DNA of 63,991 nt from Pocillopora damicornis (taxonomy: Eukaryota). Below, one piece after another: positions 1 to 63,991 of the stretch. Each line of letters opens with the position of its first letter. The first letter of the stretch is position 1. The stretch lies in NCBI RefSeq assembly GCF_003704095.1, contig NW_020844672.1, positions 682,010 through 746,000 of the forward strand. The letters run 5' to 3'. The notes under the pieces are model-generated. The model did no database searches and was not told the DNA's origin. It was given only the letters and a program-made list of their open reading frames with translations. The position numbers and the translations under genes were made by a program.

Positions 1-1790
1 CATTCATACATGGGACTCGAGTTTTATGGAGCAAAGTCTAAGTTCAGATTAGCTGTTCCGCAGAAGTCATGTCGAAACTCCCTTATGACATATGAAGTAA
101 AGAGTGACGGTCAAAGTTCAAAGTTCTCTGTTCCCGCTCCATAATTAAGCTCTCTTGGACTTTCCCTAACTAATGATGACGTAATCGTTATCGCCTTCCC
201 TTCCCTGCATAAGAATAAAATTACGAATTTTGTTGAACTAACTTAAACTTCTTGAAATTCAATTGGAATTGGTAATTTGTTCTTGAATCAGTACAATTTA
301 AATATCCGGAATATCATAATGGACGTTTTGAATAGGCAGGAGTACATAGACAAGTATTTAAATGACTGCTGTTATGTTTATTTTAGGGTGAAAATATACA
401 AGTAAAGGAAGTGCCTTGAATTCGGGATTTGCTTTCGCGTGGCTTTTACGTATGCATATACTCACGGGATACCTCATTTAGAGAAATTTAGATATTAATT
501 TTTTGTATGGTTTTCAGTGCGAGTGGAAATGAAAAACCTTAATATACTATATACTGAGAACGACTTGTCCTAGCGGTAAAATCAACCTTTTTTCCACTTT
601 TAATTAAGAAGCTTAGTGACTACGCATGATTAGCGGGTGCTAAAATTGGCATTCACGACTTTTAAAACCTGTCGTTTTGCAAAAAAGACTCGTCCCGATA
701 TACGATGTACCTCGGCAATTAAAAGGGTAAATACGCATCAAATAACAAGTTTACTTGACGATGGAGGAAACCGTAACTAAAAACAAACAATAAAGGAAAG
801 AAAGAGAAGATGAAACCGTTTTCACGATTTGCTCGAGCATTTTGGCGTGGGCATTGACACGAACGGTGGTGCTGCTTCAGCGAGCATGCAATATTGCCCA
901 GGTTCGGAAAGTTGACGTATTTTAGCGTTGGAAACCTTAATAAAAGAAGAGAAAAAATCTCCACTAATGTCCTGGACTGACTAATGTGCATTTGATGTAT
1001 GAGCAAAGCCTTTCGTTAGCGAAAAAGTATGCTCGGATTTTTTTGCCTTGCATATCAACCTTTCCGAGAAGCTCTCGGTTTTTTGGAGAGCGAAGAAAAA
1101 GCGCGTCTCTAAGAACAGATACTATCCAAGGACGATCACAAGACCAATTTTTTATTGAGCCAGTTAAAAGAAGAAGATTTGCTTTTACAATCCTTCGATT
1201 ATTGTACAAGGTGCGCAGAGCAAAATGTTCACAGAAAGCTTCTTCCTATCAAAACTTTTACTGCGTGGATTGTTGACTTTTCGGTGTTGTTTTGTTACAA
1301 TCTGAACAAACTTTTTCACCTTGAAATTTGAACGAGAACCCTCGTTTTCTTTTAACAAAAGGTTTAAAAATTTGGATTTATCACCAAGACACTATCAATG
1401 GAAAATTCCCGTCCTAGCTGAGGCTTTTACTCGGTCATGTGACACATTTATACCTATACTAGCTCTCGGATCATTCCTACCGCGTAGCTGTAGGAATTTA
1501 CACCCGCTTGGCCATGGAAGGTATGAGTACGAGACTGGTGAAGACCATCCCATACGAAGGAAAGCATTTGATGAATTATAAAACTCCATACCCGACTGAC
1601 AAGAAGATGCGTTTCAGTGGAGTTTTCTTTAAGAGAACACTTTCTGATGCCTATTCTAGGGTAAATTAATTCCTTTGACGGTCAATCTTGGTTATATCTG
1701 TCAGGTTTCAAATTCACCTTAGCATGTTGCCAAAAAAAGTTTAATTCTATGTTCATGTAAATCATTAGCAGTCGTTGCGCTGGAAAGGAG

Positions 1791-1860
1791 GACGGGGACG
1801 CGGACGGGGACGCGGACGGGGACGCGGACGGGGACGCGGACGGGGACGCGGACAGAGACG
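1791..1860 (+). repeat. GC-rich minisatellite (GACGGGGACGCG)x5 plus a degenerate copy
   Basis: The 12-bp tandem unit is directly visible at 1791-1850. It explains the SASP/VPVR low-complexity ORFs. Confidence 0.95.
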
Positions 1861-2081
1861 AAGACAAGGACTTGGATCAGGATGAGGATACTGAGATGAG
1901 CATAAGGATGAGGACCAGAACCAGGATCAGATTGAGGTTTTAATATAAGTATTCGAATGTCTTGCAACACACAAGAAATGAGAGAAAGATGTTTCTCAAG
2001 CGAAACTGACCGGACCACTTTTACGGAGACTCGATCTGTCTTCAAGCATTAACAATGCAACAACATCAAATTTAGTTCATA

Positions 2082-3054
2082 TCAAGGGAGAGGACCTACC
2101 TCCTTTTTACACCAAATTACTGGCAAACAGAAAAAATGCTATGGATGAAGGGTAATGCCTCTACCTTCAGATCTTGAACTCGCATGCAATTCACCACAGG
2201 GTGTAAGGAGGGATTTGCCATAACGATCAATGTTAATACATCTAGTATATAAAGCGATGTACTACCAAAATCTGCGATTGTAACATAAACCAAAATACAG
2301 AAAAATGGAAAGTAAGTTGACAAAGATAAACAGAATATCAGAAACACACTTTTTAGGGATTTGCGATAATGTTCCAGCTGAAACGAGCGCAGTGCTTGTA
2401 CATGAAGTTTTTGCTATCGTACAGTTATGTAGTTCCTTCTGTAACAATACAGGGAAATGATAATACAGATGAAAATAACAATATCATCGACTATCTTTCT
2501 AAATTTAACACTAAAAAATATGGAGACCGTACAAAAGGCACTGATGAGCCAGCCCAAAACTAAAGCAGCAACAATATGTTTGACAGTAACCACTGTCTTG
2601 TATCTCGTGAGGAGATGAAGAGCGAGATATCTATCCACAGCGATAGTGCTCAGCGTCCATACAGACACCATAATAAAGAAAAGAGCCGTCAGACTGAACG
2701 GCAAAGCTACGGTACAGTAACGCCATGCGTTGTCCCAAGCAACACCCAACATATAGGCAAAAAATAAGGGCTGATTTAGTCCTGTCGCGAGATCGGAGAA
2801 GGCAAGACCGTAAAAGAGCGCTTTTGTAGCGGAGTACATCGATTTACTGCGCCAAAGAGCGATTATAACGATTGTGTTACCAACAAGGGCTGTTAATAAA
2901 CTCATTACGCTGCCGGTAATAAATAAAATGTAAGCAACGACGAGTTCTGGCGAGCAAGAATGAAAAAAGAAATATCCAAGGAATTCGAACATGAGATGTC
3001 ATATTGGCCTGTAGCAGAAAAATTCCTGAAAAATATTCGGGAAGAATTGGTCAT
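2082..3054 (-). pseudogene. Class A GPCR pseudogene (copy A)
   Basis: Paralog of 8506-9480 with ATG at 3054. Lesions: a 1-nt deletion near 2936 (TCG TT GCT vs TCG TTT GCT), CAG>TAG at 2414-2416, and a further frameshift near the C-terminus. TM2 LAFSDL and TM3 AVDRY are retained, but NPxxY has decayed to HPVVN. Confidence 0.9.
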
Positions 3055-3991
3055 CGCTTAGGCAAACTTACTTGATTATACAGGAACTCAGGTGTCGAGA
3101 AGGAGGACAGAAATATATTCTCCATGGCTGAGAGGTTTTGCTTTTTAACGAACGTAAGTGGGTTAAACGTAATTGTCAATCATATCATTGATACTTCTGA
3201 GCTGTTCGATGATAATTCTGACTTACCGTGAAACCCTCAGCGTTAAGGGTGAATTCGTCAAAATTGAACAGCAGCCCACATCCTTTTGCTTTTAACGAGC
3301 ATTTAAAGCGCAATTACAGAATACAGGGATGGTCATAAGTTCAAGTCTCATTGAAAAAGTCAAACGAAGTCGACAGACAAGTGACATAGGTATTGAAGAA
3401 CAAAGTTCAGGTTCTCAGCCTTCTCTCCTTAAGCTCTACTTCGACTGTCCTTCGCCACGTCTAGCGTAATCGTCCTCGCCTTCCTTCCCCTGATGAGATA
3501 ACGAGAATTTTTTGTGTACGAGAACCTTTTTAAATTCCATTGGACTTGATATTTTGTCTTTGATACTTGTTAAATGCTATATGAAATATCATGGTGCACC
3601 TTTTGAATGGGCAGGTGTTGCATAAGTTGGCTTTTGTCATCAAACNNNNNNNNNNNNNNNNNNNNNNNNNNNNNNNNNNNNNNNNNNNNNNNNNNNNNNN
3701 NNNNNNNNNNNNNNNNNNNNNNNNNNNNNNNNNNNNNNNNNNNNNCTGCTGTTCAATTTTGACCAACTCGCCCTTAACACTGAGGGTTTAAGAGTAAGTC
3801 AGAATTATCATCGAACAGCTCAGAAGTATCCATTAGGAAAAAAATGTATCTGAATCAATGAAATGTTTGACAACTACGTTTAACCCACTCACGTTCGTTT
3901 AAAAGCAAAACCTCTCCGCCATCGAGAATATCTTTCTGTGTTGCTTCTCGACACCTGAGTTCCTGTATAATCGAGTAAGTTTGCATAAGCG

Positions 3992-4967
3992 ATGATCAAT
4001 TCTTCGCGAATATTCTTCAGGAATCTTTCTGCTACAGGCCAATATGACATCTCTTGTTCGAATTCCATGGATATTTCCTTTTTCATTTTTGCTCGCAAGA
4101 GCTCATCGTTTGCTTACATTTTATTAGCCATCAAAAGCGTAATGTGTTCATTCACAGCCGTTGTTGGTAACACAATCGTTATACTCGCTCTCGGGCGCAG
4201 TAAATCGATGCACTCCGCTACAAAAAGCGCTCTTTTACAGTCTTGCCTTCTCCGATCTCGCGACAGGACTGACTCAGCCCTTATTTGTCGCATATCTGTT
4301 GGGTGTTGCTTGGGACAACGCATGGATTTACTGCACCGTAGCTTTGCCGTTCAGTCTAACAGCTCTTTTCTTTAGTATGGTGTCTCTATGGACGCTGAGC
4401 ACTATCGCTGTGGATAGATATCTCGCTCTTCATCTCCTCACGAGATACAAAACAGTGGTTACTGTCAAACTTATTGTTGCTGCTTTAGTTTTGGGATGGC
4501 TCATCAGTGCCTTTTGTACGGTCTCCATATTTTTTAGTTTTAAATTTGCAAAGATAGTCGGTGATATTGTTATTTTCATCTGTATTGTCACTTCCCTGTA
4601 TTGTTACAAGAGGAACTACATAACTTTACGACAGCAAAAACTTCATGTACAAGCATTGCGCTCATTTCAGGTGGAACATTATCGCAAATCTCTAAAAAGC
4701 ATGTTTATAATATTCTGTTTATTTTTGTTAACTTACATTCCATTTTTCTGTATTCTGGTTTTCGTTACAATCGAAGGTTTTGGTAGTACATCGCTTTTTA
4801 TACTAGATTTATCAACATTGATCGTTATGGCAAATTCCTTCTTAAACCCTGTGGTGTATTGTATGCGAGTTCAAGATCTGAAGGTAGAGGCAATACGTGT
4901 CATCCATAGCATTTTCTTCTGTTTGCCAGTAATTTGGTTTAAAAAGGAGGTAGGTCCTCTCCCTTGA
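3992..4967 (+). pseudogene. Class A GPCR (copy B), interrupted by a single +1 frameshift (pseudogene or assembly error)
   Basis: ORFs 3992-4375 and 4161-4967 join into a full-length receptor if one A is removed from the A5 run at 4222-4226 (GCTACAAAAAGCG vs GCTACAAAAGCG in copy A). LAFSDL, AVDRY and NSFLNPVVY are intact. Confidence 0.8.
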
Positions 4968-6957
4968 TATGAACTAAATTTGATGTTGTTACATTGCTAA
5001 TACTTGAAGACAGATCTAGTCTCCGTGAACGTGGTCCGGCCAGTTTCGCTTGAGAAACGTATTTCGCTCATTTCATGTGTGTTGGAAGACATTCAAGTAC
5101 TTATCTTAAAACCTCAATCTGATCCTAGTCCTTGTTTTCGTCCCTGTCCGCGCCCCTATCTCCGCATCTTCGTCTGCGTCTTCGTCCTCCTATCCAGCCC
5201 GAAGACTGCTAATGATATACATGAAAATGGAATTAAACTTTTCTTAGCAACATGCCAAGGCGAATTTGAAACCTGACAGATATAGCCAACATTGACCGTC
5301 AAAGAAATGAATTTACCATAGAGTAGGCATCAGAAAGTGTTCTCTTAAAGAAAACTCCACTGAAACACATCTTTTTGTGTCAATTATAAAGTATACGAAA
5401 CACAGACGGATATGAAGTCATATAATTCATTAAATGCTTTCCTTCGTATGGGATGGTCTACTTTAGTCTCGTATCCAGACCTTCCACGGCCAAGTGGGTG
5501 TAAGTTCCTACAGCTACGCGGTATGAATGATCCGAGAGCTAGTATAGGTATAAACGTCTCAAATGACCGAGTACAAGCCTCAGTTAGGACGGGAATTTTC
5601 CAGTGATATTGTCTTAATGATAAATCCAAACTTTTAAACCTTTTGTTCAAAAAAATGAGAGATCTCGTTCAAATTTCAATTTCAAGGCGAAAAAGTTTGT
5701 TCAGATTGTAACGAAACAACACCAAAAAGTCAACAATCCACGCAGTAAAAGTTTTGATAGGAAGAAGCTTTCTGTAAACATTTTGCTCTGTGCACCTCAT
5801 ACAATAATCGAAGGATTGTAAAAACAAATCATGCACTTTTAATTGGCTCGAAAACAAAATTGTCTTGTGATCGTCCTTGGATGGTATCTGTTCTTAGAGA
5901 CACACCTTTTTTCGCTCTCTAAAAATCGAGGGCTTCTCGAAAAAGTTGATATCCAAGACACAAATATCCGAGCATATTTTTTCGCAAAAGGAGAGGCTAG
6001 TACTCCTATATCAAATACACACTAAAAACACTCGTGTTCAGCCCTGGACATAAGTGGAGATTTTTCTATTCTTTTATTAAGATTTTCAACGCTCAAATAC
6101 GTTGACTTTTCGAGCCTGGGCAATATTGCATGCTCGCTGAAGCAGCACCACTGTTCGTGTCAATGCCCACACCTACCTTGTCAGGCAAGTCGTTAATACG
6201 GTTTCATCTTCTATTTATTTCCTTTATTGTTTGTTTTTAGTCACGGTTTTCTTCACCGTCAAGGAAACTTATTATTTGATGAATATTTACCCCTTCAATC
6301 GCCGAGGTACATCGGGGCGACTCTTTCTTCCAAAAGGACAAGTTTTAAGAGTCGTGTATGCCAATTTCAGCACCCGCTTATCATGCGTATTTACTAAGCT
6401 TCTTAATTACAAGTGGAAAAAAGGTTGATTTTATCGTTAGGACAAGTCGTTCTCAGTATATAGTATACTAGGTTTTCATTTCCGCTCGCACTGAAAACCA
6501 TACCAAAAATCAATATCTAAATTTCTCTAGAGGAGCTATCCCGTGAGTATATGCATACGTAAAAGCCACGTGAAAGTAAATCCCGAATTCAAGGCAAATC
6601 CTTTAATATCATACTTGTACAATTTCACTCTAAAATAAACATGACAACAGCCATTTAAATACTTGTTTGATGAGAATTGCCAACTTCTGCAACTCCTGCC
6701 TATTCCAAAGGTCCATTATGATATTCCAGATAATTAAATTGAACTGATTAAAGAACAAATTAACAATTCTAATTGAGTTTCAAAAAGTTTAACTTAGTTC
6801 AACAAAATTCGTAATTTTATTCTTAAGCAGGGAAGGGAAGGCAATAATGATTACGTCNNNNNNNNNNNNNNNNNNNNNNNNNNNNNNNNNNNNNNNNNNN
6901 NNNNNNNNNNNNNNNNNNNNNNNNNNNNNNNNNNNNNNNNNNNNNNNNNNNNNNNNN

Positions 6958-8070
6958 TGAACATTTTGCTCTGTGCACCTCATACGATAATCGAAGGATT
7001 GTAAAAACAAATCTTCCCCTTTAAATTAGCCCAAAAAAAATTGGTCGTGTGATCATCCTTGAATAATATCTTTTCTTAGAGACGCGCTTTTTCTTCGCTC
7101 TCAAAAAACCGACAGCTTCTTGGAAAAGTTGATAAGCAAGGCACAAATATCCGAGCATATTTTTTACGCTAAGGAGAGGCTAGTGCTCATATGTCAAATA
7201 CACACTAAAGTACTTGTGGTCAGTCCTCAACATTAATGGAGATTTTCCTCTTCTTTTATTAAGGTTTTCAACGCTCAAATACGTCAACTTTCCGAGCCTG
7301 GGCAATATTGCATGCTCGCTGAAGCAGCACCACTGTTCGTGTCAATGCCCACACCTACCTTGTCAGGCAAATCGTCAACACGGTTTCATCTTCTATTTAT
7401 TTCCTTTATTGTCTGTTTTTAGTCGCGGTTTTCTTCACCGTCAAGGAAACGTATTATTTGATGAATGTTTACCCCTTCAATCGCCGAGCTACATCGGGGC
7501 GACTCTTTCTTACAAAAGAACAAGTTTTAAGAGTCGTGTATGCCAATTTCAGCACCCGCTAATCATGCGTATTTACTAAGCTCCTTAACTACAAGTGGAA
7601 AAAAGATTGATTTTACCATTAGGACAAGTCGTTCTTGTTATATAATACATTAAGTTTTCATTTCTGCTCGAACTGAAAACCAAACCAAAAATCGATATCT
7701 AAATTTCTCTAAATGAGCTATCCCGTGAGTATAGATACGTAAAAGCCAAGTGAAAGCAAATCCCGAATTCAAAGCTCATCCTTTATTAAAGTATGTGAAA
7801 ATGTACAAGCTTGACATTAAACTTTAATGTCAAGCTTTTAAATTTTCACTCTAAAATAAACATGGCAGCAGTCATTTAAATACTTGTTTGATGAGAATTG
7901 CCAACTTCTGCGACACCTGCCTATTCAAAGGTCCATTATAATATTCCAAATAATTAAATTGAACTAATTCAAGAAAAAATTACCAATTCCAATTGAATTT
8001 CAAAAAGGTCAACTCAGTTCAACAAATTCCTAATTTTATCGTTCAGCGGGGAAGGAAAGGCAATAACGAT
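6958..8070 (+). repeat. Direct duplicate of the GPCR-unit spacer (~5775-6857), leading into the upstream region of copy C
   Basis: 6958-8070 aligns with 5775-6857. 8100-8140 matches the reverse complement of 120-150, and 8150-8250 matches the reverse complement of ~3280-3390. The repeat unit is therefore spacer-promoter-GPCR. Confidence 0.85.
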
Positions 8071-8505
8071 TATGCCAGCAATAGCAGGGAAAAGACGAAA
8101 AGAGCTTAATTATGGAGCGGGGACCGAGAACTTTGACTGTTCACTGTTTACATCATATGTCACTTGTCTTTTCAATAGCACTTGAGATTTTGGCCATCCA
8201 TGTATATTTCATTTGCGCTTAAAATCGTAATTAAAAGCAAAAGATGATAGGTTTCTGCTCTGTCTTTACGAATTCGCTCTTAATACTTAAGGTTTAACAG
8301 CAGGTCCAAATAGATATCGGAACAGCTTGGAAGTACATCCATCACTAAAAAGAGATTGAATCAATGTATCGGTTGATAATTATCTTTATTCTCACATGAG
8401 TTAAAAAGCAAAAATTCTTCGCTACGGGTAATAGTCCTCTGTGCTGCTTCCAGACGCCTGAGTTCAGATTTAGTTCCTGTGTAATCAACTAAGACTACCT
8501 CAGCG

Positions 8506-9480
8506 ATGGCTAATTCCTCACAAATGTTTTCCAAAACTCTTTCTGCGACAAGCGAATATAACATCTCGTGTTCCTTGGATATTTCTTTTTTCGTTTTCGC
8601 TCGCCAGAACTCATCGTTTGCCTACATCTTTTTAGCTATGGGCAGCATAATATGTTCAGTAACAGCTCTTGTCGGTAACACAATCGTTATACTCGCTCTT
8701 TGGCGCAGTAAATCGATGCACTCCGCTACAAAGGCACTGTTCTACAGTCTTGCCATCTCCGATCTCGCGACAGGACTGACTCAGCCCTTATTTGTTGCAT
8801 ATCTGTTGGGTGCCGCTTGGGACAACGCATGGCTTTACTGTACCGTGGGTTTACCGTTCAGTCTGACGACTACTTTCTTTAGTATGGTGTCTCTATGGAC
8901 GCTGAGCATTATCGCTGTGGATAGATATCTCGCTCTTCATCTCCTCACGAGATACAAGACAGTGGTTACTGTCAAACTTATTGTTCTTGCTTTAGTTTTG
9001 GGCTGGCTCATCAGTGCCTTTTGTACGGTCTCTGTAATTTTTACTGTTAAATTTAGACAGATAGTCAGTGATGTTGTGGTTTTTATCTGTATTGTCATTT
9101 CCCTGTATTTTTACGGAAGGAACTACCTAACTTTACGACAGCAAAAACTTCATGTACAAGCACTGCGCTCGTTTCAAATGGAACATTATCGCAAATCTCT
9201 AAATAGCATGTTTCTGATATTCTGTTTATTTTTGCTAACTTATGTTCCTATAATCTCTATCTTCGTTTTTGTTATAATCGAAGGTTTTGGTAGCACATCG
9301 CTTTTTATAGTAGATATATTGACATTGATCGTTATAGCGAATTCATCGATAAACCCTGTTGTGTATTGCATGCGAGTTCGAGATCTGAAGGTAGAGGCAA
9401 TACGTGTCATCCAAAGCATTTTCTTATGTTGGCCAGTTATTTGGTTTAAAAAGAAAAAGGTGGCTCCTCTTCCAGCATAA
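8506..9480 (+). CDS. Intronless class A (rhodopsin-like) orphan GPCR, 324 aa, melanocortin/adenosine-receptor-like cnidarian-type expansion (copy C, intact)
   Basis: Seven hydrophobic segments, N-terminal N-glycosylation sequons (NSS, NIS), TM1 GNTIV, TM2 SLAISDL, TM3 AVDRY, TM4 W, TM7 NSSINPVVY and a very short ECL2. Confidence 0.93.
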   Translation: MANSSQMFSKTLSATSEYNISCSLDISFFVFARQNSSFAYIFLAMGSIICSVTALVGNTIVILALWRSKSMHSATKALFYSLAISDLATGLTQPLFVAYLLGAAWDNAWLYCTVGLPFSLTTTFFSMVSLWTLSIIAVDRYLALHLLTRYKTVVTVKLIVLALVLGWLISAFCTVSVIFTVKFRQIVSDVVVFICIVISLYFYGRNYLTLRQQKLHVQALRSFQMEHYRKSLNSMFLIFCLFLLTYVPIISIFVFVIIEGFGSTSLFIVDILTLIVIANSSINPVVYCMRVRDLKVEAIRVIQSIFLCWPVIWFKKKKVAPLPA

Positions 9481-9699
9481 TCTAACGCAAACTAAATGTT
9501 ATCGCATAATTTTATGCTTAGATAACAATTGCTGTAAATAAGTAATAATCAAGGTATCCTGTCTGTGTTACCTCACAGAGCCTTCGACTTCGGCAGATGA
9601 CTCAGACCTCGGTTATGATAATTTATGTAAGTATGTGCCACACAGGTGAATAGTGCTTTTTGTATGCGATTTTTGGCTGGTTCATAGGTGAATAGCACG

Positions 9700-9936
9700 T
9701 GCTATCCACCTCCGAGCAGCCGAAGAGGTAAAATCGTGCGTCAAGAGTTTTATTTCCCGACCATTTTTTGGTACATTGAAAGAAATAAACTATTTTTTGG
9801 TATCTATACATGTGTGGTATACATTAAAACAGTTATTCACCTCAGCATCGATGAAAGTGGTGGAATTTTTACTGAGTGGCGAGGTGGCGAGGTAAATTTC
9901 CTCCGTTGTTAACCTCCACTTCGGTGATAATTGTTA
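9700..9936. mobile_element. Interspersed non-autonomous repeat (AACAGTTATTCACCTC...CACTTCGGTGATAATTGTT type)
   Basis: Internal inverted symmetry between ~9827-9860 and ~9905-9936. It resembles abundant cnidarian interspersed repeats (recalled, not searched). Confidence 0.45.
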
Positions 9937-10420
9937 GATATGATACTCAGTTGCTCCTGATAAACGACCAGGTTACTAAGCAAAGTATAAAATTGGCGGC
10001 TCCCTAACCTGAATTTTAATTAGGAGGTTACAAATAGTTTAAAATCTCTTGATGATAGTGTAAAGCAGCTGAGTACATTTTTCGAAAGGTAAGAAAAATG
10101 TTGAAATTCCGGACGTTTTTGCGTATGATTTTAAAAATACTTTCTGATGGCGTGATAAGAATTATTACGATTATTTCAAGGCCGAATGAGCACGCACGAA
10201 TTTTAATCGGGTTTGCACATATGCATACGAGTCTAACAAACAAACAAATTAATAAATAGACCAAAAAGACTAATGTGCAAACAAACAGGAAAAAACGTTA
10301 AATTGCGATCTTGGTTCCCCCCGCATTTTCCCGCCATTTTTTGTCATGTTCATAACAAGGGATTTTCGAAAGCTACCTTACCCCTCCCCAGACAGTGTTT
10401 GCGGCATAGCTGAAATTTCA

Positions 10421-10440
10421 TAAACAGTTTATATAGCAAC
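10421..10440 (+). promoter_or_regulatory. Adjacent forkhead site (TAAACA) and RFX X-box-like motif (GTTTATATAGCAAC) ~100 bp upstream of the ATG at 10542
   Basis: A 14-bp GTT...TAGCAAC X-box-like element at 10427-10440 directly follows TAAACA at 10421-10426. Further (A/C)AAACA motifs occur at ~10235-10290. Confidence 0.45.
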
Positions 10441-10541
10441 CTAAAGCTGATCTGCATAACACTGTATTTTAACGCCGTGTCTGGTCGTTGCGGGGCAAAA
10501 ATATTGTGTTAATCATGGGTTAGTCGATCAGGAAAGAAAAA

Positions 10542-13500
10542 ATGTTAGAAGTAGAGGATTTTTCGGAGCGTGGAGATGCTCCGGCTTTGGCAATCATTCA
10601 GGACAATGCCAGAAAGAAGGCCATAAGGCAAGTTGTTGAAACCCAAGAAGAACTCACTCGAATTCACGAACGGGTTACAAGGGTAAGTATTGGTACATCA
10701 ATATTGAGGTCCTATTTAAGACCTTCATAGATTTTCCTATCTTTGTTCTTACGACTTCATTTTCATCTATAGACTATAGACGCGTACGAGCTGAGCGAAA
10801 AATTGTCCGGACATCAACTCGATGAGAAAGAAGTCGAACGTATTGCCGAAGATTTCATCCGAGAACAAGCGACTTTGGAATTTGTGGATGATATGGTGGG
10901 CAAAATGTTTTTACGAATAATTGTCAAACTGCAAAGCACAACCGGTTTTTAATCTTTGATTATAGACGTGACTCGAGCAGTAAGCTGGGCTTCAATACGA
11001 CGCCGTCATTTTGTTTTCTTCCTATCTCACCCCAAGGGAATCAAGAGGCGTCCATGTAATTGCTTTGCCTTTTTCGCCTTGCCCTCTCTTTGTCTCTTGA
11101 TTTTTGTTCGTGACTTGAGTTCACGTACTTTTCAATTCGTGAAGCAGTATAAAGGAGAGATTAAGACAAAAGCGACTTGTTCTCAAGCGTATACTGAAGT
11201 CTTTTTCTTATCTGAGTTTATATCCACAGTCTAATCTGTGGGATCCATGAAAATTAATTTTACTCACATGAGCATGATTTATCAGAGTTGGTCCAAGAGT
11301 ACTCGAAGGGCAACTAACTTGCTGCTATATTTTTATCAGTTTTGTTCATTCTGGCGTAAATAATAATTACCGTCTTCTTGAAATTATTATTTCATCGTAT
11401 TGTCGATTTTAAAAACCATGGCCGCTCGGTATTTCAATGGAAATGAAAAACTCCTGCCTTGAGAAACTTGTGCAATACATATTAAGAATCATTATCACAG
11501 CTGACCTTACTGTGATAACTCTGTCTAGTTGAAAACTGTCACTGAAATAATAACAGATACTGAAATGCAACACTGCATGCAATAAATTAAATGCTCCACA
11601 AACCATGTAACACTTGCAAGACAGTTCCTTTCCATTTCTGATCCCAAAATCTAATACCTTCTTCAGCAATGCAAATTTAAATTTTGATGGCATGTTAAGG
11701 CGACCGCTTTGTTCTACTGGAGAAGGCTTGTGGCTGCCAGATCTGGGAAGGGAATCAGAGAAATAAGCCTGTCCTTTTGTGATGCAACTTCCTACTTTAA
11801 CAAATGCATTGATTATCACCTGTTTTTCCTAGACTCAGCTGCTCATTATCTTATCAGACCCAGTAGCTAAACGAAAGGTAAGATTCATTTTTGATGAATG
11901 AGATTAAACACTTGCGAGTGTAGTGAGGGATCTTTTCAGACTGGTTGGTATGAGACAACTGGAAGCTTAATGTAGGGATTGGATTGAAATGTGCTTCCTT
12001 ATGAAATTTACCCTGTGGGCTAGTGAGTGAAAACAACTGTTTTTTGTCATGAGAATTCTACTTGCCCCTCTGGGAGACCTTGTAGCATATTGGTTAATAC
12101 ATGTCTGCACTGAAAATAACAAAGTCAGCATTTAGGATCTGGTTTGTAGAGAGGAATACCATTGATTTTGCAAGTTCCTCTTTCCACTCTCTGATTCATG
12201 GTACTGAAATGGAGACAAGCTCTGATGGGATACTGACTTTCCAGCTTATAAACTGACTAGTTCTGTGACCTTGAAAACAATGAAAAGTTATCTACTTCTT
12301 ATAAACCAAGTGGGAGGACTAGTACTGTACTGGAAAACATTGGCCCAAGGTCATTTTTGTACAAGGGTCAATATTCTCCAGTATGACTAGAGCAATTAAG
12401 GTCAGTAGGTTGTTAATTATATATACAGCACTTGGACCAGACTTGTATATTTTGAATTTGCTGGCTTTTGCAAACAAAATGATATGGCTCACGAGCATTC
12501 CTTTGGAAATGGTCTGTATGATAAAAATCCCAACCAAGTATTAAAACAAATCAGATTGCTTAGATTTATCTCAAGACTACCTTGCCCTATAAAGAAATAC
12601 ATTCATTTTTTTCATAGTTTTGCAATGTAACTCATGAAAATGAAAAAAAAAAAAAAAGAATATATACAAATACCTTATATCTACCTTAGTATCAACAGCA
12701 AGTTGCAGTTTTTATTGTTGGATTTGAAAATCTGTGTGGACGCAGAGCCAGGGTAAGTCCTTACTCTTTGGTATTGAAGTTTAACTTGTGAAATTTGAAT
12801 GTAAGGATTCCTTGATGAACTGCTGAATATTTGTATCAGCAATACTTTTTAGGCAAGTGACCAAATGATAGAAAGATCTGTTTTCTTTTTCAGCTTTTGG
12901 CCCAGCTACAAGAGGTAAGTGTATACACTGCTCTATTTTGTTTATTCAAGGAATCCAGATATTGGTTTTGACATAAGCTTTGTCAACAACTGGAAGTTTC
13001 ATGTTGCAGTTTTTGATGTCCGTAAGATTGTTTTGTTTGATGGGGTAAATTTTTGATGCTGTACTGTGCAGTAAAATACTCTTTTAATGCAACATGATGA
13101 ATCTGATCTGGGTTAACTTTTGTTGGCTGCAAGCAAACTCACATGAGCAAATTGTGTGGGTCTTATGACTGATATAGTAGGCTATAAACCAGGAATTCCC
13201 CTCTCATAAAAGTCAAGTGATGGAAATTTTTTTTTCTTACCTGTGAGTGTAATTGCATTTATCTAAACTTTCTTTGGTTTTTTTTATAGTTTTTCTCACA
13301 GAATGGTAGAAATGAAGATCAATTTGACATAGAACCTCCAGACTTTGACATTGAAGATGTTGGTGCACAAGTCAGGTAAACACACACAATAAAATGAAGA
13401 AAATTTGTCATCAAAAGCTATAAGTTTTAATAAATAGACCAGATTGAACCCAGTATATAACTAATGAAGAAGACCAAGTATGAACTGTATTTAATTTCTT

Positions 13501-16500
13501 GTTCAAAGGATTGGTTTAGGGCCATGTATGGCCAAGGACATCATCAGGCAAAACAAAGATATTCTTACAGAGCCTCTTTCTCCCTGAAGGAGTATAAATG
13601 GGTACTGGAAAACTGTGAGAGGAACTCTCACAATGCATTGTGCATTGGACCAGCAACACCATTTAGGGAAAGTGGTATTACTCCAGTAGTCAATATCGCT
13701 CTGAAAACTAGGAGAGGTCTTTGTGGCATTTGCTACTTGGCTGAAGAATAGATTTTACCTATGATTGATGCACATGTCACTACATTTTGTTGGTCAAGCC
13801 AAATTACCATAGCCATCAAGCCAATCAAAATATTTTGATGTTATCATCTAATAAATTAATACAGTTTTGAATTACAAGGAGTCTTTTCCTTCAATTTTTT
13901 CAGAGATGCCCTGGACAAAGCAGAAAAAGCAACTGAGAGACTGGCTACAGTCTCAAAAGATGTTATCAAAGCTTTAGAAATAGCAAATCCAAAAGAAACC
14001 AAAAAGTAAGTTTTAAGAGCATGTTTCAAACCCAATCTGATTAACTTTATGTTGCAAGTTAGGTCCACTTACCAATAAATAAATATTATGCAAAAAAATA
14101 TATGAATTAATGAATAGACAAATAATTAGAAATATGAATAATTAGACACATAAATACAGACTTTACATTTACAATACTTCTTGTCAAGACTAGCTTTAAT
14201 TTACAATCTTGTTTTGATGCAGCAGGACTATTAAGTGGCCTAAGAGGTTGCTTGCTTAAGCCCTATTAAATTTTTTTTACCATGCTTGAACAAATTACAG
14301 GATTTCTGCTATCACTGCAAGCTGAAGTAGAACTTGATTTTATTTCTAGAAACATTTTAACCAAAAAAAAATTACTTTGCTCGTTTATTTCTCAATGGGT
14401 GAAGATCACATCTGGCATTTTATCTTGCAGTTTTCATTGCTTTCATGTTGTGCAAATGTATATGAGCCATTAGTTTCCAGAAGAATTCTTTAAGAATTAA
14501 GTTATTATTTGATATCGAGGGCAGAGGTGAGAAATAGGAAACTATACTGACCAGTGAAACTAGAGACTGCCGTTTTTATGAGGATCAAGCAACACACTTG
14601 ACCTTAATTACATATAAATTGGCTCTGGCTACTTATAGAGTTTACTATAATTGAATTTCATACTTTGACATACAGTATAAACTAACCTTACTTTGCCCAA
14701 TTCATTTACCTTCATTGAAACTAGTAATTCAACAAACATTATTCATCAGATACTTACTAAAATCACCTTCTCCGTATCATGACCCTTCCTTTGTGTCAAC
14801 CAAAAAAAACCAGTCACAGACCAAAGAAAGATATGTGGCTGTTATGAAAAATGCCAAGTTTTTAGTTACACTTCTTAAGAATAAAAATCATGTTTGTTTA
14901 CTTTCACTTACTCCAAAGGAAAACCAAGATTAAGTGTCATTCAAAAGAAAAGCTTTTCTTTGTGACAACTCAGTTAGATCATGAAAAGTATTCATTCACT
15001 GTTGTTATTAAAATTAGGCCATGGTAATCTCTAAACATTAATTAGTTTTGAGTCATTCAACTGTTTGGTATGCATTGGATCAATGCTCATTAATTGGTTT
15101 CATTGTGAGAATCTCAAGAGAACACATGAGCCGCTATTGTTTTGATGCTAATGAAAACACAGTTGCTAGGCATTTTCAAGAAGAGTCTTCAGATTTCTGT
15201 TAAACAAAATCCCTGAAGCAATAGGTCAACACATGAGACACACAAACTGTCTTTGTGGTTTTGGGTTGCATTGTAAAGTGAACACTCCATTTGGAAGAAG
15301 GGAAAGTCAATTTATTTGAAATTTGATGAATTATAGATCCATCCGATGATGGTTAGTGTGTTAGTGTTAACATTGGGGATTTTTAAGTAGTGAGATCTAG
15401 TTGAGTTATCACTTCACATTTTTGTTTATCTGCTAATTAACAATAAGTATAGTGTTTTATCAAGCTGGGTATGAATATACACTCTGATGTGCACTGCGTG
15501 TTGATAGAAAGTACCAATTTGGGGTGTAAAGGCAGTGTAATCTTTGCTATATTGTTACTTAAGTTGTAGATTTGAAAATTGAAAAATGAACCAGCTAAGT
15601 CTTGTCATGGTTTAGTGTTTGTTAGTGTTAATCCTTTGCTGTGAAATGTATATTCTAATTCATTCTGTTCCCTCAGAGCTAGAGATAAGAATCAATGTCA
15701 GTAAAGTTCAATTAATAAAAGCAACACTTTTGCTTTGTGATTTCTTTATTCTTCACGGGTGAGATCTAAATTATGACGGAGAGTATAATGATTGTGCGCT
15801 TCACGAAGTGAGTGGCATGTTATTTATCATGTTCTGATTATGACAGATGAATTCATTTTAGGTTGATTAAAACAGTCTCTGCTAAAATTAAACTGGTTTT
15901 GTTTTGATTTGTTTTTTACTACCCAGGGGAAAAAAGAAACTTGAGCGAGCTCTTCAGCAGGCACAGCAAGATATTTTGTCACTGACTGAAAAACTGATCA
16001 GAGTACAAAATGGTAAGTTGAGCATGTGGAGCAACCATCAGTGACAATTAATCCAGACATCATTGATCCATTCTTATTTATTGAAAATCATTATTCTTAT
16101 TTGTCATGTCCAAAGCACCTCAATGTTAATTCAGCGACACCATCTTTTAGATATATTTGTTGTTTTTTTAATAAGTGGGATGTACACAATTTCATCACAG
16201 AATTGTCTGTCTTTGATAATTCACCTGGAATCATCTGTTTCTGAAGTCGCTCTGTGGATACATGTACAAATACAGTACTGTATGTTCCCTGGCCATACAA
16301 AGACTAGGAAGCTATAAATTAAACAGTTTTAAAGACCCATGTGATTACCCAGAGTCAATGTCACAACTATACAAACAATGACAAATTACTGATAACAACT
16401 TCTGGGCTAGTTGTATGTGATGCTGGCAATTGCTGTGACTGGTTTGCCTGTTGTCTTGCAGAGTTCAGTTTGTGACATGTAGTGAATTAGTTTTTTTTTG

Positions 16501-19500
16501 TGTACTAAGAATTTTTATGGAATAAATTTGTTGTAGATCTTGAAGAAAGTGAAGGCAAGATGTCCCAAATGTACAAGTCTATGGAGATGAAACAAGTGGA
16601 AATTGAAAGGTATGATTTATAGTCCCTCCCATACCTTTGATTACCATAGTATTTGTTGTTGTTTCAAATTATTATACATCAAGTATAGATGCTAAGTAAA
16701 ATTGACAGTTGGGTAAGTTACATTTTACCTCTCTTTATAGGCTTAAGGTTCAAGGGGAGAATGCAAAGGTAAGCCTGGTTCTTTTGTTGCCTACAATCAA
16801 GTTTTAAGGGAGAGGAGAAGAATTTAGAATTTTAAGAATTGAGCATATTTATTTCCAGCACTTTAGGAAAATCTGCAAATAACAAAATCTTGCTCATTTT
16901 TAATGATATTGCAGAAAGCTAATGAAACAATCAAAGAGTTGAAAGTGGAGCTTACTGTCAAAGATACAGACCTTCAAAGAGCCAACAAGGTGATAACATT
17001 TTAAATAAAATAATCTGTAAATTACCACTGATTGAGGCACATGGGTAAATATAAGAGTAAAACTTTGAGTTGGTTTCATCTGTTCTTCAGAGTCTTAAGA
17101 TCAATGCATATTGTGAAACTAGTCTTACTGTGATGCAATTCGCTGCTAATTTATGTTTCCTGTCTCCCTTTTGGTGATTTATGTAGCTTATTAGTTACCA
17201 ATACTACCCTTAATTTTGCAATATTTAACCTAAGATTACAAAGATTGTAGCTGTTGTGTTATTTTTCTTTAATTACTTGAGTTTATTAGTCCCTCTCTTG
17301 AAGGATAAATTTATGTACACAATTTCTAGTTAATTTTATTTTCAAGTGTATTACTTTTTCTAGACGATTCAAGAACTTGAGCTAAATCTAGCTCATTTAG
17401 AGGATAAGCAAGAGAGAGATTTTGAGAGAAACAAAAAAATGAAAGAGGAAAACCAGGTAAAGCCAAACCATTTTCTAGTTAAAAAATTATTATACTTAGA
17501 TCTACATTGACAGGAATTCTAATTTTATACAGACATGCAGCTCCTTTTTTCCCAGACTGAGTACTTTTAATAATTCTATAAATGATTCCCATCTCTTTTA
17601 GCTAACATAGCTAACCACAGGCCATCATACTAGTGAGTCATTGCCTAGTTACCATGGCTTTGGGGAGACCTTTGAATTCCTTGCAAGATGTACATTGTGA
17701 TTTATGCATTTGATATAATTTAGTACAAGCCAGCTTTCTTTTCATTTAACAGGTTCTTTTCAATAAAAAAAAGTCTTAATTTGTGCCATGGCACTATGTG
17801 AAAAGAGTGGTTTCAGTAAATGTTTGTCCTTTTGCAATATTCCCACAGGCACAAGAATAGCTCTAAGGTTAACCTAAAATACATTGTATGCAGGTGCACT
17901 TTTATTACCTTTAGGGTGACAATCATGTTTTCTTAATTTTTACTTTGCAGAAATCTAAGGATACATATGAAGAAAAAATTCGTGATCAGCAGCAGTATAT
18001 AGCAGATCTGAGATCAGGTGAACTCTGATTAGAATTATTGTAATTGATATTTACAGTTTTATTTCATAATGTGTACTTAAAAAGGTAAACCATGATTAGT
18101 CTTCCACTTTCCCTGGCTATCATGCTATGATACACCAGGGAAAAAAAGATGCAATGAGGTGTCCTTTGATGATAATTTTTATAAATCAATCAATAAATCA
18201 GTCAATCAGTCAGTCAACAATTAAACAATCATTGCTAATGTTGATGTGTACTGCTTTAGAATTGAAGCAACATTATGATGAACAGGTCAAGGAATTAGTG
18301 GGTGGCCATCAGAGAGAACTGAGCCAAATTCGGAGTGATCACAAGGTTGAGCTGGATAGGATGCAAAAGGCACTTGATGTTGTAAGTTACCAACATTTTA
18401 GATTATTGTTTTCTACAAATCATCCTCAATTTGATGCACATTTCTTTGTTTTTCCATCTCTTTCAATAATAAGTTTAATGAAGACTTTCTGGGTGAGAGT
18501 AGCATTAAAATAAGTTGGGAATTTACCATAAATTTTGCAACCAAATGCAAAATTGCAATTGTTTGACCATTTGCATCCACACTGCATGTACAAAGTACAT
18601 GTCTGTGCATCAGCCTCCAGCCTCCACCAAGTAAGAGAAGTTTTCTAGGAAACTTTTACTGCTGATAGATATAAACACAACCTGAGTAATAGCCATTTTC
18701 AGAGTCCAATGAAGACAGAAACTCCTGTGATTTTATGGGCTTTTCAATATACCCTCTCCTTATTTTGAAATAAGTTTTTTATTCATCTTGATGATAAAAT
18801 AGTGATCAAACAGTAACAGAGGCTGTAAACTCTCTTGGCAGGCAAGAAGAAAAAGTGAAGAGCTTAAAACTGAGTTGTCAGATTCCAGCAAGCGCAACTC
18901 AATAGCAGCTGACTCTGGAAGCAAACGAAGTAGTCTGTTTTCACCAGAGAGTGATGGTGGAGAATCTCCTCGAAAACTATCAATGAAGTCTTCAGCTCAG
19001 GCTGTTAGATTCTTGAACAAGGGAAAACAGAGTTTGGTAAGGAATTGCATCTATGCATGATACAATGTAATACAAAATGATTAAATGTTATTTTTGTCAT
19101 GTGGCAGGCTGATCATACTATATTATTTATATATGCTAGGTAGCTTGGTTTTACATACCTGCAATTGCTTGCATATACTTTTGCTGGTATATGTGTGCTT
19201 TTGGCAAACTGATTCAAGGGGAGCTTGAGTCCCTTGTGTCTACTTAATGCATTTTTTACAGTTTGTATTTGAGTTGAAAAAGTATCAAAACTTTGCTATT
19301 TTGTGCATCAATTACCTTCTTGTCACAATTCAGTTTAATGTGTATGCTTTGTGGAGTTGTTATAAGAGGCATTGGTCTGTTATCTCCTGTTAATTGCCAT
19401 GCATGATATATGCACATGCATTGCCCAATATTGGATCAGTTTTTTGATGAATGATTAATTATTTTATATGATGTAGTTTCAAAAAAATTGCAAGATATTG

Positions 19501-22500
19501 CTACTTTTCTCTGCATGGGACAAAAAAGAATATCTGAGTTCAGCTTGAGGTATAAAATTCTAAGTCAGTTCTAATTTTACAATTGTTGCTGTACTGCCGT
19601 CAAGAATGTGTTGAAGTAAAAGGTTTTTACCTTTATTTATTCAGAGTGATGGAGGATCAGCTTCAGACCAAAGTGACAGTTCTTTAACACCAATAAACAA
19701 GTCAACAACACCAACCCAAACATCACCGTCTGTGGAGATTACTCAAGAGAAGGCTGGTGAAAGCCCTTCACGAAAGTCTTCTCTTTCCCGCCAAGAATCA
19801 AAAACTGACAGCAAAAAGAGCAGTGCTAAAGAGAAGAATTCTGCAGGAACACCAGAAAAACAGTTGAAATCAAAATCCCCTGATAAAACACCAGCTGCTG
19901 TTGAACCCTTTGAGAAAACAGAAACATCAGGTGAAAATTCTGAAGTGAAACGGACTGCTACAGCAGAGACAACAAATAGTCAAGGTAATCAATTAAGTCT
20001 CATCCATCATTAAAATAAGGCTGGAGAAGAACTACAGAACATTTGCCGTATGTTGAATTTTTCCCACGATGGAACCCTAACATTCCCCCACTTTGTTGTG
20101 AAAACCTATCCCTGGAAAAAGTTTTCTAGGAAGTTGACAGCCCAGAAAGTTTTAGTAAAAGCGGGTCACTGCCACCTGTAAGACCGCTATCTGTTTAACC
20201 TGCCAGCAGACTCTCGTGTTTGGCTTTCGTCTGACGGTATGTTTTCCGGACACAGCCGACTATTACACCATGGAAAAAAATATTGAACCCCCTGTTTGTT
20301 GTTAAGTCGATCTAATTTGTTTGCAGCCTTGTTTAGTTCACATGCTCTTTTTTCCTAGCCTATTCTTTTATCTTGCAGTTGATTCTTTAACTAGAGTTCT
20401 ACTCTACTTGGTTACCCTCATGGATTAAATATTTTTAAAATAGAAAGGCATTGATTTGTATGCATTATGCCCCTTTCCCTGTTGCCATCTCTTACTAAAG
20501 CACGGTTTCTTGATTAATTTTTTTTCGCGCATTTCCAGTAGGCATTGTGAAAGTCGAGATGGTCGACATTGGTATTCAAAGTGAGACAGAAGATTTAAGT
20601 GATAACGAAACTGCTGCACAGCAAACAGGAAGGAGGCCAACCATGTTGCAAGTTGTTCCAGAGGTTGAGGAGGAACACGAACAGGACAATGAATTGGTAT
20701 ACTGTGGTTTAGATTTTAAGATCATAGACTTGTTTGTTTTGTAAAGAATGGTTAGTCACTCGTAATGTACTGCACCTGTCCCTATACTAAATCCAACCCT
20801 TGAACCCCTGGGTGTGATTTAAACATGGAACCTGGTTTGAAATTAAAATGCATTATCTAATTAAAAAGTTAGTCATCGATTTTTTTGGCGAGAAAATTCC
20901 AAGTCCTTTTCATTAGTTACCTCAGGGAGGGAAGGGGAGAGTTAAAGAATATTAGAAAAGTGCAATAGAAAAAATCTTTTTCTACATTGGGGAGAAGAAG
21001 AACTAGAAAGATCTGCGAAAGGCTTTCTTTATCTTGCGAGGGTTACACCGTGTCTGAAATCTAACTTGCTTTGCCTCAGATTCACCCTGACGTGGCGGTT
21101 TTTTTCATTGTAGGAGTCGCAATCTCAAGTTTATCTCATAAAGAAACTAGAAGATTACAAGGCTAAGGTATGATATAAAATGAACACACAGCACTTTTTG
21201 TGGAGCTACTTGTTAAACGCTCTTTTCAATACTTTTATCTATAGGTCTGATCATGCATTGCTTATTTGATTCGTGAGAGTCTTTTGCTTTTTTTAGGCAC
21301 AGGAAAGGCAGAAAAAATTGGAACTAGAGCTTGCTGAATTGAAGAACAAGGTAGCACACGTAACCCTTTACCCCTTAAGTTCAGTATGCATATTCTCCTA
21401 ACTTTTCCTGTGTATTTCCTTCGGTAATGACGAGGAGAATTTGTTTAAAAGCTAAGAGCTTCTTTAGGTGGTGATCATTTCTTTTCCTTTGACACTGTAA
21501 GGAGAAATTACATTATAGCTGCTGGTCATTCTCAGGGTTAACGTCACGGATTACCAGTGTAGGCCATGTAACACTTGACGGTTGATAATTAAATTGTTCT
21601 TGTTTTTTGTAGTATATGATGAAAACCAATTCTTTGAAAAAGCAAAATGAGGAAGTTCAGAACAATTTTATGAAGGTGAGCAATGATTTCAATGAGCTTG
21701 AAAGTGGTACTTCTCTATCTTTCTCACCCGTTAATCCTTTTCATTTTTGAATATATATCCGACCTGGCATAAGAAATTTCAAAGGTTTGTATTTGGAAAG
21801 TATTTCCTTTATTGTTGGATAATATTAGTTTTCTCAAAGATACATTTGATTAGCTTGTGATGTGATCAGCTCATCAAGAACTGAAGAGTAACTTATGATT
21901 TGTGGAGTAAGCCAGTCCTTTAAAATGTTTGTTGAATCCAACCCATCAGGAAAAAGAAGTGTTGCTCAGTAGGATTAAAGATGCTGAGTTACTGAAGGTA
22001 AGGTCACTTCTCTACACTCTTATCTTTTAAAAAATGCCCGAATGAAAGGTCGAGGCTCGACCATTATTTTGAGGCGATTGAGTTGGAAAACGCAAAATTT
22101 ACGTTGCTTCTCTTTGTTCTCCTTTTTCATTACAGGAACAAGCAGAAAAAGAGGTAACTAACAGCATATAGTCAGTTAAATACTTTGTCATTAGTTATGA
22201 TATCGCGCTGACAACGGTGCTTGTGATAATATTTTGTAAAAAAAAGGGTGTGTCCCAGTATTTCAGAATGTTGAACTTTTTTTACTTTAACCTCTAATTG
22301 CCAAACTGACAGGGCACAATTCTTGTCTAGAGGCGAAACTCCAGCATACGAGAATGATTTGCAATTTTTAAGAGTGTAATTTACATTACGCAAATCAAGG
22401 TAAACTTGAAATAATAAAAAGTCGGCGCTATTTCTTGGTTTATCTGAAGGCAGGCTATTTCAGTCTTCCCATTTTTACCCATTCATGCCGAGTCCCTTTG

Positions 22501-25500
22501 TGGCTTTGCTGTATTTTTTAAGTTGTTCTCCTCCTACCAGGCAGTATTCTTTAATTTTAACATATCATCTTTTTTACTTTTTTAGGCTGAACTGGCAGTT
22601 CTGCAGCTGGTTAGTTATTTTGTATTTTTTTATGGTTAACGAGTTTTATTACAACGCTGGCAGCGCCTGTGGGCAATATGAACCGAATCCTATGTTTTGA
22701 TTGGCTACCTGAGTGGGCAAGATGGGCCCATCTTGCCCGCTCGGGATTGCCCGCTTTGATACGAAAAAAAAATTGAAGTAGGACCAACTTCGTAATTCTT
22801 GCGATTGAGACACAAAAAGCGGCAGAAACAAAGAAAACATAAACGACTCTCGTTGTATTATGGTGCTACAAACGTAGTTGTCTCTCTTTCCCGGCTCTCG
22901 AAGTAATCAAGCCATTCTCGATTCTTAATAAGGGGAAATATTTTTGCACCGTAATAAATCCTTTATTGACCAATCTCGTTTTCTCAAGATGGGTGGACAT
23001 TAGCCACGTTCCTTTTTTTGCATTTTTATATATCTCGACTTCGTCTCGGTCCGCAAAAAATGCGAAAAAAGAACTCGAACATTATTCGGCCATCTTGACC
23101 TCACGCCTGGTCAATAACTAAAATTTATAAATTGGGTTTTACAACAAAAACGCATGAACATCGATTGGGAGAATAAAGTAAACGTCCAATTTAACGGATG
23201 ACAAGACACACTTTTGAAATCAATAAGTTGTTTGCAAGGTATTTTGAATGCTAACACTTGTAATCTTTTGTTTTTTAGGAAGAGTTCCTCTCCGAACAGG
23301 AGGAAATGGTAAGGCAACGAACTTAATTTGGTGACTGCTTGATAGGGTTGTTAACCATAACCCCTGAGAGTGGCTAGCATTTATTTTCGCTCTCCAAAAT
23401 CACCACTAAATGAAACATTCCAGTCATGAAAATGATGCAAATGATCATCAACTACAAAGGCTCTTGATTGTGAAACAAATTCTCCATTTTGGTAGAATAT
23501 ACACTCTCTGAAGTTAGGTTATAAAGGTTGAGTCGTGGTGGAGAACCTGTAAAGAAATTTTTTGTTTCGCTAAGTACAGAGTACAAGGTGGGTTGTGTTG
23601 TGTTGCACCGTGAAGATGATGCTGGCCATGTGTTTGAACTTTGTATCTCACACAGACCTGGCTTTACCAAAATATAACTAAATTACCATTGGTAAGTTCT
23701 CAACAGCGGTAAAAATCTGCCGGAAAATTTTCACCGGGACCGCTTAGAGGTGGATATGACCTTTGAAAGGCCGTCGCCGCTTCATAACCGGGTTTATATT
23801 TGAGATTTATGTTCAAAGTTAACATGGAATTTTGGTACAATATTCCTTGGGCATGGCTCGATTTGGTTTCTTGTTAGTGGCATCTTGGGCGCTCTGGAGG
23901 AAGGGAAGGGGAAGAACAAGAACTTATTTAATAGTATTATTTCTTTCACCTGATTTCCAACTTTCTTGTACCGTGGCCTTCCCAACATAGAATTTTGTCT
24001 TCACAGAGGCAACTAAAGGAGAAAAGTTTACACGATAAACATGAAGAACAGACAATGACGGGCTTGTCACTTTACGACAGACGTGAAGAGGAAACCATGA
24101 CAAGCAACTCGATATTTGACAAACAAGAGCAAGAAACCATGACTAGTAAATCCCTGGCAAACATGCGTGAGGAACAGACTATGACCTCCATGTCCCTGGG
24201 GACAGACCAAGAACAGGTACTTTTGAATACAACTAGTCTCCTTTCTATGCTGATGTCTATTAGCGGGTGAGCATGGTTTTTATGGCTTGTTTTTCTGGGA
24301 CTTCGTTGACTCAGAAATTTCCAACTCCAGGTTACTTAATTGTGTCAGAATTCTTACTCTGAGGTTGAATCCTGATATAATTTTGAGTCTATGTTACACG
24401 ACACCATTGAGACTGATGAGTGTTTGGAAATTTTCAGGCTAGCATGCTTGTCAGTGTTACAGAGTTGTCTGCCCTTCCCTTCTTCCCGCCCGATTCTTCT
24501 CCTACTGACCCGAGTTCTACTCTGATTTGTTTCCATTGCAGATCAGCGATTCAAAGAGGCATCAATCCGTTGGGAGTCAGTCGTCGCGTCAGTCCTCTGC
24601 TCATTTGATGGACAGTGTAACACAGGATCAAAGTGCTGAAAGAGGTCTGAGTCCACGTGACAGTGGGTTTGATGGAGCGGCCTCAAGCCTCAAGTATGAC
24701 TCCAGACCGAGTTCACCTACCGTGAAGTTTTCCGTAGATGAGGTTAGTTGCTAGTGGTAGTTGTATTTCGTGTTGTCTCGTGTGCTTTTAGAAACCGTTT
24801 ACCAAAGAGTGAAACAAATAAACTTTCATCTCGTGTACACTTTCGAAGCTGAGCTACGAAGCCACATGTTGGGAGCGAGACAAGATTTGGAGGGTTTGTC
24901 TTTCTCGCAGAGGAGTCTGTTACAATCTCAATGAAATAAATTTCATTTGACCTGGGGATGCAATTGAAGGAAATGGTGAAGCTTTGTAGCTCAGTTGGTA
25001 GAAGCGCCAAACTAGTACCTGTACAAGCTTTTAAAGAATGGGCCAAATGGCTTGACTTCAAAGCCTTTACCTATCTAGTTCTTTCTTCTGCAGCAACGTC
25101 CTCGAGAATCGAAACCAACAATGCTGTCTCCCCCTCAGCAGACAAGACCTGCTATGAGTGCTAGGGCTCGTAGGCGACTCATAAACTCTGCTCTCGGCGA
25201 TCACCCAGTGGCTCAAGAGACATTGCGGACATACCAGGCAGTCCTGCTGTTTAGTCGTAACATAACGCAGTGGTTGGACCGCGAAGGGCTTAGTGAAGAA
25301 TCTGATCTGTTGAAACGTGTACAGCCTGTGGTTCTCAACCAGGTGAACTGGAAAGCTATTGAGAAATAATATCTGAAACAATTACTTGCTGTAACGACTT
25401 TCTGGTCTCTTGGTTGTGAAGTTTTCCCTTGATAGATTATTATTTTTGTTTTATCAGTTGCTGTGAGCATGCTTTTGCATATTTTTTTTTTGTTTTCTTT

Positions 25501-28500
25501 TGTTTTTTTTGGCTCTTGTCTAGCATTTCAGTAAAAATTATTTGAACCTTTAATGTATCAATGAAGTGTTTGAAACAAGCCTTATCTTGTCTACATTTGT
25601 ACACAGGAAGACACCATGGAGATAATAGAGAGTCTGCCGGAGATACGTAGCAGTATTGACCAGGTCAGTGCACAGTTCATAAGCATTTTATCTTCCATGT
25701 GCTGTTAACCACGACTGCCGTCCACCAATACATTCAAATTTTCCCATGAGAACATCCATACATATTGGTTTATTTTGTAGATACTGTTAGCTTTTAGTTG
25801 TCTATTATGAGAAACACTCATAAGCTAGTTTTAAGGTATTACACAGTTGGGTTGGTTGAGAAATATTATATATTTACGCAGCTTAAAAAATTTGGTACAA
25901 TAAAGAATAAGAAAGAAAATAATCAAACCAAAACATTGATGAAATTACAAGAAAAAAAAGAAAAATCGGGAGAATTTTTAGTCACAGTTCTCCAAGATTT
26001 TGATTTTAAGCATCCCCTCAATATCAGACTCTGAGAAGTAACTTTGTGAAGTAGAGGCACATCAATATCTATCATGCAAATGTTTGATTTGCTTTTTATT
26101 ACATTGTTGTTGTTTTAGATTCTAAATCAGGTGGGCAGTGTTTTGTCCAGTCAACATCTCGCACGATCCAAACCTGTGGACACGAAGAGTGTAGGACTGA
26201 ATCCCCCGGAACCGAAAACGCGGCAAGAATGGAGACCGAAGAGTTTTAAGGTGTGCATTTTTCTTTAACGACTATTCTTCGTAGGAGCAGCGAAAAGGAA
26301 CCTCTCAAAAGTATTCTTTGAAACCTCAGGGTAACAATTGTATCAGTATAGTGGTCACTATCACAACGAATGGATTATTATTCGTTTTATTTCAAATTTT
26401 CCTCCAAAAATACACCAAAAATTTGCGCGGCGGCCATTCTTAAAATTACGGCCTCTGCGATGCAATCGCCTCATGCGTGATGAGAGTGGAAAGATATAAC
26501 TGAGTTGGCAAGATGGGTCCACATTGCCCACTCGAAGAGCCAATCAGAACACAGAATTAGCTTAATCTCGTGTCGCTTCTTACGTAGCACTGTTTAAGAT
26601 ATATTTTTGTGGCTATTATTCCACCAAACCACTTGATAACAAGTAAAATATCGCTCAAAAATTTGAAAGCTTAACTGTTTTTAGGGATCCTCTGTTACTC
26701 CAAACGTTCCACCGTACACTCCGTGTATAGAGTGAGTGGCTCTGGTTTGTTGTTGAAACGACAGGTTGTGTTTTGCTAAGAATCTTACTTGTAATAATAC
26801 AGAAATAAGCTGGAACTTTGAATTGAGGTCATCGACGTAGTCAACTCAAACATTACTTCCTCCTTTCTCTTCTCGCCTCATCTTAAGCAGAAGGAAGATT
26901 TAGGAGATACATCAAGCATGGAATCCAATTACGTCAAGCTGCTGAAGGAGTACAACGATTTGGCCGAAGGTTACGAGCGTCTTCAACGACATCTGGATGA
27001 AGAAACCAAGTTTCACCAGGAACAAACCAGTCAGAATGTAGCAGTCATGACAGACATGCAGGACACGATCACGCAGCTGAGGAATCAGCTGGCAGAACTG
27101 AGGAGCATACGGTCCGCTTCATCGGGGGTGCGTCACGTCCTAGTAATTTAACATCATCTTGGAAAGTTAGTTAGAACGTAAAGAAGTTAAGAAAGTGGGA
27201 GCCTCTCAAGAAAAGAAAAAGTCTGAGTCTCCTTTGAAGTGACACGTTTATCGCCTTTATGATTAAAAGGGTTAACATTGTTTTGATAAATGTTGCTTAA
27301 ATCTTTCTTGCTTTATGTTTTGACCGATCACACATTTACTATCACTAGGGAATGTTGTAGTCATGGCTATTACCTGTATATGCCATGCCTCTAGCCGACA
27401 AGAGCTACTCTTGATTGTGTACTCAAACTCCAAAGTAACCAGGGATAGGTCGTTATATAAATTAATCTTTCGATTGTCTTTGTTGTTGCAGCGCGCAAGT
27501 TCTTCCATTATGTTCACACGACTCGATGCAGAAAGAAACGGGAAGATCCTCAAGCGAGCTGTCAACGAGAGGCGACTGTCCGACAGCAGTTTCTCTGTGA
27601 TCATGGAACGCATGGATAATTATGTTAGTTTACCGGCCAAGAGATTAGCGCATATTGTCAGGCGATATAGTCACCACCGAGCTATGAAAAACATTGGTAG
27701 GTTTGCAGTATTTTCCCTAGGTTAATAGACTCTTTTTCAAAACAGACGAAATGGCGGACAGAACCTCTCTATATCTGTGGCACCGGAAGAATGGTGTCGA
27801 GAAAGGTCAGGACAGCGCGACCGGATTTCAATCCAGATGACGCACTAGACGATTCAGGGTATCGCAGCACATTAAGTAGAACCCCAGAAAGGGAAAGTGA
27901 ATCTCGATTAGTTTTGAATCGCCAAGAGCAGTGTTAACTGGACGCCTTGTTACTTCTGAACTTTATATTTCTATACTTCACCTGTGCGCTGGGATAATTC
28001 TGGCTTTACTTCCCGTTTTAACTCTCTACTTCCTACATCGGCATTCGTTTGGTGAACCCCTTCTCAACAACAAAATTCGAAAAAATCGGTTCTGCTGATA
28101 ACAAAGGTTTTCAATAATTGCAGAATGTCGTAAGCCTATAATTTTGGCCCATGTTTTTCGTCTAGACATTTAAGTGAGTAGCTGTGGTAAACTGATGCCT
28201 TAACTGACCTCGAATGTCGTTTTTTTAGAGCAAAGTTTACAACGAAGTGGTAGTCTTGACGAAAGCGTGTTTTCAACCCTGGATAAAATGGAAGCTTTAC
28301 AAAACACACGCGCTCAGCGATGGGGCAACCAAATGGACAAGTATGCGTTCGAGCGTGAGCAACTTGCACAGCAGTTAACGTCCTGTTTTGAAAACCTGGA
28401 GCAAGAGACAGGGATCTTTCTTATAAAACCTGTTTATTCTCTAAAAGGAAGGTGAGAGAATAAATATAGACAACTAAATTACAGAAAAAAATTGCAATGA

Positions 28501-30580
28501 ATCGTTTAATAAGTGGATGATTAGCGACGTATTGATTTTATAAGGTAAAATACAGTTGCAGAGAAAGTGCCCTAAAAAAGAAATCAGGCCTCAAGAGGGA
28601 TTGAACTGGTGCTTTCCAGACATCATTTGGGCTCCACTGCCAACACGCCTTTACCAGAAGTTTAAACACTTTCACTTTCACAAGCTTTTGTTATTATGGA
28701 AATGGCCGTGAAGCCACATACTGGAAGACAGGCAAATTGTTCCGTTTTCGACCGTATATTAAAGTCAAATACTTTTTCTCAACAGATCTGAAGTGAATGG
28801 TGGGCATGTTATTGCCCAGAGAAACAAACCCTCCCCGGTACCACCTAAGCCTAGTGGTCCAGCAACCCCTGCACCAACTCCATGGCAAAATTATGGGTCC
28901 AAGGCACCAATATCGGCAGGGCTCTACCGTGACCTGACACAAAGCTCCCTCGCCAGAGCTGCTTCCTCAATTCCTGCCGTGGCTCAGTTAGAAGATGGGA
29001 CAATTAGGATGAGAGTCACACAGCCCATGGACAAAGAGGGCCTGTTAAGCTCTTCCGCTGGTGTAACATGGCAGGCGTCCAAGTCCCAAGTGTTGGGTTC
29101 TCCTTCAGCTGCTGTGCAAATTAACACGTCTAGAATTCTAGAGCTTGATGTTAATCGAATGATGATAGGACAGACAGATGTGAGGTATGTTATAAACGAT
29201 CTCTGGAACTACTCTAGGACAAGCGTCTTATTGAACTCATTATTTGACACATCTTTATCCCCAGTGGTCAACTGTCCAACAGCTTGATTCTTGACAGGTT
29301 TCATCTTATGGGAATTATGAGAATAACCTCTTCCCTTTGTAGAAGAATTAGATAACTTTCACTGACTTGAAGAGATCATATCAATAGAAGCAAGAACATT
29401 CCATTTACGTTGTCAGTTCCAGACCCTAACCTGATTTGCTCTAAATATTTGCAGTTCATATGGTGTTGGTTTACTCCCGTTTATAGAATTTTAGTGCCTT
29501 TAAAAGAGCGGTATACGTTTGGAACGATTTTAGAATACATTGTTCTCTTAATATGACGTATTGAGTATCGTTTTTTTTTAATTTTTCACCACAGTAAGCA
29601 CATTTACCCTCCCGATGACTCTGGTGAAATGACAGGCTCCGCTGTTAGAAGTTATGTTACAGTGGAGCGACCATCAGGCGGTAAACAAATCCGAAAAGCC
29701 AAGCAAGCTAACCTAGGTGAGCCAATCAGTTAATAGACGGAAGTCAGTCAGTAACTGACCGTGTTCTATTAATGGGATATGTAGTGTTTCCGTTGACTGA
29801 AAGAATAAAAGAGTTATGAACTCTCGTGGTATATCCAGTCTTCTCTCTGAAGTGTCCTTCCCAGATATATAAATTTACGTACACAGGGTTCGCAAAGAGT
29901 CATGAATTCGTGGAAAAGTATGGAAATTTGCAATTTGATTACGTGAGAAAGGAATAATTGGGAAAACTTATTGAGTCTCTCCCATAAAGTGCTTAATTAC
30001 TGGGTGAAATATTTGTATGGTGTCAAAAGTTAAGCTCGTGTAGATTACTCAGGCCAAAGTGCACAGAGGGGGAATTTTCATTTTGGGAAAAAGCTCACAA
30101 CCAGCTATTTGCCTTACCAGTGTGATTTGACCGATAACCTTGAGTGCGGCGCTTGGAGTAATGACAAGGAAATACTTTGAAAAGGAGCAATTGCCAAAAG
30201 TAGAATTTCATTGCTGGAGAACTGTTGAAGTCCTATTGGTTAACCTATCAACTGTAATGACACACTTTCTGTTTATTCTTTCAGCATTGCAGAGTTATTC
30301 TCCACCCAATAGTGCTCCAGATAGCAAGCCTCAGGGCCGTCCTCAGAGTGGTCCTCAGTTGACACATTACTCTCCTCTCCCTCCCATACACATGCCTAAG
30401 TTACGCCAGGAGTCTCGGTCAGGCAAGTCACTTGAGAGTGAGGCTGTAACCCATTCAGATGCTGGGACTCCTGTGGCAGGGACCAAGTTTGAAGGCACCA
30501 GGCCCAGTACAGGTGGAGCCCATAATGGACAAGACAATCATATAGGACTTATCTCTCCTGAGATTTTACCTGTTAGATAG
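10542..30580 (+). CDS. Multi-exon (~32 exons, ~1,400 aa) coiled-coil protein with Ser-rich linkers and a FAM186A/B-like C-terminal domain
   Basis: Phase-consistent GT-AG exon chain traced by eye (approximate): 10542-10682, 10773-10895, 11833-11877, 12894-12914, 13290-13375, 13904-14005, 15927-16011, 16537-16609, 16741-16768, 16915-16989, 17364-17456, 17951-18017, 18260-18381, 18842-19036, 19646-19984, 20542-20696, 21114-21167, 21297-21350, 21613-21675, 22136-22153, 23279-23308, 24007-24216, 24542-24742, 25094-25342, 25607-25663, 26120-26250, 26891-27127, 27492-27697, 28229-28451, 28786-29184, 29594-29680, 30285-30580. The segment LDAERNGKILKRA...RLAHIVRRY...QRW...FENLEQETGIFLIKP resembles the FAM186 C-terminal domain from memory. 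The family assignment is less certain than the gene itself. Confidence 0.85.
21360..21541. mobile_element. Intronic TTAA/CCCT-ended (piggyBac-type) MITE
   Basis: Begins TAACCCTTTACCCC and ends AGGGTTAA. The internal AGGAGAATT motif is shared with the MITE at 43577-43788. Confidence 0.6.
22645..23118. mobile_element. Intronic interspersed repeat containing the perfect 24-bp palindrome GGGCAAGATGGGCCCATCTTGCCC
   Basis: Palindrome at 22715-22738. A shorter reverse-complement copy of the same family lies at ~26500-26560. Confidence 0.6.
24034..24213 (+). repeat. Coding 42-nt/14-aa tandem repeat, 4+ units (xxxE[E/Q][Q/E]TMTSxSL)
   Basis: DKHEEQTMTGLSLY / DRREEETMTSNSIF / DKQEQETMTSKSLA / NMREEQTMTSMSLG / TDQEQ, all within exon 24007-24216. 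Confidence 0.9.
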
Positions 30581-32619
30581 CGAAGTTTGAACCTCGATTG
30601 TTTCTGAATATTTAAATAGTAAGAAAGAGATGTAGCATGACTCTCAGAAGAAATTTACTTTATCGTCAGAGTTTAGTTATCTAAATATTATAAGATTTCT
30701 TGCGATTTTATTTTTCGCCTTGGAAAGCGGAAAGGAATAAGAATTGGGCCATATTTGCCCACCGTTAAATAGGAGTGGTATGTAAGACACCATTTTACGG
30801 AATATTAATCTCTACCATTTTGAAGTATGTGTAAAAATCTACTTCTCACCGTGGTTTGAGATTTCAAAGAGTTACATGTCCTCTTGGAAGTTGTCCTAAA
30901 AACTGACAAGAATTGCTATTGCGGACAAACAGAACTCATTAACCTGGCAGCACACTTACAAAGTCGCAGACTTCAACTCAGATTGAGGGTACTACAACGC
31001 ACGGTTCACAAACAGCCGTTGCCTTGGTAGTCGCAAAAACTCCTTGTTTGAGCCAACAATGCCTTTTTTTTGTAACTATTAATAGTTAAAAAAGATGGCA
31101 AGGAAGAAAAGACTTTAGAGAAAAGCGGCAGGTTGCTGAGAAAGATTTCTAATAAGGGCGTCTGAAGCGAATTTTCGACTCTTTCGAAGGCAAATATCAT
31201 AGTGTTAGGAGGGTCTTAAAGAGGTGAAAACGCGCTCAGTGTCGAAATTGTATATACAAAGGTTTCAAGGGAGTGAGTGTGTAAAATTATTAAGTTTAAA
31301 GGGATCTTTGCTATGGAATACTTTTTGACACTTGTGTGTAGAAAGAGGAACGAAACTGTTCAGGCAGTAGCTTATATCACTCTACTGGATCAAATCTTCT
31401 GGAGACTGTAAATATAACAGTAAAAGATAACATAGAAGACTATTAAATAGGAAAAATATCATTGTAATTGATGCTGATGTTATTGTGATAAGCCTTCTAA
31501 TCCAATGTACTGAAGATATATATGGCTACCACTTACACCAGTTTAGGCAAAATAACCTTAACGGTCACAGTGCAAGAATTGCACCCGCCATCAAATCTGA
31601 GGAGTAATAAGTGATAAGTATAACCATTACTGTGCAGGTCTGAGTGTGCTTCGAAGAATCACGATTGAAGCCCTTTTTTGAACTCACTTAGTGTTACCTT
31701 GGTTGTAAATCGAACCACTACACAGAAAAACTGAAAGGTGTTATTGAAAAGTGTACTTACAAACAGCAACTTGATAAATGATAAGAATTAAATGATACAT
31801 AGGTTTAAAATATAAACAAGCAAATTTGGCCTGCGACGGAAGAATGTTAAGAGACGATTAAAGGATGAGATACCAAAACAAGATCGCTAACACTGTGGCA
31901 ATGACATTAATTACACGAGGTGTAGATATTGAACCCCAGATTAATCGCTATTTTTGCTCTGATTCAGCGCTTCAAATCAACCTCAACACGGGTAAATAAC
32001 CTTCCGGCTGTATGGCGCTCAGACTACGTGACAGTCATTGCGCAAGATGCAGTTTCTACGAGACCCAGGTGAAGGGTTGTACATATAATTGAAACGAGAA
32101 AAAAAGCCAGTCTCCTCCAGTGAAATCTGTTTGAGCATTATCGTGGAGTTATTTGCACTGCGCAGTCTAATGAGAAGAAAAGGAAGAAGAAATTACAACA
32201 GCCCGGATCGATAGAAGGTGATAAAAGCGTTTGTCCAGCTGCGGTCTTCAACAAAAGGATCTATTTCGTCTAAATTTTTTGTTCAATTCTGACACGCTCT
32301 GAGTCCGGCATTGATGTCATCGGATTTCCTCATTTCGAAATTCAATAAATACATATATAGTCACTTTTCATTTTTTAATCGCTTATAAAAGGACTAATGT
32401 ATCTCTGACTGTGTCTGATTCATCAGTTTATATTGAAGCTAGCGCCAGTTGGAATAACTTTTCAAATTACCCAATTGCAGGGGACAACTATAAAATTACG
32501 ACACGGGTCGCAACTGAACCGCAATGGAAATTCGCACCGAACTGATAATTCTCTCACTTTGCTTCGCGTGGTTTAAAGGTTTTCTATGTAAGTGTTGTTG
32601 TGTATCAATTCAAATACAG

Positions 32620-35129
32620 GTCATTGCATGAGACAGTGGGGGCAACTACAGCGTAGATGCTATCGAGCGGAAAACGTTTTTTTGATCTTGAATGACATGG
32701 GAGATACGAAGAAGCACTGCCCGTCCAATACATAATTTCCTACTTTCAGAGTACGACGTGGGACAGATGCTAATGTGTTAATCAGAATCATTGGCACAAA
32801 GAGGTCGACCGCTGAAAAGAAGCTGGTGGGCCCAAGAGATCCTTTTGAGAAAGGAAGGTAGGATTTAACTATTACCTAAACAGGAGCCGGAGTCAAATAT
32901 CCAACCTGAAAAAAGTGTAGAATATTGCTTGAGAAATATACTTTGCTGTCCTCATTTAGTTTTAAGCTGACTTACATCAGTTTTTTTTCTACAACAATTG
33001 AAATGTGTGGATAAAAAAAGGAATTAAAATAAAAAATCTATTTAGTTATGTGGTAAGAAATTGAAGGCTTTCGATCGAGAGAGGAAATGTTCCCCTTGAA
33101 CAAACAGAAGAACGTTATTGACATAATGAAGGTTTTCGTATAAATTCTAAGGTAGATTGATGAAGATATAATCTACGTCACAGAATATTTATTTCACCCA
33201 TACTCTTGGATTTCCAGAACTGACCAATTCTCTGTACCGAACGTTGCTGATATAGGAGATATCACCGCCATAGCTCTGAAAAGAGATGAAGACGGCTGGT
33301 TCCCAGAGTGGCAGCTTGATCGCGTAAGTGAATAGTACATTAATCTCTTTCTCAAGGGGAATGCTAACAAAAACGAAGAAATTCGCTGTCAAATGTTGTC
33401 CGACTCCCCGTCAAGACTAAATAGGAAAAGTAGATACTAATCAATTTTATCATATCATGTTTATCTGGACTTCCATTCATGGGAGCAGATATTATTCAAT
33501 AGTCTATTAAATAGAGGTTTGCTTTTGGAGAGAGATGATGCAACAATTTCAAGGGGGCTAAACGAGAACCTCCAATAGAGGTCTCGCACTAACGTTTTAC
33601 TGATCTTTGAAGACACGTTGGGTCATTCTGTTGTCTAAGAAAAAGTAGGTTTAGACGGGTGAAGGGTGGTGAATATTTTCCAATACTTCCCTTCGCCATG
33701 TCAATTAGTTCTTTATGTGCGCATAGCTTTACCACTCCTAAATGGGTCATTTTGAGGGAAATTTAGCGAGACCCTTAAACTTTTTTTTTTAATACTCTCG
33801 TTGCTATGATATAGCAATTACAACTTGAAAAATGATGAACTATGCAAACTCCCCTCTCCCCCCTCCCACCACAATAGCACAAGTGGAAACAGAGGTATTG
33901 TGAGAATTAATATCACTGACACAATTTACTGAAGTCGTCATCAGGAACTTTCTCGAGATGGCTGTACATCTTAGGTTTTAGACAAATTATAAACTTTCGT
34001 AGGTCCATTAGCACATTAGATCCCTAGATAAAGAACCCCGCAAGCTTTACAGCTTTTAATAACTATCGTTTTAAAGTCGAGGATTTGATTGATTGGAACT
34101 CGTTCCCACTCTCTGACATCACTTCTACTCGTACTTTAGGGGGAGCGTAAAATACAATTTTTCTTGCTTTAATTCATAAACTTTTGGTAATTCCGAAGAG
34201 TATTTATATCATAGACTTAAAAAATATTCATTTCATTTATATTTAAAGACTTTTCCTCTGTAGACGTAAATAGGGTACTGTGTGGGTAAAATTGGCCTTT
34301 CATAGCCAGACCTTAGGAAACTCATTGCCTTTCATTTGTGTTACTGATTCTTGTAAAAGGAAGCGAATTCTCAGAAGTGGCTGCGGTTCGACCACAATGA
34401 CTGGACAGAAACTAACAAGTGGTTTAAAATCCAAGGTATATATTTTTCCTTGGACATTACCAGTTCCTCGAAGCGAACAATTTGCCTCGAGCTTCGCTCT
34501 CGGAAAATTGTTCGCTTCCCGGAACAGATAATGTCCAAGGACAAATATTCGAGTATATATATTTTTTCGCGCCAATGGAGGCTATTGTCTATTTATTAGC
34601 GGTACACATAGATCTCATTGCCTCAGCGGGTAAAGTATGGTTCCCCCTAACTAATATATCCTTTGTTATTTATAAAAGACTCAAACTGGATTTTTTTTTA
34701 TACTTTCTTTGGTATTTCTCCAGTTACCTGTGAACCAGGTTTCCGAAAGAATAAAACCAGTGGAGTTTGTTTTGGACGGGAGTTGACACTTATCAAAACA
34801 TTACAGCTATAATTTACACTCGCAAACTATATCGATAATTCAGCAACTTGAGAAAGGGTTTACTGCAAGATTTAGAAAGAGCCTCTTTTGGTCCTTTTTT
34901 TTTTTTTTAGCAATCTGTGGATCACGTCCCGTAACACGAACCTCCGGTGGTTCCGAGGCACCTCAAGGAACCTGGCCGTGGCAAGCCATGCTGAAGTTCA
35001 CAGTTTATGACCGTACAACGTTCTGTGGAGGTTCCCTTATATTGCTTCGATGAGTTCTTACCACAGCTTACTGTATTTATGGGAAGAAGACGTCAAACAT
35101 CTTTGGCATCAGATGTACTCTAACATTAG
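32620..35129 (+). pseudogene. Decayed multi-exon gene: PLAT/LH2 domain + EGF-like fragment + S1 trypsin-like protease N-terminus
   Basis: PLAT motifs: 32760-32857 GTDANVLIRIIGTKRSTAEKKLVGPRDPFEKG and 33218-33323 TDQFSVPNVADIGDITAIALKRDEDGWFPEWQLDR. EGF-like fragment at ~34725: TCEPGFRKNKTSGVC. Protease exon 34911-35129: ICGSRPVTRTSGGSEAPQGTWPWQAMLK...FCGGSLILLR*VLTTAYC. Here IVGG has become TSGG, W has become TGA at 35051 and AAHC has become TAYC. No downstream Asp/Ser protease exons were seen. Confidence 0.8.
34447..34541. mobile_element. Palindromic interspersed repeat (TCCTTGGACATTA...TAATGTCCAAGGA)
   Basis: ~95-bp imperfect inverted repeat inside the PLAT-protease pseudogene. Confidence 0.6.
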
Positions 35130-35780
35130 GTACTTAAGAGAATGCGTTGATGAAACAATAGCGGAGAATCAATATGCATATTTGAAGAATAAATTGCAGG
35201 CCGTGTTACACAAAGATACGATACCACCTGTAAATAACCACATAGCAGACATCAGATAACTTATGGGAACATCTTAATAACACTGAAACTAGAATGGGCT
35301 CTAACGGTTATACATTATACAATTCTGCACCAATTCGAGGTATTGTGTGTCATTCAATTGAAAAGGTGACTTTATTTAAAGTTTTGGTTTCAGTTAAATA
35401 ATATCGACATGTTGAAGTGATCGTTCAACCAGGCAATGCAGAATGAAAACATAACCGCAAGGTAACACACAAACCTGTTGCATGACACCCCCAAGTGTCA
35501 GTATGACATATATATATCCACAGGTAATAAGAATAAGATAATAGCAATCTTTGAAAAGATGAACAATGTACTACCACAGATTAATGGTAACAGAAAACGC
35601 ATGATTAATATCACTTACATAATGAAACAGATATAAAATGAAATCCAAATTAATACAGATTACATAAAAATAACCAAATCAAAGAAAAACCCTTGAATAT
35701 TATCACAACTACTGGAACAATATATTGAAACTAGATAGAAATAGTAGAGACGGTAAGTTTTAAGCTCGGTAAAGAATTAA

Positions 35781-35857
35781 TCTGAGTCCCCATGAGGAAT
35801 CTAACCTCAGACCTTCGGATTTGCGCTCCGATGCTCTACCACTGAGCCACAGAGACT
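35781..35857 (-). mobile_element. tRNA-derived SINE head
   Basis: The minus strand reads AGTCTCTGTGGCTCAGTGGTAGAGCATCGGAGCGCAAATCCGAAGGTCTGAGGTTAGATTCCTCATGGGGACT. The Pol III A box and a mutated B box (GGTTAGATTCC) are present in a cloverleaf-like layout. Confidence 0.75.
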
Positions 35858-35899
35858 GGAAGACTGGAATTCAAATCACTAAGCAATGATTATGAAATA

Positions 35900-36314
35900 A
35901 CAATTGAGCGAGTAAAGATGAAAATAGATTACGAGAAATTTATTATAGAGAATGATTATTTATTTTCAAATCAAAGGAGTCTTTGATGGTGCATTTGAGG
36001 TACATTCATAATATTATTGAATAATAAATAATTATATATAGTTTATATTATTGAAACCAATCTGCAAAGGGACATTATTTTATCTTTTAGTACAGACGAT
36101 TTAAAACAGAATATGAAAATAGCTTAAACGGTAGACAAAATAGAACAGTAAAGCTCTCAAGAGATTCACCGAATCATTTGAAATTATTATTAGGAATTGC
36201 AATGATGCTTTGAAGCAAATAAACGAAATCAGATTAGCACTAAAACATAAGACTACAAATTAACTGGCAGAATTGAAAGGATTGAAATTTGTAGAAACTC
36301 TGGGTGTGACACTT
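35900..36314 (+). mobile_element. Degenerate Maverick/Polinton-like coding relic
   Basis: 36150-36314 translates as KALKRFTESFEIIIRNCNDALKQINEIRLALKHKTTN*LAELKGLKFVETLGVTL. This resembles the N-terminal region of Polinton-associated PolB-type ORFs (recalled, not searched). It is very AT-rich and has an in-frame stop. Confidence 0.4.
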
Positions 36315-36409
36315 GTTGTTTGCTATCTAAAGGATTTGGTTGAACTTTTAAATCTAGTGATAAACACTTTCTGAATATTGTTATTTATCATCTAACAAGA
36401 GGTTCCTCA

Positions 36410-37200
36410 AGCAAATCACAAGACAACTTCAGAGCAAAAGATCTGGAGTTTGTTCATCAGCAGACCAATCACAGTAAGAGACAACTTCAACTGTGAGTTT
36501 GAAAATGGCAGATCTTTTGTTTTGAAAAAATGTTAGGAGGTCCAGGTTGAGTTCATTTCACTCTAAAAGAAAATTAAAAAAAACAACATTGTGGGGATAT
36601 TAAGAGCAGAACTTAAAATACTAGGAGTTCTATGCTCTCATCTCAGTCCTTAACAGTTATAGAAAAGAAGCTGTTTCAATGATGCTGGGAGTTATGACAT
36701 GCTCTTAACATGCCTATTATACAGTCATATATTACCTTTGTTTCCAGACGTTCCAACTTTTGCTTCTTGGCTCTCAGCTCTTTCGCCTTTTCTGCAATTT
36801 TAAGATTTTCTGCAATAATTTTCTCAGACTGCCTGACTGCTTCTTCCCTTTTCTGCTTATGCACCGCCATAAAGGCACCCACTTGAAACCTCCTGTACTT
36901 CCTCATCCTTGGGCCACATTCTGCCATGGTTCTCTGTGGACATGGAAAGGACCTTAGATATTGAGGGCTTTGCCCATTTTGGTGTCTTCCTAAGTCTTTG
37001 AATAGATTGTTCAAGTGCGGTTTCGAATCAAGTCATAAAGCAGAACCAACATTTCCACACTTGCACTGACAATCTTTGTAGGGATTGTTTGAGAATTTCT
37101 GCTCACAAATTGTTGTTCTCAAAGGCACCTTCTTCTATTTCTTCACTCTTAATATCTAAATCTTTATTCTCCAACTCATCATCCTCCAGAACTTTTTCAC
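36410..37200 (-). pseudogene. Possible degenerate coding fragment (Lys/Glu-rich helix) of unknown origin
   Basis: ORF 36676-37014 contains HKQKREEAVRQSEKIIAENLKIAEKAKELRAKKQKLERLETK followed by a GTAAT donor near 36735. A candidate acceptor lies near 36565 and an acidic stretch at ~37100-37200. Stops and frameshifts flank it. Confidence 0.3.
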
Positions 37201-38639
37201 AACCCAAATGTGGTAAGAAAAAAAAAACCAGACGTGAGTGCGATCATGCAAATGTGCGATTCAGTTGTACAAAAACAATAACAATTTACTGTCAAGTGGA
37301 AAACTACAATAAGATTTATGAAGAAAAATAGCTGCGCAAAATTGTTTTTCAAAAAAACAAAAAACATACGACAAAACATTGACATTCTGTGAAAGCTACA
37401 AAAGCAAAACTATGAAATTCTGATGACAACAAAAGAAAATGAATGAAGGCAAAGAATACACCTGTAACAACTGGAAGTTAATATGTGAAAAGGCAGCCTT
37501 AATTATATGGCTAGGCTGTCCAAAAAAAAAAGTACTTACTGGCATTTGGTACCAAAACAAACAGCAGAAATTAATCTCTTCACCGACTTAGGTCGCACAG
37601 TGGGTCAAGCATTGACATGCTGGTAAACTAGATGCAATAAAAAGTAAGAGCGTATAAGTATCACAATTTGAAATTAATGACACAGGATGTTGTCGACACA
37701 GGATGTGTTGCAGTACCTGACTGAAATGTGGCACTGATTCAAATGTTGAATTTATGCTGTGTTGAAGTAACAGTAGACATTACTCTTTTATGAATTACAT
37801 GCAGCATGCAGCATACATAAATCCGACCTGTGCTGAACTTCTATTGAACTCAGCCAAATTAAACTAGGCCTTGTATAAGGACAAGTTACAACAGTTTGTA
37901 CACCAGCCACAATTGTTTACTACTGTTTATATATATTCATTTACGCTAAAAATAGTTCTTAAGCATAAAAAGCGTAAGGTCATATGATAAACAAAATCAA
38001 GTTAAACTGCAGAAACGTACTTGCTTACCAAGTTTGCACATTTCACATATTCATGCCATTCATTTTATTTTAGCTTACGCTTATTTATTTTATATTACTC
38101 GTAATCACGCACGAGAAAACTCGTGGTCGGTAAGCTGCCTGGCCTTCTCAGAACAGTTGATCTGTTTGGCAATACATGCAAAATTACACAGTCAAATTTC
38201 AGTGAGCCCTCAGGACGCACGCTTCTTTTTCAAAAATCCAAAAACATACGATCAACATTTGACCCACTGTTAGTGCTATGACAGTAAAATAAACACATTT
38301 TAACAGAAACAGGCGGAAATGAATGGAGGCAAAAAAAGACACCTTTTCGAATAAGAGGAATCGGGACAAAAAGCGGCTGAAAGAAAAAGCCGTGATGTCT
38401 AGAAAAACAAAGAAACCTACCCATGTTTGGTAGCAAACGAAAGGTCTTGGATCCCTCTTCCAAGATGGCTTCCCGGTATTTACCTTCCAACCTCAGAGGG
38501 CCCTCTGAGAAGGACTAAAAAACCGTCATTTGACGCGTTACAAATTCGTACCCAGTCTTTTACAAAAAGTGTCTGGTCCAATATGGCGACCAACCACGCG
38601 GATGGCGAGCGATTTTGAGTCATTCTGTGCCTACCATGA

Positions 38640-41090
38640 TGCAAATGAGCTATAACTTTATCGGATGGAGAAATCAGTCGTTGAAACCTAACTTATAGCC
38701 AACTGTCAGACTTTCCATCTTCTAATTTACTGCTTCAATGATTCCTTCATTCATAATTCAAATTGACAGTTTGAAAGAGGCCTGTCATCTGGACAAAGAG
38801 CTTTTATCATTTAGGAGATAGGAAAAAATTCCAGACAAAGGCTTCTTGAGCGCAGTTCCACACACACGCACTCCAAGTTTTGTTTTTAACCATCTCATTA
38901 AGTTTTGCAAAATCATTTCTAAAACTCAAAAAACGCCTCTTATACATTTCAAATCTTCTTCCAACTAACCTTGTTACGACGTGTGGGAAAGAAGTTTACA
39001 AGAATTGATGAGTTCATCAAGTTCCTGTTTGTCTAATGACGTAAATCCGTAGAAAGTGTTTCCGAGAGTTCTTTTGTCATGGATATCCAAGAATTCTTTT
39101 GTTATATATATCAGAAAATTACAATTTTGTCATTAGCAGCAAAGTAGATGGCGTGTTCGAGAACGTTTTAACATAATGGTCTCGATCAGCCATCTATTAT
39201 ACTTTTACCCTGTTTGTTGCTTTTATCTAAATACATGCAGNNNNNNNNNNNNNNNNNNNNNNNNNNNNNNNNNNNNNNNNNNNNNNNNNNNNNNNNNNNN
39301 NNNNNNNNNNNNNNNNNNNNNNNNNNNNNNNNNNNNNNNNNNNNNNNNNNNNNNNNNNNNNNNNNNNNNNNNNNNNNNNNNNNNNNNNNNNNNNNNNNNN
39401 NNNNNNNNNNNNNNNNNNNNNNNNNNNNNNNNNNNNNNNNNNNNNNNNNNNNNNNNNNNNNNNNNNNNNNNNNNNNNNNNNNNNNNNNNNNNNNNNNNNN
39501 NNNNNNNNNNNNNNNNNNNNNNNNNNNNNNNNNNNNNNNNNNNNNNNNNNNNNNNNNNNNNNNNNNNNNNNNNNNNNNNNNNNNNNNNNNNNNNNNNNNN
39601 NNNNNNNNNNNNNNNNNNNNNNNNNNNNNNNNNNNNNNNNNNNNNNNNNNNNNNNNNNNNNNNNNNNNNNNNNNNNNNNNNNNNNNNNNNNNNNNNNNNN
39701 NNAACAAAAGTCAGTTAACGTTACAGTTTCCAGAATTAGAAAGAGATAGTAGAAAACTTAATCCTTAATGTGCACATTACTACTTAGTTGATTTCTGATA
39801 TGTAGAAATAAAGCACTGCAAGCGTGTTAAGGGCTTAGATGTTTTGCTTCCAATTGTTCTTGTTAAAACATCACATTCCACACAACACCTCAGCTGGAGA
39901 ACAAATTCTAGCCTCGAGCGAACCTATTTGGTCCATTTTTAGTAACACGATTGTCAATTGTGTGCTAACCCAACCGTTTAAACACTAGACCAAAATTAAT
40001 GAGATTGGCTTGAATAAGTGCTGTAAGATTTTCAAAGAGAACTATTGAAAGCCAATATGTTCTTCTGGATAATTTGTCTCAGGCCAAGTCCCAGAATGAT
40101 CCAAACAAATACACACATCTCTGATATTCAAACAGACAACAAAGAGCGTCTATTTCGGTAAACCATTTCAGTTCATTGAAAAAAATGACCCCTCAGTCAG
40201 AAAGTAAGTGAAACGTGGTAATTCCCTTATCCCTGTATACTCCGATAAGATAATCTACATGTAGACGTCTCCAAAATGTTTTACTTTGTGTAGATTCACG
40301 CAGAATATAGGATATGGCTTTCACACTCCGGCATATTGCCAACGGAGGCCAATCCTCAACAGGCCTGTTGATGTTGACAGTTTGAAAGAGGCCTTTCATC
40401 TGGAAAAAGCGCTTTTATCCTTTAACAGGCAGGAAATAATCCAGACCAAGGCTTCTAAAGCACAGTTCCACGCACACGCATTCCAGTTTTGCTTTTAACC
40501 ATCTCCTAAAGTTTTACTTAATCATTTCTAAAACTCAAAAACGCTTCTGAGAAAGAAGTTTGCGAGTCATCTGGACAAAGCGCTTTTATCCTTTATCAAG
40601 CAGGAAGCAATTAGGACGGCAACGCCAAGGAGAAAATGAAAGCATATTTTTCAGTTGGAANNNNNNNNNNNNNNNNNNNNNNNNNNNNNNNNNNNNNNNN
40701 NNNNNNNNNNNNNNNNNNNNNNNNNNNNNNNNNNNNNNNNNNNNNNNNNNNNNNNNNNNNAGTTGGAAGAAGATTTGAAATCGATAAGAGGCGTTTTTTG
40801 AGTTTTAGAAATGATTTAGCAAAACTTAACGAGATGGTTAAAAATAAAACTTGGAATGCGTGTGTGTGGAACTGCGCTTGAGAAGCCTTTGTCTGGAAAT
40901 TTTTCCTATCTCCTAAAGGATAAAAGCGCTTTGTCCAGATGACAGGCCTCTTTCATACTGTCAATTTGAATTATGAATGAAGGAATCATTGAAGCAGTAA
41001 ATTAGAAGATGGAAAGTCTGACAGTTGGCTATAAGTTAAGTTTCAACGACTGATTTACTCACCATCCGATAAAGTTATAGCCCATTTGAT
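38640..41090. repeat. Inverted repeat pair (38640-38966 and 40761-41090) made of the decarboxylase-array upstream module
   Basis: 40761-41090 is the reverse complement of 38640-38966 (e.g. ATCGGATGGAG...CTTATAGCCAACTGTCAGACTTTCCATC). Confidence 0.85.
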
Positions 41091-42017
41091 GCGGTCGTTT
41101 TGGCCGGTGCGAGTTTGAAATTGGTAATAGTGTAGCCCTCGAGACCAAAGTTTAGAGATCTGCTTGAAGAGATTCCTCTAACAATGGACTGTGTATAATG
41201 GAGGTATATGTGTTTATCTGTAGTTCTTTATTAGTCTAGTTACGATTTTTTTTCTCATGAAGCGTAAGAGTCAAGAATTACTCTTCAGCTTAGTGAAGAG
41301 ATTTCACGACGCTGCAGTTATATCACCTTTTTGTTAATGAAATACAATTTCCTTCGGCCATCTATAATTTAAAAATTTTTCGTCCGCGAAAGTTTGACAG
41401 TAAAATAATGGATGACAAATTAACATGTCTATTTATAGCCACGCAGTTACAAAGAAAATACATGAAGCTCTAGCTGACAACCGGACATGAAATGTAAGGC
41501 ATTAAGAATCAAGTGCAGAGTGTTCTCCTTTAATTTCATGCAAAACTATTAAAAAAAATTTTCAGTAAAGATCAGCTGGGAATACAAATTTGCTAGCTTT
41601 TCCCCGACTATTTAAAAGGTGCTTTGCTTTTAATTTGCCATGTTTAATGTTTCTCTAAATATAGAATTTTACGCTTTCATTTTTAACACAAGTCTTTTAG
41701 TTAATTTATGTTAAAAAGAAAGGAGCAACTTCATGTACCCGCCGCTTTGATGTTGGTTTTACATATTCAATGTGCCTCTCCCTAAAGGCATTGATTAAAC
41801 CATCTCAATTTTTTTACTTTCATTTTTTTAATCTAGGGTTTATTTTCATAGCAAAGTAGAACAAAAGAGTATGCTTGCAGAGATCTTTTTACTTTCAATT
41901 TTCAGTTTGTTCGAGAAGTAGAAACATGATGCACACTGTTTGACGTGAGGGAGAATAATTTCCGCGGCGCATTTATTTGCTTAAAATGCCACCCATGGCC
42001 ACCCTAACCAACTGAAC

Positions 42018-42146
42018 AGCCATCAATAACGCTAAATTATCTTTGGATTTACTTTTGACTTCTGTGATCAAGTTGTCTAACCATTTGTCAAGAACTTTCT
42101 GGTCAGAAGGAATCCATTGACCAACACGGTAAGGTTTGGAGCTCAT
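42018..42146 (-). pseudogene. 5' fragment of a PsiD-like decarboxylase (copy 1, truncated after ~43 codons)
   Basis: MSSKPYRVGQWIPSDQKVLDKWLDNLITEVKSKSKDNLALLMA followed by unrelated sequence. The full upstream module is retained. Confidence 0.88.
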
Positions 42147-43202
42147 GATTATGTTGCACGAAGTTTGCGACTCGTTTTGCTCGTAAATGATATACTCTTG
42201 TCGAATGTGTCTGCTTTTAACTGCAATATCGATGTCATTGCGCAAGCGCAACTGACGCTGGAATGCGTGTGCGTGCAACTGTGCTTAAGAAGCCTTTGTC
42301 TGGAATTTTTTCCTCCGTGATAAAGGATAAAAGCGCTTTGTTCAGATGACAAGCCTCTTTCATACTGTCAACGTCAGCAAGTAATTAAGTGTTGGACTCT
42401 GTTGGCAATATCCCAGAGTCTGAAAGCCATATCCTATGTTCCGCGTGAACTAAACAAAGTAAAACATTTTGACGACGTGCAGATTATCTAAACTGAGTAT
42501 ACAGGAATAAGGGAATTATCGCGTCTCACTTACTTTCTGAGGGATCATTTTTTGTTAAACTTTAGATTACAATGAACTGAAGTAGTTCACCTAAATAGAC
42601 CCTCTTTGTTGTCTGTATGAATATCAGAGATGTATGTCTTTGTTTGGATCATTGTGGGATTTGGCCGAGGTCAAAATATCCCGAGCAAGAACATTTTGGC
42701 TTTCAATAGTCCTCCAGTAGTCTGTGGATCATAACATGAATGTCAACCTAATTTAAAGATCACATTCAAAATATGTTGAGGGAACAAGATACAGTTAATT
42801 CCTAACCAAACGCAATATAAATGAGAGTTGTATCACATCTTAGAATGAGTATACTCATTCCAATTCTTGAAACTATAACGTTTATGACGCTTGTTTCACT
42901 CCTGTTTTACCACACTAGCTATGATTGAGAATCAGAGCGGTGAAATATCGAAATATTATTTTCAAACGTGCCTTCCAACAACATCAAATTCCAAACAACG
43001 CCTTCTCACGAAGAAAAAAAGGTTAGTTCTTTGCGCACGTGATAAGGTTATTTTCATTCCAAGCATCGTCAATCAATGTCAGTTTAGACAAGTATAAGAT
43101 AAAACCATCGTTGATAAAGGCAAATAATTTTTTCCACAAGTAGGCAAAATTCCGAAACGGTCACAATTACCTTCCAACAGTTATCCCACATTAACTTAGT
43201 GA

Positions 43203-43341
43203 TTTAGCATCATCAGTTGAGTTGATAACGTAAATTTGCCACCTTAAAGAGTTTAAACGCTTTTGAACTCTTTAGGATGGCTTATTTACGTTATCAACTC
43301 AGTTGATAATACTAAATTACCCTGTTATAATCTACCACTGA

Positions 43342-43378
<37 letters not shown>
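43203..43378. mobile_element. Palindromic retroelement-end relic (Penelope-like inverted pseudo-LTR type); second copy at ~61662-61810
   Basis: Long hairpin TTTAGCATCATCAGTTGAGTTGATAACGTAAAT...ATTTACGTTATCAACTCAGTTGATAATACTAAA followed by CACTGACGCAGCACCACAGTTTCTTTAGAAAC. The family assignment is from recall. Confidence 0.5.
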
Positions 43379-43576
43379 ATGCATTAACTCAGGTTAGGTT
43401 CGCTTTTCTACAAAAAATCGATCAATAAACGAGTTAACTCCATTGAATATCCAGACGTTTTGTATAGAATGCGACCATCTTATCAAATAACGTTTGTTTT
43501 AAATCAATTTTCAATCGAAAACGACAAAATTCAAATGTCGGTTATAAAGCCTTAAAACTAAGAGACAACAACGCTT

Positions 43577-43788
43577 TTAACCCTTTAACTCCCGTGAGTG
43601 ACCAGGGCAGAACTTCTCCTTACTATATCTATACAATATCATGCAGACAAGTAGTGAGAATAAAGAAGAATTTCAAATATGGGATTACTAATTAATCTAA
43701 TACCAAAGTCTCCAAACCAACATGATGAGAATCGTTTAGCAGGCAGTAAGGAGAATTACTAATGAGATCGTGGGATTTAAAGGGTTAA
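43577..43788. mobile_element. piggyBac-type MITE (~210 bp)
   Basis: TTAA|CCCTTTAACTCCC ... GGGATTTAAAGGG|TTAA, i.e. TTAA target duplication plus TIRs. Paralogs lie at ~44061-44270, 60190-60480, 60754-60964 and 61154-61420. Confidence 0.85.
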
Positions 43789-44060
43789 ACTCACATGAGA
43801 AAGAAGGGGCGGGAAAAGTTATACGCACGCAAAGCACATAATCATTTAACTTGTGACGCGTAAATGGTAGCTACACCTTCATCCTCCCCTCCCCTCCTGG
43901 ATTGTGATAGTATGTTTCTTTAAGTTCCCAGATAATTTTTAAAGCACATTCAAGTCATGCGTTACCTTCAGGTCGTGGATATTGCAACAAACTAATCTCC
44001 TGTGACTTTCACGGTTTAGGTCAATGTAATCTTGTAAAGCTGAATTTTCTTAATTTTGTT

Positions 44061-44270
44061 TGACCCTTTTCCTCCCATGAGTGACCAATAAAGAAATTTG
44101 TCCTCACAATATTTTGACAATATCAAGCCTAGAAGTCATTGGAATAACGAAAAATATCAGTAAGGGTATTATTAGTTGTTCTATTACTAAATTCTTCAAA
44201 TTGACGTCATAATAATTGTATGACAGGAAGTAAGGGGAAAATTAATGAGATCTTGGAGTTGAAGGGTTTT
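44061..44270. mobile_element. Second, more diverged copy of the same piggyBac-type MITE
   Basis: GACCCTTTTCCTCCCATGAGTGACC ... ATGAGATCTTGGAGTTGAAGGGTT, colinear with 43577-43788. Confidence 0.75.
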
Positions 44271-45846
44271 AGATTTTCAGTTTAAGAATTCTGCGGACAA
44301 GCTACAGCCAGCTAAGTACTCAATTGTAATACTATATTTTAGTGGTTCGTTTACCTGCGCAAAATTCCATGTATCTTTTGTCTGCCCATTTATTCAATTA
44401 TCTGTATGTTAATCCAGCCATTCACGCCTTCATCCTCCATCCATCCGTCCGTTCTGCCGTCCTTAAACCAGTCTATCCCTTCGCCTCTCCATCAGTCCAT
44501 CTGTCTTTATTTCGCGTGTCTGTCTGTCTGTCTTTCCGGTTGATCTTTCCTTCCCTTCAGTAACTTGAGATCTTCCGTCGGCTGGCTGACCGATTTGTTT
44601 TTCAGTGGTGACTAAGCGACTTCTTCAGTCTCCTCACAGGCGTAGAAAACCTTATCCTCATGTAAGCCTATAGTTTCCTAAATATGCCGGAGCAATATTG
44701 GTGCACTATTGTTAGTTACGTTCAGGTACGTTCAGGTTACTCAGGTTCTCATCTTGTCGAATGCGCAGGAAAGAAAAGGATAGGGCTAAGTAACGGCAAT
44801 ATCCAACTGGTAAGGAAGAGTTCAGGAATTTGAAAACTGGCGCCTCTTTTAGAAGTACAGCTCATCGTTACGCAAGCTCTTTTGAAGTACCAAAAACTCA
44901 GAACCTCTCAAAAATGTGTCAGATTTTCTCTGTATGAAGGACTGGAGTTTCTTCTTCTTCGAAGGCTGCATATTTTTATAGTCAGTCTTATTATGCTCGA
45001 TACAAATCAGGTTACTAAAACTGGTCGAATTGAATGCGGTTCTCTTTAAAGATACTAAGCCTATCATGATGACTTATTAATTTCATTCAGCAGAACTTGT
45101 GAGGCTTGACTTACCACAACGCAGTGTGTTGGTCATCTTGAAAATCTCTTAGAAAGCTAAAGCTGAAATTCCCGCCTTGAGTCCAAAGAGGGTTTCTCTG
45201 TAATATCGAAATATATATGTGTATATCAAAGAATACCTTAAAAATCCTACAGCACTTATTCAAGCCAATTTTGGTCTAGTGTTTATACGATTGGGTTAGC
45301 ACACAATTGACAATTGTGTTACTAAAAATGAACCAAACAGGTTCGCTCGAGACTAGAATTTGTTCTCCCGGTGAAGTGTTGTTTGCAATATGATGTTTTA
45401 ACAAGAACAGTTGAAAGCAAAATATCTAAGCCCTTTACACTCTTTCAGTGCTTTATTTCTACACATCAGAAACCAACTAAGTGGTAATGTGCACATCGAG
45501 GATTAAGTTTGCTATTATCGCAATTTCGGTAAACCCTGGGAAGATCTTTCACTCCAAATGTGAGTTAAGACACTTTTGGTTTGTAACTATTATTAAAAAT
45601 CCCATCGCAGATGCTAAAATAAGCGATTAAATGCTTTGGTTTGAAAATACACCATCAATTATCAGACATGCTCGTGGCACAAAAAGATTTGCTTGAAAAA
45701 CTTGCAAATATCGATGGCTAAAACCTTGAACAAAATCTCCCGTTGAAGGCTCTAAGCAAAGACAAGCGCAAACACGACCAGCGATGACAATTATCGTACA
45801 ACAGGCCTATTACAACGATCGAGGACAAACTACTCAAAAGGTAAAA

Positions 45847-46345
45847 CAACCTGTTGATTTGTCGTTGAGGAAAGCAGCAAATCCAGCAGTCGTAGCCATC
45901 AGCCAGTTCAGGATTACATTGATGGGGAGACCAACCCAGCCAGTTTTGTTGTACTCTGGAGTTTTTTCATGATGTGGTCTATTAAAATAATCATCAGTTG
46001 TCAGAAAGAGATACTTGCCCCTTTCGAAATACCTGGAAGTTTGTACTGTTGCCAGAACATCTGATGGAAAAACATGTTGATCTCGGGGTCGGAGATGATA
46101 GCTTTCAATAATTCTTGAATGGGTGGATGGAGAACGAGGTCTTCCTTTGTACCATAAGCAACTATCGGCGGAGTTTCATCACTAGCTGTTTCTTCATCTC
46201 CAGCTGGTGGATAAAGAGCCATTAATAACGCTAACGTATTTCTGTATTTAATTTGGACTTCTATGATCAAGTTGGTAAATCATTTGTCAAGAAATTTGTG
46301 ATCAGAAGGAATCCATTGACCAACACGGTAAGGTTTGGAGCTTAT
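45847..46345 (-). pseudogene. PsiD-like decarboxylase pseudogene (copy 2)
   Basis: Start codon ATG>ATA at 46345, TGG>TGA at 46280-46282 and indels near 46000. The gene is fused at ~45846 to the 3' flank of the intact copy, losing the catalytic two-thirds. Confidence 0.9.
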
Positions 46346-46591
46346 GATTATGTAGCATGTAGTTCGCGGCTTGTTTTGCTCCTAAATGATATAATCCTTT
46401 TGAATGGTCTGCTTTTAACTGTAATATCGATTTCATCGCGCAAGCGCAAATGACGCTGAAATGCGTGTGCCTGATAAAGGATAAAAGCGTTTTGTCTAGA
46501 TGACAGGAATTAGTTGTATCTTCCAGCTTGATAAAGGATAAAAGCGCTTTGTCCAGATGACTCGTAAACTTCTTTCTCACAAGCGTTTTCT

Positions 46592-46695
46592 GAGTTTTAG
46601 AAATGATTTAGCAATCCAAGCAAGTTTTAGAAATGATTTAGCAATCCAAGTAAGTTTTAGAAATGATTTAGCAATCCAAGCAAGTTTTAGAAATG
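46592..46695 (+). repeat. 30-bp tandem repeat (AAGTTTTAGAAATGATTTAGCAATCCAAGC) x ~3.5
   Basis: Directly visible with no unique spacers. Confidence 0.95.
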
Positions 46696-48671
46696 TTATG
46701 CTCACACGTTATAACAAGGTTAGTTGAAAGAAAATCTGAAATGGTAAAGAAGCGTTTTTTGAATTTTAGAAATGATTTAGCAAAACTTAAGGAGATGGTT
46801 AAAAGCAAAACTTGGAATGCGTGTGCGTGTGCGTGTAACTGCGCTTGAGAAGCCTTTGTCTGGAAATTATTCCTGCCTAATAAAGGATAAAAAAGCTTTA
46901 TCCAGAGAACAGGCCTCTTTCATACCGTGACCATCAACAGGTTGTTGAGGATTGGCCTCCCTCGGCAATGTGCGGGAGTGTGAAAGCCATATCCTATGTT
47001 CCGCTTGAACTAAACAAACTAAAACATTTTGGAGACGTCTACATGCAGATTATCTTATCGGAGTATACAGGAATAAGGGAATTACCGTGTTTCACTCACT
47101 CTCTGAGGGATCATTTTCACTTGAACTGTAGATTACGATAAACTGAAGCGGTTCACCGAAATAGACACTCTTTGTTGTCTGTCTAACTTTGATTGAGAAT
47201 CAGCGATGAAATATCGAAATGCTATTTTCAAACATTCCTGCTAACAACATCACATTCCAAACAATGCCTTCTCACGAAGAAAAAAAGCTTAGTTCTTAGT
47301 GCACCTGATAAGGTTATTTTCAATCCAAGCATCGTCAATGTCAGTTTAGACAAGTATAAGATATTNNNNNNNNNNNNNNNNNNNNNNNNNNNNNNNNNNN
47401 NNNNNNNNNNNNNNNNNNNNNNNNNNNNNNNNNNNNNNNNNNNNNNNNNNNNNNNNNNNNNNNNNGGCAACGCCAAGGAGAAAATGAAAGCATATTTTTC
47501 AGTTGGAATTTCGCGAATGACTGGATCTGTTTATAATCTCCTACGGCGCCACAAGTTAACCTCAGCATAATGTTAAGAGCAGCATTGAGTTCCAAATTGA
47601 AACTTAAATAATCTGCCGTCGGGGTTTCCTTTCTCGGACCACGCGAATTTTGATGATTTCACGTTATTTTGCAAAGGATGGCTAAGCTATTGTTCTGCNN
47701 NNNNNNNNTGTTGCTTTTCCACGTCCTCGTTGCTGTCGCAATCGTGGTTTGCTAAAGGTATTTATTGACGTGTTGTTTGAACTGTTGGATTTTCAGAAAA
47801 AAAAAGGCTTTGATATACTTGCGTAGGCGCATGNNNNNNNNNNNNNNNNNNNNNNNNNNNNNNNNNNNNNNNNNNNNNNNNNNNNNNNNNNNNNNNNNNN
47901 NNNNNNNNNNNNNNNNNNNNNNNNNNNNNNNNNNNNNNNNNNNNNNNNNNNNNNNNNNNNNNNNNNNNNNNNNNNTTTTATTCTTCGTGTGAAGGCGTTG
48001 TTTGGATTGTGATGTTGTCAGCAGGAAGGATTAAAAAGAATATTTCAATATTTCACCACAGTGATTCTCAATCTAACCTAATGTAGTAAAACTAAAGTCA
48101 GTTAAATAAACATCATTAACGTTACAGTTTCCAGAATTAAAAAGAGACACTCATCTTTGTTAGACAAACAGACAACAAAGAGTGTCTATTTCGGTGAACA
48201 ACTTCAGTTCATTGTAATCTAAAGTCACGNNNNNNNNNNNNNNNNNNNNNNNNNNNNNNNNNNNNNNNNNNNNNNNNNNNNNNNNNNNNNNNNNNNNNNN
48301 NNNNNNNNNNNNNNNNNNNNNNNNNNNNNNNNNNNNNNNNNNNNNNNNNNNNNNNNNNNNNNNNNNNNNNNNNNNNNNNNNNNNNNNNNNNNNNNNNNNN
48401 NNNNNNNNNNNNNNNNNNNNNNNNNNNNNNNNNNNACCTGTTGATGGTCACGGTATGAAAGATGCCTGTCATCTGAACAAAGCGCTTTTATCCTTTATTA
48501 GGCAGGAACAATTTCCAGACAAAGGATTCTCAAGCAGAGTTGCACGCACACGCATTCCAGTGTCAGTTGCGCTTGCGCAATCAAATCGATATTGCAGTTA
48601 AAAGCAGACACATTCAACAGGTGTATACCATTTACGAGCAAAACGAGCCGCGANNNNNNNNNNACATAATC

Positions 48672-49563
48672 ATGAGCTCCAAACCTTATCGTGTAGGTCA
48701 ATGGATTCCTTCTGACCAGAAAGTTATTGACAAATGGTTAGCCAACCTGATCACAGAAGTCAAAAGCAAATCCAAAGATAAGTTAGCGTTATTGATGGCT
48801 CTTCATCCACCGGCTGAAGATNNNNNNNNNNNNNNNNNNNNNNNNNNNNTAACAGTTGCTGACGGTACAGAGGAAGACCTCGGTCTCCATCCGCCTGTTC
48901 AAAAATTATTAAAAGCTATCACCTCCGACCCCGAGATAAACATGTTCTTCCATCAGATGTTCTGGCAACAGTACAAGAATCCAGATAGTTCGAAAGGGAC
49001 AAGGATCCCTTGCTGGCAACTGATGATNNNNNNNNNNNACTACATCATGACAACAGCTCCAGAGTACAACGAAACTGGTTTGGTTGGCTTCCCCATCAAT
49101 GCAATCCTGAACTGGCCGATGGCTACGACTGCTGGATTTGCTGCTTTCCTCAANNNNNNNNNNAACAGGTTGTTCAAAAAAATTCTTAAGCATTGGGGAA
49201 AGTTTCTTTCCANNNNNNNNNNTTGTTACGTGTTGAATGAAGAGCCTCGTCATGGGTGGTTTGGTGAACACGCAATGCAAGCAATGCCAAANNNNNNNNN
49301 NGAGTTCAAATGCAAGCCTTATGAAAAACATCACGGTTTTACTTCATGGGATGATTTCTTCACCAGAGAGTTTCGTGATGGCATTCGNNNNNNNNNNTCT
49401 CCGGACGACGATTCCATTGTTGCGAATGCTTGTGAATCGGCGCCATACCAAATCTCTGCCGCCGTGAAAAACAGGGACATCTTCTGGATAAAGCACCAAC
49501 GGTACTCAGTGGACTTTATCCTGAACATGAGTGACCTTGCCAAGCGATTTCATGGTGGAACCG
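48672..49563 (+). CDS. PsiD-like pyruvoyl-dependent decarboxylase (copy 3; partial, 3' end in an assembly gap)
   Basis: Open frame from MSSKPYRVGQWIPSD through LVGFPINAILNWPMATTAG, GFTSWDDFFTREFRDG and NACESAPY to RFHGGT, then N-gap 49564-49663. Several short internal N runs preserve the frame. Confidence 0.82.
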
Positions 49564-50908
49564 NNNNNNNNNNNNNNNNNNNNNNNNNNNNNNNNNNNNN
49601 NNNNNNNNNNNNNNNNNNNNNNNNNNNNNNNNNNNNNNNNNNNNNNNNNNNNNNNNNNNNNNNATAAATCTGTTCGACGCGACACGAGATTATCATATCA
49701 ATACTGATCGGCTATCTATTGAAGGCCATTATGGCTCCTAAAGATATTAAGCTCTTGACCTTTTTTGTTACTTTCATCTAAATACGTGCAGGTCTCGATG
49801 CCGATTGAGCTGTAGGTTTGATTCCTGACTTGGGCTCAGAAATATTCTGACTAATTAATAGCTCGGAGGATACCTCCAAATTTCCATCAGTTAGTCCAGT
49901 CTACGCAATATTGTCGTGTTGTTTTAACTGTTGGGTTTGCAGAAACAAAAAGGCTTTGATATACTAATGTCTAAACTGACATTGCTTGACGATGATTGGA
50001 CTGAAGATAATCTTATCAGGTGCGCTAAGAACTAAGCTTTTTCTTCTTGTGAAGGCGTTGTTTGGAATGTGATGTTGTTGGAAGGAACGTTTGCAAAGGA
50101 TATCTCGATTTTTCACCGCTTTGATTCTCCATCAACCCTAATGTGGTAAAGCAAGAGTTAAACAAGCGTCAAAAACGTTACAATTTCAAGAATTGGAATA
50201 AGTCTACTCATTCTAATATTTGATAGAACTCTCATTTACATTGCATTTGGATAGGAATTAATCGTATCTTATCGTCTCAATACATTTTGAATGTGATCTT
50301 TAAATCAGGTTGACATTTATGTTATGGTCCATGGACTACCGAGGAATATTGAAAGCCAAATGTTCTTCCTCAGGATAATTTGTCTTAGGCCAAATCCCAC
50401 AATGATCCAAACAAAGACACACATCTCTGATATTCAAACAGACAACAAAGACCGTCCATTTCGGTGAATCACTTCAACCCATTGTAATCAAAAGTCACGA
50501 AAAAATAACCCTCAGAAAGTAAGCGTAACGCGGTAATTTCCTTATTCCTGTATACTCCGATAAGATAATCTGCACGTAGACGTCTCCAAAATGTTTTCCT
50601 TTGTTTAGTTCACGCAGAACCTAGGATGAGGCTTTCACACTGGGATATTGCCAACAGAGGCCGACCCTCAATAACCTGTTAATCGTCACGGTATGAAAGA
50701 GGCCTGTCATCTGAACAAGGCGCTTTCATCCTTTATCAGGCGGGAAAAATTTCCAGACAAAGGCCTCTCAAGCACAGTTGCACGCACACGCATTCCAGTG
50801 TCAGTGCGCTTGCGCGATGAAATCTATATTGCAGTTAAAAGCAGACACATTCAACAGGAGTATATCATTTACGAGCAAAACGAGCCGCACACTTCGTGCA
50901 ACATAATC

Positions 50909-51656
50909 ATGAGCTCCAAACCTTACCGTATTGGTCAATGGATTCCTTCTGACCAGAAAGTTCTTGACAAATGGTTAGACAACTTGATCACAGAAGTCAA
51001 AAGTAAATCCAAAGATAGGTTAGCGTTATTGATGGCTCTTCATCCGCCGGCTGAAGATGAAGAGACGGCTAAAGGTGGAAATCAGCTAGCAGTTGCTCAC
51101 GGTACAGAGGAAGATCTCAGTCTCCATCCACCGGTTCAAGAATTATTGAAAGCTATCATCTCCGACCCCGAGATAAACATGTTTTTCCATCAGATGTTCT
51201 GGCAACAGTACAAGAATCCAGATAGTTCGATAGGAACAAGGATCCCTTGCTGGCAACTGATGATTATTTTAATCGACTTCATCATGACCACAGCTCCAGT
51301 GTACAACAAAACTGGTTTGGTTGGCTTCCCCATCAACGTAATCCTAAACTGGCCGATGGCTACGACTGCTTTCCTCAACGACAAAGTCAACAGGTTGTTC
51401 AAAAGTATTCTCAACTATTGGGGAAAGTTTCTTTCCAGTTCTGCTTCTTGTTACGTGTTGACTGATGATCCTCGTCATGGTTGGTTTGGTGAAGACGCAA
51501 TGCAAGCCATGCCAAACTTCGTCCAAGAGTTCAAATGCAAGCCCAACGAAAAACATTATGGTTTTACATCATGGGATGATTTCTTCACCAGAGAGTTTCG
51601 TAATGGCATTCGTCCAGTAGCATCTCCGGACGACGATTCCATTGTTGCGAATGCTT
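50909..51656 (+). CDS. PsiD-like pyruvoyl-dependent decarboxylase (copy 4; partial, runs into a gap, 4-aa in-frame deletion)
   Basis: Open frame MSSKPYRIGQWIPSD...GFTSWDDFFTREFRNGIRPVASPDDDSIVANA, then N-gap 51657-51756. MATTAFLND lacks the 12 nt present in the other copies. Confidence 0.8.
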
Positions 51657-52271
51657 NNNNNNNNNNNNNNNNNNNNNNNNNNNNNNNNNNNNNNNNNNNN
51701 NNNNNNNNNNNNNNNNNNNNNNNNNNNNNNNNNNNNNNNNNNNNNNNNNNNNNNNNCCATTTATTCAATCATCTGTACGTTAATCACGGCTTCATTCCTC
51801 AATCCATCCGTCCGTTCTGCCGTCCTTAAGCGAGTCTATCCCTTCGTCTCTCCATCAGTCTATCTGTCTTTATTTCGCGTGTCTGTCTGCCTGTCTGTCT
51901 TTCTGATTGGTCTTTTCTTCCCTTCAGTAGCTTGAGATCTTCCGTCGGCAGGCTGACCGATTTGTTTTTGGTGGTGACTAAGCGACTACTTCATTCGCCG
52001 TACAGGCGTAGAAAAACCTCATCCTCATGTAAGCCTATAGTTTCCTTCGAAATGTCGGAGCAAATATCGGTGCACCATTGTCAATTACGTTCGGGTTCGT
52101 TCAGCTTAGTTTTGTCATCTCGTCGAATGCGCGGGAAAGACAAGGAATGGGCTAAGCAACGAAATACCCGCCGGATAAGAAGGAGTTCAGGAATTTGAAA
52201 ACTGGTACCTCTTTTAGGAGTACAGCTGATTGTAATGGAAGCTCCTTTGAATACACTCTTGCAGTACTTTT

Positions 52272-52960
52272 GTTCGCTAGGTGAGGTGTTGTGTTGTGTG
52301 GAATGTGATATTTTTAACGAGAGAAGTTGAAAGAAAAACATCCAAGCCCTTAAGAGTCTTGCAGTGCTTTATTTCTACATATCAGAAATCAACTAAGTAG
52401 CAATGTGCACATCGAAGATTGATGCATCGAGAATGAATGCCTTAAAAATCCTAATTACTTTTGGCCTAGAATTCAAACTGTTGGATTAGAGCACAATTGA
52501 CAATTGTGTTATTAACAATGGACCAAACAGTTTCGGTCGAGGCTAGAAGTTTTTCTCTAGGTGAGGTGCTGTGTTGTGTGGAATGTGATATTTTTAACAG
52601 GAAAAGTTGAAAGGAAAACATCTAAGCCCTTCAGCAGCGCTTTATTTCTGCATATCAGAAATCAACTAAGTAGTCATGTACACATCGAAGATTTATGCAT
52701 CGAGAATGAATGCCTTTAAAATTCTAATTACTTTTGGCTCAGTATTCAAACGGTTGAATTAGCACACAATTGACAATTGTGTGATTAAAAATGGACCAAA
52801 CAGTTTCGGTCGAGGCTAGAATTTTTTCTCTAGGTGAGGTGTTGTGTTGTGTGGAATGTGATATTTTTAACAAGAAAAGTTGAAAGAAAACATCTAAGCC
52901 CTGCAGCAGTGCTTTATATCTACCTATCAGAAATCAACTAAGTAGTAACGTGCACATTGA
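52272..52960 (+). repeat. ~275-bp tandem repeat, ~2.5 copies
   Basis: CTAGGTGAGGTG(T/C)TGTGTTGTGTGGAATGTGATATTTTTAAC recurs at ~52277, 52557 and 52829. The paralogous block at ~45240-45500 has a single copy. Confidence 0.9.
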
Positions 52961-53582
52961 GGATTAAGTTTTCTATTATTGCACTTTCGGTAAACCATGG
53001 GAATATATTTCAATCCAAATGTGAGTTAAGAAACTTTTGGTTAGTAATTATTATTAAAAATCCCATGGCAAATGCTAGAATAAGTGATTAAATGCTCCGG
53101 TTTGAAAATACACCATCAATTATTAGACATGCTCCTGGCACAAATAGATATGCTTGGAAAACTTGCAAACTTCGATGGGGTCGAGGGCTCTAAGCAAGGA
53201 CAAGCGCAAACACGGCCAGCGATGACAATTATCGTACAACAAGCCTATTACAACGGTCGAGGACCAACTACTCAAAAGGTAAAAATAAATGTGTGGTCTT
53301 GCAGCACATAACAAACCAAGGCTCACATAAGACTCTCATAAGGATTGCAAAATAATTTAACAGGCCTAAACAATTCACAAACACTAGGCCAGAACATTCC
53401 TAACTTTAGTAGTTGCCGATCATTCTAAATTTAGTAGTTCATACGATTGACGAGGTGAAAATGAAAAAAACTAAATTTCCCTATCATCAAAAGACATCTA
53501 AGAGGAAAGAAAGAAAATTATCATGTTCATGCCGAACTCTGTCAAAATCAAGCTGTTTATCAAAATCCATATTTATATTTGC

Positions 53583-54938
53583 TTAGGTTGATGGATGTAC
53601 GGTCGCAATTTTCGATTTAACATGAATATTTTCGGTATGCAGACCTGGCGTTTGACCTCTCGTATCGAACTCAATATTAACTCCAGGGCGAAATATCAGT
53701 AGATGGGTGGACCCACCATAGTGAAACATGCCAAGCTGGTCACCTTTCTTCACTTTATCCTTTTCTTCAATCGTGATTTCGTTGGAGGACACCTCTGACA
53801 TACCGAGCGATACGAAGCACATCAAGCCAATGTGGGGATTATCAGCTTGAATGTAGATAATACCTCTGGCAGCTACTTGGGCTAGGTATCCTTGTGACAT
53901 GCATATGTTGGCCGATGCGGGGCTATCCTGAATGTCGTGGGTTGCAGAATAATAAGAACCATCCACGAGTTCTGTCTTGTAAATGGTGCCCGACACAGGA
54001 CTGTGCCATCGGTGATAACTGGTGGCACTTAGGTACGCTTGGTAGACGGTTCCACCATGAAATTGCTTGGCAAGGTTACTCATGTTCAGGATGAAGTCCA
54101 ATGAGTACCGTTGGTGCTTTGCCCAGAAGAAGTCCCTCTTTTTCACGGCTGTAGAGATCTGGTATGGTGCTGACTCACAGGCATTCGCAACAATGGAATC
54201 GTCTTCCGGAGATGCTACTGGACGAATGCCATCACGAAACTCTCTGGTGAAGAAGTCATCCCATGATGTAAAACCATAATGTTTTTCATTAGGCTTGCAT
54301 TTGAACTCTTGGACGAAGTTTGGCATTGTTTGCATTGCGTCTTCACCAAACCAACCATGACGAGGATCATCAGTCAACACGTGACAAGAAGCAGAACTGG
54401 AAAGAAACTTTCCCCAGTAGTTGAGAATACTTTTGAACAACCTGTTGACTTTGTCGTTGAGGAAAGCAGAAAATCCAGCAGTCGTAGCCATCGGCCAGTT
54501 CAGGATTACATTGATGGGGAGACCAACCAAACTGGTTTTGTTGTACTCTGGAGCTGTTGTCATGATGTAGTCGATTAAAATAATCATCAGTTGCCAACAA
54601 GGGATCCTTGTTCTTTTCGAACCGTCTGGATTCTTGTACTGTTGCCAGAACATCTGATGGAAGAACATATTGATCTCGGGATCGGAGATGATAGCTTTCA
54701 ATAATTCTTGAACAGGTGGATGGAGACCGAGGTCTTCTTCTGTACCGTGAGCAACTATCGGCGGAGTTTCACCATCAGCTGTTTCTTCATCTTCAGCCGG
54801 TGGATGAAGAGCCATCAATAACGCTAACTTATCTTTGTATTTAATTTGGACCTCTGTGATGAAGTTGGCTAACCATTTGTCAGGAAATTTGAGGTCAGAA
54901 GGAATCCATTGACCAACACGGTAAGGTCTGAAGCTCAT
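53583..54938 (-). CDS. psiD-like: Complete intronless PsiD-like / phosphatidylserine-decarboxylase-family pyruvoyl-dependent decarboxylase proenzyme, 451 aa (copy 5; L-tryptophan decarboxylase-like)
   Basis: ATG at 54938 in ATAATCATG context, shared by the paralogs. PSDC-type N-domain: GQWIPSD, LVGLPINVILNWPMATTAG, GWF. Catalytic domain: GFTSWDDFFTREFRDGIRPV, NACESAPY, GGTVYQAYLSATSYHRWHSPVSG, SQGYL, ADNPHIGL, GMSEVSS, VKKGDQLGMFHYGGSTH. The autocleavage Ser is predicted at residue 410. Confidence 0.93.
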   Translation of the reverse strand: MSFRPYRVGQWIPSDLKFPDKWLANFITEVQIKYKDKLALLMALHPPAEDEETADGETPPIVAHGTEEDLGLHPPVQELLKAIISDPEINMFFHQMFWQQYKNPDGSKRTRIPCWQLMIILIDYIMTTAPEYNKTSLVGLPINVILNWPMATTAGFSAFLNDKVNRLFKSILNYWGKFLSSSASCHVLTDDPRHGWFGEDAMQTMPNFVQEFKCKPNEKHYGFTSWDDFFTREFRDGIRPVASPEDDSIVANACESAPYQISTAVKKRDFFWAKHQRYSLDFILNMSNLAKQFHGGTVYQAYLSATSYHRWHSPVSGTIYKTELVDGSYYSATHDIQDSPASANICMSQGYLAQVAARGIIYIQADNPHIGLMCFVSLGMSEVSSNEITIEEKDKVKKGDQLGMFHYGGSTHLLIFRPGVNIEFDTRGQTPGLHTENIHVKSKIATVHPST

Positions 54939-55099
54939 GATTATGTTGCATGTAGTTCGCGGCTTGTTTTGCTCGTAAATGATATACTCCTGTAGAGTGT
55001 GTCTGCTTTTAACTGCAATACAGATTTCATTGCGCAAACGCAAATGACGCTAAAATACGTGTGCGTGCAACTGTTGCTTGAGAAACGTTTGTCTGGAAA

Positions 55100-58000
55100 T
55101 TTTTCCTGCCTGATAAAGAAGAAAAGTGTTCTGTCTAGATGAGAGGAACTAATTGTATCTTCCTGCCTGATAAAGGATAAAAGCGCTTTGTCCGGATGAC
55201 AGGCCTCTTTCATACCGTGACCATCAACAGGTTGTTAGAGAAACACGAACTAATTAATTCGTAGCAAAACGCAATTTAAATGAGATTTCTATCAAAATCT
55301 TAGAATGAGTAAACTTATTCCAATTCTTTAAACTGTAACGTTAATGACGCTTGTTTAACTGACTCCTGTTTTACCACATTAACTTTGATTGAGAATCAGA
55401 TCGGTGAAATATGGAAATATTATTTTCAAACATTCCTGCTAACAGAATCACAGCCTAAACAACGCCTTCACACGAAGGAAAAAAAGCTTAGTTCTTAATA
55501 CACCTGATGAGGTTATTTTCATTCCTTGCATCTTCAATCAATGCCAGTTTAGACAAGTGTAAGATATTACATGCGTGTATGTTAGTATATCAAGGCCCTT
55601 TTGCTTCTGCAGACCCAATAGTTCAAACAACACGTCAATTTTGCGTAGACTGGACGAACTGATCGAAATTCGGAGGTATCCTCCGAGCAGTTAATTAGTC
55701 AAAATATTTCTTAGCGAAGTCAGGAATCAAACTTACCTTACAATCGGCATGGAGACCTGCATGTATTTAGATGAAAGTAACAAAAAGAGTAGAAGAATAC
55801 TCGATGGCGGTTCGAGACCATTATGTAAAAAATGTTCTCAAACACGCTATCTATTATACTACTAACCACAAAATGGTAATTATTTGATGATGTAAATATA
55901 ATAAAACAATACTTGCATATCCATGACAAAAGAACTCTCGGAAACAATTTCCACGGATTTACGTTATCAGAGAAACACGGACTTGATGACTGATCAGTTC
56001 TCGTAAACTTCTCTCTCACATTACACTAAAATGAGTGTGCCTGATAAAGGATAAAAGCTTTTTGTCTAGACGACAGGAATTAATTGTATCTTCCTGCTTG
56101 ATAAAGGATAAAAGTGCTTTGTCCAGATGACTCATAAACTTCTTTCTCACAAGTGTTTTTTGAGTTTTAGAAATGATTTAGCAAAACTTAAGGAGACGAT
56201 TAAAAACAAAATTTGGAATGCGTGTGCGTGGAACTGCGCTTGAGAAGCCTTTTTCTGGAAATTGGTCTTGTCTCATACAGGATAAAAGCGCTTTGTCCAG
56301 ATGACAGGCCTCTTTGAAACTATCAACGTTAACGGGTTGTTAAGGATTGGCAACCGTTGGCAATATGCCGGAGTGTGAAAGGCATTATCCTATGTCCCGC
56401 GTGAACTAAACAAAGTCATACATTTTGGAGACGTTTACATGCAGATTTTCTTATCGAAGTATACAGGAATAATGGAATAACTGTGTTTTACTTACTTTCC
56501 GACTGAGGGGTCATTTTATCTTGAGCTTTAGATTACAATGAACTGAAATGATTCCCCGTAATAGACGCTCTTTGTTGTCTGTTTAAATATCATTGTGGGA
56601 TTTGGCTTAAGACAAATTATCCCGCGGAAGAACATTTTGGCTTTTAATAGTCCTCCAGTAGTTCGTGGATCATAACATAAATATCAACCTGATTTAAAGA
56701 TCACATTCAAAAGATGTTGATAGAGTAAGATACAATTAATTCGTAGCCAAACGCAATTTAAATGAGAGTTCTATCAAATCTTAGAACGAGTAAACTTATT
56801 CCAATTCTTGAAACTCTAACGTTTATTGCGCTTGTTTAACTGACTCCTGTTTTACCACATTGACTTTGATTGAGAATCAGAGCGGTGAAATATCGAAATA
56901 TTGTATTCAACATTCCTGCTAACAACATCACAGTCCAAACAACGCTTTCACACGAAGAAAAAAAGCTTAATTCTTAGTGCACCTGATAAGGTTATTTCCA
57001 TTCCAAGCGTCGTCAATCAATGTCAGTTAGAAAAGTATAAGATATTACATGCACGTACGTTAGTATCTCAGAGCCTTTTTGTTTCTGCAAACCCAACAGT
57101 TCAAATATCACGTATACACTGCGTAGACATTGACATGCAGCGCTTTTTCTTGATAGGATTGCTTACGTAATGGTCCAAGGTAGTGTTTTTCTCTATTGAT
57201 AATCTCAGCACTTGAAAGGTAATTGGAGCAAAACGTGAGTCATTATTGAGTAAGTGGCACCACTCGTACAACTGCATGCTGTATGAATGCCAGCACAATC
57301 GCGTTCGTGCCAGAGGAAGATCCCGAAGGCACGCACATTGATCATTCTTACTCATACTTTTTCTGTACGTGAGCCAAAACGTCTGCTGGTACCCAAGGTT
57401 GAAAAAGCCAGGTCAAGTCAGTCTTGACTACGAGTTTGTTATTTCACTTTATTATTTTTTGTAACTTGATAGTCCATTATGTAAAGTTTTTTTAGTCTTT
57501 TGCTACCGAGGGAATATAAAATAATTAGCATACTATCGCATTTCATTTCGTGAGATGGTTGATTATACACATTATACGCATGGGACCAGGGAGAGTAAGA
57601 TTTCAGGGGGAGGTGTAGGTTTCGTTCGATTCTCGTATTTCGTGTACGTGACATGNNNNNNNNNNNNNNNNNNNNNNNNNNNNNNNNNNNNNNNNNNNNN
57701 NNNNNNNNNNNNNNNNNNNNNNNNNNNNNNNNNNNNNNNNNNNNNNNNNNNNNNNTGCAGTTTAAATGAGAGTATTATCAAATATTAGAATGAGTAGACT
57801 TATTCCAATTCTTGAAACTGTAACGTTTATGACGCTTGTTTAACTGACTCCTGTTTTACCATATTAGCTTTAATTGAGAATCAGAGTGGTGAAATATCGA
57901 GATATTCTTTTCAAACATTCCTGCTAACAGCATCACATTCCAAACAATGCCTTCATATGAACAAAAAAAAACTTAGCTCTTAATGCACCTGATAAGTTTA

Positions 58001-58650
58001 TTTTTATTCCAAGCATCGTCAATCAATGTCAGTTTAGACAAGTATATGATATTACATGCGCGTACGTTAGTATATCAACGCCTTTTTGTTTCTGCAGACC
58101 CATCAGTTCAAACAACATGTCAATTTTGCGTAGACTGGACGAACTGATTGAAATTTGGAGGTATCCTCCGAGCAATTAATTAGTCAAAAATATTTCTGAG
58201 CCCAAGTCAGGAATCAAACCTACCGCACAATCGGCATTGAGACCTGTACGTATTTAGATGAGAGTAACAAAAAGGGTAAAAGTATAATAGATGACGGTTC
58301 GAGTCTATTATGTAAAAATGTTCTCAAACACACTATCTACTATACTACTAACCACAAAATGGTTATTACTTGATGATAGATACATAATAAAACAATACTT
58401 TGATATCCACGACAAAAGAACTCTCGGAAACACTTTCCACGGATTTACGTCATTAGACAAACAGGAACTTGGTGACTCATCGATTCTCGTAAACTTCTGT
58501 CTCACACGCGTTTTTTTTGAGTTTAGAAATGATTTAAGAAAACTTAAGGAGATGATTAAAAACAAAACTTGGAATGCGTGTGCGTGGAACTGCGCTTGAG
58601 AAGCCTTTGTCTGGAAATTTTTCCTTTTCTCCAATGTTGTAATAGGACAG
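55100..58650. repeat. Tandem and rearranged copies of the decarboxylase upstream module without coding sequence
   Basis: Module AAATGAGAGTTCTATCAAA..TTAGAATGAGTA.ACTTATTCCAATTCTT at ~55278, 56760 and 57764 (also 42820, and reversed at ~50200). 55380-56020 aligns with 57870-58505. Confidence 0.85.
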
Positions 58651-60352
58651 NNNNNNNNNNNNNNNNNNNNNNNNNNNNNNNNNNNNNNNNNNNNNNNNNN
58701 NNNNNNNNNNNNNNNNNNNNNNNNNNNNNNNNNNNNNNNNNNNNNNNNNNNNNNNNNNNNNNNNNNNNNNNNNNNNNNNNNNNNNNNNNNNNNNNNNNNN
58801 NNNNNNNNNNNNNNNNNNNNNNNNNNNNNNNNNNNNNNNNNNNNNNNNNNNNNNNNNNNNNNNNNNNNNNNNNNNNNNNNNNNNNNNNNNNNNNNNNNNN
58901 NNNNNNNNNNNNNNNNNNNNNNNNNNNNNNNNNNNNNNNNNNNNNNNNNNNNNNNNNNNNNNNNNNNNNNNNNNNNNNNNNNNNNNNNNNNNNNNNNNNN
59001 NNNNNNNNNNNNNNNNNNNNNNNNNNNNNNNNNNNNNNNNNNNNNNNNNNNNNNNNNNNNNNNNNNNNNNNNNNNNNNNNNNNNNNNNNNNNNNNNNNNN
59101 NNNNNNNNNNNNNNNNNNNNNNNNNNNNNNNNNNNNNNNNNNNNNNNNNNNNNNNNNNNNNNNNNNNNNNNNNNNNNNNNNNNNNNNNNNNNNNNNNNNN
59201 NNNNNNNNNNNNNNNNNNNNNNNNNNNNNNNNNNNNNNNNNNNNNNNNNNNNNNNNNNNNNNNNNNNNNNNNNNNNNNNNNNNNNNNNNNNNNNNNNNNN
59301 NNNNNNNNNNNNNNNNATGATTTTGATTCTGTTAGTAAGAAATTTTTGGGCACAGAATTAGCACAGTTGAAATAGGACAGTTGGAATGAAACGGTGTTTT
59401 TCAACTCTGCCCTCAGGGTAGTATTGTTTTATCGTTTAATCAGTCGCCAACCGCCATTTTGTACTTTCGACGACGCTTGTAATTTTTTTTTTAATTATGT
59501 AAAGTCTCTCGAAAAATATCTTATTTCAGTTGGTTGCACATATCAGNNNNNNNNNNNNNNNNNNNNNNNNNNNNNNNNNNNNNNNNNNNNNNNNNNNNNN
59601 NNNNNNNNNNNNNNNNNNNNNNNNNNNNNNNNNNNNNNNNNNNNNNTTTATCTGGCGGCTATTGTCGTTGCTTGGCCCAATCCTTGTCTTTTCTGCGCAT
59701 TCGACAAGATGAGAAACCTTAGAGAGTAATCTTAACGTACCTGAACGTGATTAACAATAGTGCACCAATATTTGTTTCGAAGGAATTTATAGGCTTACAC
59801 GGGGATAAGGTTTTCCAACACCTGTAGGGAGACTGAAGTAGTCGCTTAGTCATCACCGAAAAAAAATCAGCCAGCCAACGGAAAATTTCAAGCTACTGAA
59901 GGGAAGGAAAGATCAACCGGAAAGACAGACAGACAGACACGGGAAATAAAGACAGAGGGCCTGATGGAGAGGCGAAGGGATAGACTGGCTTAAGGACGGC
60001 AGAACGGACGGATGGATTGAGGGATGAAGCAGTGGATAGGTGGATTAACATACAGATGATTGAATAAATGGGCAGACAAAAAAGATACATGGACTTTTTC
60101 GCAGGTAAACGAACTACTAAGATATGGTATTACGATTGAGTACTTAGCTGGCGGTAACTTGGTTGCAAAATTTTTCAGCTGGAAATCTATAACCCTTGAA
60201 TTCCGAGATCTCATTAGTTATTCTCCTTACTTTCTGCTATCCAATTTTTATGATGTCTATTTGGATAATTTGGTAATGGAACAACTAAGTATCCCCTAAT
60301 TGATATTTTTGTTTATTCCCATCACTTCTAGGCTTGATATTGTCTTGATATT

Positions 60353-60425
60353 TAGCCTGCGTTGGTGGTGGTCTACGGTTTTGGGGGTGGATAGAAAAAC
60401 CGCAGACCACCAGCAACGCAGGCTA
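60353..60425. mobile_element. 73-bp hairpin MITE (TAGCCTGCGTTG...CAACGCAGGCTA) nested in a piggyBac-type MITE; second copy at 61316-61388
   Basis: ~30-bp TIRs, flanked by an apparent 9-bp duplication (CTTGATATT-like). The element is absent from the paralogous MITEs at 43577 and 44061. Confidence 0.8.
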
Positions 60426-60753
60426 TTTGTTATTGTGAGGAAAAATTTTTCTATTGATTACTCATGGGAGGTAAAGGGCTGGACAAAATTAAGAAAATTC
60501 AGCCTTACAAAATTACAGCGACCTAAATCAGTGAAAGTCACAGGAGATTAGTTTGTTGCAATATCCAGGAGCTGAAGATAACGCACGACTTGAATGTGCT
60601 TTAAAATGTTCTGGTAACTTAAAGAAAGATACCATCACCATCCAGGGGGGGAGGGGAGGGTGAAGGTGTAGCTACCATTTACGCGCCACAAGGTAAATTA
60701 TTATGTGCTTTGCACGCGTATAACTTTCCCCGCCCCTTCTTTCTCGTGTGAGT

Positions 60754-60964
60754 TTAACCCTTTTACTCCCACGATCTCATTAGTAATTCTCTTTACTGTC
60801 TGCCAATGATTCTCATTATGTTACTTTGGAGAATTTGGTACTGGATCAATTAGTAATCCCATATTTGAAATTTTTCTTGATTCTCACTACCTGTCTGCAT
60901 GATATTGTATAGATATAGGAAGGAGATGTTCTCCCCTGGTCACTCGCGGGAGTTAAAGGATTAA
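60754..60964. mobile_element. piggyBac-type MITE (inverted duplicate of 43577-43788)
   Basis: TTAACCCTTTTACTCCC ... GGGAGTTAAAGGATTAA. Confidence 0.8.
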
Positions 60965-62949
60965 AAGCGTTGTTTTCTCTCAGTTTTAAGGCTTTATAAC
61001 CGACATGTCCCTTTCGATTGATTTTCGTGACATTAGCCTTATGTACCTTTGAACAAAAGTTATTTTGATGTTAGATTTAAATAGATATAGTATTACGATT
61101 GAGTACTTGGCTGGCTGTAGCTTGGTCGCAAAATTCTTCAACTGAAAATCTAAAACCCTTGAACTCCAAGATCTTATTAGTTATTCTCCTTTCTTTCTGC
61201 TTTACAATTTTTATGATGTCTATTTGGAGAATGTGGTAATGAAGCAACTTAATATCCCCTAATTGATATTTTTGTTTATTCCCATCACTTCTGGGTTGGA
61301 TATTGTCTTAATATTTAGCCAGCGTTGCTGGTGGTGTGCGATTTTGGGGGCGGAGAGAAAAACCGTAGACCACCAGCAACGCAAGCTACTTGATATTGTG
61401 AGGAAAAATTTCTCTGTTGGNNNNNNNNNNNNNNNNNNNNNNNNNNNNNNNNNNNNNNNNNNNNNNNNNNNNNNNNNNNNNNNNNNNNNNNNNNNNNNNN
61501 NNNNNNNNNNNNNNNNNNNNNNNNNNNNNNNNNNNNNNNNNNNNNNNNNNNNNNNNNNNNNNNNNNNNNNNNNNNNNNNNNNNNNNNNNNNNNNNNNNNN
61601 NNNNNNNNNNNNNNNNNNNNNNNNNNNNNNNNNNNNNNNNNNNNNNNNNNNNNNNNNNNNNTGCTGCGTCGGTGGGAGAGTATGATAGGGTGGTTTAGTA
61701 TTATCAATTGAGTTGATAACGAAAATTAGACGCCTTAAAGAGTTCAAAAGCGTTTAAACTCTTTACAGTGGACAATTTACGCAATCAAGTCAGCTGATAA
61801 TACTTAATTACTAAGTTAATGTAGGCTAATTGTTGGAAGCTAATTGTGACCGTTTCGAAATTTGCTAACTTGTGGAAAAAATGATTTGTCTTTATCAACG
61901 ATGGTTTGACTTTACGACATTAACACTTAATCTGCCTAATAGTTGAGAAGGAGTACTGGTAATAAATAAGTTATAGAGGTATATGGTGCCCCCAAATATA
62001 GGGGTTTTAAGCCGTTCTGGTACAAAGACAGGTCGGTATACACTTTTACTATTTTGGTTTAAAATTAGGTAACTATGTTTTTCAAGAAAACCACGCAAGG
62101 GTATAAACGTAGCTGATTTTTCAACATGAATCAAAGTGAATCACAAGTATGAAAAAGATATTTTTCTTTTGTTTTCTTTGGGTGATTTTCGTAACTTCTT
62201 AACTTCGGCATTGACACAAGCCTTTTCAAATTCTTCTACAACATAGCGTAAAGGATTCTCAAACCAAGCAAAATTTGTCTGGTGGGGAGGCCAGGTACAA
62301 AACTAATTATTGAAATAGCACTTTTTTTTTTATCTGAAATAGGGTCTGGGTGGATAATCCCTGCCAAACATCCCGAGGCGGATCCCCCTCCCTATCCAGG
62401 GGATAGCATAGCATGGCTATTTCAAAACGCCCCCAATGGAAATTTAGTTCGCGCATGTCAGATTAACATTTTCAATTTGAAACCGCTGAAAATGTACGCT
62501 TAACGGCTCAACAAAAAAGAGCCCACTGATAACTACGTCGCAAAAAGTATAGGCGCAAAGCCCGAGGAAATAGCTAACTTACGCGCAGACATTGTGTTTT
62601 GCTTCCCTAGTTAATGTTCTCCAAGGAAAGATTGCATGTGCGGGATAGTTAACTATGCGACAGCTTACTGCCTTTCTGAGGTCTTCTTCTTTTCAGCCAA
62701 GATTTTGATTGATTCGAATTTTTCTTTCAAAAAGGGAACTACTCTGGCTTTACGTCTCCCCTTTGCCATTAGTTTCTGTACCATGACGTTTTAANNNNNN
62801 NNNNNNNNNNNNNNNNNNNNNNNNNNNNNNNNNNNNNNNNNNNNNNNNNNNNNNNNNNNNNNNNNNNNNNNNNNNNNNNNNNNNNNNNNNNNNNGTAAGG
62901 CCATATAGCCACCCCAAGTGATCTCACACATGTGGTATCATCTAAGCCT

Positions 62950-63063
62950 ATAATATATATATATAATGGTAATTGTACTGAATGGAGTGCAATTTGGGTT
63001 GAAATCATACGTGTGGTTTCAAAATCGAACGAGCGCACAGCGAGAGTATATATATATATATAT
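62950..63063. repeat. Short interspersed-repeat fragment flanked by (TA)n microsatellites
   Basis: (TA)n at ~62950-62965 and 63047-63063 bracket AATGGTAATTGTACTGAATGGAGTGCAATTTGG...AAATCGAACGAGCGC. Confidence 0.5.
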
Positions 63064-63991
63064 TTCTATTTTACAGAGAAACCTTCTTTGGGCCTAAGCC
63101 GGGAATTTAAGCTTTATTTTTCTAAGATATTTCAAGATTACCTCAACATTGCGCTGTAGTTAATCAAACCTAACAAATTCTGCCAAATTAAATTAATAAG
63201 TCATCATCATGGGCTTAGTATCTTTAAAGAGAACCGCATTCAATTCGAACAGTTTTAGTATTCTGATTTTGCATCGAGCATTATCCCTAGGGGATACGGT
63301 AGTAAACAAATATTTTAAGACTGACTATCGCAATATGTAGCCTTCGAAGAAGAAGAAATTCCAGTACTTCAAACAGAGAAAATTTGTCACATTTTTGAAA
63401 GGATGACATTATCAGATAAGACGGCGCTAAATCCTGATATGTGCAACCAACTGAAATAAAATATTTTTGGAGAGACTTAACATAATTTTAAAAAATCAAA
63501 AGCGTCGTCGAAAGCACAAAATGGCGGTTGGAGACTGATTAAGTGGTAAATCAAGACGACCCGGCGGGAAAAGTTGAAAAACATACCTAAATCGAACGTT
63601 TCATTTCAACTGTCTTGTTAACTTTATGCCCAAAATTTCGCCTCTATCACTTTTGGATGACAACCATGTTGAGTAAACGCGAAGATCAGTATCAATTCAC
63701 TGATTTCTAATAGACTTATTAGAACATACGACGAGTAACAACGAATAAACCGCGAACATTTTGAATTGGGTACAAAAATCTTCGATACCTGCGATGGTCG
63801 CCATGTTGAAACTGATAACTATCCCAGCTCAGGGCACCAGGTTTCTTGCCAGAGCTATTATGTTTCGCACTTTAGCCAATTTGTATAGCAATGGCTATAA
63901 ATATTTCTTTGCGGATAGTTGGAAAGTCAAACCCGAACTTTCTGCTTCCAAGCCGGCACCGGATGGAAGTCTTACTTCCGATTTTCCAGTT

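What the first reader, a model, noticed from the sequence alone, without database searches (positions are those of the whole stretch)
42018..54938. Expanded array of PsiD-like (tryptophan-decarboxylase-type) pyruvoyl enzymes in an animal genome: candidate amine/alkaloid biosynthesis locus
Seen: at least five intronless paralogs (42146-, 46345-, 48672+, 50909+, 54938-), one of them complete. Established: the PSDC N-domain + PS-decarboxylase architecture with GMFHxGGS defines a clade known from fungi and bacteria. It includes PsiD, the PLP-independent L-tryptophan decarboxylase of psilocybin synthesis, and is distinct from animal mitochondrial PISD (LGST motif, intron-containing, with a targeting peptide). 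Inference: this animal has a soluble amino-acid decarboxylase family, amplified locally, that could make tryptamine-type or other amines for defence, signalling or symbiosis. The substrate cannot be read from the sequence.
Basis: partly seen in the sequence, partly recalled or inferred. Interest (0 to 1): 0.92.

Follow-up and report, generated by a model that had tools for sequence, protein, structure and literature searches.

The report
Coral pyruvoyl amino-acid decarboxylase gene array
A stony-coral genome carries a small tandem family (one intact gene, two cut by assembly gaps, two dead relics) of a bacterial-type, cofactor-self-making amino-acid decarboxylase related to the psilocybin enzyme PsiD and to a fungal arginine decarboxylase. 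The family is real and probably active, is already annotated across corals, and shows no sign of being tryptophan-specific or part of an alkaloid gene cluster.

Summary
Five PSDC + PS_Dcarbxylase copies lie at the stated places. E (54938-53586, minus strand) is intact at 451 aa. C and D are open but end at 100-N gaps. A and B are relics. A sixth, intact copy (F) sits on a 3.4 kb contig. Copies are 78-91% identical in DNA, so they are paralogs, and dN/dS is 0.17-0.43. Short N runs inside C keep register and frame.

The family assignment is right. PsiD scores E 1e-61 and E. coli PSD only 4e-10. The Glu-His-Ser triad and the GGS cleavage site are kept. The genome has a separate multi-exon PISD with LGST.

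The tryptophan/alkaloid reading is not supported. PsiD's indole-pocket residues are confined to the PsiD subclade. The coral proteins carry the majority pocket shared with bacteria and with Aspergillus Ao-ADC1 (PDB 9JER), an arginine decarboxylase. On the tree the coral clade sits away from PsiD. No biosynthetic neighbours occur here, in two related coral loci or in about 74 bacterial loci.

The family is already annotated in Acropora, Porites, Montipora, Oculina, Dendronephthya, a sponge and a crinoid. It is a new member of a known kind, and the substrate is unknown.

The parts
53583..54938 (-). Copy E: intact single-exon CDS (451 aa plus stop) of a PSDC + PS_Dcarbxylase pyruvoyl proenzyme
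   Evidence: ORF. Pfam. PsiD E 1.5e-61, Ao-ADC1 3.3e-55, E. coli PSD 4e-10. AlphaFold pLDDT 87; Foldseek TM 0.83 to PsiD and 0.75 to Ao-ADC1. dN/dS 0.19-0.43.
53709..53717 (-). Codons for Gly408-Gly409-Ser410. Predicted self-cleavage between G409 and S410, with S410 becoming the pyruvoyl group. This gives a 409-aa beta chain and a 42-aa alpha chain.
   Evidence: G408, G409 and S410 are invariant in 56 family members. They align with PsiD G402/S403 and Ao-ADC1 G441/S442 (PMC11929908, PMC12904898). Coordinates.
54939..55240 (-). 5' leader and proximal upstream block of E. It is duplicated with every copy (A-E, 81-91% identity).
   Evidence: blastn self-comparison. RNA-library contigs run from the CDS to 55058 and 55128 without a joint.
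53018..53582 (-). Probable 3' UTR of E
   Evidence: Contigs from a polyA RNA-seq run (X4) lie on 53018-53670 with 0-1 differences. Contigs only, so this is suggestive.
50909..51655 (+). Copy D: open frame for aa 1-253, then the 100-N gap. Has a 4-aa in-frame deletion in the conserved AGFxAF segment.
   Evidence: dN/dS to E is 0.30.
51657..51756 (.). Assembly gap that ends copy D. D and E converge on it.
   Evidence: No homology follows the gap.
48672..49562 (+). Copy C: open frame for aa 1-297 with six in-register N runs, then the 100-N gap. The first pocket loop has the family consensus (GFPINAILNWPM).
   Evidence: dN/dS to E is 0.33.
49564..49663 (.). Assembly gap that ends copy C
   Evidence: The sequence after the gap is the upstream block of D.
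45843..46345 (-). Copy B: pseudogene. Start codon ATG changed to ATA, a frameshift, and a deletion of about 1.15 kb removing the catalytic two thirds.
42012..42146 (-). Copy A: relic of the first 45 codons plus the upstream block (to 42349)

Best explanation
The locus is a lineage-specific birth-and-death array of an anthozoan-wide, single-exon gene. The gene encodes a soluble, PLP-independent, pyruvoyl-dependent amino-acid decarboxylase of the PSDC + PS_Dcarbxylase family. The characterised members of that family are PsiD (tryptophan) and Ao-ADC1 (arginine).

Mechanism, inferred by homology: the 451-aa proenzyme of copy E cuts itself between Gly409 and Ser410, using the Glu255-His309-Ser410 triad. 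Ser410 becomes a pyruvoyl group, which forms a Schiff base with the alpha-amino group of a free amino acid and releases CO2 to give an amine. An N-terminal helix carrying the conserved RVGxW(L/I)P motif probably lids the pocket, as Trp27 does in PsiD.

The substrate is not read out. The pocket is the polar 'majority' type shared with bacterial homologs and Ao-ADC1 (Asn143, Ser348-Gln349, Ala305), not PsiD's hydrophobic indole pocket. I therefore favour a polar or basic amino acid, with arginine to agmatine as the most concrete candidate, over tryptophan.

The gene entered animals long ago from, or shares ancestry with, bacterial genes that are about 50-55% identical. In this coral it duplicated recently (paralog dS about 0.2). 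That left two intact genes (E here, F on another contig), two of unknown completeness (C, D) and several relics.
For: Shown:
- Domain architecture.
- Full-length similarity to PsiD and Ao-ADC1, far above lipid PSD.
- Invariant E255, H309, G408, G409, S410, L303 and F405.
- N-terminal W motif shared with bacteria, sponge, Ao-ADC1 and the PsiD clade.
- Pocket columns match bacteria and Ao-ADC1, not PsiD.
- The anthozoan clade has 99-100% SH-aLRT support and lies apart from the PsiD and Ao-ADC1 representatives.
- At least 569 bacterial species genomes carry relatives. The 80 kept are 49-59% identical, most matching residues 5-447.
- Purifying selection: dN/dS 0.17-0.22 to an ortholog and 0.27-0.43 among paralogs.
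- Paralogs are 78-91% identical in DNA.
- Contigs from three RNA-seq libraries (X4, X5, X7) lie on the CDS and UTRs, and none of the four runs laid reaches 55184-55456.
- Animal genes lie on the same 762 kb contig.
- The same gene sits in eukaryotic context in other coral assemblies.

Inferred: self-cleavage, soluble location, lid function and substrate class.
Against: - No biochemical data exist for any animal member.
- The pocket argument rests on alignment to two solved relatives, and the residues that bind arginine's guanidinium in Ao-ADC1 were not available to me.
- Some Ao-ADC1-specific acidic positions are not acidic in corals: the Asp in SADSYH is Thr306, and the Asp in VDWPM is Asn147.
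- Both intact copies deviate at conserved positions. E has F140L, F302Y and a 2-aa insertion before SQGY. F has S304R and W311F. They may be diversifying or decaying.
- The RNA evidence is contigs only, at 95-100% identity, from mixed-species samples. Strand and level are not shown.
- C and D cannot be judged. A related gapless assembly has no C or D between E and B.
Confidence: 0.6

Rival explanations
1. The enzymes are PsiD-type L-tryptophan (or halo- or hydroxy-tryptophan) decarboxylases, and the array is a tryptamine or indole-alkaloid biosynthesis locus.
For: PsiD is the best PDB sequence and fold hit. NCBI names the coral homologs 'L-tryptophan decarboxylase-like'. Tryptophan-derived aplysinopsins occur in sponges, stony corals and an anemone (PMC2707041). 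One Xanthomonas homolog lies 33 bp downstream of a gene with FAD_binding_3 and Trp_halogenase hits.
Against: PsiD beats Ao-ADC1 only marginally (211 vs 191 bits). PsiD's indole-contact residues P114, Y117, V292 and T374 are restricted to the PsiD subclade and replaced in corals. The coral clade is not near PsiD on the tree. No methyltransferase, kinase, P450 or halogenase lies beside the array or in related coral loci. From my own knowledge of the structure, aplysinopsins appear to keep the tryptophan carboxyl carbon, so decarboxylation would not be needed; this is untested here. The Xanthomonas neighbour is not conserved among 74 bacterial loci.
Confidence: 0.12
2. A specific version nested within the best explanation. 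The coral (and sponge) genes are pyruvoyl-dependent arginine decarboxylases like Ao-ADC1 and give these animals their own route to agmatine and polyamines.
For: Ao-ADC1 (9JER, 9JF5) belongs to the same family, has no PSD activity and needs no PLP (PMC12904898). It shares the pocket pattern I/V-F-N, F-L-S-A, M-S-E-V and SQxY with corals. Fold TM is 0.75.
Against: Corals are no closer to the Ao-ADC1 representative than to PsiD on the tree. The shared pattern is the family majority state, so it may be ancestral rather than arginine-specific. Residues particular to the Ao-ADC1 cluster (SAD, HCWN) are not kept. No agmatinase or agmatine deiminase is linked in bacteria.
Confidence: 0.2
3. They are lipid phosphatidylserine decarboxylases, a second PE-synthesis route. 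This is how the sponge homologs were read in 2016.
For: The Pfam and NCBIfam names are PSD. The sponge paper treats its candidates as PSD.
Against: All NCBIfam PSD equivalog scores are far below cut-off (101 vs 371 bits). The E. coli PSD match is partial (E 4e-10, TM 0.38 of the query). Of the two characterised PSDC-type members, Ao-ADC1 was tested and showed no PSD activity (PMC12904898), and PsiD is reported as a tryptophan-specific decarboxylase (PMC11929908). The genome keeps a canonical PISD with LGST.
Confidence: 0.05
4. The array in this species is decaying. The copies, E and F included, are on the way to pseudogenes and have no current function.
For: Two clear relics lie in the window and two C-terminal fragments on contig C4203. 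D has a 4-aa deletion in a conserved motif. E and F carry substitutions at conserved sites, and paralog dN/dS rises to 0.43.
Against: E and F have full open frames with every catalytic residue. dN/dS stays well below 1. A 96.5% identical intact gene exists in a related assembly. RNA-library contigs cover E.
Confidence: 0.1
5. Bacterial or fungal contamination, or an assembly artefact that inflates the copy number.
For: The C-D block is bounded by 100-N gaps and is absent between E and B in a related gapless contig. The assembly is a fragmented draft.
Against: E, B and A lie in gap-free sequence on a 762 kb contig with GPCR and RAG1-like genes. The nearest bacterial proteins are only about 55% identical. 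The copies differ by 9-22%. The same gene is found in several independent coral assemblies with retrotransposon, BTB and SAP neighbours.
Confidence: 0.02

Closest known systems
PsiD, L-tryptophan decarboxylase of psilocybin synthesis (Psilocybe cubensis; PDB 8X4Q, 8ZIA; PMC11929908)
   Same: Same two-domain architecture and the same fold (TM 0.83). Same Glu-His-Ser triad, Gly|Ser self-cleavage to pyruvoyl, and N-terminal Trp-bearing helix motif. About 36% identity.
   Different: Indole-pocket residues differ: P114 to L/F, Y117 to N, V292 to A, T374 to S, L342 to Q. PsiD's loop with Y338/L339 is not alignable. It sits in a different subclade. The coral genes have an acidic linker of about 35 aa after the N-terminal helix and no psi-type neighbours.
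Ao-ADC1, pyruvoyl-dependent arginine decarboxylase of Aspergillus oryzae (PDB 9JER, 9JF5, 9JFN; Murakami 2024 and Odagaki 2024 as reviewed in PMC12904898)
   Same: Same family and fold (E 3.3e-55, TM 0.75, 34% identity). Shares the majority pocket pattern and the SQxY and GFP(I/F)N motifs with corals.
   Different: Separate subclade. Cluster-specific residues (SADSYHCWN, VDWPMGTESGRQ) are not kept in corals. Ao-ADC1 has longer loops. Its activity is acid-dependent in a fungus.
Automatically annotated animal homologs: 'L-tryptophan decarboxylase-like' (Acropora millepora, Dendronephthya gigantea, Anneissia japonica), 'Decarboxylase iboD' (Acropora cervicornis), and uncharacterised proteins of Montipora, Porites, Oculina and the sponge Dysidea avara
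   Same: Orthologs and paralogs of the window's genes, 54-78% identical (98% for an unnamed near-conspecific protein). Same length and domains. One strongly supported anthozoan clade.
   Different: None has been studied. This genome has a local expansion with relics, and E carries a 2-aa loop insertion seen only in its closest relatives.
PSD-like horizontal-transfer candidates in the sponge Amphimedon queenslandica (PMC4784904)
   Same: A bacterial-type PS_Dcarbxylase-family gene in an early-branching animal. A sponge clade (Dysidea) groups with, or near, the anthozoan clade.
   Different: I did not obtain the Amphimedon sequences, so identity with the Dysidea clade is not shown. The paper read them as lipid PSD.
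Canonical PSD / animal PISD (E. coli PSD 6L06, 7CNW; this genome's PISD on contig C1725)
   Same: Shares the C-terminal PS_Dcarbxylase fold and pyruvoyl chemistry.
   Different: No PSDC domain. LGST rather than GGS. Multi-exon in this genome. Only 19% identity and a partial match.

Membership tests
PSDC + PS_Dcarbxylase soluble pyruvoyl decarboxylases (PsiD / Ao-ADC1 type) | N-terminal PSDC (PF12588) followed by PS_Dcarbxylase (PF02666) | tested here: met
   PSDC 5.6e-40 covering positions 1-138 of 138. PS_Dcarbxylase 2.8e-35.
PSDC + PS_Dcarbxylase soluble pyruvoyl decarboxylases (PsiD / Ao-ADC1 type) | Gly-Gly-Ser self-cleavage motif and Glu-His-Ser triad | tested here: met
   E255, H309, G408, G409 and S410 align with PsiD E242, H296, G402, S403 and are invariant in 56 sequences.
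PSDC + PS_Dcarbxylase soluble pyruvoyl decarboxylases (PsiD / Ao-ADC1 type) | Fold like the solved members | tested here: met
   Model pLDDT 87.3. Foldseek gives PsiD at 7e-28 (TM 0.83) and Ao-ADC1 at 2e-23 (TM 0.75).
PSDC + PS_Dcarbxylase soluble pyruvoyl decarboxylases (PsiD / Ao-ADC1 type) | Actual autocatalytic cleavage and pyruvoyl formation | not testable with these tools
   Needs SDS-PAGE or mass spectrometry of recombinant protein against an S410A control.
PsiD (L-tryptophan-specific decarboxylase) | Indole pocket L112, P114, Y117, F289, V292, Y338, L339, M373, T374, I376 (PMC11929908) | tested here: not met
   E reads V, L, N, Y, A, (loop not alignable), M, S, V. The coral clade reads V, F, N, F, A, M, S, V. 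The P/Y/V-T/T pattern is found only in the PsiD subclade.
PsiD (L-tryptophan-specific decarboxylase) | Groups with PsiD on a family tree | tested here: not met
   The PsiD representative P0256 lies in a different supported subclade.
PsiD (L-tryptophan-specific decarboxylase) | Sits in a psi-type cluster (methyltransferase, kinase, P450) | tested here: not met
   No such genes in the window, its flank, or the related coral loci L013 to L015.
Ao-ADC1-type arginine decarboxylase | Pocket like Ao-ADC1 | tested here: inconclusive
   The majority pattern is shared, but cluster-specific Asp, Cys and Asn are not. The guanidinium ligands are not known to me.
Ao-ADC1-type arginine decarboxylase | Groups with Ao-ADC1 on a family tree | tested here: not met
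   The Ao-ADC1 representative P0283 falls in another group.
Canonical phosphatidylserine decarboxylase (PISD / Psd1) | LGST motif, no PSDC domain, equivalog-level score | tested here: not met
   The motif is GGST after FHY. All NCBIfam PSD models score far below cut-off. The true PISD is elsewhere, on C1725.
Physically clustered biosynthetic pathway | Conserved neighbouring pathway genes | tested here: not met
   None in coral loci. No Pfam family recurs in more than 4 of 74 upstream or 3 of 73 downstream bacterial neighbours.

The most novel reading that the evidence does not exclude
Sponges and anthozoans share one anciently acquired (or ancestral) PLP-independent pyruvoyl amino-acid decarboxylase. 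It gives these early-branching animals a host-encoded route to agmatine or another signalling or defence amine. The recent expansion in this coral, with changes in pocket-lining positions (E: F140L, F302Y and a 2-aa loop insertion; F: S304R, W311F), would then be substrate diversification rather than decay.
Probability: 0.15. Interest if true: 0.75.

Novelty: new member of a known kind. Interest (0 to 1): 0.45.

Why it matters
Animal-encoded small-molecule biosynthesis in corals and sponges is an active field, and animals are generally thought to lack a true arginine decarboxylase. This is a conserved, selected, probably expressed family of PLP-independent amino-acid decarboxylases, spread across Anthozoa and present in sponges. 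I found no published assay of any animal member.

The practical point of this report is that the database label 'L-tryptophan decarboxylase-like' should not be trusted. The pocket is the bacterial / Ao-ADC1 type. A simple substrate screen on one or two recombinant proteins would settle what amine corals make with it.

The locus itself is an ordinary tandem expansion with relics and gives no evidence of a pathway cluster.

Tried and rejected
1. Biosynthetic cluster. ORFs across 10-41 kb and 55-64 kb, plus 10 kb beyond the window, gave only rhodopsin-type GPCRs, a coiled-coil gene and RAG1-like/RING fragments. A sub-threshold P450 hit (E 0.009, 15 bits, 36679-37014) I treat as noise.

2. Functional clue from bacterial neighbourhoods. 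The nearest upstream and downstream ORFs of about 74 bacterial loci share no family: TPR is the most frequent at 4 of 74 and Peptidase_M14 at 3 of 73. Three single loci were also uninformative, apart from one Xanthomonas FAD/halogenase-type neighbour.

3. A single-protein scan of genome contigs found nothing. The alignment query worked.

4. Literature. No paper in the held library links PsiD or tryptophan decarboxylase with corals or cnidarian gene transfer. A Pocillopora spatial-expression paper does not mention decarboxylases. The Ao-ADC1 structure paper is not held.

5. Cluster look-ups gave few organism names. Protein Atlas hits only repeat 'PSD family, mostly bacteria'.

6. Donor assignment. 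The branches joining the coral clade to bacteria, fungi or sponges are weak and changed between the two trees. I name no donor.

The related assembly L013 was used only to compare copy order.

Full report
**What is there**

The window is G000:C1307:682010-746000, on a 762 kb contig of a 234.35 Mb assembly in 4393 contigs. RNA and DNA runs that hold the stretch are labelled coral. The nearest named proteins are scleractinian. From memory, untested, the assembly size and contig count fit the published Pocillopora damicornis draft.

- A: 42146-42012 (-), aa 1-45.
- B: 46345-45843 (-), aa 1-168.
- C: 48672-49562 (+), aa 1-297.
- D: 50909-51655 (+), aa 1-253.
- E: 54938-53586 (-), 451 aa, complete.

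A genome-wide search adds an intact sixth copy, F, on the 3.4 kb contig C3784. F is 84% identical to E in protein. Two C-terminal fragments lie on C4203. Pairwise DNA identity among copies is 78-91%, so these are paralogs and not alleles or duplicated contigs.

**Gaps**

Block-by-block alignment of C to E keeps one constant offset across all six N runs inside the C reading frame. Those runs therefore stand for exactly the bases they replace, and the frame is preserved. The 10-N run at 48654-48663 lies in the leader.

The 100-N gaps at 49564-49663 and 51657-51756 truncate C and D, and what follows them is unrelated. Their completeness is unknown, and I filled nothing.

In a related gapless contig (L013, 95-99% identical) the order is E-like, B, A, with no C or D between them. 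The C-D block is bounded by 100-N gaps. It is either a real copy-number difference or a scaffolding placement.

**Dead and live copies**

- B has lost its start codon (ATG to ATA at 46345-46343). It also has a frameshift and a deletion of about 1.15 kb.
- A is a 45-codon stub.
- D has a 4-aa in-frame deletion in a conserved motif.
- E and F are fully open.

dN/dS is 0.17-0.22 against an ortholog from another coral (L014, dS about 0.6-0.75). Among paralogs it is 0.27-0.43 (dS about 0.2). This indicates purifying selection that relaxed somewhat after a recent, lineage-specific expansion.

**Family**

E has PSDC (5.6e-40) plus PS_Dcarbxylase (2.8e-35). All NCBIfam lipid-PSD equivalogs score far below cut-off.

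Against solved structures, PsiD scores 1.5e-61, Aspergillus oryzae Ao-ADC1 (9JER) 3.3e-55 and E. coli PSD 4e-10. An AlphaFold model (pLDDT 87) matches PsiD at TM 0.83, Ao-ADC1 at 0.75 and E. coli PSD at 0.68, each relative to target length.

The PsiD triad Glu242-His296-Ser403 and Gly402 (PMC11929908) correspond to E255, H309, S410 and G409. These are invariant across 56 family members. The predicted products are a 409-aa beta chain and a 42-aa alpha chain bearing the pyruvoyl group.

The N-terminal motif RVGxW(L/I)P is shared by corals, a sponge, bacteria, Ao-ADC1 and the PsiD clade. In PsiD this Trp (W27) plugs the pocket (PMC11929908).

The genome's canonical PISD is a separate multi-exon gene on C1725 with LGST.

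**Why not tryptophan-type**

PsiD's indole contacts are L112, P114, Y117, F289, V292, Y338, L339, M373, T374 and I376.

In a 133-sequence alignment, the P-Y-V/T-T pattern occurs only in the PsiD subclade. The coral clade reads V-F-N-F-A-M-S-V, as do the bacterial and fungal neighbours and most of the family. Ao-ADC1 has the same pattern (I-F-N, FLSA, MSEV, SQRY). Ao-ADC1 is a PLP-independent arginine decarboxylase with no PSD activity (PMC12904898).

The majority pocket has polar residues (Asn143, Gln349) where PsiD has Tyr and Leu. The label 'tryptophan decarboxylase-like' is therefore a nearest-name artefact.

This does not prove arginine. Residues particular to the Ao-ADC1 cluster are not kept in corals, and I could not obtain the guanidinium contacts.

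**Phylogeny and distribution**

The anthozoan sequences (Scleractinia plus the octocoral Dendronephthya) form one clade with 99-100% SH-aLRT support. The PsiD representative (P0256) and the Ao-ADC1 representative (P0283) lie in other subclades.

The nearest non-animal relatives are 50-55% identical stand-alone bacterial genes from many phyla, in at least 569 species genomes. Two Geoglossomycete fungal genes are nested among these bacteria.

A demosponge clade (Dysidea avara) sat next to the anthozoans in one tree and apart from them in the other. Holding sponges and anthozoans together gives a likelihood 10.4 units higher than the free quick search, with p-AU 0.675. One animal clade is therefore not rejected, but it is not shown either. 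Sponge PSD-like transfer candidates were reported in 2016 (PMC4784904).

**Context**

The window also holds three rhodopsin-family GPCR ORFs (2.4-9.5 kb) and a coiled-coil gene. The flank holds RAG1-like/RING fragments. No methyltransferase, halogenase, kinase or P450 is present.

Related coral loci have BTB, SAP and retrotransposon neighbours. Bacterial neighbours show no recurring family. The 'biosynthesis locus' idea therefore has no support beyond the decarboxylase itself.

**Expression**

Logan contigs from three RNA-seq libraries lie on E. One is polyA-selected (X4); the other two are X5 and X7. Contigs from a fourth run (X1), whose RNA label is only a guess, lie on it too. They cover from about 53018 (3' UTR) through the CDS to 55128 (5' leader), at 95-100% identity and without joints. 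No run gave depth at 55184-55456. This suggests an unspliced mRNA of about 2.1 kb. Contigs cannot give strand, level or the exact paralog.

**Verdict**

The family assignment, the distinction from PISD and the integration in an animal genome are supported. The tryptophan/alkaloid reading is not.

The genes are best described as coral members of a known, widely annotated but functionally unstudied animal branch of the PsiD / Ao-ADC1 pyruvoyl decarboxylase family. Here the branch has expanded and partly decayed. The substrate is unknown. I favour a polar or basic amino acid, with arginine as the most concrete candidate, over tryptophan.

Noticed in passing
L019:10001-11353 (Anneissia japonica scaffold VUNX01037216.1): The crinoid 'L-tryptophan decarboxylase-like' gene is nested inside the scleractinian clade (75% aa identity to E, 83% nt to a coral ortholog). 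It lies as a single exon in 21 kb of gap-free, AT-rich sequence whose flanks match no coral locus I held. Either it is a cnidarian-to-echinoderm transfer, or a coral-derived scaffold sits in that assembly.
   Followed up: partly
P0434 and the P0146 clade: A demosponge clade of the same family (Dysidea avara) exists. Forcing sponges and anthozoans into one clade gives a better likelihood than the free quick tree (p-AU 0.675). A single ancient animal acquisition is possible.
   Followed up: partly
window 2414-2992 (-), 4161-4967 (+), 8506-9480 (+): Three single-exon rhodopsin-family GPCR ORFs lie 33-40 kb from the array. Their best solved relatives are adenosine A3, trace-amine (TAAR9), 5-HT1E and histamine H2 receptors (E about 1e-15 to 1e-13). 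Amine-type receptors near a putative amine-forming enzyme are probably coincidence, given how many such GPCRs cnidarians have.
   Followed up: partly
L012:3127-3781 (G000:C1307:749127-749781): Adjacent ORFs with a RAG1 importin-binding domain (8.7e-10) and a weak RING finger hit: a RAG1-like / Transib-type fragment just beyond the window.
   Followed up: no
L013 (ENA ERZ25067899 contig, 2.49 Mb) vs window 40761-55240: In a closely related gapless assembly the B-A part is 98.9% identical to the window, but the E-like gene is only 95.3% identical, and C and D are missing between E and B. This points to copy-number variation, gene conversion or a scaffolding difference.
   Followed up: partly
G000:C3784 (L001) copy F; window copy E: Both intact copies deviate from the anthozoan consensus at conserved positions. 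F has S304R and W311F in the FLSAxSYHRWH strand. E has F140L, F302Y and a 2-aa 'IC' insertion before SQGY, shared only with its closest relative P0003.
   Followed up: partly
L018:65-1135: In Xanthomonas nasturtii the homolog lies 33 bp downstream of, and on the same strand as, a 356-aa gene with FAD_binding_3 and Trp_halogenase hits. This pairing did not recur in the 74 other bacterial loci.
   Followed up: partly
window 53281-53327: A 47-nt segment in the 3' region of E has very high word depth in RNA libraries and occurs at the end of an otherwise unrelated 2660-nt contig. It is probably a short dispersed repeat.
   Followed up: no
P0387 (Bacteroidales homolog), N-terminus: One bacterial homolog starts with a lipoprotein-type signal peptide (hydrophobic stretch then Cys). 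Some bacterial members may therefore act outside the cytoplasm. The coral proteins have no such leader.
   Followed up: no

Follow-up and report, generated by a model that had tools for sequence, protein, structure and literature searches.

An intronless open reading frame (ORF) of bacterial type in the genome of the coral Pocillopora damicornis raises the question of whether the gene is a contaminant, a recent acquisition by horizontal gene transfer (HGT) or an old constituent of the host genome. The ORF lies within a 63,991 bp stretch of contig NW_020844672.1 (assembly GCF_003704095.1, positions 682,010–746,000), which is referred to here as the window and provides all coordinates (Table 1). 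An initial annotation, made from the sequence alone, had proposed a horizontally transferred gene of a bacterial or fungal type that is integrated into host DNA. The cnidarian gene is ancient and is neither contamination nor a recent transfer. The reading considered probable here is that of an ancient bacterial-type gene that entered animals horizontally, was inherited vertically within Cnidaria and encodes a genuine coral PsiD-like decarboxylase.

Table 1. Features of the gene, its array and its surroundings in the window
Feature	Positions	Strand	Details
PsiD-like pyruvoyl-decarboxylase proenzyme gene	53583–54938	minus	451 aa; intact, intronless (ORF list, self-tblastn, Pfam, PDB)
PSDC N-terminal domain (PF12588)	54324–54722	minus	residues 73–205; Pfam E 5.6e-40
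PS_Dcarbxylase domain (PF02666)	53664–54260	minus	residues 227–425; Pfam E 2.8e-35
GGST motif, G408-G409-S410-T411	53706–53717	minus	aligned with the ends of the solved PsiD beta chains
Partial paralogue	50909–51655	plus	residues 1–253, 87% aa identity; ended by an N run at 51657
Partial paralogue	48672–49562	plus	residues 1–297, 77% identity; riddled with N runs
Pseudogene fragment	45843–46345	minus	residues 1–168; frame change, two in-frame TGA
Short 5' fragment of a further copy	42012–42146	minus	residues 1–45
Dispersed host repeat, ~265 bp	53180–53443		5'-truncated copy of a longer element; ~140 bp past the stop codon, same gap-free contig
Second dispersed host repeat, ~490 bp	57159–57650		5' side of the gene, ~2.2 kb off, same gap-free contig
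High-copy 204-bp MITE	43581–43784		termini CCCTTTAA...TTAAAGGG; TTAA at 43577–43580 and 43785–43788
Reference MITE of the initial annotation, abundant	21360–21541		TTAA/CCCTTTA-type terminus
Rhodopsin-family GPCR ORF, 324 aa	8506–9480	plus	Pfam 7tm_1
Rhodopsin-family GPCR ORF	4161–4967	plus	Pfam 7tm_1
Rhodopsin-family GPCR ORF	2414–2992	minus	Pfam 7tm_1

Domains, cleavage motif and active site

The ORF is uninterrupted on the minus strand from the ATG at 54938 to the stop codon at 53583–53585, as given by the ORF list and by self-tblastn. The eukaryotic start context that had been claimed for it is borne out by the sequence at the ATG, which reads ATAATCATG. Both domains of the product score well above their Pfam gathering cut-offs, with 137.1 bits against 23.4 for PSDC over the full profile length (1–138) and 122.2 bits against 22 for PS_Dcarbxylase. 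The best solved relative of the 451-aa protein is PsiD, a fungal L-tryptophan decarboxylase (PDB 8zia and 8x4q, E 1.5e-61, residues 69–409). This sequence match settles the fold. By homology, the proenzyme is predicted to cleave itself between G409 and S410 into a beta chain of 409 aa and an alpha chain of 42 aa, the latter starting with the pyruvoyl group that S410 would become. The solved PsiD beta chains terminate exactly opposite G409 in the PDB alignment, and G408, G409 and S410 are invariant in an alignment (A1) of 15 coral, sponge, bacterial and unnamed sequences. PsiD self-cleaves at a GGSS motif, uses the catalytic triad E242-H296-S403 and anchors its pyruvoyl group with L290 and F398 (PMC11929908). 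The coral counterparts are E255, H309 and S410 for the triad and L303 and F405 for the anchoring residues, all invariant across the same 15 sequences. On the basis of both domains, the cleavage motif and the triad, the coral protein is assigned to the PsiD-like, or PSDC-containing, pyruvoyl decarboxylase family.

The likeness to PsiD of Psilocybe cubensis extends to the two-domain PSDC and PS_Dcarbxylase architecture, the GGS(S/T) motif at an equal position, the Glu-His-Ser triad and the residues by which the pyruvoyl methyl is held (coral L303, F405 and H309). The two differ in that the HMMER alignment of PsiD to the coral protein reaches only 211 bits and that the coral gene resides in an animal genome, outside any psilocybin-type cluster. 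They also differ in the pocket, for which residues were taken from the PsiD-tryptamine structure (PMC11929908) and mapped through the coral-PsiD PDB alignment. Seven of the ten indole-pocket residues are replaced (PsiD to coral: L112 to V138, P114 to L140, Y117 to N143, F289 to Y302, V292 to A305, Y338 to I345 and L339 to C346), several of them non-conservatively (those at Y117, Y338, L339 and P114), whereas M373 is kept and T374 and I376 undergo conservative changes, to S381 and V383. An identity as PsiD in the strict, tryptophan-specific sense was rejected on these replacements, and tryptophan specificity is therefore not to be assumed for the coral enzyme.

A canonical phosphatidylserine decarboxylase (PSD) was likewise rejected, since the NCBIfam equivalog cut-offs are missed: the best model, NF001941, gives 101 bits against a required 371, and five other PSD/ASD models also score far under their cut-offs. 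The coral protein has the superfamily, the pyruvoyl chemistry and the PS_Dcarbxylase domain in common with canonical enzymes such as E. coli Psd and mitochondrial PISD, and the canonical structures 7cnw and 6l06 match it at E ~4e-10. Canonical PSD enzymes are without a PSDC domain and are cleaved at LGST.

Distribution, bacterial affinity and origin

Orthologues with 56–77% identity to the coral protein are found in Montipora, Porites, Oculina, Acropora, Desmophyllum and Dendronephthya, and one with 48% identity in Clytia. All fall in one clade, and the grouping of Scleractinia, Dendronephthya and Clytia has 100/100 support. This clade spans Scleractinia, Octocorallia and Hydrozoa, so descent within Cnidaria is vertical. 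The octocoral orthologue from Dendronephthya (P0071) is composed of four coding exons, with three introns in the coding sequence (CDS). Named animal matches, as read from three lists of the top 120 matches, are confined to Scleractinia, Octocorallia, Clytia, two demosponges and one crinoid; it is in these lists only that Bilateria (the crinoid apart), Nematostella, Hydra, ctenophores and placozoans lack named matches. Orthologues spread across Metazoa in congruence with the species tree had been named as a sign of vertical descent, and such a distribution was found in part, for sponges and cnidarians alone. The crinoid copy, from Anneissia, is coral-like and nests inside Scleractinia in the trees; comparison of its flank with the coral genome gave only matches of 36–100 bp, which are uninformative. 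Since the family is also present in demosponges and, as a coral-like copy, in a crinoid, the proposed alien index excluding only Cnidaria would miss the gene. A gene ancestral to animals would also account for the occurrence of the family in two early-branching phyla.

The nearest relatives outside Cnidaria are demosponge genes and a shallow bacterial clade of many phyla. Bacterial relatives are encoded in 572 of the 600 bacterial stretches scanned, and the best 80 of these 572 represent at least 14 phyla, with 49–55% identity over residues 5–447 where full length. A bacterial gene context was confirmed for two of the relatives (P0112 and P0117). These PSDC-containing proteins, named 'phosphatidylserine decarboxylase family protein' in Desulfovibrio, Bacteroidales, Pedobacter, Paraburkholderia and Caulobacter, are collinear with the coral protein and have an N-terminal PYxVGxW motif and the catalytic columns in common with it. 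Unlike the coral array, the bacterial genes are single and lie within ordinary bacterial neighbourhoods. No functional characterisation of bacterial PSDC-domain proteins was found in the literature. The label of a 'bacterial/fungal-type family' thus holds for its bacterial half, while the homologue of the named agaricomycete Mycena is far more distant at ~40% identity. A Trichoglossum match listed as fungal (51% identity) was discarded as a sign of fungal affinity, as it nests among Alphaproteobacteria.

The trees were built by quick searches, and a UFBoot run of 290 iterations is perhaps not fully converged. Under LG+F+G4 and rooted on Mycena, all animal sequences fall within a bacterial grade (split 95.1/85), which is the nesting that had been proposed as a tree test, but the outgroup shifts under a mixture model. 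With the site-heterogeneous model, the tree that joins the outgroups to the cnidarian stem lies 10.7 log-likelihood units above the quick free tree (p-AU 0.7). A tree of 86 sequences also puts the outgroups with the cnidarian stem, and Cnidaria are there not nested within the sampled bacteria. Neither placement of the animals is rejected by the AU test, and the trees are compatible with one early-animal acquisition as well as with several. No specific bacterial sister lineage of the cnidarian clade appears in the sampled trees, and therefore no donor can be named.

The most likely history is that a bacterial-type gene entered animals by horizontal transfer before the split of Anthozoa and Medusozoa, possibly a single time, in an early animal from which both sponges and cnidarians descend. 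Thereafter it would have passed down vertically within Cnidaria, with duplication in corals, a gain of introns in octocorals and a shift to a host-like composition. The HGT of the initial annotation is accordingly plausible in its bacterial affinity, but as an ancient rather than a recent event. We infer both the direction and the number of transfers into animals.

Several bacterial-to-animal transfers, into the cnidarian stem, into demosponges (one or more) and into the crinoid (separately, and possibly from a coral), form a tentative alternative to which we give appreciable, though clearly lesser, weight. Sponge proteins are 62–64% identical to bacterial ones, which almost equals the 66–72% among sponges, whereas they are only 50–54% identical to the coral protein. 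The mixture-model topology of best likelihood parts Cnidaria from sponges and bacteria, and the Anneissia copy lies inside Scleractinia. In addition, three PSD genes of the sponge Amphimedon queenslandica were independently proposed by Conaco et al. 2016 as prokaryote-derived HGTs (PMC4784904). The identity pattern could nevertheless result from a slower rate in sponges, and the analyses do not reject the topology that places all animals together on one side.

It is unlikely that the family instead goes back to an early animal or opisthokont ancestor and survived in sponges and cnidarians while other lineages lost it, with the bacterial clade produced by inter-bacterial spread that was possibly seeded by a eukaryote. 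In two analyses a branch does separate all animal and eukaryote-context sequences from the rest (98 SH-aLRT; 95.1/85), and the paraphyly of sponges to Cnidaria is compatible with the species tree. The family occurs in fungi too, and within the bacterial clade the internal branches are short and the phyla mixed. However, Mycena (40%) and PsiD (211 bits) resemble the coral protein much less than bacteria do (50–55%), the family is very widespread in bacteria and patchy in eukaryotes, and fungal rooting sets the animals inside the bacteria and not beside the fungi.

A recent transfer specific to P. damicornis or to reef corals, which was implicit in the initial annotation and would suit an intronless gene in a lineage-specific array, is extremely improbable given the single clade of stony coral, octocoral and Clytia orthologues, the introns of the octocoral gene and a host-like composition (GC3 of 0.47, compared with 0.40–0.44 in the GPCR ORFs of the window and a median of 0.67 in the bacterial PSDC genes).

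Gene array, host repeats and expression

The ORF belongs to a local array of several copies, part of which has decayed. As had been described, its flanks occur in duplicate; a further four copies or fragments are located at 42–52 kb. A second intact copy is located on C3784, within 13.6 kb that contain no N and no other long ORFs. Relative to the intact copy, dN/dS is 0.30 for the paralogue at 50909–51655 and ranges from 0.30 to 0.39 over the paralogues; purifying selection acts on the coral gene. The gap-free contig of the intact gene (51757–57655) encodes no other ORF of at least 100 aa, in agreement with the reported lack of an operon-like neighbourhood.

Each of the two dispersed repeats on this contig has at least 30 copies on other scaffolds. 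Those of the 53180–53443 repeat are 73–87% identical, with ten genomic copies aligned, and those of the 57159–57650 repeat are 73–90% identical, many of them occurring as inverted pairs. One gene copy had been said to be joined without gaps to MITE-bearing DNA at 41–47 kb. A textbook TTAA-flanked MITE (43581–43784) is indeed present there, inside a gap-free stretch (40761–47365) that also carries the two minus-strand gene fragments (45843–46345 and 42012–42146). This element has at least 30 copies among the matches listed, at 85–90% identity, and a 2.8-kb query containing it returned 5696 first-look candidates. Its supposed relation to the MITE at 21360–21541 extends to the TTAA/CCCTTTA-type terminus, i.e. 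to the class of element, but not to any internal similarity; a blastn search of 21360–21541 against the window gave zero matches at 41–57 kb, so that the terminal motif alone is in common.

The animal GPCRs noted on the same scaffold are present as three ORFs at 2.4–9.5 kb. The contig of the intact gene is joined to them only through several N runs, and co-location on the scaffold is therefore weaker evidence than first assumed. A Pfam search of the ten longest plus-strand ORFs at 10–35 kb, where the reported 32-exon animal gene was sought, gave no credible match.

In a polyA RNA run (X15), contigs extend over 53727–54908 with a word depth of 600–1200 and represent a ~92%-identical paralogue or allele. 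Near-exact RNA contigs span the CDS and the 3' UTR, and an RNA contig (53374–53670) bridges the end of the CDS and the adjoining repeat. The depth of X15 is zero upstream of the ATG, although DNA runs do cover the same flank. The polyA support suggested as a check on the gene was thus obtained for the CDS and not for the upstream flank, in the form of assembled metatranscriptome contigs, the most abundant of which come from a close paralogue or a related coral and not provably from the 53583–54938 copy. As an expression signal, these contigs indicate that the coral gene family is transcribed in the host.

Contamination or a chimeric assembly, with a bacterial or fungal ORF of the holobiont scaffolded into coral DNA, might be suspected because the contig of the intact gene is tied to the GPCR region by N runs alone and the array is gap-rich. 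This explanation is hardly credible, as the gap-free contig itself carries high-copy coral repeats at most 140 bp from the stop codon, a single RNA contig bridges the CDS end and a repeat, and neither this contig nor C3784 has bacterial genes as neighbours. The gene-flank junction (54935–55235) is moreover present without mismatch in two independent DNA studies, and the nearest bacterial protein among the matches listed is only 55% identical. The gap-free second copy, the polyA RNA run, the selection on the gene, its host-like GC3, the octocoral introns and homologues on record on coral contigs of 27–73 Mb all agree with the claim of integration. It is strongly supported that the coral gene is genuine and physically integrated in nuclear host DNA.

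Sponge relatives and a possible role in amine synthesis

The Amphimedon PSD genes probably belong to the same family as the coral gene. An Amphimedon UniRef entry (P0327) bears the name PsiD-like and has 54% identity to the coral protein. Two sponge relatives (P0102 and P0118) are, like the coral gene, intronless and are sited among retroelements, and Amphimedon resembles the coral in being an early-branching animal in which a gene of bacterial type has become fixed. Unlike the cnidarian genes, which form a separate long-stemmed clade, the sponge genes are much nearer to bacteria. The accessible text of PMC4784904 reads the Amphimedon PSDs as lipid-metabolism enzymes and does not report cnidarian relatives. 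The sponge genes are already published as transfer candidates, and the coral genes are named in RefSeq. The family is absent from the coral HGT list of Bhattacharya et al. 2016, and no cnidarian report was found in the literature on PsiD or PSD transfer in corals or cnidarians. Bacterial genes fixed in animal genomes are rare and each well-documented case is useful; the coral case is unusually old and its integration evidence is unusually clean.

Homology suggests that the pyruvoyl group would decarboxylate an amino-acid-type substrate to an amine independently of PLP, with tryptophan as one candidate only. Amphimedon is reported to be without AADC and to rely on symbionts for trace amines (PMC10570526). 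Trace amines elicit responses in non-bilaterian animals, and receptors for amines have been deorphanised in placozoans (bioRxiv 10.1101/2025.04.18.649542). In both works the PLP-dependent AADC is the sole synthetic enzyme considered (bioRxiv 10.1101/2025.04.18.649542; PMC10570526). A host-encoded pyruvoyl amino-acid decarboxylase in sponges and cnidarians, if true, would alter the accounting of trace amines. A more far-reaching proposal, which we regard as speculative and rather improbable, is that a single early-animal capture gave sponges and cnidarians a PLP-independent route from amino acid to trace amine (e.g. tryptamine). The highly expressed coral arrays would then feed amine signalling or an alkaloid-type defence, perhaps read by the aminergic-like GPCRs ~45 kb away. 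If so, non-bilaterian animals, Amphimedon included, would possess a second, overlooked enzymatic source of monoamines. The three GPCR ORFs match 7tm_1 with E values of 2e-21, 3e-19 and 4e-15, and among solved structures they come closest to adenosine, trace-amine, 5-HT and histamine receptors (E ~1e-15).

Gene structure, predicted product and local copies

The ORF under study is uninterrupted, and its ATG lies in the context ATAATCATG. The 451-residue protein contains a PSDC domain (PF12588, residues 73-205, E 5.6e-40) followed by a PS_Dcarbxylase domain (PF02666, residues 227-425, E 2.8e-35), both identified by Pfam. The NCBIfam models for canonical phosphatidylserine and archaetidylserine decarboxylases all scored far under their cut-offs (best 101 bits vs 371). 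The closest solved relatives are the Psilocybe L-tryptophan decarboxylase PsiD (8zia and 8x4q, E about 1.5e-61) and a 'PsiD-like' entry (9jer), and canonical PSD beta chains give a weaker match (E about 4e-10). In RefSeq, the proteins from corals, the octocoral and the crinoid go by 'L-tryptophan decarboxylase-like' (one is 'iboD'), and the Clytia and Amphimedon entries in UniProt are 'PsiD-like domain-containing'.

PsiD cleaves itself at G401-G402-S403-S404 and uses a Glu242-His296-Ser403 triad, with the pyruvoyl methyl group held by Leu290, His296 and Phe398 and the indole ring enclosed by ten residues (PMC11929908). In the PDB-hit alignment, the triad and anchoring residues correspond to coral E255, H309, S410, L303 and F405, which are invariant among the aligned coral, sponge, bacterial and unnamed members. 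Residue G409 faces the exact end of the solved PsiD beta chains and is followed by S410-T411; self-cleavage is predicted to release a 409-aa beta chain and a 42-aa alpha chain. The indole pocket, mapped through the same alignment, is less conserved between the two proteins than the catalytic residues. Replacements are found at L112 (coral V138), P114 (L140), Y117 (N143), F289 (Y302), V292 (A305), Y338 (I345) and L339 (C346), with conservative changes at T374 (S381) and I376 (V383), and M373 is kept as M380. Because of this divergence the tryptophan decarboxylase assignment was not adopted, and the protein is classified as a PsiD-like pyruvoyl decarboxylase with its chemistry presumed from homology.

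An N-terminal motif, PYxVGxW(L/I)PSD (residues 5-16), is conserved across bacterial, sponge and coral members, and its Trp11 is nearly invariant. PsiD inhibits itself by inserting the N-terminal Trp27 into its own pocket (PMC11929908), and by analogy it is conceivable that the coral motif serves as a similar autoinhibitory plug.

A tblastn comparison of the protein with the window identified four further copies or fragments, and the duplicated flanks described in the initial annotation are present in both direct and inverted orientation. The assembly comprises 234.35 Mb in 4393 contigs, with the window at C1307:682010-746000 of a 761,878-bp scaffold. It holds one additional intact copy, located at the extreme start of a 321-kb scaffold (C3784), and further fragments on C4203, a 6.6-kb scaffold with many N runs. 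The array probably continues over the ends of scaffolds, and the number of copies counted in the assembly is therefore a minimum.

Decarboxylase copies and associated features, in window positions unless a scaffold is named
Feature	Position	Strand	Remarks
Three rhodopsin-family GPCR ORFs	2414-9480		about 45 kb from the decarboxylase array
MITE	21360-21541		abundant (1769 candidates)
Gap-free contig	40761-47365
Short decarboxylase fragment	42012-42146	-
MITE	43581-43784		TTAA on either side; termini CCCTTTAA...TTAAAGGG; textbook form
Decarboxylase fragment	45843-46345	-	frame-shifted; 2 in-frame TGA
Decarboxylase copy	48672-49562	+	77% identity; many N runs
Decarboxylase copy	50909-51655	+	87% identity; interrupted by N run
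Gap-free contig	51757-57655
Dispersed host repeat	53180-53443		about 140 bp beyond stop codon; other scaffolds hold at least 30 copies, 73-87% identity
Intact decarboxylase ORF	53583-54938	-	ATG at 54938; 451 residues
N-terminal motif	54891-54926	-	residues 5-16
Second dispersed host element	57159-57650
Intact decarboxylase copy	C3784:800-2134		84% identity

Distribution of relatives

A word-based protein search returned hundreds of close relatives, with identities given here to the window protein. Scleractinian sequences (Montipora, Porites, Oculina, Acropora, Desmophyllum) show 59-77% identity, some of them on contigs of 27-73 Mb. The octocoral Dendronephthya follows at 56-64% and the hydrozoan Clytia hemisphaerica, reached by searching from a deeper member of the clade, at 48%. 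The crinoid Anneissia japonica carries a 75%-identical copy on a 2.3-Mb contig, and the demosponges Amphimedon queenslandica and Halichondria panicea show 50-54% (62-64% vs bacteria). Bacterial relatives from at least 14 phyla are 49-55% identical across residues 5-447. In bacteria, with each species represented by one genome, a scan gave 572 relatives among the first 600 pattern matches listed, and the gene surroundings were ordinary bacterial ones where inspected. Unnamed members of the sponge group have eukaryotic surroundings (LTR and RVT elements, a Pygopus-type PHD gene). All copies examined from scleractinians, the hydrozoan, the crinoid and sponges are intronless, whereas a Dendronephthya orthologue (P0071, L105:10001-15062) has four coding exons, its three introns interrupting the CDS near residues 90, 168 and 283. 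Dendronephthya gigantea encodes four paralogues on two contigs.

The Clytia orthologue (L106:397-13353, CACVBU010001054.1) has two sulfotransferase genes on one side and an EamA-type transporter gene on the other, and this locus could be a small metabolic cluster making and exporting a sulfated amine. The Anneissia copy (L094:10001-11353, VUNX01037216.1) falls inside the stony-coral clade with at most 85% identity to any coral sequence compared, and there are no NCBI-called genes within 10 kb on either side. It is possibly contamination by a hexacoral that has not been sampled, or the result of transfer from a cnidarian to an echinoderm. A 51%-identical protein from a Trichoglossum hirsutum MAG (P0125, KAI9866053.1) was rejected as a fungal relative, as every tree places it among Alphaproteobacteria (Xanthobacteraceae, Caulobacter); the probable explanation is a bacterial sequence inside a fungal bin, or else a separate recent transfer. 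The Marinifilaceae MAG 'MAG_Ocu_7' (L015), labelled as if from the holobiont of an Oculina coral, encodes a 53%-identical homologue that is no nearer to the coral genes than those of free-living bacteria, and was ruled out as donor.

Phylogeny and origin

A single clade of all cnidarian sequences plus the crinoid was recovered in every analysis. Its support is 100 in FastTree (287 rows), 97 and 100 in the quick IQ-TREE analyses under LG+C20 PMSF (86 and 57 rows respectively), and 100/100 under LG+F+G4 (57 rows), with a bootstrap of 290 iterations behind the last. Octocoral, hydrozoan-type and scleractinian sequences form distinct groups inside it, with the crinoid among the scleractinians. The sponge groups adjoin the bacterial clade. 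The attachment of distant sequences (Mycena, a Rhizobium/Flavobacterium-type subfamily and unnamed long branches) is unstable between trees. In the 57-row quick and LG+F+G4 trees they lie inside bacteria and all animal rows fall on one side of a branch (98 SH-aLRT; 95.1/85). When these two trees are rooted on the fungus, the animals lie within a bacterial grade with sponges paraphyletic to Cnidaria. In the 86-row tree the distant sequences join near the cnidarian stem. Under the mixture model the tree constrained to this attachment is 10.7 log-likelihood units above the quick free tree (p-AU 0.7), and neither arrangement is rejected. An alien index leaving out Cnidaria only, of the kind suggested in the initial annotation, would miss the coral gene because the scores of sponges and the crinoid equal or exceed those of bacteria.

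The affinity of the coral decarboxylase is bacterial and not fungal, given that the named agaricomycete homologue from Mycena reaches 40% identity. The spread of the gene is broad in bacteria and patchy in eukaryotes, which makes bacteria-to-animal transfer the more economical direction, and an ancient transfer of this kind, in one or more events, is the probable origin. Vertical descent without any transfer into animals is considered unlikely. The bacteria-to-animal transfer would be older than the anthozoan-medusozoan split and may also precede the divergence of sponges and cnidarians. Cnidarians have since simply inherited and duplicated the gene, with introns gained in octocorals. A recent transfer is hardly credible. 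Conaco et al. 2016 (PMC4784904) propose three Amphimedon 'PSD' genes as prokaryote-derived candidates, with a tree. The PsiD-like decarboxylase family is not among the 41 genes that Bhattacharya et al. 2016 list as coral HGTs, and our literature search found no paper on cnidarian PsiD-like genes.

Integration and expression in the coral genome

The decarboxylase is a resident, functional coral gene. Its gap-free contig carries both dispersed host elements, the nearer one being a 5'-truncated copy in an alignment with ten genomic copies. The initial annotation had noted a gap-free join to MITE-bearing DNA at 41-47 kb, and two decarboxylase fragments and the MITE do share one contig there. This MITE has at least 30 copies at 85-90% identity, and a 2.8-kb query including it returned 5696 first-look candidates. 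Its proposed kinship to the MITE at 21360-21541 extends to a common TTAA/CCCTTTA terminus, but the latter has no internal sequence in common with anything at 41-57 kb. The second intact copy lies in 13.6 kb without any N (GC 0.36-0.40), with no other ORFs of at least 110 aa within the 10 kb checked beyond it. No bacterial-like neighbourhood was seen around the intact gene, in agreement with the operon-free setting first described. The shared scaffold with animal GPCRs (ORFs at 2.4-9.5 kb, Pfam 7tm_1) is suggestive and not decisive, since the contig of the intact gene is linked to the remaining scaffold solely via N runs. Integration is nevertheless upheld by the host repeats, the MITE beside the fragments and the N-free second copy, and contamination is extremely improbable.

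Two RNA and two DNA runs from four studies were compared with the contig of the intact gene; all four consist of assembled contigs, which permit no reading of transcript ends or levels. Contigs of a polyA metatranscriptome (X15) cover 53727-54908 with a summed word depth of 600-1200 and are 7-9% different from the window, so that they derive from an allele, from a close paralogue or from another, related coral. Two near-exact RNA contigs were also found, one at 54038-54254 (2 differences) and one at 53374-53670 (1 difference) that spans the CDS end and the host repeat. The X15 depth is zero between 54909 and about 57000, a flank that both DNA runs do cover, and the signal is therefore RNA ending near the ATG. 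Paralogue dN/dS is 0.30-0.39 at dS about 0.2. The GC3 of the gene, 0.47, lies close to that of the neighbouring GPCR ORFs (0.40-0.44), and the median among 80 bacterial homologues is 0.67. The 324-aa GPCR ORF has adenosine A3, TAAR9, 5-HT1E and histamine H2 receptors as its best solved relatives (E about 1e-15, TM1-4 only).
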